NCBI GenBank assembly: GCA_041649475.1 | Contig: JBAZNA010000001.1 | Span: 328,612 to 392,611 of the forward strand | Length of the DNA stretch: 64,000 nucleotides | From: Patescibacteria group bacterium | Lineage (GTDB): Bacteria > Patescibacteriota > Patescibacteriia > Magasanikbacterales > GWA2-37-8 | Direction of reading: 5' to 3' | Shown: piece after piece, positions 1-64,000 of the stretch | Position numbering within the stretch: the stretch's first letter is position 1 | Layout: every line of letters starts with the position of its first letter | The notes under the pieces: generated by a model | The model's input: the letters and a program-made list of their open reading frames with translations, nothing else | Databases searched by the model: none | Told to the model about the DNA's origin: nothing | Made by a program: the position numbers and the translations under genes

Positions 1-1406
<1,406 letters not shown>

Positions 1407-1526
1407 TGGAGATACTCGGTCGAAAGACCGTGAACTCTTGTCGATATGAACTTCGGTTCATAATTGAATAGATGGGTCGCCTTCGGGCGACCAGGGCCTT
1501 TGTCACATTTGTGCAGTCAAGCTAAA

Positions 1527-1548
1527 AGCCGCCGTTTGGCGGCTTTTT
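1527..1548 (+). terminator. GC hairpin plus T-run downstream of the 16S gene (terminator-like or rRNA processing stem)
   Basis: 'agccgcc gttt ggcggct' followed by 'tttt'. A second UUCG-loop hairpin, 'gtcgcc ttcg ggcgac', lies just upstream (~1476 to 1492). Confidence 0.35.
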
Positions 1549-1604
1549 CATATCTTGAATTATTTAAACAGTTTTGGTATACTTGAAGTCGGATTTTTAA
1601 AATT

Positions 1605-1681
1605 GGGCGGCTAGCTCAGATGGTTAGAGCGTCACATTGACATTGTGAAGGTCACAGGTTCGATTCCTGTGTCGCCCACCA
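1605..1681 (+). tRNA. tRNA-Val (anticodon GAC), with CCA encoded
   Basis: Cloverleaf read by hand: acceptor gggcggc/gtcgccc, D arm gctc-agatggtt-agagc, anticodon stem tcaca/tgtga with loop 'ttGACat', T arm acagg-ttcgatt-cctgt, 3' 'acca'. Confidence 0.85.
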
Positions 1682-1729
1682 AAACTTGATTTTTAATCAA
1701 AAATCTGGTATTCTGGTTTCATAAAAAAT

Positions 1730-1803
1730 GGGCGTGTAGCTCAGATGGTTAGAGCGTTACACTGATAATGTAAAGGTCATAGGTTCGATTCCTATCACGC
1801 CCA
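1730..1803 (+). tRNA. tRNA-Ile (anticodon GAT), no encoded CCA
   Basis: Acceptor gggcgtg/cacgccc, anticodon stem ttaca/tgtaa with loop 'ctGATaa', T arm atagg-ttcgatt-cctat. Confidence 0.9.
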
Positions 1804-1831
1804 CACAGCCAAACTTCCCGTAGTTGTCAAT

Positions 1832-1860
1832 TTGCCAAAAGCCAAATAATCCTTTATAAT
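1832..1860 (+). promoter_or_regulatory. sigma-70-like promoter upstream of lepB
   Basis: TTGCCA, then a 17 nt spacer, then TATAAT (1855 to 1860). Confidence 0.4.
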
Positions 1861-1893
1861 ACTTCTAAATAATATTAAACATTATCTATTATT

Positions 1894-2496
1894 ATGGCCG
1901 ATAAAAACGGGTCATCCTTTAAGAAAAAAGCCGGAATTTATTTGCAAAAAGCCGGTCTATTTTTGCTGGAGCTTGTTAAAGTGGTGGTTTTAGCCGGAGT
2001 TACCATCGCCCTGGTCAGATATTTTTTGTTTAAACCGTTTTATGTCAAGGGCGCTTCAATGGAGCCGAATTTTGAAGATAAAGAATATCTCATCATAGAT
2101 GAATTGACTTACAGAATAAGAACGCCTGCCAGAGGCGATGTGATTGTGTTTAAGTATCCGGAGAATCAGCAAGAATATTTTTTAAAGAGAGTGATCGGTT
2201 TGCCGGGCGAACGTGTCAAGGTGTTTAACGGGGAAGTGACAATCTATAACAAAGAACACCCGGAAGGCGTAGTGCTTGAAGAGCCATATTTACCCAAAGA
2301 TTTGCAAACCGAAGGCGATCAAACCGTAACTTTGGGATCCAATCAATATTTTGTTCTAGGCGATAACCGTCCTAACAGTTATGATTCGCGCCGTTTCGGA
2401 GTAGTTGATAAAAGTTTGATTGTCGGTCGGGTAATTCTTCGGGGGTGGCCGTTTAATCGGGCGGAAATTTTTAACACCCCGAAACTTAATGTGTAA
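1894..2496 (+). CDS. lepB: signal peptidase I
   Basis: N-terminal TM anchor, the catalytic Ser box 'GASMEPNF', and the signature 'GDNRPNSYDSR' box. ATG start verified. Confidence 0.9.
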   Translation: MADKNGSSFKKKAGIYLQKAGLFLLELVKVVVLAGVTIALVRYFLFKPFYVKGASMEPNFEDKEYLIIDELTYRIRTPARGDVIVFKYPENQQEYFLKRVIGLPGERVKVFNGEVTIYNKEHPEGVVLEEPYLPKDLQTEGDQTVTLGSNQYFVLGDNRPNSYDSRRFGVVDKSLIVGRVILRGWPFNRAEIFNTPKLNV

Positions 2497-3899
2497 TGCA
2501 ATTAAAAAAATATATGCCAAAGAAAAAACAGCTGAAAGCGGTAGCCAAAAAGAAGATTTCCAGAAAACCGGAAAAAGAAAAAGCGGAGACATCAGAAAAG
2601 GGCAAGAAGGTATTTAACCTCTTGCGCGGAATGCATGATATTTTACCGAGAGAAGAAAAATATCTGAAACTTTTTTACCACACTGCCGAAAATTTGGCCG
2701 AGGCCTTTCAATTTGGCAGAATAGACACGCCGGCGCTTGAAGAGTCAGGTTTGTTTATCAGATCAATCGGCCGGGGTACGGATGTGGTGGATAAGGAAAT
2801 GTATGTTTTTGAAGACCGCGATGGCAACAAGGTTTGTTTGCGGCCGGAAGCAACTGCTTCAATTGTGCGCGCCTATATAATGCACGGCATGTGGAATATG
2901 CCCCAACCGGTTAAACTATGGTATTGGGGACCGATGTTTAGGTATGATCGCCCGCAAGCCGGGAGATTCCGCGAATTTAGACAGCTTGGGTATGAAACAC
3001 TTGGCGATGGCGATCCGGTAGTTGACGCCGAACTCATCCTAATGGCCTATAATTTTTACAGTGACGTCGGTTTGCCGGTTGAAATACATATTAACAGCAT
3101 CGGCACGCCCGAAGAAAGACAGAGATATAAGACCGCGCTGGTTGATTATTATAAAAGCAAACGCAGTTATCTGTGCGATGACTGCAAACAGCGCTTGCAT
3201 AAAAATCCTTTGCGTCTTTTGGATTGTAAACAAGAAAAATGCCAGCCCATAAAAGAGGAGGCGCCGCAAATCATTGATTGGCTGGGAGAGGACTCAAAAA
3301 GCCATTTCATGAAAGTTTTGGAATATTTGGATGAGTTGTCCATTCCTTATACTTTGCGCCATACGCTGGTGCGCGGATTGGATTATTATACCCGCACCGT
3401 CTTTGAAGTTTATCCGACTATAACCGGAGAGGGAGGCGCCCAAAGCGCCTTAGGCGGAGGCGGAAGATACGACTTATTGGTGGAAGAACTTGGTGGCAAG
3501 CCAACGCCGGCAGCCGGCCTGGCTCTTGGTTTGGAAAGGAGTGTCACCGCTTTAAAACAGTATCTGGAACAGACGCAATCCAAGTTGCCTTTGCCAAAAT
3601 TTGACGCTTATTTAGCTCAACTAGGCGATCAAGCCAGAAGGCGGGCGCTTAAAATTATCAATGAAATGCGCAAATCCGGCTTAAAAGTTGATTATAACTT
3701 TTCCAAGAATTCTTTAAAGAGCCAGTTGGAATCAGCCAACAGCATCCAAGTGCCTTATGCTTTAATTTTGGGTCAAAAAGAGGTTCAGGATGACACCATT
3801 ATTGTCCGTGATATGGAATCCGGCGTGCAGGAAATTGTTGACCAAAAGAAGGTAGAAAACGTGCTTAAGAAAAAATTGTCCAGGTTTGACGTTTCGTAA
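2496..3899 (+). CDS. hisS: histidyl-tRNA synthetase with a Lys-rich N-terminal extension
   Basis: Class II HisRS motifs 'LRGMHDILP' and 'RPEATASIVRAY', plus a C-terminal anticodon-binding region. About 45 Lys-rich residues precede the conserved core. The start overlaps the lepB stop (taATG). Confidence 0.9.
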   Translation: MQLKKYMPKKKQLKAVAKKKISRKPEKEKAETSEKGKKVFNLLRGMHDILPREEKYLKLFYHTAENLAEAFQFGRIDTPALEESGLFIRSIGRGTDVVDKEMYVFEDRDGNKVCLRPEATASIVRAYIMHGMWNMPQPVKLWYWGPMFRYDRPQAGRFREFRQLGYETLGDGDPVVDAELILMAYNFYSDVGLPVEIHINSIGTPEERQRYKTALVDYYKSKRSYLCDDCKQRLHKNPLRLLDCKQEKCQPIKEEAPQIIDWLGEDSKSHFMKVLEYLDELSIPYTLRHTLVRGLDYYTRTVFEVYPTITGEGGAQSALGGGGRYDLLVEELGGKPTPAAGLALGLERSVTALKQYLEQTQSKLPLPKFDAYLAQLGDQARRRALKIINEMRKSGLKVDYNFSKNSLKSQLESANSIQVPYALILGQKEVQDDTIIVRDMESGVQEIVDQKKVENVLKKKLSRFDVS

Positions 3900-3961
3900 A
3901 AAAACGTGTATACTTAAGGCAAAGATAAATTATTCATCAATTAAGAAAGTGAGGTGAATTT

Positions 3962-4201
3962 GTGCCAGAGGTAAAAAGAAGGAAGAATGAGTCCTTTGAG
4001 GCGTTTCTGCGCAGAGTAAAGAAGAGATGGCAGCAATCCGGTAAAATATTGCAAGTAAAGAAGATTCAGTTTTATGAACGTCCGAAGAATAAAAACATGC
4101 GCAAGAAAAGCGCCTTGCATCGTCTTGCTGTTGCCCAAAAAATGGAATATTTAAAGAAAATCGGCAGATTGCCGGAAGAGCCAAAGAAATTTGGCAGATA
4201 A
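3962..4201 (+). CDS. rpsU: 30S ribosomal protein S21
   Basis: 'MPEVKRRKNESFEAFLRRVKKR...FYERPKNKNMRKK' matches the S21 pattern (MPxVxVRENE...FYEKPS..RKR). GTG start with 'gaggtg' 6 nt upstream. Confidence 0.85.
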   Translation: MPEVKRRKNESFEAFLRRVKKRWQQSGKILQVKKIQFYERPKNKNMRKKSALHRLAVAQKMEYLKKIGRLPEEPKKFGR

Positions 4202-4228
4202 AGGGTTTGATAATCCCTAAATTATCCA

Positions 4229-6331
4229 TTGCCCATGCTTCAATGGATCCGAAAAAATTATTTTACAGTTCTAAAAACCGCCATGGCCCTAGGGGTGATT
4301 TTGTTGGCGGTTTTTTTGTTCGCGAGGGCTAATTTAGCACAGGCGCAAAGCACTTCCAGCGCTAATGGTTCTTTGCAGGAGGGAGTGCAGGTTATTAGCC
4401 AACCTTTGGGACTACCAACCACAGACATTAGGGTAATTATCGTAAATATAATAAAAACCGCCCTGGGGCTCTTGGGCATTATTTTATTGGTTATAAGTTT
4501 ATACGGCGGATATTTATGGATGACGGCCGGCGGCAATGAAGAACAAATTGCCCAGGCAAAAAAGGTCTTGGTTAATGCCGTAATCGGTTTGGCCATTATT
4601 TTAAGCGCCTACGCCATAGTGGCGTTTGTAGCCCAGATGCTCGGCATCGGCCAAGGCGGCGGCGGGCAGGGCACGGGAATAAATTTAGGAGCGCCCGGGA
4701 CGCAAAACTTTTCCGGCAGCGGGGCTTTGGGTGGTATTATCAAAGATCACTACCCGGCAAGAAATCAAACCGCCGTGCCCAGAAATACTAAAATCGTCGT
4801 CACTTTCCGCAAGCCGGTTTTGGCCAGCAGTTTTATAACAGATACCAATGGCGACGGTGTTTATGGAAACTGCCGGGATCCGTTTACCAGTTGGGCTGAT
4901 TGCGACCATGCTAAATTGGACAACGACCATATAATGATAAAACAGGCAGGCACTAGCACGCCAATTTCCGCCGCGGTTGTAACTGCTGTTTCCACCACCA
5001 TTAACGGTATTTCCGGTGTTTATACGATTGTCATCAAACCAATCACCGATCCAAATGCGTCTTCAGGCGGTTATCTTGGCAGTGATACAAATCAAATTAG
5101 TTATATCGTGCATCTGGGGTCGGGCATGCAGCTTGATGATCAACTCAATAATAATCCGTCGGCTTTCAGTGCGAGTTCAATCGGGAATAATTATTATGAA
5201 TGGCAATTTACCTGCAGTACTGAATTGGATCTGACGCCGCCGCACGTGGTGGATGTGTTTCCGGCGCAGGGTGTGACTGAAGCCAGAAACAGCGTGGTGC
5301 AAATTGATTTTAGCAAGCCGATTGACCCCACCGGCATTGAGGGAAAATTTAATAACGGCACAGCCACTGACCCGGCATATTTCTTAGACGGCCAAAATAT
5401 TTTCTTAAAAGCGGATAATAGCACGGTGCCGCCGGGCAGTTTTCATTTAGTCAACGGCTACCGCACGCTGGAATTTACGCCCAGTCAAGTTTGCGGCACC
5501 AATACCTGCGGCGGTAAAATTTATTGTTTGCCGGTTTGTGATAAAGCCGGGGCCAATTGTTCCCAGGACAATTATCAGTTTTTACTAAAAGCCGCGCGGG
5601 CCATTAGCAGCAGCACCTTTGAAGCTATACCACTTTCCGGAGTAATGGATTTATCCGGTAATGTTTTGGATGGCAATAATAACAGCAAGGTTGAATTCGC
5701 TCCGACCGCGATCCCGGTTTTTGACCACCAGCTAAAACCGGATAATTATTTTTGGGATTTTAATATCAATAATCAAATTGACGCAACTTCGCCATATCTG
5801 CGAAACGCAGTGCCCGGGTTGGATGCGGATAGCGTAAAAAGCGATCAGGAATGGAGTGTTACCTTTAACAAACGAATGCGGCTTGAGCCGTTATATGACG
5901 TGGTCATAGACGAAAAACCGACTCCGGCCGAGAGGCGCGACAATATTCCTCTTTGCAAGGTGCCGATAACCAAGTTTAATGCTGATAATTCAACCTATAC
6001 CAATTTCAGCCACTGTCCGTTTTTGACCGGCGCCATGCAATATTATTTCCCGATAGTCACTTCCACAATTGAAGATGTTCATTTTAATTGTTTTTATCCC
6101 GGCAAAGGTCCGGGAGGCGGATCCGGCAGTGCCAATGTTCCGGATGCGGCGGTCAAGGCCGATCCGGTTACAAAACTTTCTCCCACTTGCGCCGGAAACG
6201 GTGATAATTGTTGTGATGTAATCACCGCGACCAACAAAAGCACCTGTTGCAACGGTTCCACGCAATATAGCAACACTCAAGCTTGCCGGGAAAATTTAGA
6301 AAATAGCAGTATTATAATTCCAACCCCTTAG
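4229..6331 (+). CDS. secreted surface protein with a VirB2/TrbC-like pilin N-domain and Ig-like domains (the track start is TTG; an ATG at 4235 is more likely)
   Basis: Signal peptide ('...FARANLAQAQ'), then two hydrophobic helices separated by 'TAGGNEEQIAQAKK', then ~560 aa of extracellular Ig-like/SbsA-like sequence rich in Cys. The N-domain is 60/71 identical to that of the next gene. Confidence 0.7.
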   Translation: MPMLQWIRKNYFTVLKTAMALGVILLAVFLFARANLAQAQSTSSANGSLQEGVQVISQPLGLPTTDIRVIIVNIIKTALGLLGIILLVISLYGGYLWMTAGGNEEQIAQAKKVLVNAVIGLAIILSAYAIVAFVAQMLGIGQGGGGQGTGINLGAPGTQNFSGSGALGGIIKDHYPARNQTAVPRNTKIVVTFRKPVLASSFITDTNGDGVYGNCRDPFTSWADCDHAKLDNDHIMIKQAGTSTPISAAVVTAVSTTINGISGVYTIVIKPITDPNASSGGYLGSDTNQISYIVHLGSGMQLDDQLNNNPSAFSASSIGNNYYEWQFTCSTELDLTPPHVVDVFPAQGVTEARNSVVQIDFSKPIDPTGIEGKFNNGTATDPAYFLDGQNIFLKADNSTVPPGSFHLVNGYRTLEFTPSQVCGTNTCGGKIYCLPVCDKAGANCSQDNYQFLLKAARAISSSTFEAIPLSGVMDLSGNVLDGNNNSKVEFAPTAIPVFDHQLKPDNYFWDFNINNQIDATSPYLRNAVPGLDADSVKSDQEWSVTFNKRMRLEPLYDVVIDEKPTPAERRDNIPLCKVPITKFNADNSTYTNFSHCPFLTGAMQYYFPIVTSTIEDVHFNCFYPGKGPGGGSGSANVPDAAVKADPVTKLSPTCAGNGDNCCDVITATNKSTCCNGSTQYSNTQACRENLENSSIIIPTP

Positions 6332-6332
6332 C

Positions 6333-9300
6333 ATGCCAGCCAAGTTTAAAAAAATATTTATAATTTTATCGGCAGTTGCGGTTATCGCCGGGGGTTTGTT
6401 TTGGTTTGCTCAAATTTCAAATGCCCAGCAAGGTCCTGATTTGGGACTGGCGCAGGTGAGTTCTACTATCGGTTTACCTACAACCGATATCAGAGTGATA
6501 GTGGCCAATATTATCAGAACGGCTCTGGGACTTTTGGGAATTGTGGCTTTGGTTTTAGTTCTTTATGGCGGTTATACCTGGATGACAGCCGGCGGCAACG
6601 AAGAAAAAATTGCTCAAGCCAAAAAGATTTTGGTTAATGCCGTTATCGGGCTGGCGATTATTTTATCTGCCTACGCGATTACCAGTTTTATAATCAGTTC
6701 ACTGCTTGGTGCCACCACCGGAACTCCCGCGCATTGTTTTGATGGCATTCAAAATGAGGGTGAAACGGCGGTTGATTGTGGCGGCGGCGGTTGCGGGCCT
6801 TGCACGGCTCCGAATAATCCGTATTTTACTTCCGGCGCTTTCTATATTACCGCTTTGCCTGCCGGCGGACAGGTTTGTATCAGGAATGTTAATCCGGCCA
6901 TTACCTTTAATATGGATGTGGACGCCGCATCATTGGCCGGAAGTGTAGTGCTGTTGGATAACAATAACAATGAACAGGCCGGAGTGTGGAGCGTGGTTGA
7001 TGGTAACACGGCCAAATTTACACCGGTCGGGGCCTGCGGCGCGCCCGATAACGGCAATGATTGTTTGCTCGCTTCCACTAACTACACTTTGCATTTTAAA
7101 AATGGCGGTGCCATCAAATCCGCTGACGGGCGGGCTATAAATTGCCTGGCCGGAGCCAAATGCACTGATGTACAATTTACAACCGGCGACGGCATTGACC
7201 GCACGCCGCCGACAGTGAAAATAGAAAATATTGCCGACGATAAACTGGTAACCGGCCAGGTGGTGCCGGTTAAAATCAGTTATACGGACGATAATGGCGT
7301 ACAAAAAATTGATTTGAAAGCGGATAATAACTATGTTGGCAGCGGCACAGTTTCCGGCTGTCAAAAAACCGGCAGTGTCACCATAAATTGGCCGACAGCC
7401 GGGTTATCAGATGGCGCGCACGGTCTTGATGCTAAGGGTTATGACTGGTCAATGCAAAGTGCTGTTGATCATTATGCCGCGATTTTAAAGCCGCCCCATT
7501 GTTTGAATAATATTTTAGACGGAAACGAAGATCAGGCCGGACCACTGGGCTGTTGCGCGCCGGAAAAAAATTGCGGTTGCGGCGGTTGCGGGGGTTCAAG
7601 TTGTACTCAAGATACTGATTGTGCCAGTGGTTATTGCAAAATACCACCAGGTCAAACTACGGGTGTTTGTGTTGACCGCATGCGGATTACCGGCGTATCG
7701 CCGGGATCCGGAGCGGTTGGCACTTATGTTTCCATTTCCGGAGAATATTTTGGCACTGCCAGGGGTCAGGTATATTTTACCGGTGCGAGCGGTTGGCTTG
7801 TAGCGCCTCTGGCCGATTGTGGGGCCGGTGCCTGGAAACCGTGGCAGGTTATTGCTACTGTTCCGCAAGGCGCCATAACCGGACCGATAAGATTGATTAC
7901 CGCTGATCAGCAGTTTGTGGATGTTACTAATGATAATGTCGTTGGGCCGCTTATTCCTGATTTTGTGGTAAATAATTTGGTGCGTCCGGGAATTTGTTCT
8001 CTGGATAAAACCAATGGTTTGCCCAGCGACAGCATTACCATTTCCGGTAAAAATTTCGGCGCCGTGCAACTGGCGAACAGCGCCGTTTCCTTCGGACAAC
8101 TGCAGGCCTTTATTAATGTCTGGGGAGATACCACTATTAAAACAAAAGTGCCAATGCTTTCTGCCGGTCCGGCGGCCGTCAAGGTTACTAAAGAAAACAT
8201 AGACAGTAACAGTGTCGCCTTTTTTGTTGGCGAGGGAATAAACAGTACCACGCCGACTATTACTAGTATCAGTCCTGATCACGGCGCAAAGGGTGAATAT
8301 CTGACCATAACCGGAAATAATTTTGGCGCAGAGCAGGGGAGGGTGTGGTTTAAAGTTAACAATAACGGCCAGCCGGCCAATGACCAAGACGCGATCAATG
8401 GTTCGTTTGATTTTCCGGCCGGTTGTAAAGATAATATCTGGAGCGACAGCAAAATTATTGTTAAATTTCCAGAGAGCGCCGGTCAGACCGGCCAAACATA
8501 TTTTGTACAAGTGAGGCCGTCTGAAATTGATAAGGGCTGGAGCCCGATCGGTCCAACCTTTAAACTGGAAACAGGCAATCCGGCGCCGGGCATTTGCGGA
8601 ATTTCGCCGGCTTCCGGTCCGGTACCTTTTGGCACCGGCGCAGATCCGATGAAAATTTATGGAGAATATTTTGGCGGAAGTCCGGATGTGTATTTTTGGA
8701 ATACCAACGCGGATGCGTCTACTATAACTGGTCGCATAAAGGCAGCTAACCCAAATATTTCCGGTTCTGACTTGAATGTTTTTCCTCCCAACAACACTCA
8801 AACCGGTCCGGTGGTAGTTTTTAGAAGTTCTGACAGTAAGATGAGCAACTCGGCGCTATTTACAGTTTCAAATTGTGTGCAAAATGGAAACAGTTGTTCG
8901 CAAGCGGGTTACCATTGCTGCGCGGCCGGGCCCGAAGCGGGGATGTGCAAAACCGATTTATGTATTGATGAAAAGATATCCGCCGGTTATATCTGGCGGT
9001 TTGCCACTCAACCTATACCTAAGGTGCCTCATTTAGTTGAAAGATGCGATAGCCAGTCGGATGCCGGTAAAAATGTTCCTTCGCCTTCGCCCAGCGTCCA
9101 ATGGGACACTAATGATAGTGGTGACCATCATAATGTCTGCCGCACCGCCTCCATTGTCTTGGATTTTAGCGTTGATAATATCAATCCGATTCCCAGAGGA
9201 GACATTCTGGTGAGTGAATGCGAGTCAAGCACGGTGAATGTGGCGAGCAGAACCTGCACCCAGCTAACGCCCCGCCCCAGCTTTTTGGGAAGCGGTGACT

Positions 9301-12300
9301 ATGTTGTTGAACATAGTACGCAATCAACCAATGATCTGGAATTGGACTTGAGTCAGGATTATAACAATAACACCGGTAAATGGAAAGATAATACCTGGTA
9401 TCAGGTGATTTTAAGCGCGGATATTTCTGCCGGTGCCGGCACTGCTCTGATGCATCTGGCCAAAGACGCGCCTTGTGATAGTGCGGGTATTACCAATACC
9501 GCTTATTGTTTCTTGTTTAAAACTGATGCTAAGGATTGCAAAATTAAAGCGGTAGCCATAACGCCTTACTCTTACTGGGCATCGGTCTTGGAAGCGCCGA
9601 TTAAATACCGGTCCAGTCCTTCTGATGAGGGTGTGGATCTTGTTTATAGCGGCCATATTTTAAGCGATCAGCATTGTATTTGGATGAACCCGGGCGGATT
9701 GAATTGGGATTGGAACGTGGCCAACCCTGATCCAAACCAGAAAAAATATGCTGACGTTTTTGCTTTAAAAGAAGATACGGTCGTACACAAAACCGATGCT
9801 TTAATTTCGGCTTTGGCCAATACCGTGGGAGTGGGGTTGGCAAATAATTCCGTGGATGTTGAGGCCACGGTTTCAACCGGCACTGTCAGCCATACCGGTT
9901 CAAGCCCACTCAAAATAGATTTAAATACTCCGGAAGTGGTTGACTATTGGCCAAAATGCAATGAGGCCTGCGCTAATGCCGAGGTTGGCGCCAAATTTAA
10001 TACCACCATGTCTGATTTAAATTTAGACAGCGGCGCCGTGCATTTGTATAAATGTTTGGATGAAAATTGCGCGCAGACCCAGCCGGTGGTCTTGCCGTCG
10101 GTTAGTTTTGAAAAAAATTCAAATCCGCCCTATACGCTTTTAGAAATAAATAATTACGGTTTGAACCATGTTGATCTTGAACCGAATACGATTTATGAAG
10201 TGGTTTTGTCAGCCAGCAGTTCTAATCCGAATTCACCGGATCAGCTGTGGTCGGCTTCCAGTTTGTTAACCGATAGAGATGCAGACGGCAACGTCATTGT
10301 TATTGGCCGTTCCGGCACCAGCAAACCATATAATAAACAATTTATTTGGAAATTCACAACCAAACAAACTTCGTGTGCCGTTGATCGTACCGAAGTTTTG
10401 CCCAGTGTCTTTACTGCCAGACAAAATAATGACCGGGCTGTGTTTAATGTTCAGCCATATTCAGCGCCTGATGCCTGCAGTGTCAAAGGCCAAAAATTGA
10501 ATCCCTGGTCAGAGAATTGGGTTTGGAGTTCGTCTGATGTAAACGCGGCCACAGTGGCAACATTTAGCACTCAAGGGTATAGCCCGTATTGCACATCAGA
10601 TTGCATCCGCAGAGGGAGCACACTTCCGGCGGGTAGCGATACGGTTCCGCTTTGCGGAAGCGGCGGCAACCCGCAAGCCGGCCAGGATTGCGTTTTTCCT
10701 GATAAAAATAATAATTGCAGTTTGAATTGCTTGTTTATAAACAAAACCAACACCGGCTCCGCCCAGTCGGCCGGCGCCACCAGCGTCAGTTCATCGGTTT
10801 GCGGAAACGGATTCTTGGGAACAGGGGAGGATTGCGACATCGGCATACCGGCCAACCCGCTTAGTCCGACTTCATCAATGTATTGTTCAAATAAATGCTT
10901 GCATTTGGGCGCCCCGCTTGCATCCAGCTGGTGCAATACTCATTTTACGGATTATGCCGGTTTGGGTTTTACAAAAACAGAATTTGAAGCTGCCTGCGCC
11001 AAGGCAATTAGCGTCTGCGGTGATAAGGTCTTAAGTCCGGACGAAGATCCGGGCTGTGACGGGTCAGGTGGTTGGGATCAAAATTTATGTAATCGTATTT
11101 GTTTGTTAAAATCAAACAACGCTCCGACTGACAATGCGCCGGCTAATAGTTGTTCCAACGGAGGTTGTAATTTGGATAATAAACATGCTGGTTCTTCGCT
11201 CCTATATTCCACGCCTTCAGTTTGCGGAGATAAGGCGGTGGGTATTGGTGAAGACGTTTCCTGTGAAAATAATAATTTTATAACCACCGATCACGTCGGT
11301 AAGACAGATCCGTGGGCCTTGGTTTTGGGCAAAGGGCTTTCAACCAATGTTGGCGGCACACCGCCGGCGCAAAGCTCCACCATTTCCGCAACGGCCAATG
11401 TTAGCGGCAAAAATATTGCGGGGCAGGGCCAATTTGTGATTCCCTGCGGATACAAGACGGATGCTGAATGTAAGAATGCTTTGGGGGATGACTATGGGCT
11501 CGGCGCCAATTCCTGCTGTTATAAAAAACCGGTCTTAACTAAAGTGTACCCCGGTACAACTTCCACTCCAATCGCGCAAAATGTTTGTCCGAACACAGTG
11601 ATTGAAGCGCAGTTCAGCAATTCAATTGATGCTAAAAGTTTACCCGGGAATTTATTAATTGCCCGCGGTATCGGCGAAAATTTTTCCACGAATTTGAATA
11701 TAGACAGCACGGTTGGGTTGAGCGGTTCAAGTCACGTTTTTGTCTCCGGCAATTATGCTTATGTGGCCAACAGTTTAAACGGCCTGAATGTAATCAACAT
11801 TTCCGATTCCAAACATCCATTGCCAATTTGGACACCGCTTAATACTGCCAATTATGCCGATGTTTATGTAATAGGGAAGTATGCTTATATTGTTGATCAG
11901 GGCGCGAATTCTTTAAAAATATTTGATATATCCAGTTCCACGAATCCAACGGTAGTGGGTTCTGTTGATTTGGTAAACATAACCAATCCCAACCGGATTG
12001 TCGTTTCCGGAAAGTTTGCTTATGTGATTAGCGCTAATGGTGGAAACATAATCAATGTCGCCAATCCAGCCGGTCCTACTTTTTCAACCAAGTTATCAAT
12101 CTCACCAAGACAAATCCAGCCGGCCGGAAACAATATTGCTTTGTTGGATAATAATAATTTTACGATAATGGATTTTTCCGACCCCGCCAATCCCAGGACA
12201 ATCGGTTCAGTCCAAGTCAATGATGCTCAAGATTTTAAAGTTTCCGGAAATTATGCCTTTTTAGCCGGCACCGGCGGTCTGCAAATTTTGGATATTTCCA

Positions 12301-14036
12301 ATCCGGCCAATCCGCACAGTGTGGCCGCTCTCACCGCAGGGTCCCTTAGTAGTATTAATGTTTATAATAGTTTGGTTTTTGCGACTGATGCTTCCGGAGC
12401 AATACACATCATAGATGTTTCCGATCCCGCCATTCCCAAGAATCTTGAGGTGTATACCGGATTGGTACACGCGGGTTATGTGTCGCAAAACATTGCGGTT
12501 AGCGGCAATTATGCCTATGCGGTCCATAGTAGCGGTTTGACCATAGTTGATGTTTCAAAATATACAAATAATTGCCCGGCCAATTCTGATGTCACGAATT
12601 TAATTGTTTTGAATAGTCCGAACGCCAATTTACCGTGGTATGAAAAGATTTGGACAAATATTGTGCAATTTGTAAAATCATTATTCGGATTTACAGCCAC
12701 GGCCCAAAGCAATACCCCGACTAAATGGTGCGCCGGCCTTGATTTGGGCACGCCCGCCATGTTATCAAGCAGTACCATAATGGTGAAACTACAAGCGCCT
12801 TTGGCTTTAGACACCAGTTATGCCATCATTTTAAAGCATGGTCTCAAAGACACAAATGGCGTCAGTATTGATACCAGCACTAATTGGAGATTTGTAACCG
12901 CGCCTAAGATTTGTCAGGTCAGTGGTGTTAGTGTGACTCCAAATGCAGTGGCTTTTGGCAGTGTGGGGCAGACCAGCACCCTAGAGGCCAAGGCCCTGGC
13001 GGCGAGTGGCGGTGAAATACAAATTATACCCGGATATTATGCCTGGGAATATGTTTGGGGTCCCAGCAGTAATGCCTTTGTTACTTTGACAAACACCACC
13101 TCATCGCTCAATATGATTACTGCCCAAAATCGGAATGGTGAACTTGATGTTTGGGCTTCCGCTAATATAACTGACAATAAATACACCAGCCAGACCGGCC
13201 CGGCGGCAACCGGCAAGTCGCACGTGATTGTTTTCCTGTGTGAAAATCCCTGGCCGCCGAAGAATTTATATTATAATAATCAGGGGCCGTTTATGATTTT
13301 CCCTTATGAAGATAAATTGGGGAATAATGATAATTATAATTTAACGGCCGATAGTTTTGATAATACGGCTCTGCCGGCATCTCCGTTTGGCGGATACTTC
13401 AATTTTAGAACTTATTATTGCGCGGATAACGGCGCGCCCGGAACGGCCGATGATTTGCCTTATATGCGCGCGGCCGTACAGGTTTCACCGACGATTGTGA
13501 GCGACGCCACTGCTTTTAAACGTTTCATATTTACCAGCGCCAAAAACAATGACGCCATTGGTATTCAGGTCTTTCCCAATACCCAGCACTTAACGGTTGA
13601 ACAGTGGTTCCAATATGGCAAGACCTATGGCGGTCAGGGATTTGTCACCGGCGGAAATATGCAGCCAACCACCATAGACGGTTATGACGCGCTTTCCGAC
13701 GGCAATAATATTTACGTTGACGCGCTCAATTACGCTACGACATCGCCGGTTTCGGGGAATTTATATACCAATGTATATCTCTTTAGTATAAACGCCGATG
13801 CCCGGCCCGAAACCAGGAAGGTCTTTGAACAAATGATTAACAATTGGCATTTTAATATTAATCTAACTAATTACAGACGCTGTGGCGTGGATGTGGAGAG
13901 TCCCGGCGACACTTCTTGTCAGACCGACCTTGATTGTTCAGGTGGACAGATTTGTTCCGCGCAAATTGATAAATTAAAACGCAATTATCAAAGATTGCGG
14001 GATTTAAATGAAATTCAAAAAGCATTAGGGCAATAA
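6333..14036 (+). CDS. giant (2567 aa) secreted surface protein with pilin-like N-domain, 4x IPT/TIG, Myxococcus-type Cys-rich repeats and an LVIVD beta-propeller
   Basis: Signal peptide plus the same two-helix N-domain. Four TIG-like units ('RITGVSPGSGAVGTYVSISGEYFG', 'ITISGKNFGA', 'LTITGNNFGA', 'MKIYGEYFGG'). 'VCGNGFLGTGEDCD' and 'CGDKVLSPDEDPGCDG' repeats. Repeated 'VSGNYAYV..(L/I).V.D(V/I)S.P..P' blades at ~nt 11700 to 12600. Confidence 0.8.
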   Translation: MPAKFKKIFIILSAVAVIAGGLFWFAQISNAQQGPDLGLAQVSSTIGLPTTDIRVIVANIIRTALGLLGIVALVLVLYGGYTWMTAGGNEEKIAQAKKILVNAVIGLAIILSAYAITSFIISSLLGATTGTPAHCFDGIQNEGETAVDCGGGGCGPCTAPNNPYFTSGAFYITALPAGGQVCIRNVNPAITFNMDVDAASLAGSVVLLDNNNNEQAGVWSVVDGNTAKFTPVGACGAPDNGNDCLLASTNYTLHFKNGGAIKSADGRAINCLAGAKCTDVQFTTGDGIDRTPPTVKIENIADDKLVTGQVVPVKISYTDDNGVQKIDLKADNNYVGSGTVSGCQKTGSVTINWPTAGLSDGAHGLDAKGYDWSMQSAVDHYAAILKPPHCLNNILDGNEDQAGPLGCCAPEKNCGCGGCGGSSCTQDTDCASGYCKIPPGQTTGVCVDRMRITGVSPGSGAVGTYVSISGEYFGTARGQVYFTGASGWLVAPLADCGAGAWKPWQVIATVPQGAITGPIRLITADQQFVDVTNDNVVGPLIPDFVVNNLVRPGICSLDKTNGLPSDSITISGKNFGAVQLANSAVSFGQLQAFINVWGDTTIKTKVPMLSAGPAAVKVTKENIDSNSVAFFVGEGINSTTPTITSISPDHGAKGEYLTITGNNFGAEQGRVWFKVNNNGQPANDQDAINGSFDFPAGCKDNIWSDSKIIVKFPESAGQTGQTYFVQVRPSEIDKGWSPIGPTFKLETGNPAPGICGISPASGPVPFGTGADPMKIYGEYFGGSPDVYFWNTNADASTITGRIKAANPNISGSDLNVFPPNNTQTGPVVVFRSSDSKMSNSALFTVSNCVQNGNSCSQAGYHCCAAGPEAGMCKTDLCIDEKISAGYIWRFATQPIPKVPHLVERCDSQSDAGKNVPSPSPSVQWDTNDSGDHHNVCRTASIVLDFSVDNINPIPRGDILVSECESSTVNVASRTCTQLTPRPSFLGSGDYVVEHSTQSTNDLELDLSQDYNNNTGKWKDNTWYQVILSADISAGAGTALMHLAKDAPCDSAGITNTAYCFLFKTDAKDCKIKAVAITPYSYWASVLEAPIKYRSSPSDEGVDLVYSGHILSDQHCIWMNPGGLNWDWNVANPDPNQKKYADVFALKEDTVVHKTDALISALANTVGVGLANNSVDVEATVSTGTVSHTGSSPLKIDLNTPEVVDYWPKCNEACANAEVGAKFNTTMSDLNLDSGAVHLYKCLDENCAQTQPVVLPSVSFEKNSNPPYTLLEINNYGLNHVDLEPNTIYEVVLSASSSNPNSPDQLWSASSLLTDRDADGNVIVIGRSGTSKPYNKQFIWKFTTKQTSCAVDRTEVLPSVFTARQNNDRAVFNVQPYSAPDACSVKGQKLNPWSENWVWSSSDVNAATVATFSTQGYSPYCTSDCIRRGSTLPAGSDTVPLCGSGGNPQAGQDCVFPDKNNNCSLNCLFINKTNTGSAQSAGATSVSSSVCGNGFLGTGEDCDIGIPANPLSPTSSMYCSNKCLHLGAPLASSWCNTHFTDYAGLGFTKTEFEAACAKAISVCGDKVLSPDEDPGCDGSGGWDQNLCNRICLLKSNNAPTDNAPANSCSNGGCNLDNKHAGSSLLYSTPSVCGDKAVGIGEDVSCENNNFITTDHVGKTDPWALVLGKGLSTNVGGTPPAQSSTISATANVSGKNIAGQGQFVIPCGYKTDAECKNALGDDYGLGANSCCYKKPVLTKVYPGTTSTPIAQNVCPNTVIEAQFSNSIDAKSLPGNLLIARGIGENFSTNLNIDSTVGLSGSSHVFVSGNYAYVANSLNGLNVINISDSKHPLPIWTPLNTANYADVYVIGKYAYIVDQGANSLKIFDISSSTNPTVVGSVDLVNITNPNRIVVSGKFAYVISANGGNIINVANPAGPTFSTKLSISPRQIQPAGNNIALLDNNNFTIMDFSDPANPRTIGSVQVNDAQDFKVSGNYAFLAGTGGLQILDISNPANPHSVAALTAGSLSSINVYNSLVFATDASGAIHIIDVSDPAIPKNLEVYTGLVHAGYVSQNIAVSGNYAYAVHSSGLTIVDVSKYTNNCPANSDVTNLIVLNSPNANLPWYEKIWTNIVQFVKSLFGFTATAQSNTPTKWCAGLDLGTPAMLSSSTIMVKLQAPLALDTSYAIILKHGLKDTNGVSIDTSTNWRFVTAPKICQVSGVSVTPNAVAFGSVGQTSTLEAKALAASGGEIQIIPGYYAWEYVWGPSSNAFVTLTNTTSSLNMITAQNRNGELDVWASANITDNKYTSQTGPAATGKSHVIVFLCENPWPPKNLYYNNQGPFMIFPYEDKLGNNDNYNLTADSFDNTALPASPFGGYFNFRTYYCADNGAPGTADDLPYMRAAVQVSPTIVSDATAFKRFIFTSAKNNDAIGIQVFPNTQHLTVEQWFQYGKTYGGQGFVTGGNMQPTTIDGYDALSDGNNIYVDALNYATTSPVSGNLYTNVYLFSINADARPETRKVFEQMINNWHFNINLTNYRRCGVDVESPGDTSCQTDLDCSGGQICSAQIDKLKRNYQRLRDLNEIQKALGQ

Positions 14037-14040
14037 TTGT

Positions 14041-17000
14041 ATGCGTAAAAAAGCAAGTTTGATTATAATGTTTCTGTTCATGGTGCCGCTTATAAAAGAA
14101 GGATCATTTTTAAGCGGACAGAGTTTGAGCGTTTGGCCGTCCTGGTCTGTTTTAGGCAACGCGGTTGGCGTAGCTTTACCGGTTGATCCGATTAATAAAC
14201 TGGCGCCGGCCGGCACCTGCGCTTCTTCAACCAATCATTTCTGCGTAAAGAACACTGATTGCCCGGCTATGATCGGCACAACCACGCCGGAGAGTTGTAT
14301 TTTGCACGATCCGGCCACTGGCTGGAGCACTGTTAATCGTCGGTTTAGCTTCGCTTGCTCCACTTCTTCTTATGCTTACAGATATATTGACATCTCCACC
14401 ACCACCTACAAAATTTTAGCGCATTTTGAAGATCCTTTTGGTAACAGCAACGCGATTGCCAATTGGAATGATAATTTTGTATATAAATTTGTCAGCACCA
14501 CTGAATCGCCAAATCATAGTTATATTGTAATAAGCCAGCAGTATGGCATATGCAATAATGATCAGGAGATATCAACCCTTCAGCAGGGTTCTTGCGGTGA
14601 CAAGGTCTTGAATCCGAACGAGCAGTGCGACCCGCCGGGAAGCATGAGATATAGCGCTTGTTCGCCGGACGCGATTCATCCTAACCAAATCAGAGTTGAT
14701 AAATGCGGCACGGACTGTAAGTGGTCAGTTGCGCCAACCTATATATTATGTTCGGCTTTAAGCAAATGCGGCAATGGCATTATAGAATCAGGAGAACAAT
14801 GTGATGATGGCCGGTTAAACGGAACCTATAATCATTGCAATACAAGTTGTACGGGAAAAGTTGCCCCTTATAGTTCACATAACCCAAACGGATCCCCGGG
14901 TTATTGCGGTGATGGCGTTTCGCCAAACTATATAGTAAATCCAAAATATGAGGTCTGTGATAAGGGCGGAGTTGATTTTTGGGCGTTGCAAAGAGCGAAT
15001 TCCTGCAGTTGGAACTGCCAAGGGTATGGGCCTTATTGCGGCGATGGTGTTAAAAACGGTTCGGAAGAATGCGACGGTAACCAGCCATGTACGGCAAGCG
15101 GAAAAAATGGAACGATAGTGTGCGATAACACCTGTCATATAGTTTATCCGACCCAACAACCGGCCGTGGCAAATGATTTTGCCTTGTGGACTTTTGATAA
15201 CACAGACATGAATGGATCCACAATTATAGATAAAAGCGGAAACGGTCAGGATGCGATGGCTTATGGCACCTATTCAATTGTAAACGGCCATTCCGGACAG
15301 GCCATACAATTTGATGGACAAACAGCATTTGTTTCCAGCACCGTTATGAATTTTTATAAATATTTTTCAGCTGATTTTTGGATGAAGATCAACCAAACGG
15401 ATAATAATTGGCGAATGATTATGGCTGAAAATAATTGGAACGCGGGTCTGGGTTGGATGATGTATACAAGTCAGGGTTCTGCTAGCGGCAAAGCCAATTT
15501 TACCTATATGCGGTCTGGATATTCCGGAGTTGCCGTTGCTGATGCGTTTGATGTTGGTGTTTGGCAGCATGTTAAGGTTGTAAACAACAATGGCTCCGCA
15601 AAGGTGTATGTTAATGATATTTTAAAAGGCAGCGGTGCGGTTAGTATAAGCAATGCCGGTAATAACCTGCTTGTGGGAGCCGGCCATAATAATGATGGAA
15701 CCGGTGCTTCAGGTTATTTTAATGGAATAATAGACGAAGTTCATATAGCTAATAGTTCCACTACGCCACTGCTCCAATCATGCACTGTCGCGGTCAGTCA
15801 AGAGCCCACCAGTACTCCCGGGGCCTGTGGTGATGGACACGTAGATGCCAGTGAGGCCTGTGACAAGGGAGCGAATAATGGTAAGCCCTGTACGCCCGGA
15901 TACGATAAGGCCTGTTCTTACTGTTCGGCCGATTGCCAGAATGTGATTGATGTCCAGCCCACTGCTTATTGCGGCAATGGCCTGATAGAAGGAACAGAAG
16001 TTTGCGACACTGATCCTGGTAATGGAGATATTTATGTTTCCAGCACGGTATTTTGTACGCCGACAAATGAAGGCGGTCATGGCGGCGGTTTGACCTGCAA
16101 TTATCCTGATATTCTTAAATATACCTTTCAAAATCCGGTAACCGGACACGGTGGGCTCAAAGTTGTGAAGGATTGTGAAAGCGAAACTGCAAATGCGAAC
16201 ACCGTTAAAAAAGGTATTAAGGCCTGTGTTAATAATTGTAAAGCGGTGAAATTGACGACTGGAGAGGATCAATGCATAGCCTGCGGTTTAGATCCGGTAA
16301 ATGGCGTTGAAGTGGGTGGTTATGTGCTTAATGCGATTGATCCACTTTCAGGAAATCCGCTGATGGGAGTCGGTGGGCATACTGGTAGCCAGACCAAACT
16401 GGAGCTTTATTTGGGAACAAAGAAAGATTTTTCCTTCTCTCCCATTACTGCTACTAAAGTTACCGGCTATTGCGCGGCCAATACGTTCTATAAAAATTAT
16501 TCATTTTCAAGTTCCGTTCATCCTGACGCTTGTAATAACACCAGAGGGCTGTTAAATCCAAATCCGATTTGTTCCACCGGAAAAACCAGTTATAAGCTGA
16601 TTGTTAATGATGGTACTACTCATGTTTTTCCATTTTCAGTTATATCTGATCCGCTTGAAAAACAACCTTGGAGAAATGACTTACTGTTATCGCCGATGAT
16701 ACCACAACCCAGTCATATCAGGGTGGTGGTCAGCTGGGTCGGCGACGGAGAATTTTATAGCGGATTTTTAGACCCAGCCCAAACCAGCGATCCGATTATT
16801 GAGGGGTCTAAGTTTGTGACCGGCGATTATGTTGACCAGACTGTGGTTTACAATTATTCCACAGGTAAGGATTATTATACCCAAACTGATTCGGATCATA
16901 AAAAATTAGGTATTTGGTATCATGGCTTTGGCGATACTCCTAATTTGTTAAAAGAGGAGTCGTTTACAGTTGATACTGCAAATATGGATTCCGGTAATTA

Positions 17001-17841
17001 TGTTTTTTATGTCAGATCCGGAGGTCCGATTAAGCCATATCAGGTTTCGGCAAATTTGAAAGTGGAGGTTTATTTGCCGGAAGGTGATACTAATTATCGC
17101 CATTTCGGTTTGCCGGCGGCAACTTATTATTTAAGCGGCGCCTTGCCGTCTGATAGTCCGGCCGCGAGTTATTGGCAGGTCTTTAATATCGTTGATTCAA
17201 ACGGCACCGTGACCTTAGCGGATAATATCCTGGACGTTAATTCAATTGTTTCTGCCCCAAGATACTTTATTTATTCAACTTCTTGTATTGGCCGGGCCGG
17301 AAGATTATGCCGGGCATCGGCCGGACCTTGCGACACTGCCGAATATTGTGTGGCCGGAAATGATGTTTGTCCGGAAGATTCTTTTAGATCGGCCACGGCT
17401 TATTGTTATGACAATCTGGCTAGCAAACCGTGTTACAGCGGGGCCACCTGCAGTGGTTATTCTGCAGATTGTCCGCAAAGCACATATAAAGCGGCTGGTT
17501 TAACATGCACGGGCTTTGTGGTTGACAGTGAATGTGAGAATCCAGCAACCTGCAATGGAACCTCTTATGAATGTACCGGTAGTTTAACCTTAAAACCAGA
17601 CGGCACCTCATGCGGAAATGTGTGTAATAACAATGTTTGTCAGGGCGGATCCTGCAGAGCTGGCACCCCGACCAACTGTGCCAGCAGTAACCCCTGTAAA
17701 AATCCGGTTTGTGATCCTCTGATTGGTTGTACCTATAAACCAATAGGATCTCCTTGCAGTACTACTTCAGGTTCCGGTACTTGTCAGTTTCATTTGGGAG
17801 GTGGAGATCAGATTACATGTAAATATACCATCATCTACTAA
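14041..17841 (+). CDS. secreted 1266 aa Cys-rich protein with Myxococcus-type CGDG/ECD repeats, a LamG_3/concanavalin-like lectin domain and a Cys-rich C-terminal module
   Basis: Signal peptide. Repeats 'YCGDGVKNGSEECDGN', 'KCGNGIIESGEQCDDGRLNG', 'ACGDGHVDASEACDKG' and 'YCGNGLIEGTEVCDTD'. LamG_3-like region ending 'GIIDEVHIANSSTTP' (compare 'DEVRIYNRALS'). C-terminal ~200 aa with more than 30 Cys. Confidence 0.75.
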   Translation: MRKKASLIIMFLFMVPLIKEGSFLSGQSLSVWPSWSVLGNAVGVALPVDPINKLAPAGTCASSTNHFCVKNTDCPAMIGTTTPESCILHDPATGWSTVNRRFSFACSTSSYAYRYIDISTTTYKILAHFEDPFGNSNAIANWNDNFVYKFVSTTESPNHSYIVISQQYGICNNDQEISTLQQGSCGDKVLNPNEQCDPPGSMRYSACSPDAIHPNQIRVDKCGTDCKWSVAPTYILCSALSKCGNGIIESGEQCDDGRLNGTYNHCNTSCTGKVAPYSSHNPNGSPGYCGDGVSPNYIVNPKYEVCDKGGVDFWALQRANSCSWNCQGYGPYCGDGVKNGSEECDGNQPCTASGKNGTIVCDNTCHIVYPTQQPAVANDFALWTFDNTDMNGSTIIDKSGNGQDAMAYGTYSIVNGHSGQAIQFDGQTAFVSSTVMNFYKYFSADFWMKINQTDNNWRMIMAENNWNAGLGWMMYTSQGSASGKANFTYMRSGYSGVAVADAFDVGVWQHVKVVNNNGSAKVYVNDILKGSGAVSISNAGNNLLVGAGHNNDGTGASGYFNGIIDEVHIANSSTTPLLQSCTVAVSQEPTSTPGACGDGHVDASEACDKGANNGKPCTPGYDKACSYCSADCQNVIDVQPTAYCGNGLIEGTEVCDTDPGNGDIYVSSTVFCTPTNEGGHGGGLTCNYPDILKYTFQNPVTGHGGLKVVKDCESETANANTVKKGIKACVNNCKAVKLTTGEDQCIACGLDPVNGVEVGGYVLNAIDPLSGNPLMGVGGHTGSQTKLELYLGTKKDFSFSPITATKVTGYCAANTFYKNYSFSSSVHPDACNNTRGLLNPNPICSTGKTSYKLIVNDGTTHVFPFSVISDPLEKQPWRNDLLLSPMIPQPSHIRVVVSWVGDGEFYSGFLDPAQTSDPIIEGSKFVTGDYVDQTVVYNYSTGKDYYTQTDSDHKKLGIWYHGFGDTPNLLKEESFTVDTANMDSGNYVFYVRSGGPIKPYQVSANLKVEVYLPEGDTNYRHFGLPAATYYLSGALPSDSPAASYWQVFNIVDSNGTVTLADNILDVNSIVSAPRYFIYSTSCIGRAGRLCRASAGPCDTAEYCVAGNDVCPEDSFRSATAYCYDNLASKPCYSGATCSGYSADCPQSTYKAAGLTCTGFVVDSECENPATCNGTSYECTGSLTLKPDGTSCGNVCNNNVCQGGSCRAGTPTNCASSNPCKNPVCDPLIGCTYKPIGSPCSTTSGSGTCQFHLGGGDQITCKYTIIY

Positions 17842-17842
17842 T

Positions 17843-18241
17843 ATGAAAAAAATAATTATAATTATATTGGTTGTTTTGCTGGCGGGAGTTGGTATATTTG
17901 TATATTTGCGGATAAAAAGTAATAAAACCAGCCAGACCAATCCGCAGGATATTAAAAGAGCGGAATTTTTACAAAAACAAACCCAGTTTAACAATTCAAT
18001 CCAGACCATCGTTCAAACCGATAGTGATGCCGACGGCTTGTCAAATACGGATGAGGCCAAATACAAGACGGACCCAAACAACGCGGACACAGACGGGGAC
18101 GGTCTGACTGATAAAATTGAAATTTCGGTTTATCATACTGATCCGCTTAAAGCCGATACCGACGGAGATGGTTTTCCGGATGGTAAAGAAGTCAGATACC
18201 GCACCAATCCGCTTGATGTTAAAAGTCATCCAACTAAATAA
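17843..18241 (+). CDS. membrane-anchored protein with thrombospondin-type-3-like calcium-binding DxDxDG repeats (paralog 1; start trimmed from 17801 to the ATG at 17843, 1 nt after the upstream stop)
   Basis: 'MKKIIIIILVVLLAGVGIFVYL' anchor, then 'DSDADGLSNTDE...DTDGDGLTDKIE...DTDGDGFPDGKEV'. Confidence 0.65.
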   Translation: MKKIIIIILVVLLAGVGIFVYLRIKSNKTSQTNPQDIKRAEFLQKQTQFNNSIQTIVQTDSDADGLSNTDEAKYKTDPNNADTDGDGLTDKIEISVYHTDPLKADTDGDGFPDGKEVRYRTNPLDVKSHPTK

Positions 18242-18256
18242 TTTAAATATACCTTT

Positions 18257-19006
18257 ATGTTTGAAGACCAAAACCCACAAGCCAACCCGCCAAAAAATCT
18301 GCCGACCGAGCCGGTGGATATGTTTGCCGGTGTGGAAAAAAACACCGAGCCCGCGATTCCCGATGCCTTGTCGGCCGGGTTGCTTAAGAAAAAAGATTCA
18401 AGAATCCAAACTCCTCCGGATCTAAACACCTTAACGGCCCAAACCCAGACCTATAAGATCAGCGAACCGATCTTTGGCAAGGTTGCTTACGCTTTAATCA
18501 TCGCGGCCATTGTGGTTGGTTTGGCCGGTGGGGGCTGGTTTGTTTATGCCAAATATTTTAGGGCGACAAACACTATTATTCAAACTCAGGTTCAAACCCA
18601 GACACCTTTACCAGAACCTCCACAAACTACAGAACCGACACCCTCCGCTCAAGTCAATGAAACTGCGGCTACCCCCAGCGTCACTGCCACCAGTAATATT
18701 TCCAATGATGTTCAAAATGATAATATACTTTTTGGAAATACAGTAGATAGCGATAAAGACGGATTAAGCGACGCGCGCGAAACACAAATCGGCACTGATC
18801 CGCAAAATCCCGATACTGACAGCGACGGGCTGTCAGACGGCGATGAGGTTTTGATTTGGCATACTGATCCGCTCAAAGCCGACACCGACGGCGATAGTTT
18901 TCCGGATGGCCAGGAGGTGCGGAGCGGTTATGATCCGCTCGGACCGGGAAAATTATTTAGTGTTCCAACCCCGACAACCTCACCGGTGTCAACAAGCTCA
19001 AAGTAA
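18257..19006 (+). CDS. membrane-anchored TSP3-like calcium-binding repeat protein (paralog 2)
   Basis: TM 'IIAAIVVGLAGGGWFVYAKYF', a Thr/Pro/Gln-rich linker, then 'DSDKDGLSDARE...DTDSDGLSDGDEV...DTDGDSFPDGQEV'. Confidence 0.65.
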   Translation: MFEDQNPQANPPKNLPTEPVDMFAGVEKNTEPAIPDALSAGLLKKKDSRIQTPPDLNTLTAQTQTYKISEPIFGKVAYALIIAAIVVGLAGGGWFVYAKYFRATNTIIQTQVQTQTPLPEPPQTTEPTPSAQVNETAATPSVTATSNISNDVQNDNILFGNTVDSDKDGLSDARETQIGTDPQNPDTDSDGLSDGDEVLIWHTDPLKADTDGDSFPDGQEVRSGYDPLGPGKLFSVPTPTTSPVSTSSK

Positions 19007-19016
19007 ACGTTAATAT

Positions 19017-20117
19017 ATGTTTGCACAAAAAAAACAGGCGCCCGCCGAAACTGAAGAACAATTAGTACGGGTTCAAACCATCCCGAATGATTTTTATGGG
19101 GGAGTGAACCCGGTGGTTAAGTTTAAAAGAGTTGAAAAAGAGGTGGTGCTCCAACCAAAATTGTCTCCGACTGAAAAGGGCTTACTTGATAAAGCCACCG
19201 CGGTCGGCGGTTCCGAGGCCTTGCATCCGGTTAATTTGGTTTCTAACCGGAAGTACTTGCTGATCGGCGGAGCAGCGCTGTTTGTTTTGTTTATTGCCGG
19301 CGCCAGCTGGTATTATATTCGGCAAGCATATCCGAATAAACCGGTTACACCCGCACCCGTGCCCATAACAAATAATCCGGTGGAAACCGTTCCGGTGGTT
19401 GCGGAAACTTCAACCGAAACGAGCGTTGTTACCCCTGAACCCACCTCCACCGTTCCACAATTTTCAGCCGAAGCGCCGATTGAGTTTCCTTCAAAGCTTC
19501 TTGTTGAAAGCGTGGATACTGATCAAGACGGGTTAACCGATGTGGCCGAGGAGGTTTTTAGAACCGACCCAAATATACCGGATACTGATAATGACAGTTA
19601 TAATGACGGCTTAGAGGTTTATAATTTATACAATCCAAACGGCATCGCGCCGGTACGGCTCATTGATTCCGGATACGTGAAGGATTTTGTCAACCCGACT
19701 TTTGGCTACGAGTTATATTATCCGGCCGATTGGGCCGCCGGTAATGTGGATGGCAGTTATAGGGACATGCTTTTTAGTACTTTGGGCGGAGAAAATATTG
19801 AGGTTAGAGTTTTTGACCATGATCCGGCCCTAAGTTTTGCTGACTGGTTCGGACAGTGGGCCCCTGACCAAAATTATGGCGATCTGACTACTTTTGGCGG
19901 TTATTTTAAAGATCAGGGCATGGCCAGAAGCGATCATCTGGTTTACTATTTTTATGATGCCAACCACGCGTATGTAATTGTCTATCACACCACCGATTCA
20001 ATGACGGCTAATTATAAGTCAATCATTACAATGATAGCCAGAAGTATGAGATTACCCGCTACCGAGCCAACTCCAACCGAAGCTACTACCACTGAAGCTA
20101 CTACCACCGCCCTATGA
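19017..20117 (+). CDS. membrane-anchored TSP3-like repeat protein with an extra C-terminal domain (paralog 3)
   Basis: TM 'LLIGGAALFVLFIAGASWYYI', 'DTDQDGLTDVAEE...DTDNDSYNDGLEV', a ~150 aa C-terminal domain of unknown function, and an 'ATTTEATTTAL' tail. Confidence 0.6.
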   Translation: MFAQKKQAPAETEEQLVRVQTIPNDFYGGVNPVVKFKRVEKEVVLQPKLSPTEKGLLDKATAVGGSEALHPVNLVSNRKYLLIGGAALFVLFIAGASWYYIRQAYPNKPVTPAPVPITNNPVETVPVVAETSTETSVVTPEPTSTVPQFSAEAPIEFPSKLLVESVDTDQDGLTDVAEEVFRTDPNIPDTDNDSYNDGLEVYNLYNPNGIAPVRLIDSGYVKDFVNPTFGYELYYPADWAAGNVDGSYRDMLFSTLGGENIEVRVFDHDPALSFADWFGQWAPDQNYGDLTTFGGYFKDQGMARSDHLVYYFYDANHAYVIVYHTTDSMTANYKSIITMIARSMRLPATEPTPTEATTTEATTTAL

Positions 20118-20536
20118 TTTCTGTTTACATAAATCGGGAGATAAAAGCGTCGCCATCTGATCAGGAAATAAAAAAAATATTAAGTTTAATTGGAAAAAAG
20201 TTAAAATTCGCCGGCCAGATTGAGATAAATATTATTGGCGAAAGCGTGATTAAAAAATTAAATAAAAAATACCGCAAAAAAGATAAAGTGACGGATGTGC
20301 TGTCGTTTGCCTGGCAAGAAGATAAAATAATAAACAGTGATTTTATCGGCCAGATTTATATCTGCTATCCGCAAATACAAAGACAGGCGAAGGAATTTAA
20401 GGTGTCAGCCGGCGAAGAATTTATCAGAATTTTGACGCACGGGGTTTTGCACCTGTTGGGTTATGACCATGTGGAAGAAAATGGTGCCAAAAAAATGTTC
20501 AAAATCCAGGAAGACATAGTTAAAAAGTTTTTATGA
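20114..20536 (+). CDS. ybeY: rRNA maturation endoribonuclease YbeY
   Basis: 'HGVLHLLGYDH' zinc-binding motif. 140 aa. Overlaps the upstream stop. Confidence 0.85.
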   Translation: MISVYINREIKASPSDQEIKKILSLIGKKLKFAGQIEINIIGESVIKKLNKKYRKKDKVTDVLSFAWQEDKIINSDFIGQIYICYPQIQRQAKEFKVSAGEEFIRILTHGVLHLLGYDHVEENGAKKMFKIQEDIVKKFL

Positions 20537-20901
20537 TTTCACTTAAGCGTTTTTTTAAAAGTTTTATTCATGCCCTGCGCGGACTGGCCTTTGTTTTTAA
20601 TTCCGAACAAAATTTTCGCCTGCAGGTGTTGGTAGGGATACTGGTAATGATAGCCGCGTTTTATTTCCCGTTGCGCAACTTGGAAAGGATAGCGCTGATG
20701 ATGCTGGTCTTACTGGTTTTGTTGGTAGAAATTTTAAATACCGCCTTTGAGTATTTCAGCGATTTATTAAAACCGCGCTTACATCATTATGTGCATATTG
20801 TAAAAGATTTGATGGCCGGAGCTGTTTTTTTGACATCACTGGTGGCGGCGATTGTGGGGGCCATTATCCTCCTGCCTCACTTCATAAATTTGTTCAAATG
20901 A
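20533..20901 (+). CDS. dgkA: diacylglycerol kinase (prokaryotic DgkA family)
   Basis: 122 aa with 3 TM segments and the 'EILNTAFE' signature. 4 nt overlap with ybeY. Confidence 0.8.
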   Translation: MISLKRFFKSFIHALRGLAFVFNSEQNFRLQVLVGILVMIAAFYFPLRNLERIALMMLVLLVLLVEILNTAFEYFSDLLKPRLHHYVHIVKDLMAGAVFLTSLVAAIVGAIILLPHFINLFK

Positions 20902-20917
20902 TGTATAATGTTTTTAT

Positions 20918-22186
20918 ATGAAACGCGGACATAATCATTTAATTAGCGGCCTTGATATCGGTTCGGACATGGTGAGAATGGCTGTGGGACAATTGGCTGA
21001 AAAAGAAAACGGAGCACCGGAACTGCAAATTTTAGGGGCCGCTGAATATGCCTCTGAAGGCGTGCACAAGGGTGTTATCAGCAGTATTGAAGATGTTGTA
21101 TCTTCAATTTCCGGCTGTCTGGAAAGAGCAGAAAGAGTTGTGGGCGTGCCGGTTGACACGGCCTGGGTTGGAATTTCCGGATTGCATATTTTGCCGCAAA
21201 GCAGTAAAGGCGTGGTGGCTGTCTCAAAATCAAACAGTGAAATAGCCGGAGAAGACGTGGCCCGCGCGCTTGAGGCGGCCAGATCCATTGCCACACCGCT
21301 CAATTATGAGGTTTTGCACGTTTTGCCCTGTGCCTATACGGTTGACGGTCAGACCGGCATCAAAGACCCGATTGGCATGACCGGCGTTCGTCTTGAGGTT
21401 GATGCCCATATTATTTTAGGTGCATCTTCGCAGATCAAAAATCTAACCAAAGCCGTATATCGCGCCGGCATTGATATTGAGGATATGGTGCTTTCCATTT
21501 TGGCCACAGCCGAAGCCGTTGTCACCAAAAGACAGAAAGAATTGGGGGTGGCAGTCATAAATCTGGGCGGTTCAACCACCAGTTTGGCGGTTTTTGAAGA
21601 AGGCGAGCTGCTTCACACTGCGGTTTTGCCGGTTGGGTCAGAACATATTACCAATGATGTGGCTATTGGCCTGCGCACTTCGGTTGATATGGCCGAGAGG
21701 GTAAAACTTGAGTTTGGCGATTGTGTGCCTAATTTAACTGTCAAAAATGATGAAATTGATTTGTTTGACGTGGGGTCGTCTGATCATGAATTAATTAAAA
21801 AGAAATATTTAAGTGAAATAATTTCGGCCCGGGTTGAAGAAATTTTACAAAAAGTTGATGAGGAATTGCGGCGCATCGGGCGCAGCGGCCTGCTCCCGGC
21901 CGGAGTGGTGTTTACCGGCGGCGGCGCCAAACTTCCCGGTCTCACTGAAATGGCAAAAAAGGTTCTGCGTTTACCGGCCACTTTGGGCTATCCGATAAAC
22001 ATGACCAGCGTTACTGACAAAATCAATGATTTGGGTTTTGCCACTGCCATTGGTTTGGTTAAATGGGGTACTAATATGATGGGAGCCGGCGCGAGCAGGC
22101 CTGATGGTGCGCTCATGCGCAACTTAAAAGGCCTTGGTAATGCCGGCGGCAACTTCAAAAAATGGATAAAAGCACTTATCCCATGA
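20918..22186 (+). CDS. ftsA: cell division protein FtsA
   Basis: Actin-like ATPase start 'ISGLDIGSDMVRMAVGQ'. Immediately upstream of ftsZ. Confidence 0.85.
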   Translation: MKRGHNHLISGLDIGSDMVRMAVGQLAEKENGAPELQILGAAEYASEGVHKGVISSIEDVVSSISGCLERAERVVGVPVDTAWVGISGLHILPQSSKGVVAVSKSNSEIAGEDVARALEAARSIATPLNYEVLHVLPCAYTVDGQTGIKDPIGMTGVRLEVDAHIILGASSQIKNLTKAVYRAGIDIEDMVLSILATAEAVVTKRQKELGVAVINLGGSTTSLAVFEEGELLHTAVLPVGSEHITNDVAIGLRTSVDMAERVKLEFGDCVPNLTVKNDEIDLFDVGSSDHELIKKKYLSEIISARVEEILQKVDEELRRIGRSGLLPAGVVFTGGGAKLPGLTEMAKKVLRLPATLGYPINMTSVTDKINDLGFATAIGLVKWGTNMMGAGASRPDGALMRNLKGLGNAGGNFKKWIKALIP

Positions 22187-22312
22187 GGGTGTTTTTGTTT
22201 GCTTGACAGCGCCAAAGTTAACCTATAAACTATATAGCGGAGAAAAGCTCCGTTATTTATTTAGAAGAGGGTGAACACAAATTGTGTTCAAGAATTTTTT
22301 TAAACTATTTAT

Positions 22313-23536
22313 ATGCCTCAAGTAAAACCGGACATTGAAACATTTGCCAAAATAAAAGTTGTTGGTGTCGGCGGCTCCGGCGGATCAGCCGTCAATAGAA
22401 TGGTTGCCAGCAGAATTAGAGGGGTAGATTTTATAGTCATGAACACAGATGTTCAGGCCTTGCATCATAACAGCGCTCCGCAAAAATTACATATCGGTAA
22501 AAGTGTCACCAGAGGATTGGGAGCGGGAATGGATCCGGATATAGGCAGAAAAGCGGCCGAAGAGTCGCAAAATGAAATCAGAGAAACACTAAAAGACGCG
22601 GACATGGTTTTTATCACTTGCGGCTTGGGCGGAGGCACAGGCACCGGCGGCGCGCCGGTAGTGGCCGCGGTTGCCAAAGATGTTGGCGCGTTAACAGTGG
22701 CGGTTGTAACCAAACCGTTTGGTTTTGAAGGGCCAAAACGATCTGACATTGCCGACAGGGGTTGGGAACAGCTGGCCAAAAATGTTGATGCGATTATCAC
22801 CATACCCAATGACAGGATTCTTCAGGTCATTGATAAGAAAACCACATTGCTTGATGCTTTTAGAATTGCCGATGAAATCTTAAAACAAGGCGTGCAAGGT
22901 ATTGCTGAACTCATTACCATTCCTGGGCTCATTAATGTTGATTTTGCCGATGTCAAAACAATCATGAAGGATACTGGTTCGGCTTTGATGGGCATAGGCA
23001 CAGGGAGCGGCGATAACAAAGCGACGGAAGCGGCCAAGTCGGCTATTTCCAGTCCGCTTTTGGAATTGTCCATTGACGGCGCCAGAGGTATACTGTTTAC
23101 CATTACCGGCGGTCCGGATATGACTATGACCGAGGTTAGCGAGGCAGCCAAAATTATCACCAGCTCGGCTTCGCCGGACGCCAAGGTTATTTTTGGCGCC
23201 ACTATAGATGATAGTTTAACCGGCAATATGCGTATCTGCGTGGTGGCGACCGGCTTTGATGACCGTCGGCCAAATATGCCGGCAGTTGAAGACGAATCGC
23301 AATCTTTTTTTGGCGCCGGCAAATTCACCCCCAGCAATTTTATGCGCAAGATGCAGAAGGATGAAGAAGAGGAAGAAAAGAAATTTAAACAAATTATCCA
23401 AAAGAACGCGCCGGTCGCGCCGGTTAATAATAAAAGAGCGCCCGAACCATTTTCTGCTTCTTCGGCTTCAGCGCCGAAAAGCGAAGATGAAGAATTGGAA
23501 ATTCCGGCCTTTATAAGAAAGAAAATGGGAATATAA
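22313..23536 (+). CDS. ftsZ: cell division GTPase FtsZ
   Basis: 'GVGGSGGSAVNRM', tubulin signature 'GGGTGTGGAP', an acidic 'DEEEEEKK' linker, and a C-terminal 'EIPAFIRKK' FtsA-binding peptide. Confidence 0.95.
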   Translation: MPQVKPDIETFAKIKVVGVGGSGGSAVNRMVASRIRGVDFIVMNTDVQALHHNSAPQKLHIGKSVTRGLGAGMDPDIGRKAAEESQNEIRETLKDADMVFITCGLGGGTGTGGAPVVAAVAKDVGALTVAVVTKPFGFEGPKRSDIADRGWEQLAKNVDAIITIPNDRILQVIDKKTTLLDAFRIADEILKQGVQGIAELITIPGLINVDFADVKTIMKDTGSALMGIGTGSGDNKATEAAKSAISSPLLELSIDGARGILFTITGGPDMTMTEVSEAAKIITSSASPDAKVIFGATIDDSLTGNMRICVVATGFDDRRPNMPAVEDESQSFFGAGKFTPSNFMRKMQKDEEEEEKKFKQIIQKNAPVAPVNNKRAPEPFSASSASAPKSEDEELEIPAFIRKKMGI

Positions 23537-23559
23537 AAACTCGGCTTAGCATTGCTTGT

Positions 23560-24012
23560 ATGCGTTGTCCGGTTTGTAATAATAATAGTTTAAGCGTGAT
23601 AGACACGCGGTCATCGGAAGACCATTTATCCATCAGACGCCGCCGCGAATGCGACAAGTGTCATTTTCGTTTTTCCACCATTGAAGAAATGGAATTATTG
23701 GATATTATTGTGATAAAAAGCGACGGTCACCGGGAAAGCTATATGAGGGACAAACTGGAAAGCGGTATTAAAATGTCTTTGACCAAAAGGCCGTATACCC
23801 GTGATAGTTTCCACAGGTTAGTGAATTCCGTAGAGCGTGATATCCAAAAGATAAAAGGCAAAGAAATTTCCAGCTCTGAAATAGGGGAGATCGTGATGAA
23901 ACATTTGCGCGGTTTTGATAAAGTGGCCTATATTCGGTTCGCGAGCGTGTATCGTGATTTTAAGGATGTGCGCACATTTGCCAAGGAGCTTAAAAATTTA
24001 TCTAAAAAATAA
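23560..24012 (+). CDS. nrdR: transcriptional repressor NrdR
   Basis: 'MRCPVCNNNSLSVIDTRSSED' and 'RRRRECDKCHFRFSTIE' zinc ribbon, plus an ATP-cone. Confidence 0.9.
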   Translation: MRCPVCNNNSLSVIDTRSSEDHLSIRRRRECDKCHFRFSTIEEMELLDIIVIKSDGHRESYMRDKLESGIKMSLTKRPYTRDSFHRLVNSVERDIQKIKGKEISSSEIGEIVMKHLRGFDKVAYIRFASVYRDFKDVRTFAKELKNLSKK

Positions 24013-24014
24013 AT

Positions 24015-24443
24015 ATGTTTAAACATGACAAAATTCCGGAACAAAGTTCCGAGGCGGAGAAAAAAACAGACGGAAAAGACGAAGCGAAAATTGAAGTAGC
24101 ACAACCCAAAAAAGAAGAAAGTTTGGAGGATTTAGTTCGGAAGAATTTGAAGTGGTCGCAGATTATTTATGAACAGAACCGGAAGATAAATAACAAATTG
24201 CTGTGGTCGGCCGTTGTCAGCTGGCTGTATTTTATTTTAATAGTCGCTCCGCTTATTTTGGGCATTATATTTTTGCCGCCGTTAATTAAGAATGTCTGGT
24301 CGCAGTATGGCGATTTGTTGGGAGGTATAACCGGCACGACCCAAAATTCCGGCTCCAGTCAAAGCACCATAGACAGCTTTATTAAAATGTTGAATCTGGA
24401 TCCGGCCAAACAGGCGCAGGTAAAGGCCCTGATTAATAAATAG
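24015..24443 (+). CDS. hypothetical membrane protein
   Basis: Charged N-terminus and one long hydrophobic segment. Tight 3 nt spacing after nrdR. No recognisable motif. Confidence 0.45.
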   Translation: MFKHDKIPEQSSEAEKKTDGKDEAKIEVAQPKKEESLEDLVRKNLKWSQIIYEQNRKINNKLLWSAVVSWLYFILIVAPLILGIIFLPPLIKNVWSQYGDLLGGITGTTQNSGSSQSTIDSFIKMLNLDPAKQAQVKALINK

Positions 24444-24462
24444 TTTGCGGAAATTATAATAT

Positions 24463-25899
24463 ATGTTTAAAAAAACCAAAATTTGCTGCACCATCGGTCC
24501 GGCTTGCGCGGATGTGAAAACCTTAGCCGACATGGTCAAAGCGGGCATGAATATCGCCCGTTTGAATTTTTCTCACGGTGATTATAAAAGCCATGAGAAA
24601 TTAATAAAAAATATCAGGAAGGTGGAAGAAAAAACCGGCGAGCCGGTTGCAATTATGCAGGATTTGCAGGGACCGAAAATCAGAATTGGCGCTATGCCGG
24701 AAAAGGGCGTGATGATTAAAGAAGGCGAACAAATAATATTGGACACTTCCATACAGGAATTTAAGAAGAATTTCCCCATTGATTATCCCGATTTGCATAA
24801 ATATATTAAAAAAGGGGATAGGGTTTTGATTGATGACGGACATATTGAGTTAAAAGTTTTGGAAGTTAGCGGAACAAAAATAAAGGGCCAGGTGGTTGAA
24901 GGCGGTTTAATCACCTCGCATAAAGGCATTAATTTGCCTGACAGTAAATTAACCATTCCGGCTCTGGGCGATAAAGATAAGCAAGATTTAAAATTCGGAG
25001 TGGAAATGGGGGTTGATTTAATTGCTTTGTCTTTTGTGCAGACCGCCAAAGATATTTTGGATTTGCGCTTTTTGATAAAACAACACGAAGATAAATTAAA
25101 ATTAAAAAATCAACCGCCGATAAAAATAATTGCCAAAATTGAAAGGCACGAGGCGGTTGATCATCTGGAAGAGATTTTAGACGTCGCCGACGGGGTGATG
25201 GTGGCGCGCGGAGATTTGGGTTTGGAGATGCCGGCCGAAGAAGTGCCGCTGGTGCAGAAAAAAATTATTGATGAAGCCAGAAAATTGGCCAAGCCGGTGA
25301 TTGTGGCCACACAGATGCTTGATTCCATGCGCGAAAACCGCCGGCCAACGCGCGCCGAGGTTAGCGACGTGGCCAATGCGGTGATTGATCATGCTGACAC
25401 TCTGATGCTTTCTAATGAAACCGCTACCGGCAGATATCCGGTCTTGGTGGTCCGGACAATGGCCGAAATTATTATCGCTACAGAACAATCCGTTTATGAT
25501 GATATGGCTTTGCCGGCTATTCATAAAAGCGGGACGACTGTAGACACGGCCGTAAGCGAACTTTCGCGCATTTTGGCCGAAGAAGTAAAGGCAAAATTAA
25601 TTTTAGCGGCTTCTTTGTCGGGTGAAACAGGGCGGCTTATAAGTCATGTCCGTCCCGGTTTGCCAATTCTGGTGGCTACCGGCACAGATCGGGTGCGCAG
25701 ACAACTGAATCTTTCCTGGGGCGTCAAACCGTTTATTTTGATTCCCTGCTCCAGCATTGAAGAATTAATTGAACGTTCAATTTCCTATATTAAGAAAAAT
25801 AAGCTGGCCAAAAATGGTGAGCGGATAATTGTGGTGGCCGGGGAGCCGGTGGGACAGGCCGGAAATGTGAATTTGGTTGAGGTGAGGGAGATTAAATAA
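24463..25899 (+). CDS. pyk: pyruvate kinase
   Basis: 'KICCTIGPA', '[12 protein letters not shown]'. 478 aa. Confidence 0.9.
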
Positions 25900-27139
25900 G
25901 TGTCGGATACAACGGAAACTTTTTCGTTAGTTCAATCACTTGCTGTTTAATCGCAGCAAGTTTTGTTTCATCCTGCCAGTTCATAATCGCGTCATCAATC
26001 CAGCCGGCCACCATTTTCATCTCTTCTTCTTTCATTCCGCGGGTAGTCAGGGCCGGAGTACCCAAACGGATACCGGAAGGGTCCATTGGTGAGCGGGGAT
26101 CATCCGGGATCATGTTTTTGTTTACCGTTATGCCGGCCTTGTCCAAGGCAATTTGTGCCTGCTTGCCCGACAAACCCTTTGGTGTGACATCCATTAAAAT
26201 TAAATGGTTATCAGTTCCGCCAAAGCACAGTTTGTATCCGCGCGCATTGAATTCCGCTTCTAAAACTTTGGTATTCTTTTTAATTTGTTTTGCGTATTCT
26301 TTAAACTCCGGCTGGAGAGCTTCTTTAAACGCCACGGCCTTGGCTGCGATGTTATTTTCATGCGGACCGCCCTGAAAACCGGGAAATACTGCCTTATCAA
26401 TTTCCTTGGCAAATTTTTCTTTGCACATAATCATGCCGCCGCGCGGGCCGCGCAAAGTTTTATGCGTGGTGGTTGTCACCACATCAAAAATCGGCACCGG
26501 GTTATCCATTTCACCGGCCGCGATCAGCCCGGCGATATGGGCGATGTCAGCCATGGTCATGGCGCCAACTTCATCGGCGATATCTTTTATTTTTTGATAT
26601 TCAATTTCGCGCGAATAGGCCGAGTAGCCGACTAAAATTAATTTGGGTTTATGCTCCAAAGCCATCTGGCGCAGATTGTCCAAATCAATTTTTCCCGAGG
26701 CATCTGTCTTATAGCGTACAAAGTTAAAAACCTGGGCCATGTAGGTGACCGGGTGGCCATGGGTCAAATGCCCGCCATGGGAGAGATCCATACCCAGGAC
26801 TGTGTCCCCGGGCTTCAGTAACGCGAAATAAACGGCTATATTAGCGGGCGCGCCGGATAAGGGCTGTACATTGACGTGCTCGGCCCCAAAGAGCTGTTTG
26901 GCGCGATCTATGGCCAATTGTTCAACTTCATCAATAAATTCACAGCCGCCATAATAACGCTTCCCTACATACCCTTCGGAATACTTATTGGTCAAAATTG
27001 AGCCCAGCGCTTCCAAGACCGCGGGGGAGACAAAGTTTTCTGAAGGGATCATCTCCAGTCCTTCTTCCTGTCTTTTCTGCTCTCGTTTTATACTGGCTAA
27101 AATATCTGGATCAAAGTCCTTTAAATTATGCGTGTACAT
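25892..27139 (-). CDS. glyA: serine hydroxymethyltransferase
   Basis: '[27 protein letters not shown]', PLP-binding region '[14 protein letters not shown]'. Confidence 0.9.
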
Positions 27140-27150
27140 ATTATATGGAT

Positions 27151-27999
27151 TTAAGATAAAATTTGTTTTAATAAATTATTTACTTCCGCAAATGTGCCGT
27201 CGTTTAAAATAATTAGATCATAGATTTCTTTATAGGCAGGCAAGTGCTCGTCTACCTTAGTATTTAAGAATCCAATTTTTATTAAATTTTTATAATCAAA
27301 GCCCTCCACCATGCCGACGTCGTTTTGACTGTCGCCGATTAAGATAACATTTTTTCTGTTTTTAATCGTTTGAAAAACCGGAAAATTTTGGATAGCGGTT
27401 TCATCTTTGTTCATGCCGTGAATAATCGGCTCTTGCACGCCAACGGCCTTGCCCTGTTCGTCCCAAATAAATTCATTGCCGATTATATGGATGTTGTTGT
27501 ATAAATGTTTTTCTTGTTCTAAGTATGTTTTTATTGCATCGCCACCCAAACCACTTGAAGACATGATAACAATCGGCACCTGTGCTTCGTGGAGTGTTTG
27601 TACAAATTCTAAAACTCCGGCTCTGAATTTTAATTTACCCGATTTGACCACCTGTTCAACATGGTCTTTAGTTAGGCCATAATCGAATAAAAGTTTGAAA
27701 ACTTTCCGCCACCACTGCGCCATGGCCGCCTTCTTTTCTGCCTTGGGAATTTTTGGGTCAATTTCAATTGGGTAATAATGACTATATAACTCTTGTGCCT
27801 TGGCGGAATAATCCGGAGCTAAATATCCCTCATCAAATAAAATAGCTATCATGGCGGGGAGTAATTTACCATTCACAAAGGCATGCGTCAGTGTCCGATC
27901 AAAATCCGTCAGAATATGTAAATTTTCCGGCCCATCGGTTTTAATTTTGGTTATAGTTTTTTCCAGTTTTTCTTTATCCGGGATTTCAATTTCCATCAT
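27151..27999 (-). CDS. HAD-superfamily hydrolase resembling pyrimidine 5'-nucleotidase (UMPH-1/P5N-1 family)
   Basis: HAD motif I '[10 protein letters not shown]', motif III '[17 protein letters not shown]', ~280 aa. Family assignment is from memory of P5N-1 motifs. Confidence 0.5.
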
Positions 28000-28006
28000 A
28001 TGTTCT

Positions 28007-29566
28007 TTAAATGTTTTTCACCATGTATGTGTTATCCAGTTTATAACCCAGCTTTTTGTAATATCCGCGCACACCAACCCCGGAAATAACAGTCAGTTTT
28101 TTAACCCCACCCTTCTTTGCTAATTGTTCGGCTATCTTAACTAACTTTACACCCAAACCCTTGTGTTGGCTAGCGCCTTTTTCGGTCTTGCCGATCTCAA
28201 CTAAATGACCGTAGGTGTGCAGTTCGCGGATAAAAGCCGGATAAATTACGTTTTTGCAAATGCGCAACCGGCAAAACGCAAAAACCACGCTTCGCTTGGC
28301 GTCTTCAAAACTGATAAAATATTCTGTGCCGCCGCTGGATTTATATTTATCAATAAATAATTTCGGCGCGGCTATAGTTTTTAATTGGTGGCCGACTTCC
28401 CGGCAGCGCAAACATTTACACTTTAAACCTTCTTTAGTCATCTCGGCTTGAATAACCTGGCGCAGGTTGGTTAATTTATTGCCGGCCTGGATGTGGTGGC
28501 TGGGAATATCTCTGATTAGACGGGAAATACGCGCATACCTTGGCACTTGGGTCTTAAATTTTTTTAAAATATTTATCAATTGGCGATCAGAATATGGTTT
28601 ATACTTTCCGGCTTTCAGCCACTTATATAATTGTGTATTTTTTATCACCGTGCAGGGATAAATTTTAATCATGTCCGGACGAAAAGCAGAATCGGCAAAA
28701 ATTTCCAGCATCATTTTTAAATCCTTAGCCGGAGTGGAGCCGGGTAGTTGAGGCATCAAGTGATAGTCAACCTTAAATCCGGAATTTTTTAATAACCTCG
28801 TGGCGTTAATGACACTTTTGACATCATGTCCTCTTTGGATTTTTTTTAGCGTTTTTTCATCAGTGGTTTGCACACCCATTTCAACGCGCGTGCATCCCAA
28901 CTCGCGCATTATTTTTATATTTTTCTCATTTATATAGTCCGGCCGGGTTTCTAGGGTCAGACCGATTATGCGATGTCTCGCAGATTCGTTTTTGATTTGT
29001 GCTTTTTGCAAATCGTTAGTTTTTGATTCGTTGCACGCTTCAAAGCATCTCAAGATAAACCAATACTGATAACTAGTCGGATAAGCGTTCCACGTACCGC
29101 CTTTAACAATCAGTTCAATCTTGTCAGTCGGATGGCCATTATCTTCCAAGGCCTTGATGCGCAGGCGAACCTGTTCGTAAGGATCAAATTTTAAACCGAG
29201 AGCTCTATTTGCAGCGGGTTCGTCTGATAAGTAACTCTTAGGCATACCATTTTCAGTCGGACAGTAAATACATTTTCCCGGGCAGGAGAATGGCTTAGTT
29301 AAAACCGTGATTATGGTCACTCCGGACAAGGTTCGCACCGCCCTTTTGGTCAAAAGCTGTTCCAAATTAAGGTCTTTTTTAATCTTGTGTTTAAGCACTA
29401 ATTTATGGTATGCTTTAAGCAGTTCCGAAGTTGTTGGTATGTTTTTTACAGTTGTTTGGGAGCGCAAAATCAGGCGCTTTAAGGTGTTAAGCGCTTCCAG
29501 ATCCTTCGGCTTTTTCCGAATGGATTCAACCACCATTTTTTCGTTTAGATTCAGCTTTTTTTCCAT
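28007..29566 (-). CDS. elp3: Elp3-type radical SAM / GNAT acetyltransferase (tRNA wobble-uridine modification homolog)
   Basis: Radical SAM 'CPGKCIYCP', C-terminal GNAT 'QHKGLGVKLVKIAEQLAKKGGVKKLTVISGVGVRGYYKKLGY' (Elp3 'RNYYRKLGY' box). 519 aa. Confidence 0.8.
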   Translation of the reverse strand: MEKKLNLNEKMVVESIRKKPKDLEALNTLKRLILRSQTTVKNIPTTSELLKAYHKLVLKHKIKKDLNLEQLLTKRAVRTLSGVTIITVLTKPFSCPGKCIYCPTENGMPKSYLSDEPAANRALGLKFDPYEQVRLRIKALEDNGHPTDKIELIVKGGTWNAYPTSYQYWFILRCFEACNESKTNDLQKAQIKNESARHRIIGLTLETRPDYINEKNIKIMRELGCTRVEMGVQTTDEKTLKKIQRGHDVKSVINATRLLKNSGFKVDYHLMPQLPGSTPAKDLKMMLEIFADSAFRPDMIKIYPCTVIKNTQLYKWLKAGKYKPYSDRQLINILKKFKTQVPRYARISRLIRDIPSHHIQAGNKLTNLRQVIQAEMTKEGLKCKCLRCREVGHQLKTIAAPKLFIDKYKSSGGTEYFISFEDAKRSVVFAFCRLRICKNVIYPAFIRELHTYGHLVEIGKTEKGASQHKGLGVKLVKIAEQLAKKGGVKKLTVISGVGVRGYYKKLGYKLDNTYMVKNI

Positions 29567-29586
29567 GTTTTCGGTCAGATCTAATT

Positions 29587-30294
29587 ATGCGGGATATTAT
29601 ACAGAAAACTCGTGAAGATTACAATAAAATAGCCAAATATTTTTCCGATACCAGGTATGATTCCTGGTTTGAGCTTGAACAATTCAAAAAGCTCGTGAAA
29701 GACGGTCAAAATATTTTGGATTGGGGATGCGGCAATGGCCGGCTTATTTTTTTATTACAAAGCAAAAACATCAAATATTTTGGTATAGATCAGAGCGAAA
29801 ATCTGATCAAAATCGCGAAAACAAAATTCAGCCGGGAAGTTAAAAAGGGCAGAGCGAAATTTTTTTGTACGGCAAAAAAACGGAAGAGTTTTCCGCCCGG
29901 TTTTTTTGATCTGGTGTTTATGGTCGCTTCTTTTCACCATTTGCCCGACAAAACTAGCCGTTTACAGCTCTTGACGCAGGCCTATAAAGAAATGAGAAAA
30001 GGTGGTAAGATAATCATAACAGTTTGGAATCTTGGCAGTGACTGGGCCAAACAAAAGTTTAAAAAGGACTGGCAAAAAATCGGGGAAAATGATTTTCTGA
30101 TTCCCTGGAAAAATTCGCAGGGTGAACTGCAGTGCCAAAGATACTATCATCATTTTTCCAAAGAAGAATTAAGGGGGCTTTTAAAAGAAGCGGGTTTTAA
30201 AGTAAAAAAATTGGATTATTATAATAAAGATAACTGGACTGATGAAAAAATAGGCAGGGACTTAATTGCCATTGCGGAAAAAACTAAAATTTAG
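29587..30294 (+). CDS. class I SAM-dependent methyltransferase
   Basis: Motif I 'ILDWGCGNGR', acidic motif II. Confidence 0.7.
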   Translation: MRDIIQKTREDYNKIAKYFSDTRYDSWFELEQFKKLVKDGQNILDWGCGNGRLIFLLQSKNIKYFGIDQSENLIKIAKTKFSREVKKGRAKFFCTAKKRKSFPPGFFDLVFMVASFHHLPDKTSRLQLLTQAYKEMRKGGKIIITVWNLGSDWAKQKFKKDWQKIGENDFLIPWKNSQGELQCQRYYHHFSKEELRGLLKEAGFKVKKLDYYNKDNWTDEKIGRDLIAIAEKTKI

Positions 30295-30297
30295 ATT

Positions 30298-31509
30298 ATG
30301 CGCGTTCTCCAAGTCAATAAATTTTTTTACCGAAGAGGCGGAGCGGAAGTGGTTTTTTTTGATACCATAAACGGCTTGCGCGAGCGCGGTCACGAGGTGA
30401 TAGAATTTTCCATGCAGGGCAGCCGTAATTTACCGTCTGATTATTCGGCCTACTTTTCTCCGGAAATTCCGGAGTTTACCTCCAAACAAAGTTTGGGGTC
30501 GGATTGGGTAACCTTTAAAAACATTTTTCATTCAAACGCAGTGGAAAATAAACTGCGGACTTTGATTTCCGCCACCGAACCGGAGGTGGCGCACTTGCAC
30601 AATGTCACCCGGCAATTATCAGCCAGCATATTTTTTACTTTGAAAAAGGCCGGCGTGCCGATTGTGCTCACCGTTCATGATGTCCAGCCCATGTGTCCGA
30701 ACCACCGCATGCTTCGCAATCACACTGTCTGTGAGAAATGTTTTAAACACAAATATTATAATTGCACGCGCTACAATTGTATAAACGGTTCCAAGGCGCA
30801 GAGTTTGGCCGGATCACTTGAGGCCTATTACTATTATTTAAAAGGCATTTGGCATTTTGTGGATGCTTTTGTTTGTCCCAGCCAGTTTATGCTGGATAAA
30901 ATGGTAAAGTGGGGGTTCCCGGCAAAAAAAATGCATCTGGTGCGCAATCCGTATGCCGTGACAGCCAAAGATACAACCTTGGGCGATAAGGTTGTTTATA
31001 TGGGCCGTTTGCATGAGGAAAAGGGAATAAATATTTTTTTGGAGGCCTTAAAAGATTTGAAAAATTATCAAGTTATCATTGCCGGCACCGGTCCGGAAGA
31101 AGAAAATGTGGAAAAATTTATCAGACAAAACGGACTAACCAATGTTTTAAGGGTGGGCTGGGTTGGCGGCGAGAAATGGCAGGCAATAATGAACGAAGCT
31201 AAAGTAATAGCGGTGCCGTCGTTGTTTTATGAAAATTGTTCAATCTCAATTTTGGAAGCTCTGGGCAATGGCAAGCTGGTGGTCGCGTCAGACCGCGGCG
31301 GCAACAATGAACTCATAATAAACAATCAAACCGGTTTTTTGGCCGAGCCGGAAAATCCAAAGTCATTGGCCGAAGCAATCAGGAAGGCCATGCAACTGCG
31401 CGGGCCGGAAGCTGGCAAGCTAATCGCGAATGCCAAAAATTTACTGGAGCAAAATCATGATCCCGCCGGATATTGCCACGCCTTAGAAGAAATTTACGCG
31501 GCTCTATAA
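30298..31509 (+). CDS. glycosyltransferase family 4 (GT-B fold)
   Basis: C-terminal 'E...GNGKLVVASDRGGNNELI' EX7E-type motif. Confidence 0.7.
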   Translation: MRVLQVNKFFYRRGGAEVVFFDTINGLRERGHEVIEFSMQGSRNLPSDYSAYFSPEIPEFTSKQSLGSDWVTFKNIFHSNAVENKLRTLISATEPEVAHLHNVTRQLSASIFFTLKKAGVPIVLTVHDVQPMCPNHRMLRNHTVCEKCFKHKYYNCTRYNCINGSKAQSLAGSLEAYYYYLKGIWHFVDAFVCPSQFMLDKMVKWGFPAKKMHLVRNPYAVTAKDTTLGDKVVYMGRLHEEKGINIFLEALKDLKNYQVIIAGTGPEEENVEKFIRQNGLTNVLRVGWVGGEKWQAIMNEAKVIAVPSLFYENCSISILEALGNGKLVVASDRGGNNELIINNQTGFLAEPENPKSLAEAIRKAMQLRGPEAGKLIANAKNLLEQNHDPAGYCHALEEIYAAL

Positions 31510-31510
31510 T

Positions 31511-32716
31511 TTACGCTACCTTATAACTTTTTTTAACTTCGGTTTTTTTCGGCAACGAGTATAGATCGCCGGTCTTTAGGGCGATATCCTGCCAATTATA
31601 TTTTAAATTGGTGGTTTGTTTGTTTAACAACCCCGTATTTTTTAGCAATTGCTCATCACTCATCAGTTCAACAATTTTATTGGCCAGAGACATAGTGTTG
31701 GCATTGGCAAACCAAAAACGGCCGTCAGTAATAACTTCTTTATGTTCAGGAATATCTGAAACTAAAACCGGCTTGCCATAAGACATGGCTTGTAAAACGG
31801 TTATAGGCATACCTTCATTTTCCGAAGGGTGAATGAATAATTTTGCGTTGGCGTATAATTCGGATAAATTTTGTCCGCTCTGCCAATCAGTGAAAATAAT
31901 GCTATTATCTCCGCGGGCCATGGTGTGTAATTTTTTAACATAATCATCCGTAAAAGAAGCCCCACCCACAATTACCAGTTTGTAATCTTTCAAAATTTCC
32001 GGATTTTGCTGTTTGGCGAACTGCCAGGCGTCAATCAAAAAATGTGCGCCTTTGTGTTTGACCAAACGGGAGACCATCAAAACGTATTTGTTGGTTTCCA
32101 AATTCCATTGATCAATCACGGCCGGTGATTTGGAAACCTGGCCGGTGATGCCGTTGGGAATGTAGGTAGTTATTGTCTGATATTCGTTTAAGCAGTAATT
32201 TTGAATAGTTTTAGAAACCGCAATGGCTTCGTGCGCAAAACGGCAGGCAGACCATTCACCCAGGTGAAGCATCAGGCGCGCGAACAGCCCCCATTTTTGA
32301 TGGTATCTGTCAAGACAATGAATAGTAGCAACCACTTTTATTTTAGGGGCGAAAATTCTTGGTAGCCAGCAAAGCAAAGACGGGCCGACTCCGTGGAAGT
32401 GAATAACATCCGGTTTTTGCCACATAGCATGAATTGCGGATGTGAAAGTATTGGAAATAGCATCAAGATGTTTGGAATGAAATGCCGGGGTGTGGATAAT
32501 TTTAATGCCGTCAAAATTCTTAATATTTGGCGAGGTATACCATTTTCTGGCGTAAACAGACACAGAGTGGCCTTGTTTAACCAATTCTAAAGCCAGCTCC
32601 TCAACATGGCGCTCAATGCCGCCGTATTTGGCCGGAATGCCTTTTTGTCCAATCATGGCTATTTTCATATCGTTTTTAAAACATTCAATCATAGCAGATT
32701 TTGGGATTTTTGTCAA
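31511..32716 (-). CDS. glycosyltransferase family 4
   Basis: 'KIAMIGQKGIPAKYGGIERHVEELA' N-domain and 'EGMPITVLQAMSYGKPVLVSDIPEHKEV' C-domain. Confidence 0.7.
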   Translation of the reverse strand: MTKIPKSAMIECFKNDMKIAMIGQKGIPAKYGGIERHVEELALELVKQGHSVSVYARKWYTSPNIKNFDGIKIIHTPAFHSKHLDAISNTFTSAIHAMWQKPDVIHFHGVGPSLLCWLPRIFAPKIKVVATIHCLDRYHQKWGLFARLMLHLGEWSACRFAHEAIAVSKTIQNYCLNEYQTITTYIPNGITGQVSKSPAVIDQWNLETNKYVLMVSRLVKHKGAHFLIDAWQFAKQQNPEILKDYKLVIVGGASFTDDYVKKLHTMARGDNSIIFTDWQSGQNLSELYANAKLFIHPSENEGMPITVLQAMSYGKPVLVSDIPEHKEVITDGRFWFANANTMSLANKIVELMSDEQLLKNTGLLNKQTTNLKYNWQDIALKTGDLYSLPKKTEVKKSYKVA

Positions 32717-32741
32717 TAGTTGGGCTAATTTGAGCCGGCTC

Positions 32742-32770
32742 TTGACGTACAGTTATAAAATTGTTATAAT
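32742..32770 (+). promoter_or_regulatory. sigma-70 consensus-like promoter driving the GC-rich mini-operon
   Basis: TTGACG, 17 nt spacer, TATAAT. Followed by AGGAGG (32792 to 32797) 8 nt before the ATG. Confidence 0.45.
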
Positions 32771-32805
32771 TTAGCATCGCTATTTACTCACAGGAGGGAA
32801 AAAGG

Positions 32806-33003
32806 ATGAGCCAGAGCAGAGGTGTCCACAGGGGACCGCGCCGGCGCATGATCTACGATTCGCCGCAGTACAGCAATCCCATGACTGCCTTCGGTCAGCC
32901 CGCCACCGCACCCGCGAAGACGGTTGTGGTCAGAAGGGGGCCGTCTCCGCAGGCAGTACTGCGGTACCGGAAGAACCGGCAGTTCCGCCGGCTGCAGGGC
33001 TAG
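32806..33003 (+). CDS. 65 aa Arg-rich small protein in a GC-rich island (hypothetical)
   Basis: Complete ORF with a strong SD. 'RGVHRGPRRRMIYDSPQYSNP...RYRKNRQFRRLQG'. The composition is very different from flanking genes. Confidence 0.35.
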   Translation: MSQSRGVHRGPRRRMIYDSPQYSNPMTAFGQPATAPAKTVVVRRGPSPQAVLRYRKNRQFRRLQG

Positions 33004-33011
33004 GTGTCGCC

Positions 33012-33095
33012 ATGATCACCACTGCTGCGGTTGTTGGAGGCATCGCTAGCGCAGTGGTGATCATTTTCGCCGTGCGCAAGCTCTTCCCATCCTAG
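33012..33095 (+). CDS. 27 aa hydrophobic mini-peptide (MITTAAVVGGIASAVVIIFAVRKLFPS)
   Basis: ATG 9 nt after the previous stop. Single TM-like helix with a basic tail. Directly followed by a strong terminator. Confidence 0.25.
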   Translation: MITTAAVVGGIASAVVIIFAVRKLFPS

Positions 33096-33126
33096 AGGGA
33101 ATCACCAAGAGAAAGAACCCTCTTCC

Positions 33127-33168
33127 GGGTGCCCGACGCGACTCTACGTCGGGCACCCACACTTTTTT
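33127..33168 (+). terminator. strong rho-independent terminator
   Basis: 12 bp GC stem 'gggtgcccgacg'/'cgtcgggcaccc', then 'acac' and TTTTTT. Confidence 0.7.
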
Positions 33169-33234
33169 CTAAACAATTGTGGAGTTATCAATTTAATGGT
33201 AGAATAATAACGCTTTAAGGCGTTTTTTGTTTTA

Positions 33235-34146
33235 TTGTATATGTGGCTTACCGTAGCCCTGCTCGGTTTTACAATCTCGGCAATAGTCGGTATTTTGGAC
33301 AAATTCATTATTTCTAAATCAGAAGTCCGGCCGATTGTTTTTACCTTTTATTCTTCCATTTTTGTTTTGCCAATTTTATTGCTTCTGCCGTTTGGAGTGG
33401 CGTTTCCTTCTCGTGCCATTGATTGGCTGATTTTTGTGGTAGCCGGTTTTGGTTTTGCCCTTGGTTTGTGGGTGATGTATCTTGGTTTTAAAAAAAGCGA
33501 GATTAGCCATATCGGGCCCCTGGTCGGGGCCGCTACCGCCTTTTTTGTTTTGATTTTGAGCAATCTTTTTTTACCTGAAAATTTGGGTGTTTATAAACTC
33601 ATAGCCATTTTTGTTTTAATTATCGGTTCGCTGGTTATTTCTTTTGAATACAGTCCGGAGCATAACGGCCTGCATACAGGTATGCTTCTGGGAATAATTT
33701 CCGGGTTGCTGTTTGCAATTTCGCACGTGGCTTCCAAGTATGCTTATGATGTTTACGGGTTTTACAGCGGCTTTGTCTGGACGCGAAGTTTTTTGGGCGT
33801 GTTCGGAATTTTGTTGTTGGCCTTTCCCGGCGTGCGTGCGCTTTTTTATAAAAAGAAAACCGGAGCGGTCGTTAAGGAGGTTAAACAAACCGTATTGGTA
33901 TGCTGGGATAAAATTTTGGGCGTCTTTGGTTTGGTTTTAATTCAGTACGCGATCGCTTTGGGAAGCGTGACTTTGGTAAACGCCTTGGCCGGCGTACAGT
34001 TTGCCATTTTGATTATTTTTGTTGCCTTGCTGTCAAAATTTTTTCCCAAGATTTTCAAAGAGGAGTATATGGGCAGGGAAATTATTCAGGAATTTTTTGC
34101 CGTTGTTCTCATTGCCGGCGGTTTGGCATTAATGCTCATAAAATAG
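33235..34146 (+). CDS. 10-TM membrane protein, EamA/DMT-superfamily-like transporter
   Basis: Two ~140 aa halves, each with 5 hydrophobic helices. No catalytic motifs. Confidence 0.45.
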   Translation: MYMWLTVALLGFTISAIVGILDKFIISKSEVRPIVFTFYSSIFVLPILLLLPFGVAFPSRAIDWLIFVVAGFGFALGLWVMYLGFKKSEISHIGPLVGAATAFFVLILSNLFLPENLGVYKLIAIFVLIIGSLVISFEYSPEHNGLHTGMLLGIISGLLFAISHVASKYAYDVYGFYSGFVWTRSFLGVFGILLLAFPGVRALFYKKKTGAVVKEVKQTVLVCWDKILGVFGLVLIQYAIALGSVTLVNALAGVQFAILIIFVALLSKFFPKIFKEEYMGREIIQEFFAVVLIAGGLALMLIK

Positions 34147-34153
34147 CAAATAT

Positions 34154-35176
34154 ATGTTGGCAAAACATGCACGGACATTAAAAATAATCATTATTACTTT
34201 ATTAATCATCGGAGTCGGTTTGTTTTTGATTTTTTTATCAGCTTTTTTATCCGATAAAGCGCGCCAGCCGGGCAATGTTATTTATGGCGTGACTTATGAT
34301 CCGGCGTATGCGCAGTATCTGGGGCTGGACGGACGGGCGTCTTTTATAAGAATGCTTGATGATTTTAAATTTAAATATATCCGGCTCACCGCCCATTGGG
34401 ATATGGTGGAGGCGGTTGCCGGAAAAAAAGATTTTACTGAACTTGATTGGATGATGAGCGAGGCGCAAAAAAGAAACGCAAAAATAATTTTGGTGGTTGG
34501 CCAAAAAACACCCCGGTGGCCGGAGTGTCATATTCCGGGCTGGGCGGCTAAACTGCCTCTTGATAAATATAGGAACAAATTGGAAGGTTATATAGACGCC
34601 ACTGTTAATCATTTTAAAAACAGTCCGGCTTTGGAAATTTGGCAGGTTGAAAATGAACCGTTTTTGGCATTTGGCGCAAAATGTCCGAAATTTACGGACA
34701 AAAATTTAGCCGATGAGTTAAAATTGGTAAAGAGTTTAGATCCCAACCATCTAACCATGACCACAGATGCCGGAGAGTTAAGTTTGTGGACTCATACTGC
34801 CGACAAAGCCGATCTTTTCGGGTTTACGGTTTATCGAGTGGTATGGGATGAAAATATTGGCTATTGGACTTATGATTATATTCTGCCGACAGCCGGTTAC
34901 CGTCTGCGACTGGCCGCCAATGACAGAAATATTGATACTGCTTATGCCGTGGAATTGCAGGCCGAACCATGGATACCGTTTGGAACGCTTTCTTCTACTC
35001 CTTTAAAAGAACAATTTAAATCAATGGATTTAAGCCGATTAAAAGACAATATCAATTTCACCGACAAAATTGGTGTGTCCAGAGCATATTTGTGGGGGGC
35101 GGAATGGTGGCTGTGGCTGGAAAAACAGGGTGATAACAGTTTTGTTGAGTATGTGAGAACTTTGCGGAAGGAATAG
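34154..35176 (+). CDS. membrane-anchored glycoside hydrolase (TIM-barrel clan GH-A, GH5-like)
   Basis: N-terminal TM, 'WQVENEPF' (catalytic acid/base NEP box), and a second conserved Glu region 'VELQAEPW'. Confidence 0.45.
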   Translation: MLAKHARTLKIIIITLLIIGVGLFLIFLSAFLSDKARQPGNVIYGVTYDPAYAQYLGLDGRASFIRMLDDFKFKYIRLTAHWDMVEAVAGKKDFTELDWMMSEAQKRNAKIILVVGQKTPRWPECHIPGWAAKLPLDKYRNKLEGYIDATVNHFKNSPALEIWQVENEPFLAFGAKCPKFTDKNLADELKLVKSLDPNHLTMTTDAGELSLWTHTADKADLFGFTVYRVVWDENIGYWTYDYILPTAGYRLRLAANDRNIDTAYAVELQAEPWIPFGTLSSTPLKEQFKSMDLSRLKDNINFTDKIGVSRAYLWGAEWWLWLEKQGDNSFVEYVRTLRKE

Positions 35177-35220
35177 TTGACTTTTCCTGCGTCTTCCGTT
35201 ATACTTTTTTCATTGTTATC

Positions 35221-35294
35221 GCGCGCCTAGCTCAGTTGGTTAGAGCATCTCGTTTACACCGAGAGGGTCAGGGGTTCGAATCCCTTGGCGCGCA
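35221..35294 (+). tRNA. tRNA-Val (anticodon TAC)
   Basis: Acceptor gcgcgcc/ggcgcgc, D arm gctc-agttggtta-gagc, anticodon stem tctcg/cgaga with loop 'ttTACac', T loop ttcgaat. Confidence 0.9.
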
Positions 35295-35309
35295 CAACTT
35301 CAGCTCGTA

Positions 35310-36518
35310 GTGGAATTATGGTATAATATTGCCATGATAACGCCTTCTACAATTACTGATAAAAAAATAGTCCTTCATCAAGGAGTTTATAAACCAATAG
35401 CCACGGTGTCGGAGGCGGTTTTTATGATTACGGGCATGACTATTGGCGCCGGTGTGCTGGGCATGCCTTATGTCATCTCCAAAGTCGGACTGCTGATTGG
35501 TATTTTATATATTATCGTTATTGGCTTGGTAATGTTGGGGTTGAATCTGATGATTGGCGAGGTGGCTCTTAAAACCGATGAACAGTTACAATTGCCGGGT
35601 TTGTCCGGCAGGTATTTAGGTAATTGGGCAAAGTATTTATCTTCATTTTTATTTATTTTCGGTGCCTACGGTAGTTTGTTGGTTTTTATAGTCGGCGAAG
35701 GGGAATCTTTGTCGGCACTGTTTGGTGGCAATCCAATCTGGTGGGGAGTTTTTTTCTGGAGTTTGGGCAGTTTCTTTATTTGGAGAGGTCTGCGCATGAT
35801 TAAAATTTTTGAGAAGATAATTGGTTCAATAGTTATTTTTATTCTGGCGGCGCTTTCTATCTTTTTATTAACAAAAGTACAGGTAACAAATCTATTCTAT
35901 ATTAATACCGCTAATATTTTCTTGCCGCTCGGTGTTATTATGTTTGCCTTAAGTAATAGCGCGGCTGTGGTGGAAGCGCACGCGCTTTTGCCGGGCAGTC
36001 AGCGTCATTTTCGCAAAGCATTAATAATAGGCACTTTAATTCCAATTGTCTTATATATTCTGTTTGCCGTGGCCGTGGTCGGTGTTAGCGGTTTAAATAC
36101 TACTGAAGTGGCCACCATCGGCCTGGGGGAAATTTTTGGCAATGCGGTTTTAGTGGCCGGAAATTTATTGGCGATTTTGGCCATGGGCACCGGTTTTGTG
36201 GGTATTGGCATTGTCTTAAAACAAACTTTTATTTGGGATAATAAGTTGAACAAAGTTTTGGCGGAATTTCTGGTTATTTTTTTACCCCTAGCCGCATATC
36301 TGGCCGGGATAAGAAATTTTGTGGGCATACTCGGTATTATGGGCGGGCTGGGGTTTAGTTCGTATTCAATTATTTTAGTGCTGGCGTGCTGGCGTGCTCA
36401 CAAGGTTGGCGGTTTGGATACCTCAAGATACAACCTGCGTCATTTTTGGCTGTTAACAGTTCCGTTATTTTTGATTTTTACTTTAGTATTTGTTTACAGC
36501 CTGCTGGCGTTGTTCTAA
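35310..36518 (+). CDS. polytopic membrane transporter, amino-acid permease-like (APC/aromatic amino acid permease type)
   Basis: About 11 hydrophobic helices. 'GMTIGAGVLGMPY' resembles the Trp/Tyr permease and amino-acid transporter N-terminus. Confidence 0.4.
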   Translation: MELWYNIAMITPSTITDKKIVLHQGVYKPIATVSEAVFMITGMTIGAGVLGMPYVISKVGLLIGILYIIVIGLVMLGLNLMIGEVALKTDEQLQLPGLSGRYLGNWAKYLSSFLFIFGAYGSLLVFIVGEGESLSALFGGNPIWWGVFFWSLGSFFIWRGLRMIKIFEKIIGSIVIFILAALSIFLLTKVQVTNLFYINTANIFLPLGVIMFALSNSAAVVEAHALLPGSQRHFRKALIIGTLIPIVLYILFAVAVVGVSGLNTTEVATIGLGEIFGNAVLVAGNLLAILAMGTGFVGIGIVLKQTFIWDNKLNKVLAEFLVIFLPLAAYLAGIRNFVGILGIMGGLGFSSYSIILVLACWRAHKVGGLDTSRYNLRHFWLLTVPLFLIFTLVFVYSLLALF

Positions 36519-36536
36519 CAGCTGTAAGAAGAACTT

Positions 36537-38285
36537 CTATTCGGTTACTTGAGAGCCGTAAATATGGCCCCTGTCGTTGGCGTTTAAAATATTTGTTACT
36601 CCGGCTGTGGATAAGTTGAAGGTTTTATTTACAAAATCATCAGTCGCTCCAAACTGCATACTGTTGGTCAGGTTTATATTTTGACCAAGCTGGGCGGCGG
36701 TTGGGGTGACGGCGACTTCAAAATATATTCCAACCTGGCTATTGGCTGGGATAGCATCATTGCTCCAGCTTATTTTTCGGCTGGCAGAATCGTAAATAAT
36801 ATCTGATCCCAAAGTCACGCTTTGTTTGCCGGTGAGCGTAACGCCGTTTGCCAGAGAGGTGATTAGTTTAGCGTTATTTATTTGGTTGCTGGTATTTGAA
36901 ATTTTTATAAAGACCCAGTATTTGGTGGTCTTTTTTACTTGCGGAGGCAGGGACCCTCGTCCGAGCTGGTCTCCTTCCGGGGTGTAATATCTGGCTTCAG
37001 AGGCAAGGCGCACTTCGCTGGCGAGTGGTAATCTGGCTCTTGAGCCCTCTTGGGTGAATTTTTGCGTAGAGATTTTAGCCAGTCCGGCTTCCATTGTTGG
37101 AATGAGTTCTAAATAGATTTTTTCGCCGGTAACGGCAAATGTTGGCAGTAAATATAAATTTATGGTGAAGCTGTCGTTACTGCCCGGGTTGCCATTACTG
37201 AAATTTGTTCTGGTTTTTGTATCTAAAATCAATCCATCTTTTGCGGCTGTAGCGTGGTTTTCTCTGGCGGTTTTGGCCCAGTCCACGACTTTCGTCTGGT
37301 TTGCCGTTAATTTCATTTGTAAATTATCCAGTTTGAAATTACTTTTATTATTCCACCTGATTGCAAGCGGTATCACTTGGCCCGGTTCGGCGTAAGCCGG
37401 TGTGGAAACAAAACTTACGCTTGATTCTATATTTGGCGAGATGTTATTACTCGTTTGTTTTACGATCTTCTGCGCTATTTGGTAATTATTGATTAAAATT
37501 TGCGGTGTAATTTCTAAGGAATAATTTCCGCCTTGATTGGGGGTGGTTAGAGTTCCGCTGATAACCTTGTAACCTCCGGCCGGTAAAGAAAAATTTTGGT
37601 CTTTTGCGGCAATTATATTGGTTAGCCAATTGTTAATTAGAGAAATATTATTTACAGTTTCTGATCCGGTGTTGGTGATAGTGTAGGTAAATTGAGTCGG
37701 CGTGTTTGGAAAAGTGGTGGTGGCCATCTCAAGTTTGCCGGTGATTATGCTTTCCGGCAACCTTGCGGCATAGACAGAGACCTTTTGTTCGGTTCGGTTA
37801 AGTCCGTGCGGTTCATAGGCCAAGTAGGCCGTGATTCTTTCTTCCTGATTAGGTACGCTCCACAGCCAGCCAAAGATTTCTACCTGACCTTTGGCGCCCG
37901 GGTCCAGAGTTGTTATGGCCGTAAAGATTGAAGTTTTTGAAAAGGTTGATTCAGGAGTTTTTGTTCTATCAACTGTGAATCCGTTTGGCAGGCGCAAGCC
38001 AAGAGAAATATTTTCCAGTTTATATTTGCTTTTGTTGGCATAATCCACGGTGAGGTGGACGTATTCGCCGCTTTTTATTCGGTTGTTGCCCAGTGAGATG
38101 CTTAGATCAATTAAATCAGTGATACCCGGTTTCCAGAAAAAGAAAAATATGCCGCCGGCCAGTATGATGATGGCTAAGCCCAGCAAAGCTAAATCAAAAA
38201 CAAAAAGTTTTTTAGCGTGTCTGTATATACCATGGTATTTGGTATGGTATATTTTATGGAAGAAACTATAGATGTGTTTGTGCAT
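36537..38285 (-). CDS. membrane-anchored cell-surface protein with DUF11-like repeats (hypothetical)
   Basis: N-terminal TM 'LALLGLAIIILAGGIFFFFW'. 'TYTITNTGSETVNNISL' is the DUF11 repeat pattern. Asn/Thr-rich. Confidence 0.5.
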   Translation of the reverse strand: MHKHIYSFFHKIYHTKYHGIYRHAKKLFVFDLALLGLAIIILAGGIFFFFWKPGITDLIDLSISLGNNRIKSGEYVHLTVDYANKSKYKLENISLGLRLPNGFTVDRTKTPESTFSKTSIFTAITTLDPGAKGQVEIFGWLWSVPNQEERITAYLAYEPHGLNRTEQKVSVYAARLPESIITGKLEMATTTFPNTPTQFTYTITNTGSETVNNISLINNWLTNIIAAKDQNFSLPAGGYKVISGTLTTPNQGGNYSLEITPQILINNYQIAQKIVKQTSNNISPNIESSVSFVSTPAYAEPGQVIPLAIRWNNKSNFKLDNLQMKLTANQTKVVDWAKTARENHATAAKDGLILDTKTRTNFSNGNPGSNDSFTINLYLLPTFAVTGEKIYLELIPTMEAGLAKISTQKFTQEGSRARLPLASEVRLASEARYYTPEGDQLGRGSLPPQVKKTTKYWVFIKISNTSNQINNAKLITSLANGVTLTGKQSVTLGSDIIYDSASRKISWSNDAIPANSQVGIYFEVAVTPTAAQLGQNINLTNSMQFGATDDFVNKTFNLSTAGVTNILNANDRGHIYGSQVTE

Positions 38286-38300
38286 AATTAAGTATGAATA

Positions 38301-38361
38301 GTATGAGAGATGAAGTTTTGAGCACTAGCGACAGCTTGGCGAAAAACTTCATCTCTCATAC
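38301..38361 (+). repeat. conserved-loop hairpin element, copy 1 (19 bp perfect stem, 23 nt loop GAGCACTAGCGACAGCTTGGCGA)
   Basis: Left stem 'gtatgagagatgaagtttt' pairs with 'aaaacttcatctctcatac'. The loop is shared with four other copies. Confidence 0.7.
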
Positions 38362-38420
38362 TATCGTATTTATAATATGTAGCTATATTATACAACTTCC
38401 TTAGCTATACAGCAAACAGT

Positions 38421-38453
38421 CAAAAGGAACAAAAACGCCGGCTAGGCGGCCGG
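38421..38453 (-). terminator. candidate terminator of the HTH gene (short GC hairpin over the stop codon, T-run on the minus strand)
   Basis: 'ccggc taggcg gccgg'. The minus strand then reads 'cgtttttgttcctttt'. Confidence 0.35.
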
Positions 38454-38804
38454 TGTTTCTGGTTCATTTTCTTTTTTATTTTCTACAGTTTTGGGGTTGG
38501 GGGAGTAAAGGGGATTCTTGATCTTCCATTGACCTACAAATTGCCCAATTCCTTTATTAATCAGCTTGTTTTTAATTGTGGTATGGCGTTGTGACCACTT
38601 AACTAAGCTTTCAAAATTTAGTTTATATCTTCCGGCTACTATAATATAAGTGACTTCTTGAGCTGTAATAGCGCGTCTGATGGTTTGGGCATTTACACCA
38701 AAGAGTTTGGCGGCTTCAGAAATGGAGACCCTGATGATTTCTTTGGGGTTTTCTGTTTTTTTATTGTCTTCATTCATAGTAGAAGTATACAATAGTGTAT
38801 ACAA
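38442..38804 (-). CDS. small helix-turn-helix DNA-binding protein (excisionase/MerR-like HTH). The track start is TTG; an ATG at 38777 gives 111 aa
   Basis: 'ISEAAKLFGVNAQTIRRAI' HTH. Basic, 111 to 120 aa. Confidence 0.5.
   Translation of the reverse strand: MYTLLYTSTMNEDNKKTENPKEIIRVSISEAAKLFGVNAQTIRRAITAQEVTYIIVAGRYKLNFESLVKWSQRHTTIKNKLINKGIGQFVGQWKIKNPLYSPNPKTVENKKENEPETPAA
38785..38804 (+). promoter_or_regulatory. operator-like 20 nt element GTATACAATAGTGTATACAA, copy 1 (two GTATAC palindromes), at the HTH gene start
   Basis: An exact second copy lies at 38975 to 38994. A related 'tgtatacgcttgtctatacaa' is at ~38862. Confidence 0.45.
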
Positions 38805-38899
38805 TCATAGCACAGCTACAGATATTTGTCAATCAAATCATATAGATAGTTGTTGTATTTATTATATTTGTATACGCTTGTCTATACAATTTTACAATA

Positions 38900-38963
38900 A
38901 TACACACGGAAAAGTAGTATTTTTCGCCAAGCTATCGCTAGTGCAAAAAACCTCATGTGTGTA
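38900..38963 (-). repeat. conserved-loop hairpin element, copy 2 (minus orientation, imperfect stem)
   Basis: Contains 'ttttcgccaagctatcgctagtgcaaaaaa', the reverse complement of GCACTAGCGATAGCTTGGCGAAAA. Flanks 'tacacacgg' and 'cctcatgtgtgta' pair with a bulge. Confidence 0.55.
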
Positions 38964-38974
38964 CTATTATGTTT

Positions 38975-38994
38975 GTATACAATAGTGTATACAA
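38975..38994 (+). promoter_or_regulatory. operator-like element GTATACAATAGTGTATACAA, copy 2
   Basis: Identical 20-mer ~190 nt from copy 1. Confidence 0.45.
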
Positions 38995-39013
38995 ATTATT
39001 ACAGATACTGACA

Positions 39014-39109
39014 ACTTACAGACATAAAGAAGATTTTAAGCACTAGCGAAACACCTTTAAATCAAGTATGTGTGGAGCTTGGCGAAAAATCTTCTTTATG
39101 TCTGTAAGT
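39014..39109 (+). repeat. conserved-loop hairpin element, copy 3 (24 bp perfect stem; loop carries a ~25 nt insertion)
   Basis: Stem 'acttacagacataaagaagatttt'/'aaaatcttctttatgtctgtaagt'. Loop 'aaGCACTAGCGAA-acacctttaaatcaagtatgtgtgg-AGCTTGGCGA'. Confidence 0.65.
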
Positions 39110-39136
39110 CTTTGTGTGGGTATTTGTATATTTTAT

Positions 39137-39165
39137 TTGACCAAACCTTGAAATTTTGCTAAAAT
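39137..39165 (+). promoter_or_regulatory. sigma-70-like promoter upstream of the ECF sigma gene
   Basis: TTGACC, 17 nt spacer, TAAAAT. Confidence 0.35.
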
Positions 39166-39200
39166 ATGTAACATTAATTTTGAGCTATAACAAGGTAGGT

Positions 39201-39225
39201 GTAACACTTTTAATTATTTTACGTC
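39201..39225 (+). promoter_or_regulatory. ECF-type promoter (GTAAC-N16-CGTC) abutting the sigma gene start; implies autoregulation and a leaderless transcript
   Basis: 'gtAAC acttttaattatttta CGTcta' is an exact AAC-N16-CGT core. The ATG at 39233 is ~7 nt after CGTC. Confidence 0.45.
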
Positions 39226-39232
39226 TACTATA

Positions 39233-39796
39233 ATGTCAGCCAAGAAGCTTACCGAGAAAATCCTCCTCTATCAACTATATACTAAGCAAGATCCTGAAGC
39301 GTTTGCGAAACTTTACGATTTGTACGCAAGACGCATTTACAGGTTCGTTTTTTTTAAAGTTGCAAATCATGAAGAAGCCGAGGATGTTACTTCTGAAGTA
39401 TTTTTAAAGGCCTGGAATTTCATAAGCGAGAAGAAAAAGATTGATAGTTTCAGCGGGTTGCTTTACAAATTGGCACGCAATTGCGTGATTGATCTATACA
39501 GAAAAAAATCCAGACAAACAGAAATCTTGTCCCTGGATAATATAAATGAAGAAAGCGGGCTTGATATAAATGATGCCGGAAAATGGAAAGAAACATTCGG
39601 AGATAAAATGGAAGCGCAAAAAATCATTCAGGCCTTGCAAAAATTAAAACAAGAATATAGAGAAATAGTTACTCTGAAATATGTTGATGAACTGGATGTA
39701 AGCGAGATTTCCGAAATAACCGGAAAAGGCGGTATAGCAGTAAGAGTCACTTTGCATCGTGGTCTAAAAAAATTGAAAGAGCTTTTGGAAGGTTAA
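39233..39796 (+). CDS. ECF-family RNA polymerase sigma-70 factor
   Basis: 187 aa. Region 2 'LYKLARNCVIDLYRKK'; region 4 'EYREIVTLKYVDELDVSEISEITGKGGIAVRVTLHRGLKKLKE'. Confidence 0.8.
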   Translation: MSAKKLTEKILLYQLYTKQDPEAFAKLYDLYARRIYRFVFFKVANHEEAEDVTSEVFLKAWNFISEKKKIDSFSGLLYKLARNCVIDLYRKKSRQTEILSLDNINEESGLDINDAGKWKETFGDKMEAQKIIQALQKLKQEYREIVTLKYVDELDVSEISEITGKGGIAVRVTLHRGLKKLKELLEG

Positions 39797-39799
39797 AAT

Positions 39800-41119
39800 A
39801 TGTATCGCAACATAATTAAACAACTCAAAACTCTGAAACATCAGGATGTCAATCCTAGCAATGAGTGGTTAGAGAATAACCGCGGGCTTTTGCTGTCTCA
39901 AATAAAAAATACAGTTACCCAGGAACCTTCCCAATTTAAAATGGAGAATGTCTGGCAGAGCCTGTCCATCTTTTTACCGCAATCCTTTGTTAATTCAATA
40001 GTTCGCCCGGCCTTGGCGCTGGCCCTCATTATGGGTATGGTTGGTGGCGGCTGGCTTGGAACAGTGTCAGCTTCAGCCGAAGCTCTGCCCGGGGATTGGT
40101 TATATGCTGCTAAGAAAATTACAGAACAAACCCAAGCGGCGGTGGTGGCGGTTGTTGGAGATAAGAAGGCCGAGGCCAGCTTACATGTGGAGTTTGCCAA
40201 ACGCCGAGCCATAGAAACCAAAAAAATTATCAGCGATCCGCAGAAAATCGGTATGGCCATGAACACTGTTAATGATTTGAAAAATGAAATTCAAACTGTG
40301 AGCAGCACCTTGAATGATTTAAAAACTAATACCGACGCGTCGGTATCCGCTCAAACCGCCAAAGACATATCTCAAAATGCGGTGCAAATCCAGGATGTCT
40401 TAACTTCCGTAAAAACAGATCTTTTAACCACTCCAACCAGCACAGCGGCCAGTTTAAGTGATTTGACCACCCGGGTAGCTGAAGCCAAAAATTTAACCAA
40501 AGACACTGCGGTGAAAGCAATGGAAGTTATGGTAACCAAACATTTGCAGGGTGATAATAGCGTTTCCAAAGATGAAGTAAAACAAGTTATAAATAATCAA
40601 TTGCAATCTGCGGTTGCCGATGCCGCCGTATCTCAACAAAATACCGCGGATGTTAATCAAGCCATCAATATTGTAAAAACCGAAGTGGCTGCTATTTCCA
40701 AAGACGCCAAGCAAGATAAAAATACAAGTTTAGTCAGCAGTACGCAAGTGCTGTCCACCAAATTGGAAGCCGCCAGCATTCAGACCCAGGTTGCGGTAAG
40801 TCAGACCCAACAAGTCGGGGTTGTCGCCAATCAACAAGCAAGCGAAGGCCAACAGCTTCTATCTCAAGGCAACTTATTGCAAGCTGTTGATAAAGTAAAA
40901 GTGGCTTCAGATGCCACCAAGGTATCAGAACAGATTGCCGACAATACCATTAAAACTGTTCAGACCGTATTACCGGTGGTATCGGTTGTGGGTGATAAAG
41001 GGGTATCCTCAAGCATATCAGCGGTTGTTATCACCTCAACACCATCAAGCAGCAGTACGGTGGGTATTGTCGTGAGCAGTTCAACGGTTATAATATTGCC
41101 AACCAGCACGGTAAAATAG
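39800..41119 (+). CDS. probable anti-sigma factor / membrane-anchored coiled-coil protein (assigned by context)
   Basis: Starts 4 nt after the sigma gene. ~70 aa cytoplasmic N-terminus, one TM 'ALALALIMGMVGGGWLG', then a long Ala/Gln/Thr/Val-rich extracellular region. Confidence 0.45.
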   Translation: MYRNIIKQLKTLKHQDVNPSNEWLENNRGLLLSQIKNTVTQEPSQFKMENVWQSLSIFLPQSFVNSIVRPALALALIMGMVGGGWLGTVSASAEALPGDWLYAAKKITEQTQAAVVAVVGDKKAEASLHVEFAKRRAIETKKIISDPQKIGMAMNTVNDLKNEIQTVSSTLNDLKTNTDASVSAQTAKDISQNAVQIQDVLTSVKTDLLTTPTSTAASLSDLTTRVAEAKNLTKDTAVKAMEVMVTKHLQGDNSVSKDEVKQVINNQLQSAVADAAVSQQNTADVNQAINIVKTEVAAISKDAKQDKNTSLVSSTQVLSTKLEAASIQTQVAVSQTQQVGVVANQQASEGQQLLSQGNLLQAVDKVKVASDATKVSEQIADNTIKTVQTVLPVVSVVGDKGVSSSISAVVITSTPSSSSTVGIVVSSSTVIILPTSTVK

Positions 41120-41246
41120 TTTTTTCTTCCCGCACTGCAGGCAAGATTTATTGTCTGTAACGCGGAGAGAAAAAGTTAGTAAGTAGTAGTTATTATTAAC
41201 GGTCTTAGCAAAGGTTGAGGGTCCATGAGGACTCGCCTAGACCATT

Positions 41247-44200
41247 GTGTCTCTTGCAGGTATCCTAACGGAAATTTGCGAGGGAAAAAATAATCTTAAT
41301 TTAAATATGACCGATGTATTAAAACTAGGAAAGAGAATCTTTACCATCGGCGTTGTTGTAACCACAATCATGTGGTCACTTGGCGTAGTTTCATTAGCTT
41401 CAACCGTTGCTAATGCCGCATCATGTCCAACTTTATCAGCTGGCAACATGATTAAGGTAACTGGCAAGGCAGCTATCTATGCTGTAAACAATGCTTCAAA
41501 GGTATTGTATTTTCCTTCCGGAGATGAATTTAAGAGCTGGAACGTAAACAACACCTACGGTGGCTATATTTCAGTCACCCAGGAATGTTTTGACTCTTTG
41601 TCAGTTCCCAGCACTTATCCAGGCGGAGTAAACTATCGCCCGGGTTCTTATGTTGTAAAGAGACCGTCTTCAGATCAATTATATGTAGTTGAACCAGGAA
41701 ATACTTTGGCAAAAATCAGCGTAACTGATGCCAAGGCCCTCTATGGCGCAACCTACAAAGTAATGACAGTTGCTGATCCGTTCTGGCCGCATTATGTTAA
41801 CCGCGGTGCAGACATTGCTGGCTTAGCCCATGAGGGCATGCTGGTAAGCAAGGACAGCAAAACATGGTATGTCGCCGCCGGTAACGTCCTTCGTGAAGTT
41901 ACTGCTACAGGCATGACTGCCAACAGATTCAAGACCGCATTTGTACATGCTGTTCCTGCTGCTTATTTAGCAGGATTCACCACTGGTGCTGTGCTTGATT
42001 CTTTAGATTCAACAATCAGCAACCGAACACAGGACGGAGCAATTGCTCCGGGTACTGGCGGTAACTTAACAGTGGCCTTAGCCGCAGATAATCCAGCAGC
42101 TGCAAACATTGCTGATGGATCTGCCTATAACGCTGTTTTGAAGTTAGCCCTAAGCGCTGGTAGCGCCACAAAAGTAACTGGTATTACCTTAACCAAAACT
42201 GGTTTAATCGCTAATACCAATATTACTGGCGTCAGCATTTGGGACGCGGAAGGAAATCGCCATGGCGATGTCATGACCTCCTTCACTTCAGACAATAAAG
42301 TAACTGTGGGCTTTGCCGGCAACCCAATCTTGGTTTCTTCCGGCGCCCCGGAATCTTTAATTGTCAGGTTAAATATTTCCGCTGCTGCTAACTCCGGTTT
42401 GGTTGGAATGAAAGTCGCTGCTGCCACTGATATTACTTCAGACGGCACAGTTGGCGGTTCATTCCCAATCACTGGCAACCAGATGAGTATTATTGACGGC
42501 AATGCATCATTAGCTATAGTTTCATCTACTAATGTAGCTGTCGGTGGTATTACAAATGGCAGTGAGGCAACAATTGCTCTCGCCAACATTTCAGTTGGTG
42601 ATGTCGGCAAAGAAATTGCCAAATTCAAATTCACAGAGAGCAGCGGCAATGAAGATGTTGTTATTTCAAGATTGACCTTCTATTTTGAAGGCAGCTTGCA
42701 AGACAAAGATCTTACCAATCTCTCTCTCGTGGCACCGGATGGTTCAGTATTGGGTACAGCGACCACTCTAGCTGATCGCTATGTGACCATAAATTTCACT
42801 AACCCGTATACTTTGCCAAAGAGCACCAACAGAACATTGACCTTAAAAGCCGATGTTGTTGATGGTTCAACTCATTATTTCCGCGTTCACTTACAGAATG
42901 ATTACGACATGTTGCTTAAGGGATCCACAACCGGGTTCTATATTTTACCGGACGGGTTCGCTGACCAATATGAAACAAACGGCTGGTTTGAAATCAAATC
43001 CGGCAGTTTGACTGTAAACAAGAACGTGGCTTCTCCAGCCGGGAATATCTCCTCTGGAGCTTCAGGAGTTGTGTTAGCAACCTTTGATATTAAAGCGGTT
43101 GGTGAGAACATGGAAATCCGCAAAATGGGCTTGGGAGTAGTAACTACTACTGCTTCAACCCATAAGTTAACCGGTAATATTTCTGTACAGGATTCCAGCG
43201 GCAATACCTACTTGACCGTCGCTGCTTCTGATGTAAATTTGTATTACCCAACGCAGGGCAAACAATATAACATGTCCAGCTACTTGACAATCAACTCTGG
43301 TAGTACCAAGACCTTGCAAGTAGTCGGCAATATTGATTCCCTTGCCAGCGGAGACACCTATAAGATTGCTGTTGGTGATTTCTATGCCAAGAGATTATCT
43401 ACTCTTGACTTCAAAGATAATCTGCCAACTGTTGTGCCAACCAGCACAGCCGCCAATCAATTGGCCGTGAGTGCAACCGCACTTACCTGCTACAAAGATA
43501 CTGCCATGGGTAATGTGACCCGCGCCAGCGGATCAAATACCGTTCTTGGCCAGTACATTTGTACAGCCGGCACCTCTGAAGATATTGCTTTAAGCAGCAT
43601 GACCTTCGCCTTTGGTGATACCGGCAGTGCAGCCAATACTTTCCAGAATGTAGCTCTGTATGATGGAACCACTCAATTGGGCTCCACCTTAAGCACCGTA
43701 GCTTCCACTTCAAATGGTTATACTTTCAGTTTAACTGTTCCGAAGGGCACTACTAAGACCTTGCAATTACAGGGTCTGATAATTTCAGGCGCTTCCGGTG
43801 TCGTGAGTTCATCCATCTCAGCGTATAACTACACTGGCAAGAGCAGCAACAATTCCACATCCTACACCACTCCTCTGATCGTTGGTCAGAATGTGACCGT
43901 GGGAAATGGTACATTGGGAATCGCTGCGGCATCTGATGCCTCAACTATCTCCAAGATCTACGGTCCGAGTCAGACCGGTGTTCAGCTTGGTAAGTGGAAA
44001 TTATCCGCGGCCAGCGATAGCGTGACCTTAAACAAGTTGTCGTTTACTTTAAGGCTGCCGGATGGTGCTCCTATTATTGACTACACCACTTCAGGTCTAT
44101 TCGGTCTGTTAACATTGTACGATTCTACCGGCGCTGCCTTAGCTACAGGCAATTATGTTGCTGGCAATGTTGTTTTCACCGGGCTCACTCTTGAAATCCC

Positions 44201-45014
44201 GATGGATTCATACAAAGTCATTACCTTAAAAGGTAACACTAATGGCTCAGGCGTGATTAACAAAGATCAACCGGTTGACTTCGTAATCAAGAGTAATAGC
44301 AATACGGACATGGAAGCCAGATCAGGCGCAGGTTCTTTATTGGCAGCCGCCGATATTGGCCTTACCACTGCTGGTAGCAATTCCGCAATGGAAAGATTTG
44401 CGACTTCTTCTGCCTACATCTTCCATGATGCGTATCCGACAATTACTGCCACATCTTTGGGCTCTGCCTTAGCTTTGGACACCAAAGCTCAAATACTTAA
44501 ATTCACAGTTACCAATTCTGGTGCCCGTGATTTAAGAGTTGGTTCAACTACGATTTCTGTTAGCGTGTCCGGTTTGGCCGGCGCAGGAACATCTAGTGGA
44601 ACAATCAGAGACTTCAGATTGTATGAAGATAACGGTTCAGGCGGACTTGGAACTTATCTTGCTGTAAACGATACAGTGGTAAATTCCAGCACAGCCAATC
44701 CATCCACCGTTACCTTTGATGGGGCTCAAGCGGCCACAACTGGTTCAATGAGTAATATTACTATTGGTCCAGGCGCCGCGATTACCTTTATTGTCACTGC
44801 TGACACATCCAATATGGGTACTAGCAAGACCTCAGGCACCAGCGTAACGCTGTCTGCCAAGATTGCCGGTTCAACAGGTTGGAGCGGTTCAGCGTGGAAT
44901 ACAGGCAACTTGTTCTACTACTACACTCCAGTCGGAGGTAGCGAGAACACTGTTCCTTATTCAGCTTCAGATTCTTACGAAGTGTCCGGATCAACAATGA
45001 CCCGAGCCTTCTAA
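41247..45014 (+). CDS. large (1255 aa) Ser/Thr/Gly-rich surface protein, S-layer/adhesin-like, with tandem Ig-like beta-sandwich repeats (an ATG at 41307, 'MTDVLKLGKR', may be the true start)
   Basis: Signal/anchor 'IFTIGVVVTTIMWSLGVVSLASTVANAAS'. ~200 aa N-domain, then ~1000 aa of low-complexity repeats ('TLTLKADVVDG', 'TKTLQLQGLII', 'VITLKGNTNGSG'). Sits directly downstream of the ECF pair. Confidence 0.6.
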   Translation: MSLAGILTEICEGKNNLNLNMTDVLKLGKRIFTIGVVVTTIMWSLGVVSLASTVANAASCPTLSAGNMIKVTGKAAIYAVNNASKVLYFPSGDEFKSWNVNNTYGGYISVTQECFDSLSVPSTYPGGVNYRPGSYVVKRPSSDQLYVVEPGNTLAKISVTDAKALYGATYKVMTVADPFWPHYVNRGADIAGLAHEGMLVSKDSKTWYVAAGNVLREVTATGMTANRFKTAFVHAVPAAYLAGFTTGAVLDSLDSTISNRTQDGAIAPGTGGNLTVALAADNPAAANIADGSAYNAVLKLALSAGSATKVTGITLTKTGLIANTNITGVSIWDAEGNRHGDVMTSFTSDNKVTVGFAGNPILVSSGAPESLIVRLNISAAANSGLVGMKVAAATDITSDGTVGGSFPITGNQMSIIDGNASLAIVSSTNVAVGGITNGSEATIALANISVGDVGKEIAKFKFTESSGNEDVVISRLTFYFEGSLQDKDLTNLSLVAPDGSVLGTATTLADRYVTINFTNPYTLPKSTNRTLTLKADVVDGSTHYFRVHLQNDYDMLLKGSTTGFYILPDGFADQYETNGWFEIKSGSLTVNKNVASPAGNISSGASGVVLATFDIKAVGENMEIRKMGLGVVTTTASTHKLTGNISVQDSSGNTYLTVAASDVNLYYPTQGKQYNMSSYLTINSGSTKTLQVVGNIDSLASGDTYKIAVGDFYAKRLSTLDFKDNLPTVVPTSTAANQLAVSATALTCYKDTAMGNVTRASGSNTVLGQYICTAGTSEDIALSSMTFAFGDTGSAANTFQNVALYDGTTQLGSTLSTVASTSNGYTFSLTVPKGTTKTLQLQGLIISGASGVVSSSISAYNYTGKSSNNSTSYTTPLIVGQNVTVGNGTLGIAAASDASTISKIYGPSQTGVQLGKWKLSAASDSVTLNKLSFTLRLPDGAPIIDYTTSGLFGLLTLYDSTGAALATGNYVAGNVVFTGLTLEIPMDSYKVITLKGNTNGSGVINKDQPVDFVIKSNSNTDMEARSGAGSLLAAADIGLTTAGSNSAMERFATSSAYIFHDAYPTITATSLGSALALDTKAQILKFTVTNSGARDLRVGSTTISVSVSGLAGAGTSSGTIRDFRLYEDNGSGGLGTYLAVNDTVVNSSTANPSTVTFDGAQAATTGSMSNITIGPGAAITFIVTADTSNMGTSKTSGTSVTLSAKIAGSTGWSGSAWNTGNLFYYYTPVGGSENTVPYSASDSYEVSGSTMTRAF

Positions 45015-45051
45015 GTAGTTTGAGTTGAATTCTGTAAAAAGTTTACAGAAC

Positions 45052-45078
45052 AAAACCCGCCCGCAAGGGCGGGTTTTT
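45052..45078 (+). terminator. rho-independent terminator (GCAA tetraloop)
   Basis: 'acccgcc c gcaa g ggcgggt' followed by ttttt. Confidence 0.75.
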
Positions 45079-45079
45079 G

Positions 45080-45108
45080 TTGACAAAAACATACTTATTG
45101 TGTATAAT
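45080..45108 (+). promoter_or_regulatory. perfect sigma-70 consensus promoter for typA
   Basis: TTGACA (45080 to 45085), 17 nt spacer, TATAAT (45103 to 45108). ATG at 45134. Confidence 0.6.
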
Positions 45109-45133
45109 TTTGTCACCGCAATCTTAAATATTT

Positions 45134-46945
45134 ATGAAAATCAGAAACGTCGCCATTATCGCCCACGTAGACCACGGCAAAACCACGCTCGTGGATGCTT
45201 TGCTTCGCCAATCCAAAACCAAACTGTCCAAAGAACAGGCAAATCAGGACACCATTATGGACAGCAATGATCTGGAACGCGAAAGGGGAATTACTATTTT
45301 TTCCAAAAATGCGGCCATAGATTGGCAAGGGACCAAAATAAACATCATTGACACCCCGGGTCATGCTGATTTTGGCGGGGAAGTTGAACGCGTTTTGAAG
45401 ATGGCCGACGGTTGTTTGCTTTTGGTTGATGCCAAAGAAGGGCCGATGCCGCAAACCAGATTCGTGCTCAAAAAAGCGCTGGCCATGGGGCATAAGATTA
45501 TTGTGGTGATAAATAAAATTGACAAGCCGGGCGCCAGGCCGGAATACGCCTTGGACAAAACCTTTGATTTGTTTGTGGAGTTGGGCGCCAGCGATGAGGC
45601 CGCTGATTTTCCGGTAATATACGCTTCAGCCAAACAGGGCAAAGCTGGGCTTCTCCCGGATATAGAAAAAATGACCGACATCACTCCAATTTTTGATACG
45701 ATTTTAAAATACGTGCCCGAGCCGTCCGGCGATGAAAATGCGCCTTTACAAATGCTTGTCACCACCATCAGTGGTAATGACTTTAAAGGCAGAATCGCCA
45801 TTGGCAGAATCTATAACGGCAAGATAAAAGCCGGTCAGGATGTCATGCATATTAATCGCGCCGGACAAATGGAAAAATGTCGCTTGATGTCTCTGATGAG
45901 TTTTGAGGGGTTGGGTCGGGTTGAGGTAAGTGAGGCCTTGGTCGGAGACATTGTGGCCTTGGCCGGAATTCCTGATATAAATATCGGAGAAACAATCGCG
46001 GATGTTGCCAGCCCAATCGCTTTGCCCCTTTTAAACATTGAAGAGCCGACCGTGAAGATGACCTTTTGCGTAAATGATTCGCCCTTTGCCGGCAAAGAAG
46101 GCCAATTTAGCACTTCGCGCCAGGTTAGGGAAAGATTATATAAAGAGTTGGAAACGGATATGGCTTTGCGGGTTACAGACGGGCCAAACGGTGATTGGAT
46201 TGTTTCCGGAAGAGGCGAACTGCATTTGGCCATTTTAATTGAACGCTTGCGCCGGGAGGGTTATGAATTTCAGGTTTCCCGTCCGCAGGTGATTCTTAAA
46301 GAAGTTAATGGAAAAATGCTGGCGCCATACGAGCAGATATTTATTGAGACCCCCGAGGTTCATGCCGGAGCCGTTATTCAAAAATTAGGCGGCAGACACG
46401 GCGAATTGCGCGAAATGCGTACGGAAAACGGAATTAATTTTTTAGAATTTATTATTCCCACCCGGGGCTTGTTCGGCTATCGCACCGAATTTTTGACCGA
46501 CACCAGGGGCCTAGGAATAATCAATACAATTTTTTATGATTATATGCCTGATCCGGGCAATTGGCGCGAACGCGACCAGGGTTCTTTGGTCGCTCATGAA
46601 ACCGGAACGACAAATTTGTACGGCCTGTTAAATGTGCAGGATAGGGGAGTGATGTTTGTTGGGCCGGCCGTGTCTGTTTATAAAGGACAAGTTGTCGGAC
46701 AGAATGCGCGCACCGGCGATATCCGCGTTAATGTTTGTAAAGAAAAACAGCTTTCCAACATGCGTTCCAAAGGCGACGGCAGCGCCGAACATTTCAATAC
46801 GCCAAGAACCATGGATTTGGAAGATGCCTTGGAATATATTGGCGATGATGAATTGGTGGAAGTGACTCCCAAAAATATCAGAATTAGAAAGGTGATTTTG
46901 GATCCGGAGGATGAGAAAAGAAGGTCTAAAGGGATTATGGTATAA
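45134..46945 (+). CDS. typA: translational GTPase TypA/BipA
   Basis: '[22 protein letters not shown]', '[14 protein letters not shown]', 'NKIDKPGAR'. 603 aa, typical TypA length. Confidence 0.95.
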
Positions 46946-46961
46946 TATTAAATGCCTTTAC

Positions 46962-47033
46962 GCCGCCATCGTCTAATGGCTAGGACATTACCCTCTCACG
47001 GTAGTAATAGGGGTTCGATTCCCCTTGGCGGTA
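46962..47033 (+). tRNA. tRNA-Glu (anticodon CTC)
   Basis: Glu-like D arm 'cgtctaatggctaggac', anticodon stem ttacc/ggtag with loop 'ctCTCac', T arm 'aggggttcgattcccct'. Confidence 0.8.
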
Positions 47034-47044
47034 CAATTCTAATT

Positions 47045-49225
47045 CTAATAGGTCACATCCAAAAACCCTTTGTTGATATTATCTATTGAAAAAGTCATTA
47101 TCAAGAAATATCCCGGTTTATACATAGTCAATTGTTTGCTCCCTTCGTCCTGCGTTTTGTAGCCAAGGCCTTCCAGATAACTTTTCACTTTAGCCATATC
47201 GTCTTTGGTAATAACGCGATCAAAGGTGTAGCTTAGCATTTGTCCGGACAAATTATCCGTCAGTTTGACGTGACTGTCAAAAAGCTGGTTTAGAATGGGT
47301 AGGAGCTCGCTGTTGATTGTCCGGCTCTTTTCATTGACCGGTTCCACAGTGGTTTTGTTGTCGTAATTCATTTCCGGCCAGGTTTTTTTAGCAGTGAAAT
47401 CAGTGTTGTTAGTAGAAACTGTAGGCAGTTGGGCGGGGGGAGTATTTTGAGAAGCTTTAAACGGGGCGTAGGTTGAAACTTTTGCTTTTTTATAGAGAGA
47501 AAATTCCGGCTTGCGGTTTGTTAAATTAATTGGGTAGGGTTCCACTTGCGCGGTTAAATTATTGGAAATAGAGTAGGTCGTCGCCATCTCTACGGCAAAA
47601 CTGCCGTTATAGTCTGTTATCCAACTGGTATCATTATTAACATTGCCGCTTGCATCTATCTTCAGCAAAAATCCGTCTTTATAATAGGTTTTACTGTCCA
47701 ATATGACTGATTTAACTATCTTAGTTACATATTCGCCGGCGATGATGGCCCCGCTGTCGGTTGTGGCCTTTAAAACATAATTCGTGGCTCCGCGCTGGGG
47801 GTTAATTATCTTTGCCCAGCTAACATTTAGGTCAGCATCCATTTTCATCATAAAAATACCGGGGCGATACGCGTCTCGAGCCGCATCAATGGTTGCTTGA
47901 TCCTGTTCATTGACTGCTTTAGTTTTTTCCTGAAAATCATCGTCAGCCCAACTGATCGGTCCAGCAATCATTATTTGTTTGTCAGCCGAGAGAGCCATGG
48001 AAAATTCTATCATCGGCGAGGTAAAATCATTAAAACCAAAATTCATTTTTTTGACCCACTCTAAATTACCCGCAGAATCATATTTGAAGGCAATCAAATA
48101 ATCCTTTTTCATTGACGCTAGGTCCGTAATTTTTGGCAGCATAGACAAGGTTCCGGCTAAAGTTCCTAAAACCAAATACCCGTTATCTTGCGTCTGAATC
48201 AGGCCGCGAATATTGCTTGCTCCTTGGCGCACCTTTTTCCAACCCATCTCATAGCCCCCGCCTGCTTTGGGAATAGCCGCGGCCATATCCAAAGGCGTCC
48301 CCTCCAAACTTTTTGCCCACTGGAAGTTAAAATCTTTATCAAATTTAACCAGTCCGGGATAGGTATCAAAATTATACGGCAAACTTTTTTCCGCATTCGG
48401 TTCGGTTACGTTTCCGGCCAGGGCATAGCCGCCATCTGGCGTTGCTATAAGATAAGAATCATTGTTGCGGGAAATAAAGTTTTTTATATTTTTTGACCAA
48501 TCCAAATTTCCGTTTTTATCAAATTTCAAAACCTTAAGCGAAGCAAAGGGCAAATCTTGATAAACATCAGAGTCCTCTCCTCTTTGCTCGGGCGGCAAAT
48601 CAAGTATGTTTGCGTAAAACAAAAAACCATTGTCCGCGGTTTGGAGCAGTGAGTTTCTGGCATCTTCCACGGCGGCGGTGAAAGATTTGTTCCAAACCAT
48701 GTTGCCATTCTTGTCCAATTTGGTGATTAGTATTTTGTTTAAATCAACATTGTCCATCTTCCATTCTGCGGATTTAATAAACCCCCAGACCTTGGAAGCC
48801 ATTAAATAGCCGCCGTTTTTAAGTTCAATAATTGACTGGACATCTTCTTCCCCTTTGGGATTGCCATCTCCGGCGGCATTGGTGGTTTTTAGAAGTTTTA
48901 GCCACTGCACGCTGCCCTGTTTATCAAGTTTGGCCACAAAACCATCCGGCGGGATAAACATAATATTGGGGTCAGTCGTGCCGGAAACAATATAACCGCC
49001 ATCTTTGGTTGGCCAGGCGCCGTTAATTTTTGTAAATACCAGCAGACGGTATGATTTTAAAAAGGTGGTATTAGCCACGGATGTGGCCGATGCCGGGCTA
49101 AGAGAAACACCCACGCTGACTTTAGCCGCATTCGTATTCCAATTCATTCCTATGCAAACCGAGGATAAAAATATCAAAGCAAAGGCAATGGTGAGCAAAG
49201 AGTTGGTTTTTGAACTTCTTTTCAT
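47045..49225 (-). CDS. secreted beta-propeller repeat protein (hypothetical)
   Basis: Signal peptide. Recurring ~50 aa units of the form 'G(G)Y...(A)G......D..(L/I)(A/T)KLDKNGN..W.K'. Confidence 0.5.
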   Translation of the reverse strand: MKRSSKTNSLLTIAFALIFLSSVCIGMNWNTNAAKVSVGVSLSPASATSVANTTFLKSYRLLVFTKINGAWPTKDGGYIVSGTTDPNIMFIPPDGFVAKLDKQGSVQWLKLLKTTNAAGDGNPKGEEDVQSIIELKNGGYLMASKVWGFIKSAEWKMDNVDLNKILITKLDKNGNMVWNKSFTAAVEDARNSLLQTADNGFLFYANILDLPPEQRGEDSDVYQDLPFASLKVLKFDKNGNLDWSKNIKNFISRNNDSYLIATPDGGYALAGNVTEPNAEKSLPYNFDTYPGLVKFDKDFNFQWAKSLEGTPLDMAAAIPKAGGGYEMGWKKVRQGASNIRGLIQTQDNGYLVLGTLAGTLSMLPKITDLASMKKDYLIAFKYDSAGNLEWVKKMNFGFNDFTSPMIEFSMALSADKQIMIAGPISWADDDFQEKTKAVNEQDQATIDAARDAYRPGIFMMKMDADLNVSWAKIINPQRGATNYVLKATTDSGAIIAGEYVTKIVKSVILDSKTYYKDGFLLKIDASGNVNNDTSWITDYNGSFAVEMATTYSISNNLTAQVEPYPINLTNRKPEFSLYKKAKVSTYAPFKASQNTPPAQLPTVSTNNTDFTAKKTWPEMNYDNKTTVEPVNEKSRTINSELLPILNQLFDSHVKLTDNLSGQMLSYTFDRVITKDDMAKVKSYLEGLGYKTQDEGSKQLTMYKPGYFLIMTFSIDNINKGFLDVTY

Positions 49226-49337
49226 ATTTTTTATTTATAGTTTTTGGCGACTCTATTATACCACTATATTGCCCGGTTGTTGAGTTATGGTGTATAATAT
49301 TAAAAATTAATGGCTTTTATTCTTAATATCATACGTT

Positions 49338-49958
49338 ATGAACAAAAAAACGTTGATCGTAGTGGTCGTGGTGGTGGGGGCATTGGTGGTGTTGGGTGGA
49401 ATATTTTATGGCTATAATCGCTGGCGCCAACAAAGGATAGCCAATCAAATTTTGAGTTTGTATGGCGGCAATACCGGCTTGTTGGGTAAATTGACCGGTG
49501 GCGACGCCAACCAAATTGCGCAGGAAATGGCCAGACAGCAAGCGATTGAGGAAGCAAATACCGCGGCCCAGGAAGCGGCCAAGACCCCGGAGGATAAATA
49601 TAACGCAACGCAGGAAATGCAAGCTTATGATGATAATTCCAGGACCGTGTCCGGTGCGGCCAAGGCAATAGTGGAACAGGTGTTTGGTAAAGCGAAGTTA
49701 ACCTCTTATACTACGGGTTATTTTGCGTCCACTCCTGGTTCCGGCGCGGCAATTTTTGAAACCATCCGGCCAGCCACTGCTGCTGACGTGGGCGCCTTTA
49801 ATAAAATATTGACTGATAAGGGTTTGCAGATTATTTCGAGCGGCACGGATAATCAGGATGCTTCAATCATGGCCGGTAATGACAACGAGCAATACATAAT
49901 TGGATTTGGCATCGGCAGTCAGGAGATAACGGTAACGATTGTTAAGACCGCCCAGTAA
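49338..49958 (+). CDS. hypothetical membrane-anchored protein
   Basis: 'LIVVVVVVGALVVLGGIFYGY' anchor and an Ala/Gln-rich exported part. Confidence 0.45.
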   Translation: MNKKTLIVVVVVVGALVVLGGIFYGYNRWRQQRIANQILSLYGGNTGLLGKLTGGDANQIAQEMARQQAIEEANTAAQEAAKTPEDKYNATQEMQAYDDNSRTVSGAAKAIVEQVFGKAKLTSYTTGYFASTPGSGAAIFETIRPATAADVGAFNKILTDKGLQIISSGTDNQDASIMAGNDNEQYIIGFGIGSQEITVTIVKTAQ

Positions 49959-51108
49959 TTTTTCCATTGATTTTTTTGGATGTTTGGCCTATAGTATCTG
50001 TATGAACAGTGATTTTTCATATCAATTTTTTAATACATCCGTTTTGGCTTGGGAGGCAATGTACCAGGCAATTTTGGCTGCAAAAAAATCTATCTTTTGG
50101 GAGGTTTATACCCTGGTTGACGACGAAGCCGGTAAAAGATTTATAGAGCTTTTGGCGGAAAAAGCCGCCGTTGGTATTGATGTGAAGATTATTGTTGATG
50201 CTTTCGGCAGTTATGATTTGTCCAAATCCGCTCTTTTTAAATTGCAAACAGCCGGGGCCAAGATTGTTTATTTCAACCGTTTGCGCCCGGGCATAAATAT
50301 AGTGGATTGGGTGCGTAGGATGTGGTATAGAACTCATAGAAAAATTTTGATCATTGACGAAGAGAGGGCTTTTGTCGGCGGGGTCAATGTTGAACAGCCC
50401 GCGGCTGATTGGTATGATTTGCATCTTCTCATTACCGGCAGCGCAGTAATCAGGCCGCTTTTGTATGGATTTGCCAAATCTTATATTCATTGCGGCGGCA
50501 ACGCCAAAGAAGTGGAGCATTTGTTACATCCCGATTTTGCCGAAGGCCTTAATTCCATCAGAAATAGAATTAATTTTTTGATGCATGCGCCGTTTTACGC
50601 GAAGATTTCTCCGTTTAAAAAATTTTATTACCAAAGTTTGGAATCCGCCCAAAATACTTTTAATGTGGTAACGCCGTATTATGTGCCCGATTTGCATTTT
50701 TTGGATCTGGTTTCACGCGCCAAAAAGCGGGGAGTGGAAGTCAATATAATTTTGCCGTGGGAAACCGACGTGAATTTAATGCGGCATATGGCCAACGCCT
50801 TTTATGGCATATCTTCCAAGGCCGGCGTGTCTTTTTACATGCTTAAGAAAATGAATCACGCCAAGGCCGTAAGTTATGACGATAAACTGGGTATTGTCGG
50901 CAGCGCCAATTTTACGCCGCGCAGTTTTTTTATCAACCAGGAAGCCAGCGCCGCGTTTTCCGATCCCAAGATGGTCGGCGATTTAAATAAAATTATTGGT
51001 GATTGGAAGAAAGAAGCCGTGCCGTTATCCGAGGTTGGTTTGAGCAAAAAAAAGTGGTCGGCCAGGTTTAAGGATTGGTGGCTGAATAAGTTTAAGGATT
51101 ATGTCTGA
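49939..51108 (+). CDS. phospholipase D-family protein with two HKD motifs (cardiolipin-synthase-like; an ATG at ~50002 may be the real start)
   Basis: 'HRKILIIDEERAFVGGVN' and 'HAKAVSYDDKLGIVGSANF'. Confidence 0.7.
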   Translation: MLRPPSNFSIDFFGCLAYSICMNSDFSYQFFNTSVLAWEAMYQAILAAKKSIFWEVYTLVDDEAGKRFIELLAEKAAVGIDVKIIVDAFGSYDLSKSALFKLQTAGAKIVYFNRLRPGINIVDWVRRMWYRTHRKILIIDEERAFVGGVNVEQPAADWYDLHLLITGSAVIRPLLYGFAKSYIHCGGNAKEVEHLLHPDFAEGLNSIRNRINFLMHAPFYAKISPFKKFYYQSLESAQNTFNVVTPYYVPDLHFLDLVSRAKKRGVEVNIILPWETDVNLMRHMANAFYGISSKAGVSFYMLKKMNHAKAVSYDDKLGIVGSANFTPRSFFINQEASAAFSDPKMVGDLNKIIGDWKKEAVPLSEVGLSKKKWSARFKDWWLNKFKDYV

Positions 51109-52324
51109 AGTTTTAAAATCGCCTTTGGCCGACCGGATGAGGCCAAAGAATTTTGCGGAGTTTGTCGGGCAGGAAGAGATCGTCGGCGCCGGCCGGCTGC
51201 TTCGGAAATTAATTGAAAAAGACGAAATGGCGTCCATTATTTTTTGGGGTCCGCCCGGAGTGGGCAAAACCACCTTGGCCAGAATTATAGCCGAACAGAC
51301 AAAATCCGCCTTTTCAATCATTTCCGCGGTTACCTCCGGCAAAGAAGAATTAAAAAAAATTATTGCCACCGCCAAACAACTTCTGCAGGTTGGACAAAAG
51401 ACAGTATTGTTTGTTGATGAAATTCACCGCTGGAATAAAGCCCAGCAGGACGCCCTGCTTCCGCATGTTGAAAACGGGATTATCACCTTAATCGGCGCTA
51501 CCACTGAAAATCCTTCTTTTGAAATAATCGGGCCGCTCTTATCGCGTTCCAGAGTTTTTATTTTAAAAAATTTGGCCGATGCTGATATTGTCAAGATTAT
51601 AGAAAGGGCTTTAGAAGATAAAAGCAGGGGATTGGGGTCTTTAAAAATTAAAATAGAAAAGGAAAGCGTTGAACTGTTGGCCGAGCTTTCCGGCGGCGAT
51701 GCCCGCACCGCTTTAAACGGCCTGGAGCTGGCCGTGAAAGCGAAACTCAAACCAAAAGAGTCCGCGGTTGAATTAACTAAAGAAGATATTAAAGAGGCCC
51801 TGCAGAGGACACATCTGGTTTTTGATAAAAAGGGCGAGGAATTTTATAATTTAATTTCCGCTCTGCACAAATCAATGCGCGGATCAGATGCCGATGCGGC
51901 GCTCTATTGGCTGGCCCGCATGCTTGAAGGCGGAGCCGACCCCCTGTATGTGGCTCGCCGGGTGCTTAGGTTTGCCTGTGAGGATATTGGTATGGCTAAC
52001 AGTGAAGCTTTAGTGCAAGCCAATGCCGCTTATGACGCCTGCCATAAAATCGGCATGCCGGAATGCACTGTGCATTTGGCCCAGGCCGTGGTTTACTGTG
52101 CCAAATCAAAAAAATCAAATTTATTATACACAGCTTACGGCAAAGCGGCCGCGGATGCGAAAAACACTTCGCATCTGGGCGTGCCACTGCATTTGCGCAA
52201 CGCGCCGACAAAATTCATGAAGGAAATCGGCTACGGCAAGGATTACAAATACAATCCGAATTTTGCCGGGCCGGTTGAGCAGGATTATTTGCCGCCGGAA
52301 CTGAAAGGCAAAAAATATTTATGA
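51101..52324 (+). CDS. rarA: replication-associated recombination protein A (AAA+ ATPase)
   Basis: Walker A '[11 protein letters not shown]', Walker B '[23 protein letters not shown]', MgsA C-terminal helices. Confidence 0.9.
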
Positions 52325-52863
52325 CTTTAAAATTTCTACTGCACACCTGTTGTGCGCCGTGCAGTATCGCCATAATTGATGAATTGAAAAACAAATTTGC
52401 GCTGACGGTCTTTTTTTATAATCCCAACATTTTTCCCTTTGCTGAATATGAAAAGCGCAAAGCCGAGGTAGTGCGGGTTTGCCAGGAGTGGGGTGTACCG
52501 ATGATTGATATGGATTATGAGGCGGACAAATGGCACAAGGAAGTGGCCGAGGGTTTGGAAATGGAAGCGGAAGGAGAGTCCAGGTGCGCGCTGTGTTTCC
52601 GGTTCCGGCTGGCCAAAACCGCCGAGTACGCCAAGAAAAACGGTTTTCATTATTTCAGCAGCAGTTTAACCAGCGGCCGCAACAAACCAGCCGAAGTGAT
52701 AAATTCAATTGGCAAAGTTTTTGGCAAGCATTACAAAGTGAAGTTTTATGATGTTGATTGGAAAAAAGACGGACGGCAGGAAAAGGCAAAGAAGATGGTT
52801 GAGGAGAGGGGAATATACAGACAAAATTATTGCGGGTGCGAGTCGTCAATTAAGAAACCGTGA
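52321..52863 (+). CDS. queH: epoxyqueuosine reductase QueH (DUF208)
   Basis: 'LLHTCCAPCS' Cys cluster plus 'CALCF' and 'YCGCE'. Confidence 0.75.
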   Translation: MTLKFLLHTCCAPCSIAIIDELKNKFALTVFFYNPNIFPFAEYEKRKAEVVRVCQEWGVPMIDMDYEADKWHKEVAEGLEMEAEGESRCALCFRFRLAKTAEYAKKNGFHYFSSSLTSGRNKPAEVINSIGKVFGKHYKVKFYDVDWKKDGRQEKAKKMVEERGIYRQNYCGCESSIKKP

Positions 52864-53269
52864 TTTTTCTTTTCGTTTCTTCCAGATGTTCCAATAAAAT
52901 TGAGATGGTTTTTTTATTTTGTAAAAGTCCGGAAATTTTTTCCGGCCATTCAATCACGCAAATTGTATTTGGTTTTCCCAGATAATCTTCTACTCCAATA
53001 TCAATCAGTTCCTGCGCGTTTTTTAACCGGTAGGTGTCAATGTGAACAAAATTTCGGCCGGCTGGCATCGGGCAGACATTCATCAGAGTAAAAGTGGGAC
53101 TGGTCATTTCATTTTTTATTCCCAAACCGCGCGCCAGGCCTTTAATCAGGGTGGTTTTGCCGGCGCCGAGTTCGCCGGATAATAACACAACCTCTCCGCC
53201 TTTTAATTTTGCGGATAGGTCCTGGCCGAATTTTTCAGTTTCTTTTTCCGAATTTGTGATCATAGGCAT
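52850..53269 (-). CDS. tsaE: tRNA t6A37 biosynthesis ATPase TsaE
   Basis: 139 aa. P-loop 'LSGELGAGKTT'. 'SPTFTLMN' motif. Confidence 0.8.
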   Translation of the reverse strand: MPMITNSEKETEKFGQDLSAKLKGGEVVLLSGELGAGKTTLIKGLARGLGIKNEMTSPTFTLMNVCPMPAGRNFVHIDTYRLKNAQELIDIGVEDYLGKPNTICVIEWPEKISGLLQNKKTISILLEHLEETKRKITVS

Positions 53270-53341
53270 ACTTGAATAATTTTACCTCGTCCTATTTGAC
53301 CGTGTCAATACCAAGTGGTATTCTTATATTGGCCTGGTTTA

Positions 53342-53414
53342 CGGGTTGTAGCGAAGTTGGTATCGCGCATGCATGGGGTGCATGAGATCGCGGGTTCAAG
53401 TCCCGCCAGCCCGA
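53342..53414 (+). tRNA. tRNA-Pro (anticodon GGG)
   Basis: Acceptor cgggttg/cagcccg, D arm gcga-agttggta-tcgc, anticodon stem catgc/gcatg with loop 'atGGGgt' (G37), T arm gcggg-ttcaagt-cccgc. Confidence 0.85.
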
Positions 53415-53416
53415 CT

Positions 53417-54247
53417 ATGATTAATGAAAATCGACTTGTTGCTCATGCTTGGATTTTTGATGTTGACGGAGTTCTTACTCATCCAAGCGAAAAAAAAGTT
53501 ACTAAGCAAGAATTATTTTTTCAGCTTATTAAAAGATTAGAAGCCGGCGAACCTGTGATTTTGAATTCAGGACGAGCGGTAGATTTTATGCTTAAAAATA
53601 TTCTTGATCCAGTTGAACGGTTAGTTGAGGACAAAAAGTTTCTCAAAAATTTGTTCGCTGTCGGTGAAAAAGGGGCTGTGAGTGTTTTGTATAATGACAA
53701 CAAGGAGCGTACAGAGTACATAGATCGTTCAATAATTGTGCCTCAAGAATTGCAAAATGAGGCCCGAAAATTAGTTGAAGAAAAATTCAGCGACATTGCT
53801 TTTTATGATTTGACTAAAAAAACCATGATTTCTATAGAGATGCACGATGGTTTGTCTGTTGATGAATTTAGAAAAAGACAAGGAGAACTGGGCAAAAAAT
53901 TATCAGAACTGCTGGAACAGCATGGCCTTACTGCAAAATATAGGGTTGAGCTTACCAGGATTGCGATTGATGTTGAAAACAAGCATGTGGGCAAGGGTTT
54001 GGGAGTGCAAAGAGCTCTGCAGTGGCTGTCTGAACAAAAAATCAAACCGGAGAAATTTATTGCTTTTGGCGATAGCCCGTCAGATGCGGCAATGGCAGCT
54101 GAATTGCAAGAGCGGGGCCTGCCGGTAGAATTTGTCTTTGTCGGCGAAAAAGACCTTTTGGCCGATCAAAAATTTGACTTTCACATCACCTATACCAAAG
54201 GGCAATGCGAGGAAGGCACGGTAGAATATTTAAAAGGCCTGGAATAA
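53417..54247 (+). CDS. HAD-superfamily hydrolase (start trimmed to the ATG 3 nt after tRNA-Pro; the track ORF from 53315 overlaps the tRNA)
   Basis: Motif I 'IFDVDGVLT', motif III 'FGDSPSDAAM'. Confidence 0.65.
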   Translation: MINENRLVAHAWIFDVDGVLTHPSEKKVTKQELFFQLIKRLEAGEPVILNSGRAVDFMLKNILDPVERLVEDKKFLKNLFAVGEKGAVSVLYNDNKERTEYIDRSIIVPQELQNEARKLVEEKFSDIAFYDLTKKTMISIEMHDGLSVDEFRKRQGELGKKLSELLEQHGLTAKYRVELTRIAIDVENKHVGKGLGVQRALQWLSEQKIKPEKFIAFGDSPSDAAMAAELQERGLPVEFVFVGEKDLLADQKFDFHITYTKGQCEEGTVEYLKGLE

Positions 54248-54250
54248 ACT

Positions 54251-54279
54251 AGCCCCCTTTTTTTGTCGGGGGCTTTTTT
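54251..54279 (+). terminator. rho-independent terminator
   Basis: 'gccccc'/'gggggc' stem followed by tttttt. Confidence 0.65.
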
Positions 54280-54283
54280 GTAT

Positions 54284-54311
54284 TTGACATACTATACCAT
54301 ATTGGTATGAT
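54284..54311 (+). promoter_or_regulatory. sigma-70-like promoter placing the start site within a few nt of the SDR ATG (apparently leaderless)
   Basis: TTGACA, 16 nt spacer, TATGAT (54306 to 54311). ATG at 54320. Confidence 0.35.
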
Positions 54312-54319
54312 TTAAGTAT

Positions 54320-54919
54320 ATGAAACTTGATGTCAAACACAAAACTATTTTTATCACCGGACCAAGCGTGGGCATCGGCAGGGAGACGGCTTTAAAATTC
54401 GCCCGCGCCGGCTGTAGTTTGGCTATTACTTATTATAAGGATAAGGAAGAGGCGATGGAAGTGGCTGACAAATGCCGGCGTCTGGGTGCAAAGGATGTGC
54501 AAGCGGTACGGCTTGATTTAATGGATGATCAAAGCATACGCTTGGCCGTGGGTGAAGTGGTTGAAAGGTTCGGAGAGATCTCGGTGTTGATTAATAATGC
54601 CGGAGTGGTTGTTTGGAAGCCCCTAAGCGAGCAGAGTTTTGAAAATATTGAACAGCAAGTACGGATAAACGTTGAGGGTTTGATTAAAATAACCAGAGCT
54701 TGCCTGCCGCATATCAAGGACTCAATCATCAACATTGTCGGCGATGCCGGCAGGGAAGGGATGGAGAATTTGGTTACTTATTGGACTGCCAAATTTGCAG
54801 TCAGGGGTTTTACCGAGGCCTTGGCCAGAGAATTGCCGGAGATAAAAGTATCGGCGGTTAACGAAGATCCGGCCTCATTCAATACAGCAATCAATAGCTT
54901 TCTTTACAATCGCGCGTAA
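54320..54919 (+). CDS. short-chain dehydrogenase/reductase (SDR), short at 199 aa
   Basis: 'TGPSVGIGRETALKFARAG', 'NNAG', 'YWTAKFAVRGF' (YxxxK). Confidence 0.65.
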   Translation: MKLDVKHKTIFITGPSVGIGRETALKFARAGCSLAITYYKDKEEAMEVADKCRRLGAKDVQAVRLDLMDDQSIRLAVGEVVERFGEISVLINNAGVVVWKPLSEQSFENIEQQVRINVEGLIKITRACLPHIKDSIINIVGDAGREGMENLVTYWTAKFAVRGFTEALARELPEIKVSAVNEDPASFNTAINSFLYNRA

Positions 54920-55447
54920 TTTGCCCATAAATCCCTGATTACTGACGCCGGCAGCCGGAGGAACAGGCAAACTTTTGTCAGTGTCATGCCTGTTTAAGGC
55001 CTCTTCATCTATTTTTTTGATGTCATCGGTTTTAATGAGTTTCAAATTGATGCCCCAGAACATTGAATATAAATCATAGGCCTTGCTAAACAATCCCAGC
55101 GCTTCTTCTTTTTTCCCGACCCCCTGGGCCTTGGTGCCGACTTCCATTAGACGCATGGATGCCGCGAGCAGATGTTTGGAAATGCACCAGACCTCGCCTT
55201 CCGGTTCTTTGACGATTTTTTTCAGCAGGGTTTTTCTCATTTCACGCACTTCCTGGAGTAAATCAAAATATGCCGGCTTGTCCAGTTTGGCGCCGGTAAA
55301 AAAGAAATGTTCTTCAATACTCACTAAATTCATTATGGCAATGGACAGATCTTCATCGGAAGACAGATCCATTTTTTCCTGTTTGGACAGATTGTTTACT
55401 TTTTGCACTAATTGATCCAGATTGTATAAATTATTTTCTTCGGGCAT
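54875..55447 (-). CDS. hypothetical protein (convergent 45 nt overlap with the SDR gene)
   Basis: 190 aa. No motif recognised. Confidence 0.35.
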   Translation of the reverse strand: MPEENNLYNLDQLVQKVNNLSKQEKMDLSSDEDLSIAIMNLVSIEEHFFFTGAKLDKPAYFDLLQEVREMRKTLLKKIVKEPEGEVWCISKHLLAASMRLMEVGTKAQGVGKKEEALGLFSKAYDLYSMFWGINLKLIKTDDIKKIDEEALNRHDTDKSLPVPPAAGVSNQGFMGKLRAIVKKAIDCCIE

Positions 55448-55456
55448 ATGTAATAA

Positions 55457-55894
55457 TTATCTTGTGAGCAAGTAAAATATTAAACTGAAAATTAAAAGTG
55501 GCACAACCGGAGCCACGACTTTTTCAAAAGGAAAATGCGCTTTGCCGTTTTTTCTTTTAATATAATCATACCAGGCAATGCCGGCAGTCAGGCCGATACT
55601 CCCCAGCAGGAAGCCGAACATTATTTTATCAATTCCCCAAAGCTTGTTTTGCGGATGTCCCATGATGCCGGCGAGTTCCAGGGGTATGAGGACCATGGCA
55701 TAGTAAGCCAGGAGAACGAGAACCTCCTTAGCTTTGAAGTTTATATTTTTTTTAGTCAGCCAATTTATTGTCCATAAACTGACGGCCACGGTGAGTCCGC
55801 CGATCCACAACCCGCTGATAGTATCGTCTATTCCCAACCATCGGGAAAGTCCGACTCCGGCGGAAACCACGACAATGCAAACTGGGCAAGGCAT
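55457..55894 (-). CDS. small polytopic membrane protein starting 'MPCPVCIVVVS' (start trimmed from 56017 to remove overlap with the upstream gene)
   Basis: CxxC at the N-terminus, followed by 4 hydrophobic segments. Confidence 0.4.
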   Translation of the reverse strand: MPCPVCIVVVSAGVGLSRWLGIDDTISGLWIGGLTVAVSLWTINWLTKKNINFKAKEVLVLLAYYAMVLIPLELAGIMGHPQNKLWGIDKIMFGFLLGSIGLTAGIAWYDYIKRKNGKAHFPFEKVVAPVVPLLIFSLIFYLLTR

Positions 55895-55905
55895 AATTTT
55901 TTGGA

Positions 55906-56397
55906 TTACTTGTTTATGTATTGCTGTAAATAATTTGTAACCTGGTCTTCGCCTTCGTAGCATTTGCTTCCGTCCCATAGCAGAGGCACACCCAGCTGAT
56001 TGCCGGTGATGCCGCATTTTTGGGCGGTTTTGGCCATGTCGCTTGCATTATTTTGATCATGATACACTTCCACCCGGTTTATTTTGACTTTTTGGTCAAT
56101 ATTGTTTGTTTTTATAAACTCTTCAACCCGGGCGCAATGAGGACACTCCTGGCCATAATATAAAGTCAGCCCCTCGGCCGGTTTTTGGCCTTTGAAAAAG
56201 AAAATGGCGCCGACAACTATAACGATTGCCAGAATAATTAAAATTACTGTTTTTTTCATAAAACTTAAGTTAGGCTGTCGCTTTGGCCAGTGTTCTTCGG
56301 CAGGTGGAACAGACCCTGATGCTTTTGCCGCTGATTTTGAGCAATTGCAGATTAGGATTTTGTCTGCGCGGAACTTTTCGGTTGGAGTGGCTGACAT
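55906..56397 (-). CDS. membrane-anchored thioredoxin-fold (glutaredoxin/DsbA-like) protein with a CPHC active site
   Basis: TM 'VILIILAIVIVVGAIFFF', 'YYGQECPHCARVEEFIK', C-terminal 'PLLWDGSKCYEG'. Confidence 0.6.
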   Translation of the reverse strand: MSATPTEKFRADKILICNCSKSAAKASGSVPPAEEHWPKRQPNLSFMKKTVILIILAIVIVVGAIFFFKGQKPAEGLTLYYGQECPHCARVEEFIKTNNIDQKVKINRVEVYHDQNNASDMAKTAQKCGITGNQLGVPLLWDGSKCYEGEDQVTNYLQQYINK

Positions 56398-56549
56398 TGT
56401 TGGCGCGAGCCGATGATTTGCCGCATAAATCGCATGATCTGGACATAAAGTTGATTACTTAGTGTTAATAAGATATAATTACTTTGTAGAAAAGTGGATT
56501 AATTGTATCTTGAAAAACTGTTTTTGTCAAATGATAATATGGATAAGTT

Positions 56550-57158
56550 ATGGAATTGATTTTTTATTTTTTAATTATCATTCCTTCAGCCATAATTCAT
56601 GAATATGCTCATGGCTGGGCCGCTGATTTGATGGGCGATCCAACTGCGAAATTCGCGGGTCGCCTGACCATAAATCCGGTCGCGCACATAGATTTGTGGG
56701 GAACGATTTTAATGCCGCTGGTGCTATATTTTTTAACCGGAGGCCAGTTTATGTTTGCTTACGCCAAACCGGTTCCGTATAATCCCTATAACTTAAAAAA
56801 CCAAAAATGGGGTCCGGCCTTGGTGGCAATTGCCGGGCCGATAGCTAATTTTTTGCTGGCTTTTGTTTTTGCCATGGTTTTAAGGTTCGTACCTATAGGG
56901 GTTTTCAATCCTGGTCTAATTTCTTTCCTTGACATAATAGTTTACGCCAATATAATGCTGATGGTCTTTAATCTGGTGCCGATTCCGCCCTTGGACGGAT
57001 CAAAGGTTTTGTACGCGGTCTTGCCGGCATCGGCGCAAAATGTAAAATTGTTTTTGGACAGATACGGGTTTATTATCTTATTGGTTTTTATTTTCTTTTT
57101 ATTTGAATTGATCTCGCCGATTATAGACGGCATATTCAGATTGCTGGTGGGTTATTAA
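56550..57158 (+). CDS. intramembrane zinc metalloprotease, site-2-protease (M50)-like
   Basis: 'IIHEYAHGWAADLMGD' (HExxH inside the first TM), further TM helices, and a second motif 'LVPIPPLDGSKVL' (M50 LDG box). Confidence 0.6.
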   Translation: MELIFYFLIIIPSAIIHEYAHGWAADLMGDPTAKFAGRLTINPVAHIDLWGTILMPLVLYFLTGGQFMFAYAKPVPYNPYNLKNQKWGPALVAIAGPIANFLLAFVFAMVLRFVPIGVFNPGLISFLDIIVYANIMLMVFNLVPIPPLDGSKVLYAVLPASAQNVKLFLDRYGFIILLVFIFFLFELISPIIDGIFRLLVGY

Positions 57159-57192
57159 TATATTTTAATTTTTTATTCATTAATGTAAAAAT

Positions 57193-57531
57193 ATGAAATT
57201 ATTGTTTAGATGGTTAATTAGCGCGCTAGTTTTAATGTTCATTGCTTATTACGTGCCGGGTATTCATGTGACCAGTTTTTATTCGGCCTTGGTGGCGGCT
57301 TTGATTTTGGGTTTGGTCAATGCCCTGATAAGGCCATTGCTTTTATTGCTAACCTTGCCGATAAATATTTTTACTTTTGGACTGTTTACCTTAGTCATAA
57401 ACGCCTTAATGTTCTGGCTGGCCTCAACAGTGGTCAAAGGTTTTTATGTGGCTGGATTTTGGCCCGCCTTTTGGGGGGCTTTGATTATGTGGATAGTCGG
57501 CTGGTTTGTAAACAGTTTATTAAAAAAATAG
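57193..57531 (+). CDS. YvlD/phage-holin-4_2 family small membrane protein
   Basis: 'YVPGIHVTSFYSALVAALILGLVNALIRPLLLLLTLPINIFTFGLFTLVINALM' closely follows the YvlD family pattern. Confidence 0.6.
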   Translation: MKLLFRWLISALVLMFIAYYVPGIHVTSFYSALVAALILGLVNALIRPLLLLLTLPINIFTFGLFTLVINALMFWLASTVVKGFYVAGFWPAFWGALIMWIVGWFVNSLLKK

Positions 57532-57544
57532 AGTTTGGATATTG

Positions 57545-57605
57545 GGTAGTGATATATGTTTTTGAGCACTAGCGATAGCTTGGCGAAAAAACATATATCA
57601 CTACC
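57545..57605 (+). repeat. conserved-loop hairpin element, copy 4 (19 bp perfect stem, loop GAGCACTAGCGATAGCTTGGCGA)
   Basis: Stem 'ggtagtgatatatgttttt'/'aaaaacatatatcactacc'. Sits 14 nt after the stop of the preceding gene. Confidence 0.7.
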
Positions 57606-57753
57606 AATGAATAAAGTTTATATATTATATGAAAAACTACTCTTCAAACAGAGCACAAAAAGGGAAGACAGCATTTAGGACTCCAAGCATGTTTAAGGTG
57701 TTTAAATCACAATTTGCTAAAAACAAAATAAATAATAAAATGAACAATAAAAT

Positions 57754-58443
57754 ATGGTCAAACCAGAAGTCAAAGTGATTTCCATCGGCGGATCAATCAT
57801 AATTCCCAAGACCGGATTTGACATAGAGTTTCTAAAAAAATTTCGGGAAATGATAATCGCACGGGTAAAGACGGGTGAAAGATTTATTCTGGTTGTCGGC
57901 GGCGGCAGCACTTGCCGCGCCTATCAGGCGGCCGCCAAAAGCGTTGTTGATCTTTCCGGCGTGGATTTGGATTGGCTTGGTATTGCCGCGACTCATTTTA
58001 ACGCCCAGTTTGTTAAATTATTATTTGGTGATCTGGCCTATCCGCAAATTGTTGACAACCCGACTAAAAAAATAAAAACTAATAAACCGATAATAGTCGC
58101 CGGCGGCTGGCAACCGGGTTGCTCAACCGACAGAGACGCGGTGCTACTGGCCAAGACCTACGGGGCTAAAGAAGTGATAAACGCTTCCAACATAGATTTC
58201 GTTTATACGGCTGACCCGAAAAAAGATCCCAGTGCCAAGCCGATCCCCAAAATGACTTGGCCGCAGATGCAAAAAATAGTAGGGGAGATGTGGAGTCCGG
58301 GCGCCAATTTGCCTTTTGATCCTTTGGCCACCAAAGAAGCCGGTAAACTAAAACTAAAGGTTTCTTTTGTCAAAGGCACGGACTTAAAAACATTTGCCAA
58401 TATTTTAAATAAAAAAGAGTTTCAGGGGACAGTTGTTGAATAA
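57754..58443 (+). CDS. pyrH: amino-acid-kinase-family protein, archaeal-type UMP kinase-like
   Basis: 'VISIGGSII', 'LVVGGGSTCRAY'. ~229 aa, the size of archaeal-type PyrH. Confidence 0.5.
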   Translation: MVKPEVKVISIGGSIIIPKTGFDIEFLKKFREMIIARVKTGERFILVVGGGSTCRAYQAAAKSVVDLSGVDLDWLGIAATHFNAQFVKLLFGDLAYPQIVDNPTKKIKTNKPIIVAGGWQPGCSTDRDAVLLAKTYGAKEVINASNIDFVYTADPKKDPSAKPIPKMTWPQMQKIVGEMWSPGANLPFDPLATKEAGKLKLKVSFVKGTDLKTFANILNKKEFQGTVVE

Positions 58444-58457
58444 TTAATTTTTTGCGT

Positions 58458-58619
58458 ATGTCGGTTGAAAAGCCAGTATCATTAAAAGAATTTTTAGAGA
58501 AAGAAACGCCCCAAGAAAAATTAGCCAAACACCTCCGCAGTTTACCGGATGAGGATAAACGCCGTCGAGCTGTCATTAAGGCCGCCGCCAATGCTGAAAA
58601 GAAGCAAAAACATGAGTAA
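58458..58619 (+). CDS. small basic hypothetical protein (53 aa; below the ORF-track cutoff)
   Basis: The ATG starts the frame 'MSVEKPVSLKEFLEKETPQEKLAKHLRSLPDEDKRRRAVIKAAANAEKKQKHE', and the gene fills the gap before the rplJ promoter. Confidence 0.3.
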   Translation: MSVEKPVSLKEFLEKETPQEKLAKHLRSLPDEDKRRRAVIKAAANAEKKQKHE

Positions 58620-58622
58620 TGC

Positions 58623-58782
58623 TTGACATTATTTTTATTATAGGTTATCATTTGGACATCCATAGACAGTAGGTGCCCTTTGGGCTTAATCTCCTACCGA
58701 GGTGCAAAAGCTAGATTTAAAGCTAATTTAGGTCGATTGTACCGTTTGGTCTGTGGTGGATATCACAGATTTTTTGTTAAAT
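58623..58782 (+). promoter_or_regulatory. rplJ promoter (TTGACA-17-TATCAT) plus a ~130 nt structured leader (candidate L10-leader autoregulatory element)
   Basis: TTGACA at 58623, TATCAT at 58646. The leader contains 'ggtgccctttgggc' and other stems. Confidence 0.35.
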
Positions 58783-59313
58783 ATGCCAAAAACAAAACAA
58801 CAGAAACAATCAACCGTAAAAATCCTTGTTGATGGTTTAAAGAGCGCCAAAGCCGCTGTTTTTGCCAACTTCCAGGGTTTGAAAGTTTCCGAAGCAGAGC
58901 AGTTGCGACGCGAATGCCGCAAAAATAACATCCAAGTATTGGCTGCCAAAAAAACCCTGGTTAAAAGAGCTTGTGAAGATATTGGTTTAACCGATATCAA
59001 CCCAAAAATCTTTTCCGGCGGCGTGGCCACGTTTATGGCCCAGGGCGATGAGGTGTCGGCGGCAAAAATTGTAAGTAATTTTGCCAAGACCCATCAAATT
59101 GTCACCGTTTTCGGCGGTATCATGGAAGGCAAATTCGTTGATGCTTTGGCTATAAAAAGTTTAGCCAGTTTGCCAAGCAGACAGGAACTTTTATCAAGGT
59201 TGGTTGGCACAATCAATGCGCCGGTTTCCGGTTTCGTCAATGTGTTGGCCGGAAATTTACGCAATTTGGTTGGCGTATTAAATAATATTAAATCCGCAAA
59301 GGGCGGAGCTTAA
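58783..59313 (+). CDS. rplJ: 50S ribosomal protein L10 (track start GTG 58753; ATG 58783 preferred)
   Basis: 'MPKTKQQKQSTVKILVDGLKSAKAAVFANFQGLKVSEAEQLRRECRK'. Immediately upstream of rplL. Confidence 0.85.
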   Translation: MPKTKQQKQSTVKILVDGLKSAKAAVFANFQGLKVSEAEQLRRECRKNNIQVLAAKKTLVKRACEDIGLTDINPKIFSGGVATFMAQGDEVSAAKIVSNFAKTHQIVTVFGGIMEGKFVDALAIKSLASLPSRQELLSRLVGTINAPVSGFVNVLAGNLRNLVGVLNNIKSAKGGA

Positions 59314-59326
59314 TTAAAATAATTAT

Positions 59327-59731
59327 ATGACTGACGAACAAAAAAACGTTGAGGTGCCGAAAAAGTTTGCGGCCCTCGTAGAGGAAATAGAAAAAATGTC
59401 CGTTCTGGATCTTTCCGAATTGGTGAAGATTCTGGAAGACAAGTTCGGCGTATCAGCCGCCGCTCCGGCCATGATGATGGCCGCACCGGCCGCGGGAGCC
59501 GCATCGGCCGCTGAAGAAAAATCAGAGTTCAATGTTGAACTTACTGACGCGGGCGCTTCCAAGATCAACGTGATCAAGGCAGTGAAAGAAATAACCGGTC
59601 TTGGTTTAGCCGATGCCAAAGCTTTGGTAGACGGCGCTCCAAAAATGATTAAAGAAGGCGTCAAGAAAGATGATGCCGAAGCCATGAAAAAGAAAATTGA
59701 AGAGGCCGGAGGCAAGGTTACACTAAAATAA
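59327..59731 (+). CDS. rplL: 50S ribosomal protein L7/L12
   Basis: Ala-rich hinge, then '[56 protein letters not shown]'. Confidence 0.95.
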
Positions 59732-59743
59732 TCTTTAGACAAT

Positions 59744-59816
59744 ACAAAAGAGGGATGGAAAGAGTTTTTCGCCAAGCTTCGCTAGTGCTCAAAACTCTTT
59801 CCATCCCTCTTTTTGT
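59744..59816 (-). repeat. conserved-loop hairpin element, copy 5 (about 25 bp stem; loop is the reverse complement GAGCACTAGCGAAGCTTGGCGA). Probable bidirectional terminator between rplL and the convergent gene
   Basis: Stem 'acaaaagagggatggaaagagtttt'/'aaaactctttccatccctctttttgt'. Loop 'tcgccaagcttcgctagtgctc'. Confidence 0.7.
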
Positions 59817-59817
59817 T

Positions 59818-62094
59818 TTAGTTCAAAGTTATCTTGTATAATTTTTCCGAGTCCACTACATAGATAACATTCTTCGCTTCATCCACAATCATGCCGGTGG
59901 GTTTTACAAATTCATTGGCCGTGATTTGTTTTATCAGCTGGCCGGTTTTATCTAAAATAATAATCCGTTTATTTTGACTGTCTAAAATGTAGTTGTAAGT
60001 CAGATCGGTGTAGGTATAAATTTCATCAGCGTGGTCAAGCGCGGGATCAAGGCCGCTTACAGTATACGGTTGTTTCTGGCCGGAGGTAAATTTATCAATC
60101 GTGCCGTTGCTTTCCAAAACAAACATGTCGCCGTCGGTGGCCAGGTCAATGCCCGCGGCCAGGTTTACTCCCGCATCTTTTATCCAATTGGTGCCGCGGC
60201 CAAAACCGGTTTTGATGGAATCGTGCCGGTAAATTTGGTTATTGGCGGTATCAAGAGAATACAAGCGGCGGTTATAAATCATGATATTTTTAATATCCAC
60301 GTTCGTATTCGGATATGACACGTCAATAAATTTGACGGAATTATCAGTCGGATTATATTGCGCCAATTTGTTGTCGGCTAAAAGCAGTGCGTAATCGTTT
60401 TCTTTAGGCACGGTGCCGGCCGTAAAGCCGTTTATGGCCAAACCGGAAGTAATGGTTTTACTGCTTTTGGAAACCGGATCATAAACGAACAGGTTGGAAG
60501 TGGCGCTGCCAAAACCGATAATTTGATTGCTAATGACAACAATATTTTCTATACCGGCCTGACCGGCTAAGTTAGCCCAATCAGCCAGAAGCTCCGGAGC
60601 GGCAACCGTTACTTTTCTAAGTTTTAACAGCAAAGCGTTTAACTGGTCGCCCAAACTCTGGCAGGTATTTTTTTCATCGGCGGTTTTGCAGGGGAGGCCG
60701 GCGAGCGTGGCCTGGGCCTCTTTAATATTGGTCATGGCCGCGCTGTTGTCCCCGTAAATTGAAGCGCTATCCGCGTTGCCGATTTTTGTATTAATGCTTG
60801 ACACCGCATCGGCGTAGGCCTTGGCCGTTGCCGCTTTTTGCTGATTGATGCGCAGGTAAATTAAGCTGAAAACAAAAGTGATGCAGACCAATACGGAAGC
60901 GATCAAAAGTATTTTTGTAATAAGCGGCAGGCGTTTTAAATTATTTATAAATTCCTGCCGTCTTTTTGACCAGATATTTAAAATATCCTGCCGACGATTT
61001 TTATAGTTGAAAATGACAATAAACAACAGCACAATGGTTCGGCCCAGCCCCACTACGAGGGCGGCGATAAACATGGCCAGCCAGGCCAGGCCCCTGGCAA
61101 TGTATTTTATGATTTGCCAAGCCACTTCCAGCACTTGTTTGAGCGCTTGCTGGAAATCAATCGTGTTGGTTTTTTCTTTTAGGGAACGATGCGATTTTAA
61201 GTGGGTGGAATTTATTTGGGCGTCGGCATTCATATTTGTCGCCGACTCCGCATGGTCTTCATCGTTGCCTTTAAAAGAATTATTCAGCCGGTTTTGCAGG
61301 CGTGGTAAAAATGATGAGGAGAGTATGTTAGCGGTTTTTTGTTCAGTGTTAAAAAGATTGGAGAGCGATTTTACCGAACCCTTGGCCTGCTGGGATCTTA
61401 CTGATTTTATCAGCCGGTCATCGCCTTTTTGGAAGTGGATGATTATGCCGCCGAAAGAAGTATTGCTTTTTAATTCCGCCAAAACCCTTTGCAGATGTTC
61501 CGAACTTTGCCGGGGCGGGCGGGTGGTTACTATTTTTTGCAATCTGTCATTGCTGAAATATTCTTTGACATGAGGCGTGCTGGCAAAAAAGTAATCATTC
61601 TGGCCGATTTTTCCCTGAATGATTTGTGAAAAAAGCTGCCGGCTGGCTTCGGGCTCTTCGCTCCGGTTTTCCGTGATTAAATCCATGACTTTATAATTTC
61701 CGTCTTTGGTTTTGTAAAACAACAGCATCTGCGGCTCGCCGTAAAAACTGAAGATAATTTCCTGTTCGCGGATGGCGCCGACCAGGCAGTTCATCAAGAG
61801 ATCGGGTTTGACCAAAGAAAACGACTCTTTGTTGATTTTATCAAGCACGATTTCCAGTGAGCTTTTGTCCGCCTGATCCGGGGTTTCATAATAATCATTT
61901 TCCACCTCGTCTATGATATGCTGGAGTTTTTCTATTGATTTATGCTCGCCGTTGTTTATTTCGCAGACGGCAAAAAAATAGCCCTTGTCTTTTTCTGCCG
62001 GTGTGGCCGGTTCGGTGATGTTAAGCAGAACATGGGAGTTTTCGGCGTCTCCTCCTTCAACAAAAAATTCATGCAAATGTAGGATTGGATCCAT
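59818..62094 (-). CDS. large bitopic membrane protein: ~330 aa cytoplasmic N-domain, 2 TM helices, ~370 aa extracellular beta-propeller-like C-domain (hypothetical)
   Basis: TM helices 'LAWLAMFIAALVVGLGRTIVLLFIVIF' and 'ILLIASVLVCITFVFSLIYL'. C-terminal repeated 'YV.D...K.I...' strands. Confidence 0.45.
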   Translation of the reverse strand: MDPILHLHEFFVEGGDAENSHVLLNITEPATPAEKDKGYFFAVCEINNGEHKSIEKLQHIIDEVENDYYETPDQADKSSLEIVLDKINKESFSLVKPDLLMNCLVGAIREQEIIFSFYGEPQMLLFYKTKDGNYKVMDLITENRSEEPEASRQLFSQIIQGKIGQNDYFFASTPHVKEYFSNDRLQKIVTTRPPRQSSEHLQRVLAELKSNTSFGGIIIHFQKGDDRLIKSVRSQQAKGSVKSLSNLFNTEQKTANILSSSFLPRLQNRLNNSFKGNDEDHAESATNMNADAQINSTHLKSHRSLKEKTNTIDFQQALKQVLEVAWQIIKYIARGLAWLAMFIAALVVGLGRTIVLLFIVIFNYKNRRQDILNIWSKRRQEFINNLKRLPLITKILLIASVLVCITFVFSLIYLRINQQKAATAKAYADAVSSINTKIGNADSASIYGDNSAAMTNIKEAQATLAGLPCKTADEKNTCQSLGDQLNALLLKLRKVTVAAPELLADWANLAGQAGIENIVVISNQIIGFGSATSNLFVYDPVSKSSKTITSGLAINGFTAGTVPKENDYALLLADNKLAQYNPTDNSVKFIDVSYPNTNVDIKNIMIYNRRLYSLDTANNQIYRHDSIKTGFGRGTNWIKDAGVNLAAGIDLATDGDMFVLESNGTIDKFTSGQKQPYTVSGLDPALDHADEIYTYTDLTYNYILDSQNKRIIILDKTGQLIKQITANEFVKPTGMIVDEAKNVIYVVDSEKLYKITLN

Positions 62095-62167
62095 AACGTT
62101 CGCCTTTGACTTTTTAGGTTCTAATTATTATACTATAGGTAACTTTAAAACGCAAAGCACACAATAT

Positions 62168-62767
62168 ATGCTTGAACAACTTTTTGGTTCAAAGACCAGA
62201 GTTAAATTACTCCATATTTTTTTTCAATTCCCGGAAAGATCTTTTTACGTGCGGGAAATCGCCCGGCTGGCCGACACTCAATTAAACGCGGTCAGGCGCG
62301 AAATTGCCAACATGGAGGAGTTGGGGCTGATTTGCGGCGTATCAATGGATGAAGCCGCTTCCACGTCTGAAATCGGCGGCACCGGCCGATCAAAATATTA
62401 TAAATTGGATGGCGGCTGTTTGCTCCATTTTGAACTGAAGGCGCTCCTGTTAAAGGCGCAAATGCTCCAGGAAAGGGAATTGGTTGAACTTTTAAAGCAA
62501 AAAGCCGGCAAATTAAAAATGATGATGCTCACCGGCTCGTTTACCGGCGCGACTGATTCTGAAACCGACGTGCTTTTAGTCGGCGAGGTTAAGCCCGGGG
62601 CGGTGGTTAAAATAATAAATGAATTTGAAAAAGATTTGGGCCGTTTGATCAGGTACACGATCATGTCTGAAAAAGAGTTTTTCGACCGTAAAGAAATTGG
62701 CGATAAATTCTTATATAACATTTTTGAAGGCAAGCACATGGTTGTTCTTGACGAGATAACGGTTTAG
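62168..62767 (+). CDS. winged-helix transcriptional regulator-like protein (start trimmed to the ATG 62168; the track ORF from 61985 overlaps the divergent gene)
   Basis: 'KTRVKLLHIFFQFPERSFYVREIARLADTQLNAVRREIANMEELGLI' wHTH. Confidence 0.45.
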   Translation: MLEQLFGSKTRVKLLHIFFQFPERSFYVREIARLADTQLNAVRREIANMEELGLICGVSMDEAASTSEIGGTGRSKYYKLDGGCLLHFELKALLLKAQMLQERELVELLKQKAGKLKMMMLTGSFTGATDSETDVLLVGEVKPGAVVKIINEFEKDLGRLIRYTIMSEKEFFDRKEIGDKFLYNIFEGKHMVVLDEITV

Positions 62768-62769
62768 TT

Positions 62770-63162
62770 ATGTTTTTAATCATTGATAACAGCGGGGAGA
62801 AAGCGGTTGTCTTTTATTATTCAACCGGCGCTTCCAGCGGAGGATTTAAGCAGAAACAAATCAAAGCGGAAGCAGGGGAGGACATTTTAGTTTGTCTGGA
62901 AAAATTTTTGACGCAAATCGGTTTGACGCTGAAAGATATAAAATATTTGGCAGTGGTTATCGGTGTCGGCAAATTCACGGCCACTCGTCTGGCAGTTACT
63001 TGCGTCAATACGCTGGGCTTGGCTTTAAAAATTCCGGTTATGGGCATAGATAAGGAGTGGCGCCCGGAAGCTGTTTGGAAAAAAATAAAGAAAATTCCGG
63101 TAGGGCAGTACGCAGTGCCAAAATACAGCGGCGAGGCGCATATCGGCAAGAAAAAAAAGTAA
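62770..63162 (+). CDS. short TsaB/YeaZ-like protein (N-terminal Kae1/YgjD-fold half only)
   Basis: 'MFLIIDNSGEKAVV...' follows the TsaB 'M.ILAIDTATE..SVAL' start. 'LAVVIGVGKFTATRLAVTCVNTLGLALKIPVMGI' follows 'GPGSFTGVRIG...A.GL.L..P..GV'. Confidence 0.4.
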   Translation: MFLIIDNSGEKAVVFYYSTGASSGGFKQKQIKAEAGEDILVCLEKFLTQIGLTLKDIKYLAVVIGVGKFTATRLAVTCVNTLGLALKIPVMGIDKEWRPEAVWKKIKKIPVGQYAVPKYSGEAHIGKKKK

Positions 63163-63165
63163 ACT

Positions 63166-64000
63166 ATGCTTTCAAACTACGCCAGATATCGGCTATATGA
63201 GATTTTACCGGGACTGTCTATTTGGCTGACCCTGATTGTCGGCGTCGGTCTGTCTTTTGTCCGGCCGCTGTGGATGATTTATTTTATAATTGTTTTTGAT
63301 GTTTATTGGGTTTTGCGGGTTATTTATTTTTCATTTTATCTGATATTTTCCTGGCGCCGGTTCAGGCGCGCGGTCAAAGTGGATTGGTTTAAAAAATTAA
63401 CCGAAGAATTTCCCAACTGGCGCGAGAAAAAGAATGTAGTTTTTTTACCGATATATAATGAGGATTGGGAGGTGGTTGGAACCACCCTGGACAGTTTATG
63501 CGCTTCGACGTATCCGGCCGGCGAAATATATATTGTCATGTCCGGAGAAGGCAGAAAAATTGAACACTGGCAGAAAATTCAAAGCCAGGTTAAGGAAAAC
63601 TATGCGGGAAAATTTGCCGACCTGATATTTTATACGCACCCCGACGGTTTGCCGGATGAAATCAAGGGCAAGGGTTCCAATATTCATTTTGCCGAATATG
63701 AATTTAAAAAATACGCCGATACCAGGGGTTGGGATTATAAAAATATTATCGCCTCAATTTTTGACATAGACACGATCGCGCACCCCGCCTATATAGCGCA
63801 CCTGACCTATTTATATTCTTCACACCCCAGGCCGGATCACAGTTCTTTCCAGCCGCTTACCCTCTACAACAACAACATGTGGCAATCGCCTTCAATCTTG
63901 CGCGTGATGGCGTTCGGCACGACTTTTTGGATGTTGTTTTCTCTGGCCCGGCTGGATAATCTGGTGACGTTTTCTTCGCACAGCATGAGTTTTAAGGCCA
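63166..64000 (+). CDS. membrane glycosyltransferase, GT2-like (3'-truncated by the window end)
   Basis: Open frame from the ATG at 63166 to the window edge. N-terminal TM helices, then 'VVFLPIYNEDWEVVGTTLDSL' (GT2 start of the catalytic domain, D/E-x-D region). Confidence 0.5.
   Translation, partial: MLSNYARYRLYEILPGLSIWLTLIVGVGLSFVRPLWMIYFIIVFDVYWVLRVIYFSFYLIFSWRRFRRAVKVDWFKKLTEEFPNWREKKNVVFLPIYNEDWEVVGTTLDSLCASTYPAGEIYIVMSGEGRKIEHWQKIQSQVKENYAGKFADLIFYTHPDGLPDEIKGKGSNIHFAEYEFKKYADTRGWDYKNIIASIFDIDTIAHPAYIAHLTYLYSSHPRPDHSSFQPLTLYNNNMWQSPSILRVMAFGTTFWMLFSLARLDNLVTFSSHSMSFKA

Follow-up and report, generated by a model that had tools for sequence, protein, structure and literature searches.

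An uncultured Patescibacteria genome (Magasanikbacteria-like) carries, in this order, genes for an ECF sigma factor, a membrane protein and a large secreted surface protein, which raises the question of whether the three genes form one regulatory unit and how the last of them is transcribed. The window, i.e., the whole 64-kb stretch of DNA analysed, was compared with 78 related genomes, giving 79 sequences for the sigma factor promoter. The layout of sigma gene, putative anti-sigma gene and large surface-protein gene is common to about 80 related species, and the locus is a lineage-wide fixed core locus of Magasanikbacteria-like Patescibacteria; the 'surface-remodelling regulatory module' of the original prediction was speculation. 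A single operon appears to comprise the genes for the sigma factor, its putative membrane-bound inhibitor and the large wall-anchored surface protein. The sigma system itself is of an ordinary kind; the undescribed element of the locus is a structured RNA upstream of the surface-protein gene. Positions of all features are given in Table 1.

Table 1. Features of the locus, with positions counted from the first nucleotide of the window
Feature	Position	Strand	Characteristics
HTH-gene intrinsic terminator	38438..38453	-	hairpin and T-run
Small HTH protein gene	38442..38777	-	111 aa, excisionase/MerR-like HTH_17
Operator O1	38783..38804	.	aaGTATAC-N6-GTATACAA
HTH-gene sigma-70-type promoter	38804..38832	-	TTGACA, 17-nt spacer, TG-n-TATGAT
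Operator O2	38868..38889	.	TTGTATAC-N6-cTATACAA
Operator O3	38973..38994	.	TTGTATAC-N6-GTATACAA, perfect match
Distal housekeeping-type promoter of the sigma operon	39137..39165	+	TTGACC, 17-nt spacer (with TG), TAAAAT
Proximal ECF-type promoter	39200..39226	+	TGTAACA (-35), T-rich spacer, CGTCT (-10)
ECF sigma factor gene	39233..39796	+	187 aa, Pfam Sigma70_r2 and Sigma70_r4_2
Putative anti-sigma factor gene	39800..41119	+	439 aa; DUF5667, adjacency, topology
Long hairpin P0	41121..41174	+	directly 3' of the anti-sigma stop codon
Structured RNA core	41189..41257	+	helix P1, bulge, hairpin P2; covariance model R1
Distal hairpin module of the leader	41244..41291	+	variant of the TYGAC-hairpin-GCGCA module
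Large secreted surface protein gene	41307..45014	+	1235 aa, Thr/Ser/Ala/Gly-rich, without known domain
Wall-anchor-like domain	41424..42026	+	about 200 residues, three beta/alpha repeats, AF2 pLDDT 85-97
Canonical intrinsic terminator closing the proposed operon	45059..45080	+	
typA promoter, after the operon terminator	45080-45108		perfect TTGACA-17-TATAAT

The surface-protein gene and the RNA upstream of it

In 71 of 78 loci the large gene comes next after the putative anti-sigma gene, and all its orthologues begin at the equivalent of ATG 41307. The start GTG 41247, from which a length of 1255 aa had been derived, lies inside the conserved RNA structure and was rejected. The predicted richness in Ser and Thr was retained (23% of residues), while the description as an Ig-repeat protein was dropped, as neither a Pfam or NCBIfam match nor an internal BLAST repeat was found. 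Identity is about 60-68% over the N-terminal 230-270 residues in closer orthologues and 28-40% over the remainder in more distant ones. The roughly 200-residue domain near the N-terminus, which has no Pfam family, behaves like a wall anchor; its relatives form 652 clusters, in which the domain is N- or C-terminal in proteins of 200-3100 aa, and a paralogue is encoded on the same 963-kb contig. The best PDB matches of the domain, periplasmic repeats of EccB, are weak (E about 1e-3, TM-score about 0.15).

The spacer of 187 nt between the putative anti-sigma gene and the large gene is predicted to fold into a conserved RNA, represented by hairpin P0, the P1/P2 core and a distal module (leader fold z = -5.45). 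The 3' strand of P0 is a conserved purine run, GGAGAGAAAAA, which 58 of 69 loci share; in 55 of these it is paired. In the core, P1 encloses the 5' bulge A-R-GUCGA (AGGUUGA in the window) and hairpin P2, and AUUGUR then follows. Covariance model R1 scored 61.8 bits in the window and gave 70 matches in 81 sources, one per locus and always ahead of the large gene. Hairpin P2 is 98% paired, with compensatory changes in five of six pairs, and P1 is 75% paired, with double changes in all eight pairs (8/8). Of 67 leaders, 22 carry the strict form of the distal module, TYGAC-hairpin-GCGCA, where 0.14 would be expected, and its distance to the ATG is 24-29 nt in every case; the variant in the window ends about 24 nt ahead of the ATG. 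A search of Rfam gave no match even at E <= 10. Judged from covariation, this is a previously undescribed structured RNA absent from Rfam; the original prediction had missed it.

An ECF-type promoter, expected in front of 41247 if the surface-protein gene were a separate member of the regulon, was not found ahead of this gene in any of about 70 genomes. Sigma-70 promoters with at least 10 matching positions were sought in the spacer and the last 250 nt ahead of the anti-sigma stop codon; 9 of 72 loci have one, which is the background level. No canonical terminator is present between the two genes; one comes only after the surface-protein gene, and the unit is bounded by clear terminators and consensus promoters. 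As neither a promoter of its own nor a terminator precedes the large gene, transcription of the sigma operon is expected to read into it, and co-transcription as the third gene of this operon is probable, being argued from the absence of such signals.

Highly expressed surface-layer genes typically have long structured leaders. The RNA described here resembles S-layer-gene leaders and intercistronic stabilisers in being long and strongly folded, in having stable hairpins on the 5' side, and in its place directly ahead of a very large surface-protein gene. Unlike them, it has a specific conserved motif with the invariant bulge A-R-GUCGA, covarying helices and no Rfam family, and it is flanked by genes that seem to belong to a single operon. 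The likeness to S-layer leaders would suit an alternative, which we consider unlikely, in which the surface-protein gene is a transcription unit of its own, its promoter missed, for example on account of a weak -35 element or another sigma factor; the RNA would then be a long 5' untranslated region stabilising the mRNA as in S-layer genes, and the real targets of the ECF sigma factor would lie elsewhere in the genome. A TTGTCG-16-TATAAT match is indeed present in the window at 41067-41094, and the upstream transcript could terminate at P0, right behind the anti-sigma stop codon. However, this match is not conserved, matches of any kind with at least 10 positions being limited to the 9 of 72 loci, and the leader alignment has no conserved -10-like hexamer at a fixed position, whereas the genes for the HTH protein, typA and a 582-aa protein show obvious consensus promoters. 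P0 has no T-run after the hairpin and thus is not a canonical terminator; it could be a non-canonical terminator or attenuator. Read-through from the sigma operon is the preferred reading.

The DUF5667 membrane protein

In all 78 loci, the second gene of the proposed operon adjoins the sigma gene; the gap in the window is 3 nt. Its product matches DUF5667 (PF18915) over residues 95-207 (35 bits; Pfam cutoff 27), and this domain is present in all orthologues. The Pfam family has no assigned function, no mention of it was found in the literature searched, and its link to an ECF sigma factor here rests on gene context. The AF2 model contains one hydrophobic membrane helix (about 61-83), in agreement with the single-TM topology proposed originally, and the domain order is a cytoplasmic head (1-40), the membrane helix, an extracytoplasmic helical bundle including DUF5667, and a disordered Ser/Thr tail. 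Conservation within the protein is highest in the cytoplasmic 40 residues, where L9, K10, L12, P19, W23, R28, L31, Q34, I35 and N37 are invariant.

Residues 1-60 gave no Pfam or PDB match and contain no zinc motif, and the helical bundle outside the membrane gave no informative structural match. A zinc-binding or other sigma-binding domain, sought in 39800-41119, was thus not recognisable, an outcome that the original prediction had named as refuting it, but the context still favours an anti-sigma role. Since the head matches no known anti-sigma domain, we infer this role for the DUF5667 protein.

It seems improbable that the protein is instead an envelope protein, for example a factor of surface-protein assembly or tethering sharing the operon with a sigma factor that is constitutive or otherwise controlled. 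The position of the gene between the sigma gene and a structural surface gene, the large bundle without an informative structural match and the failure of sequence searches to detect an anti-sigma domain are what such a protein would show. Against it stand the strict adjacency to the sigma gene, the location of the N-terminus inside the cell ahead of a single membrane helix, and the strong conservation of the head, which implies a conserved cytoplasmic partner; moreover, anti-sigma domains are very diverse in sequence and fall into three structural classes (PMC6101532).

Promoters of the sigma gene and the divergent HTH gene

The original prediction placed an ECF promoter directly upstream of the sigma gene, where GTAAC (39201-39205) and CGTC (39222-39225) are separated by 16 nt and the latter ends 7 nt ahead of the ATG at 39233. 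In the window, GTAAC-N15-18-CGTC occurs once against 0.76 expected, so the window by itself proves nothing. The site is nevertheless borne out by its conservation across species: in 73 of 79 sequences, TGTAACA-N15-CGTCT-w-CTAtaATG recurs ahead of the orthologous sigma gene, each time with the spacer of 16 nt and the distance of 7 nt to the start codon. TGTAACA and CGTCT are invariant, the T-rich spacer between them varies in sequence at an exactly fixed length, and conservation carries on as CTAtA up to the ATG; no further conservation was found upstream of the block in the 79 sequences. A weight matrix derived from the site gave 80 matches in 1.03 Mb (64 kb of this genome and, for each of the others, the 7 kb to either side of the sigma gene), every one ahead of the sigma gene, and none in shuffled sequence.

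On this evidence, TGTAACA-N15-CGTCT is taken to be a genuine ECF-type promoter, from which the sigma gene is very probably autoregulated. As the promoter abuts the start codon, transcription should begin at the ATG or 1-2 nt from it, which supports the leaderless transcript predicted earlier. In loci L007 and L012, an insertion puts 110-150 nt between promoter and ATG, so the transcript need not be leaderless.

A housekeeping-type promoter further upstream, absent from the original prediction, is conserved: 62 of 68 loci have an equivalent of the form TTGAC(C/T)-17-TGnTAnnAT in the 200 nt ahead of the sigma gene, against 9/72 and 16/68 in control regions. The sigma gene is thus predicted to have two promoters, a distal one of the sigma-70 type with an extended -10 element and a proximal one of the ECF type. 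That the proximal block is instead a translation or RNA signal in the leader of the distal transcript, or the DNA site of another protein, is very unlikely: the distal promoter would place the block in a 5' untranslated region and CTAtA is conserved beyond it, but two invariant parts around a sequence-variable, T-rich spacer of fixed length are a promoter signature, the block fits the AAC / CGT core known from ECF promoters and precedes an ECF sigma gene, and it bears no relation to the HTH operator.

The divergent HTH gene has orthologues in 69 of 78 loci (60-88% identity). Its start is ATG 38777, which aligns across loci; TTG 38804 was rejected for this reason. The '950 nt non-coding stretch' reported upstream of the sigma gene holds this gene itself, and the true gaps are 455 nt between the HTH and sigma genes and 156 nt between the HTH gene and the gene for the 582-aa protein. 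The HTH promoter matches 11 of 12 consensus positions plus the TG extension, with nearly all loci alike, and in most loci a terminator and then the next gene's own promoter are present; the HTH gene is monocistronic.

The GTATAC palindrome pairs noticed earlier near this gene were confirmed as three GTATAC-N6-GTATAC sites (38785, 38870 and 38975), the only good ones in the window; O1 adjoins the -10 element and spans the expected HTH transcription start. The HTH-sigma gaps of 80 genomes contain 205 sites of the form TTGTATAC-N6-GTATACAA with up to four mismatches, while elsewhere such sites are at chance level (53 vs 70 in shuffled sequence). Because these predicted operators are confined to the upstream region of the HTH gene and lie 100-350 nt from the ECF promoter, the HTH protein seems to regulate its own gene rather than the sigma operon. 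It resembles small excisionase/MerR-like HTH proteins (for example BldC and the Xis type) in its HTH motif (residues 18-64) and in the repeated putative sites in its own upstream region, scoring just under the curated cutoffs of HTH_17 (26.2 bits; cutoff 27) and TIGR01764 (22.8 bits; cutoff 28.8). It differs in that its operator is a 22-bp inverted repeat in 2-4 copies, without recombinase or mobile-element context.

Comparison with known systems and proposed mechanism

The sigma factor scored 83 bits against TIGR02937 (cutoff 42.9), and its best solved relative is Bacillus subtilis SigW (5wuq, E = 1.4e-19). Scores against the NCBIfam SigW models were 93-95 bits, below their cutoffs of 209-243, so the protein is not a SigW equivalog; its best NCBIfam family is BldN (TIGR02952, 117.5 bits), the cutoff of which, 206, was not reached.

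SigW-type autoregulatory promoters have the form (T)GxAAC-N16/17-CGT, and sigM and sigX are known to be served by both a sigma-A and an ECF promoter. [quoted passage not shown] It differs from it in that the anti-sigma domain of RsiW is of the zinc-binding class I, whereas the DUF5667 protein contains no Cys/His motif or matching domain, in the predicted leaderless transcript, and in the presence of a structural surface-protein gene in the same unit.

In logic, the locus is also similar to Streptomyces sigma-BldN, which directs the synthesis of cell-surface sheath proteins (chaplins, rodlins), an ECF sigma factor dedicated to surface-layer proteins; the targets of BldN are at separate promoters, whereas here the target appears to be co-transcribed. 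BldN is held by RsbN, a single-pass membrane anti-sigma factor without sequence similarity to others, which defines class III, has a cytoplasmic region of 117 residues and is reported to occur only in Streptomyces (PMC6101532). The head of the DUF5667 protein is about 60 residues long and has no similarity to RsbN.

The whole scheme, a two-promoter sigma / anti-sigma operon reading into the surface-protein gene through a structured RNA, is given a probability of about 0.7. Basal amounts of the sigma and anti-sigma factors would be produced from the housekeeping promoter, and the invariant 40-residue cytoplasmic head of the anti-sigma factor would keep the sigma factor at the membrane until the extracytoplasmic helical bundle senses an envelope signal. 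The freed sigma factor would drive its own leaderless promoter, giving positive feedback with an anti-sigma brake, and the transcript would run on into the surface-protein gene, the local and possibly only member of the regulon. The divergent HTH gene would be a separate autorepressed unit.

The intercistronic RNA would most likely process or stabilise the distal mRNA or set its translation. It would do so in a genome nearly free of Shine-Dalgarno sites, which precede 2 of 41 ORFs. If the intercistronic RNA acts in this way, the amount of the structural protein would be uncoupled from that of its regulators.

Sigma factor, promoters and extent of the proposed operon

The sigma protein contains the Pfam domains Sigma70_r2 (E = 8e-13) and Sigma70_r4_2 (E = 5e-13) without an r3 domain and reaches 83.1 bits with TIGR02937 (cutoff 42.9), a domain composition that places it in the ECF group (group 4) of the sigma-70 family. 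Its closest solved relative is SigW of B. subtilis (E = 1.4e-19). Among NCBIfam models it scores highest with the BldN family, TIGR02952 (117.5 bits at a cutoff of 206.45), followed by the SigW equivalogs NF007223 and TIGR02948 (95.3 bits at a cutoff of 209 and 93.2 at 243.1, respectively); all scores are far below the cutoffs, and the protein therefore falls outside every characterised equivalog. An identical sigma protein is encoded on a 963-kb contig of a ‘Patescibacteria group bacterium’, and relatives with 50–70% identity come almost exclusively from Magasanikbacteria assemblies. The main text of the ECF classification of Casas-Pastor 2021 contains no mention of CPR/Patescibacteria, and a literature search for ECF together with Parcubacteria gave nothing.

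Features of the sigma region and of other parts of the window
Feature	Position	Strand	Basis or remark
16S rRNA gene	ends 1405		truncated by the window start
tRNA genes	1605-1678, 1730-1803		followed by ORFs
Two adjacent giant ORFs (2567 and 1266 aa)	6333-17841	+	
Membrane or surface protein, 582 aa	36537-38285	-	weak DUF11/CARDB-type matches
Hairpin copy	38298-38364	+	
HTH protein, 111 aa	38442-38777	-	HTH_17 / excisionase-type matches below cutoff
Hairpin copy	38920-38956	-	stem degenerate
Hairpin copy	39014-39109	+	
Second sigma-gene promoter	39137-39165		TTGACC, 17-nt spacer with TG, TAAAAT
ECF promoter, upstream block	39201-39205		GTAAC
ECF promoter, downstream block	39222-39225		CGTC
ECF sigma factor	39233-39796	+	Pfam, NCBIfam
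DUF5667 protein, 439 aa	39800-41119	+	Pfam
Spacer with leader RNA, 187 nt	41120-41306		
Distal module, variant form	41244-41291		
Big secreted protein, 1235 aa	41307-45014	+	no known domain
Anchor-like domain, ~200 residues	41424-42026		residues ~40-240; no Pfam family
Canonical terminator	45059-45074		GCCCGCAAGGGCGGGT then TTTTG
typA/bipA promoter	ends 45108		TTGACA-17-TATAAT, 12/12
typA	45134 onward		
Hairpin copy	57545-57605	+	
Hairpin copy	59750-59810	-	

Cognate promoters of ECF sigma factors carry AAC at −35 and CGT at −10, 16–17 nt apart, and are often located upstream of the sigma gene itself. The GTAAC-N16-CGTC element proposed before the sigma gene in the original prediction is present as described and is conserved across species. 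The window contains one ECF-type pattern versus 0.76 expected by chance, so the window alone is uninformative, and the regions 5′ of each start codon were aligned for 80 loci with sigma orthologues. The alignment contains two invariant blocks, TGTAACA and CGTCT, in the arrangement TGTAACA-N15-CGTCT; the distance from GTAAC to CGTC is exactly 16 nt and that from CGTC to ATG exactly 7 nt in 73/79 sequences, while the spacer is T-rich and variable in sequence, and no fixed-position conservation is seen 5′ of the −35 element. The same site precedes an alternative start codon in four more loci. Because of an insertion, a complete ECF promoter with CTATA(A/G)TG lies 110–150 nt from the sigma start in two loci, L007 (6891-7001) and L012 (6841-6992); the insertion terminates in the palindromic ATATTAACnTTGTTAATATA immediately 5′ of the ATG. 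Given that the two blocks are invariant and evenly spaced, match the AAC/CGT core and precede an ECF sigma gene, an autoregulated ECF promoter, presumably used by its own sigma factor, is the only reasonable reading. Judged from the fixed 7 nt between CGTC and ATG, the transcript would have no leader, or a leader of 1–2 nt.

A weight matrix of the ECF sites gave 80 matches on both strands of 1.03 Mb, all of them preceding the sigma gene; shuffled sequence gave no match. Further AAC-N16-CGT promoters, expected before other members of a regulon, did not appear: the pattern in the window, both exact and with one mismatch, and the weight matrix in 1.03 Mb returned the sigma gene's own site only.

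The second promoter of the sigma gene, absent from the original prediction, has an extended −10 element. Promoters of this form, TTGAC(C/T)-17-TGnTAnnAT, precede the sigma ATG by less than 200 nt in 62/68 loci, compared with control rates of 9/72 before the big gene and 16/68 on the opposite strand; they are not visible in the ATG-anchored alignment because their position varies. Conservation of both sites indicates that the operon has a classical promoter pair, in which the housekeeping promoter would provide basal expression and the ECF promoter would provide feedback.

The original prediction expected the big gene to have a promoter of its own, which the sequences do not bear out. The weight-matrix scan detected no ECF-type site before this gene in any genome, and neither the spacer nor the 250 nt up to the stop codon of the anti-sigma gene contains a conserved sigma-70 promoter. 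No hairpin with a T-run and no conserved terminator were found between the two genes. Canonical signals do occur in this lineage, before the HTH gene, between the HTH gene and its neighbour (see below) and in the next intergenic region: the big gene is followed by a terminator, directly after which comes the perfect promoter of typA/bipA, and this pair (45059-45108) is an internal standard for the transcription signals of this genome. These sequence features are most simply read as one transcription unit that spans 39233 to ~45080. The start of the big gene had been placed at GTG 41247, which proved erroneous, since all orthologues begin at an ATG equivalent to 41307 and the GTG falls within the RNA element described below.

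HTH gene and neighbouring hairpin elements

The region upstream of the sigma gene had been described as a non-coding stretch of 950 nt; this description does not hold, as the HTH gene is located in it, and the position of this gene beside the sigma operon is conserved. The HTH protein scores 26.2 bits against a curated threshold of 27 with the Pfam model HTH_17 and 22.8 against 28.8 with TIGR01764. The gene is preceded by a promoter of its own (TTGACA-17-TATGAT in the window) and followed by a terminator, and the gene beyond it, encoding the 582-aa protein, has a separate promoter; a terminator followed by a promoter is found between these two genes in most loci.

In nearly every locus the HTH promoter, TTGACA-17-TGnTAtaAT, is followed at once by the GTATAC-type candidate operator TTGTATAC-N6-sTATACAA, often abutting the ATG. 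Additional operator copies are located 60–200 nt upstream, and the commonest number per locus is three. With up to four mismatches allowed, 205 operator sites were found within the gaps between the HTH and sigma genes, whereas the 53 elsewhere do not exceed chance (70 in shuffled sequence). On this distribution, the HTH protein looks like an autorepressor whose own operators are its only recognisable targets. Its action as a repressor of the sigma promoters was rejected as unsupported, since 100–350 nt separate the ECF −35 element from the operator nearest to the sigma gene.

A hairpin with the conserved loop TTTTGAGCACTAGCGA, 0–26 nt, AGCTTGGCGAAAAA is present in five copies, scattered over the window in intergenic positions and in either orientation to the adjacent genes. 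Four stems are perfect, 17–24 bp long and each different in sequence; one copy carries a 26-nt insert at its exact centre. The element resembles a small foldback or MITE-like element centred in palindromes, for example in terminator loops. Neither the 80 related loci nor the metagenome collection contains these variable-stem hairpins, and their assignment to the regulatory region was rejected for this reason.

Leader RNA before the gene of the probable surface protein

The spacer between the genes of the putative anti-sigma factor and the big protein folds with −70.9 kcal/mol (z = −5.45), and a common architecture is found across the loci, consisting of the hairpin P0, the P1/P2 core, a distal module and an AT-rich stretch. 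P0, a long hairpin, starts at the stop codon of the anti-sigma gene and has the conserved purine run GGGAGAGAGAAAA as its 3′ strand; the run is present in 58/69 loci, in 55 of which it is paired. P1, beginning ~12 nt after P0, encloses the almost invariant 5′ bulge A-R-GUCGA and the 6-bp hairpin P2, GRGnnn-AUAA-nnnCUY, which is followed by AUUGUA. P2 is paired in 97–98% of cases with compensatory changes in 5/6 pairs, and P1 in 70–75% with double changes in 8/8 pairs, versus 19–57% pairing in slid controls; these counts support an RNA structure. The covariance model recovers exactly one copy per locus at a constant position and none elsewhere in 1.03 Mb. Rfam 15 contains no match to the spacer, either at gathering thresholds or at E ≤ 10.

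The distal module, TYGAC-hairpin-GCGCA within an enclosing helix, occurs in many loci (e.g. L023, L029, L032 and L059), and its GCGCA ends 24–29 nt before the ATG of the surface-protein gene. The strict form was found in 22/67 leaders against 0.14 expected. TYGAC, which is absent from some loci, is complementary to the bulge GUCGA of the core; GUUG can face UAAC in the window and GUCG can face UGAC in other loci. A pseudoknot between the two is thus compatible with the sequences and stands as a hypothesis; the bulge is nearly invariant. The last segment, up to the ATG, is AT-rich and lacks a Shine–Dalgarno site.

The latter feature is common in this genome. Shine–Dalgarno-like GGAG/GAGG was found in the 25 nt upstream of only 2/41 long ORFs of the window, AT-rich regions precede start codons, and many −10 elements are 8–25 nt from the ATG. 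These three features suggest that translation initiation in the lineage is largely independent of Shine–Dalgarno pairing. This is so although the 3′ end of 16S rRNA (about 1390-1405) has the canonical sequence GGATCACCTCCTTTC and ends in CCUCCU. No 23S rRNA gene was found across the 64 kb, which suggests that the rRNA genes are unlinked.

The intercistronic location, the stable 5′ hairpins and the distal module at a fixed distance from the ATG in a genome poor in Shine–Dalgarno sites suggest that the leader serves to process or stabilise the mRNA, to control how translation starts, or both.

Putative anti-sigma factor, probable surface protein and relation to known systems

The gene of the DUF5667 protein is separated from the sigma stop codon by 3 nt, has the same orientation and follows the sigma gene in 78/78 loci. 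Domain DUF5667 (PF18915) was identified at residues 95–207 (35 bits, gathering threshold 27). The AF2 model (pLDDT 73.5) consists of low-confidence head helices at residues 2–14, 21–38 and 48–55, a membrane helix at 61–83, a long, confident helical bundle at 100–390, which contains DUF5667, and finally a disordered Ser/Thr tail. In an alignment of 38 orthologues, conservation is highest in the first 40 residues, with the consensus M..(L/I)I.QLK.LKH.EV.P...WL..NR.LLLSQIKNTV and 10 invariant positions. The protein thus shares the context of membrane-bound ECF anti-sigma factors, being adjacent and co-oriented, with one membrane helix, a cytoplasmic N-terminus and a conserved head.

Class I anti-sigma domains, represented by an N-terminal three-helix bundle with a fourth helix, often with H-x3-C-x2-C, are detectable with zf-HC2, RskA or similar models. 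No Cys/His or zinc motif is present in residues 1–60, and neither the full protein nor the head profile matches an anti-sigma family (Pfam, NCBIfam) or a solved anti-sigma chain (PDB), so that the zinc-binding or other anti-sigma domain sought in this protein was not recovered by any of these routes. Matches of residues 1–60 to CARD domains in the PDB/Pfam profile search (E ~0.03) were dismissed as spurious. Foldseek with the model of the protein returned generic helical-repeat and designed proteins alone, which made the fold search uninformative, and a literature search for DUF5667 gave nothing. The predicted anti-sigma role is consequently backed by adjacency, the single membrane helix and the conserved head, but not by a recognisable anti-sigma domain. 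Anti-sigma domains are notoriously divergent. Three structural classes of them are already known (PMC6101532). For these two reasons the context still favours a putative anti-sigma factor that would bind the sigma factor; its head, which by sequence resembles nothing described, is left unclassified.

The big protein is rich in Thr (12%), Ser (11%), Ala (11%) and Gly (10%), contains four Cys and has no BLAST-level internal repeats. Pfam and NCBIfam detect no domain in it, including SLH, CWB2 or similar anchoring or lattice domains. In the AF2 model, residues 45–240 form three beta/alpha repeats (pLDDT 85–97), whose best solved matches, weak at E ~1e-3, are the periplasmic repeats of EccB of type VII secretion. 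EccB periplasmic repeats resemble the wall-binding PlyCB subunit, which may serve as a lead. Clustering at 50% identity gives 652 clusters with the domain, of which 230 have E ≤ 1e-10; it is placed either directly behind a signal peptide or at the very C-terminal end of very different host proteins of 200–3100 aa; a second protein with this domain, P0247, is encoded on the same contig. Such a terminal distribution across large proteins would be expected of an anchoring module, and the ~200-residue domain is a candidate for a new type of cell-wall anchor in Patescibacteria.

Signal peptide, composition and the anchor-like domain suggest a surface protein, and the distribution of the domain, as expected of a cell-surface anchoring module, makes the designation ‘S-layer or adhesin-like’ plausible. 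The surface part of the original prediction is thus retained, but its Ig repeats have neither BLAST repeats nor a domain match behind them. A literature search for Magasanikbacteria together with S-layer gave nothing. The two giant ORFs at 6333-17841 gave no tblastn match to the anchor domain, and neither an ECF promoter nor the RNA motif was found near them in window-wide searches with the weight matrix and the RNA model.

In its logic the operon matches ECF systems of the SigW/RsiW and BldN/RsbN types, although the curated scores of the sigma factor fail membership of the SigW and BldN families. In BldN/RsbN, an ECF sigma factor is dedicated to cell-surface sheath proteins and its anti-sigma factor has no sequence relatives (PMC6101532); on account of these two properties it is, by analogy, the closest biological counterpart of the system of the window. 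The core of the original prediction holds. The kind of system is already known, and the new parts are one RNA motif, the unclassified anti-sigma head and the unannotated anchor domain. The joint reading that the leader is a new class of cis-regulatory RNA (a ligand or protein switch, or a processing site) gating the major wall-anchored surface protein in Patescibacteria free of Shine–Dalgarno sites, that the single ECF sigma factor is a dedicated surface-layer sigma, and that the anti-sigma factor represents a fourth structural class appears unlikely.

Genomes of Patescibacteria (candidate phyla radiation, CPR) are tiny and encode few regulators, and the cell surface of these bacteria is the interface with hosts. 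To our knowledge, almost nothing is known of the control of the cell surface in this group. The locus represents a concrete, testable circuit kept in about 80 species, with a precisely defined ECF promoter that can be used in motif searches and in vitro experiments. Current concepts are not overturned by it; rather, it supplies parts for studies of gene expression and of the envelope in an uncultured lineage.
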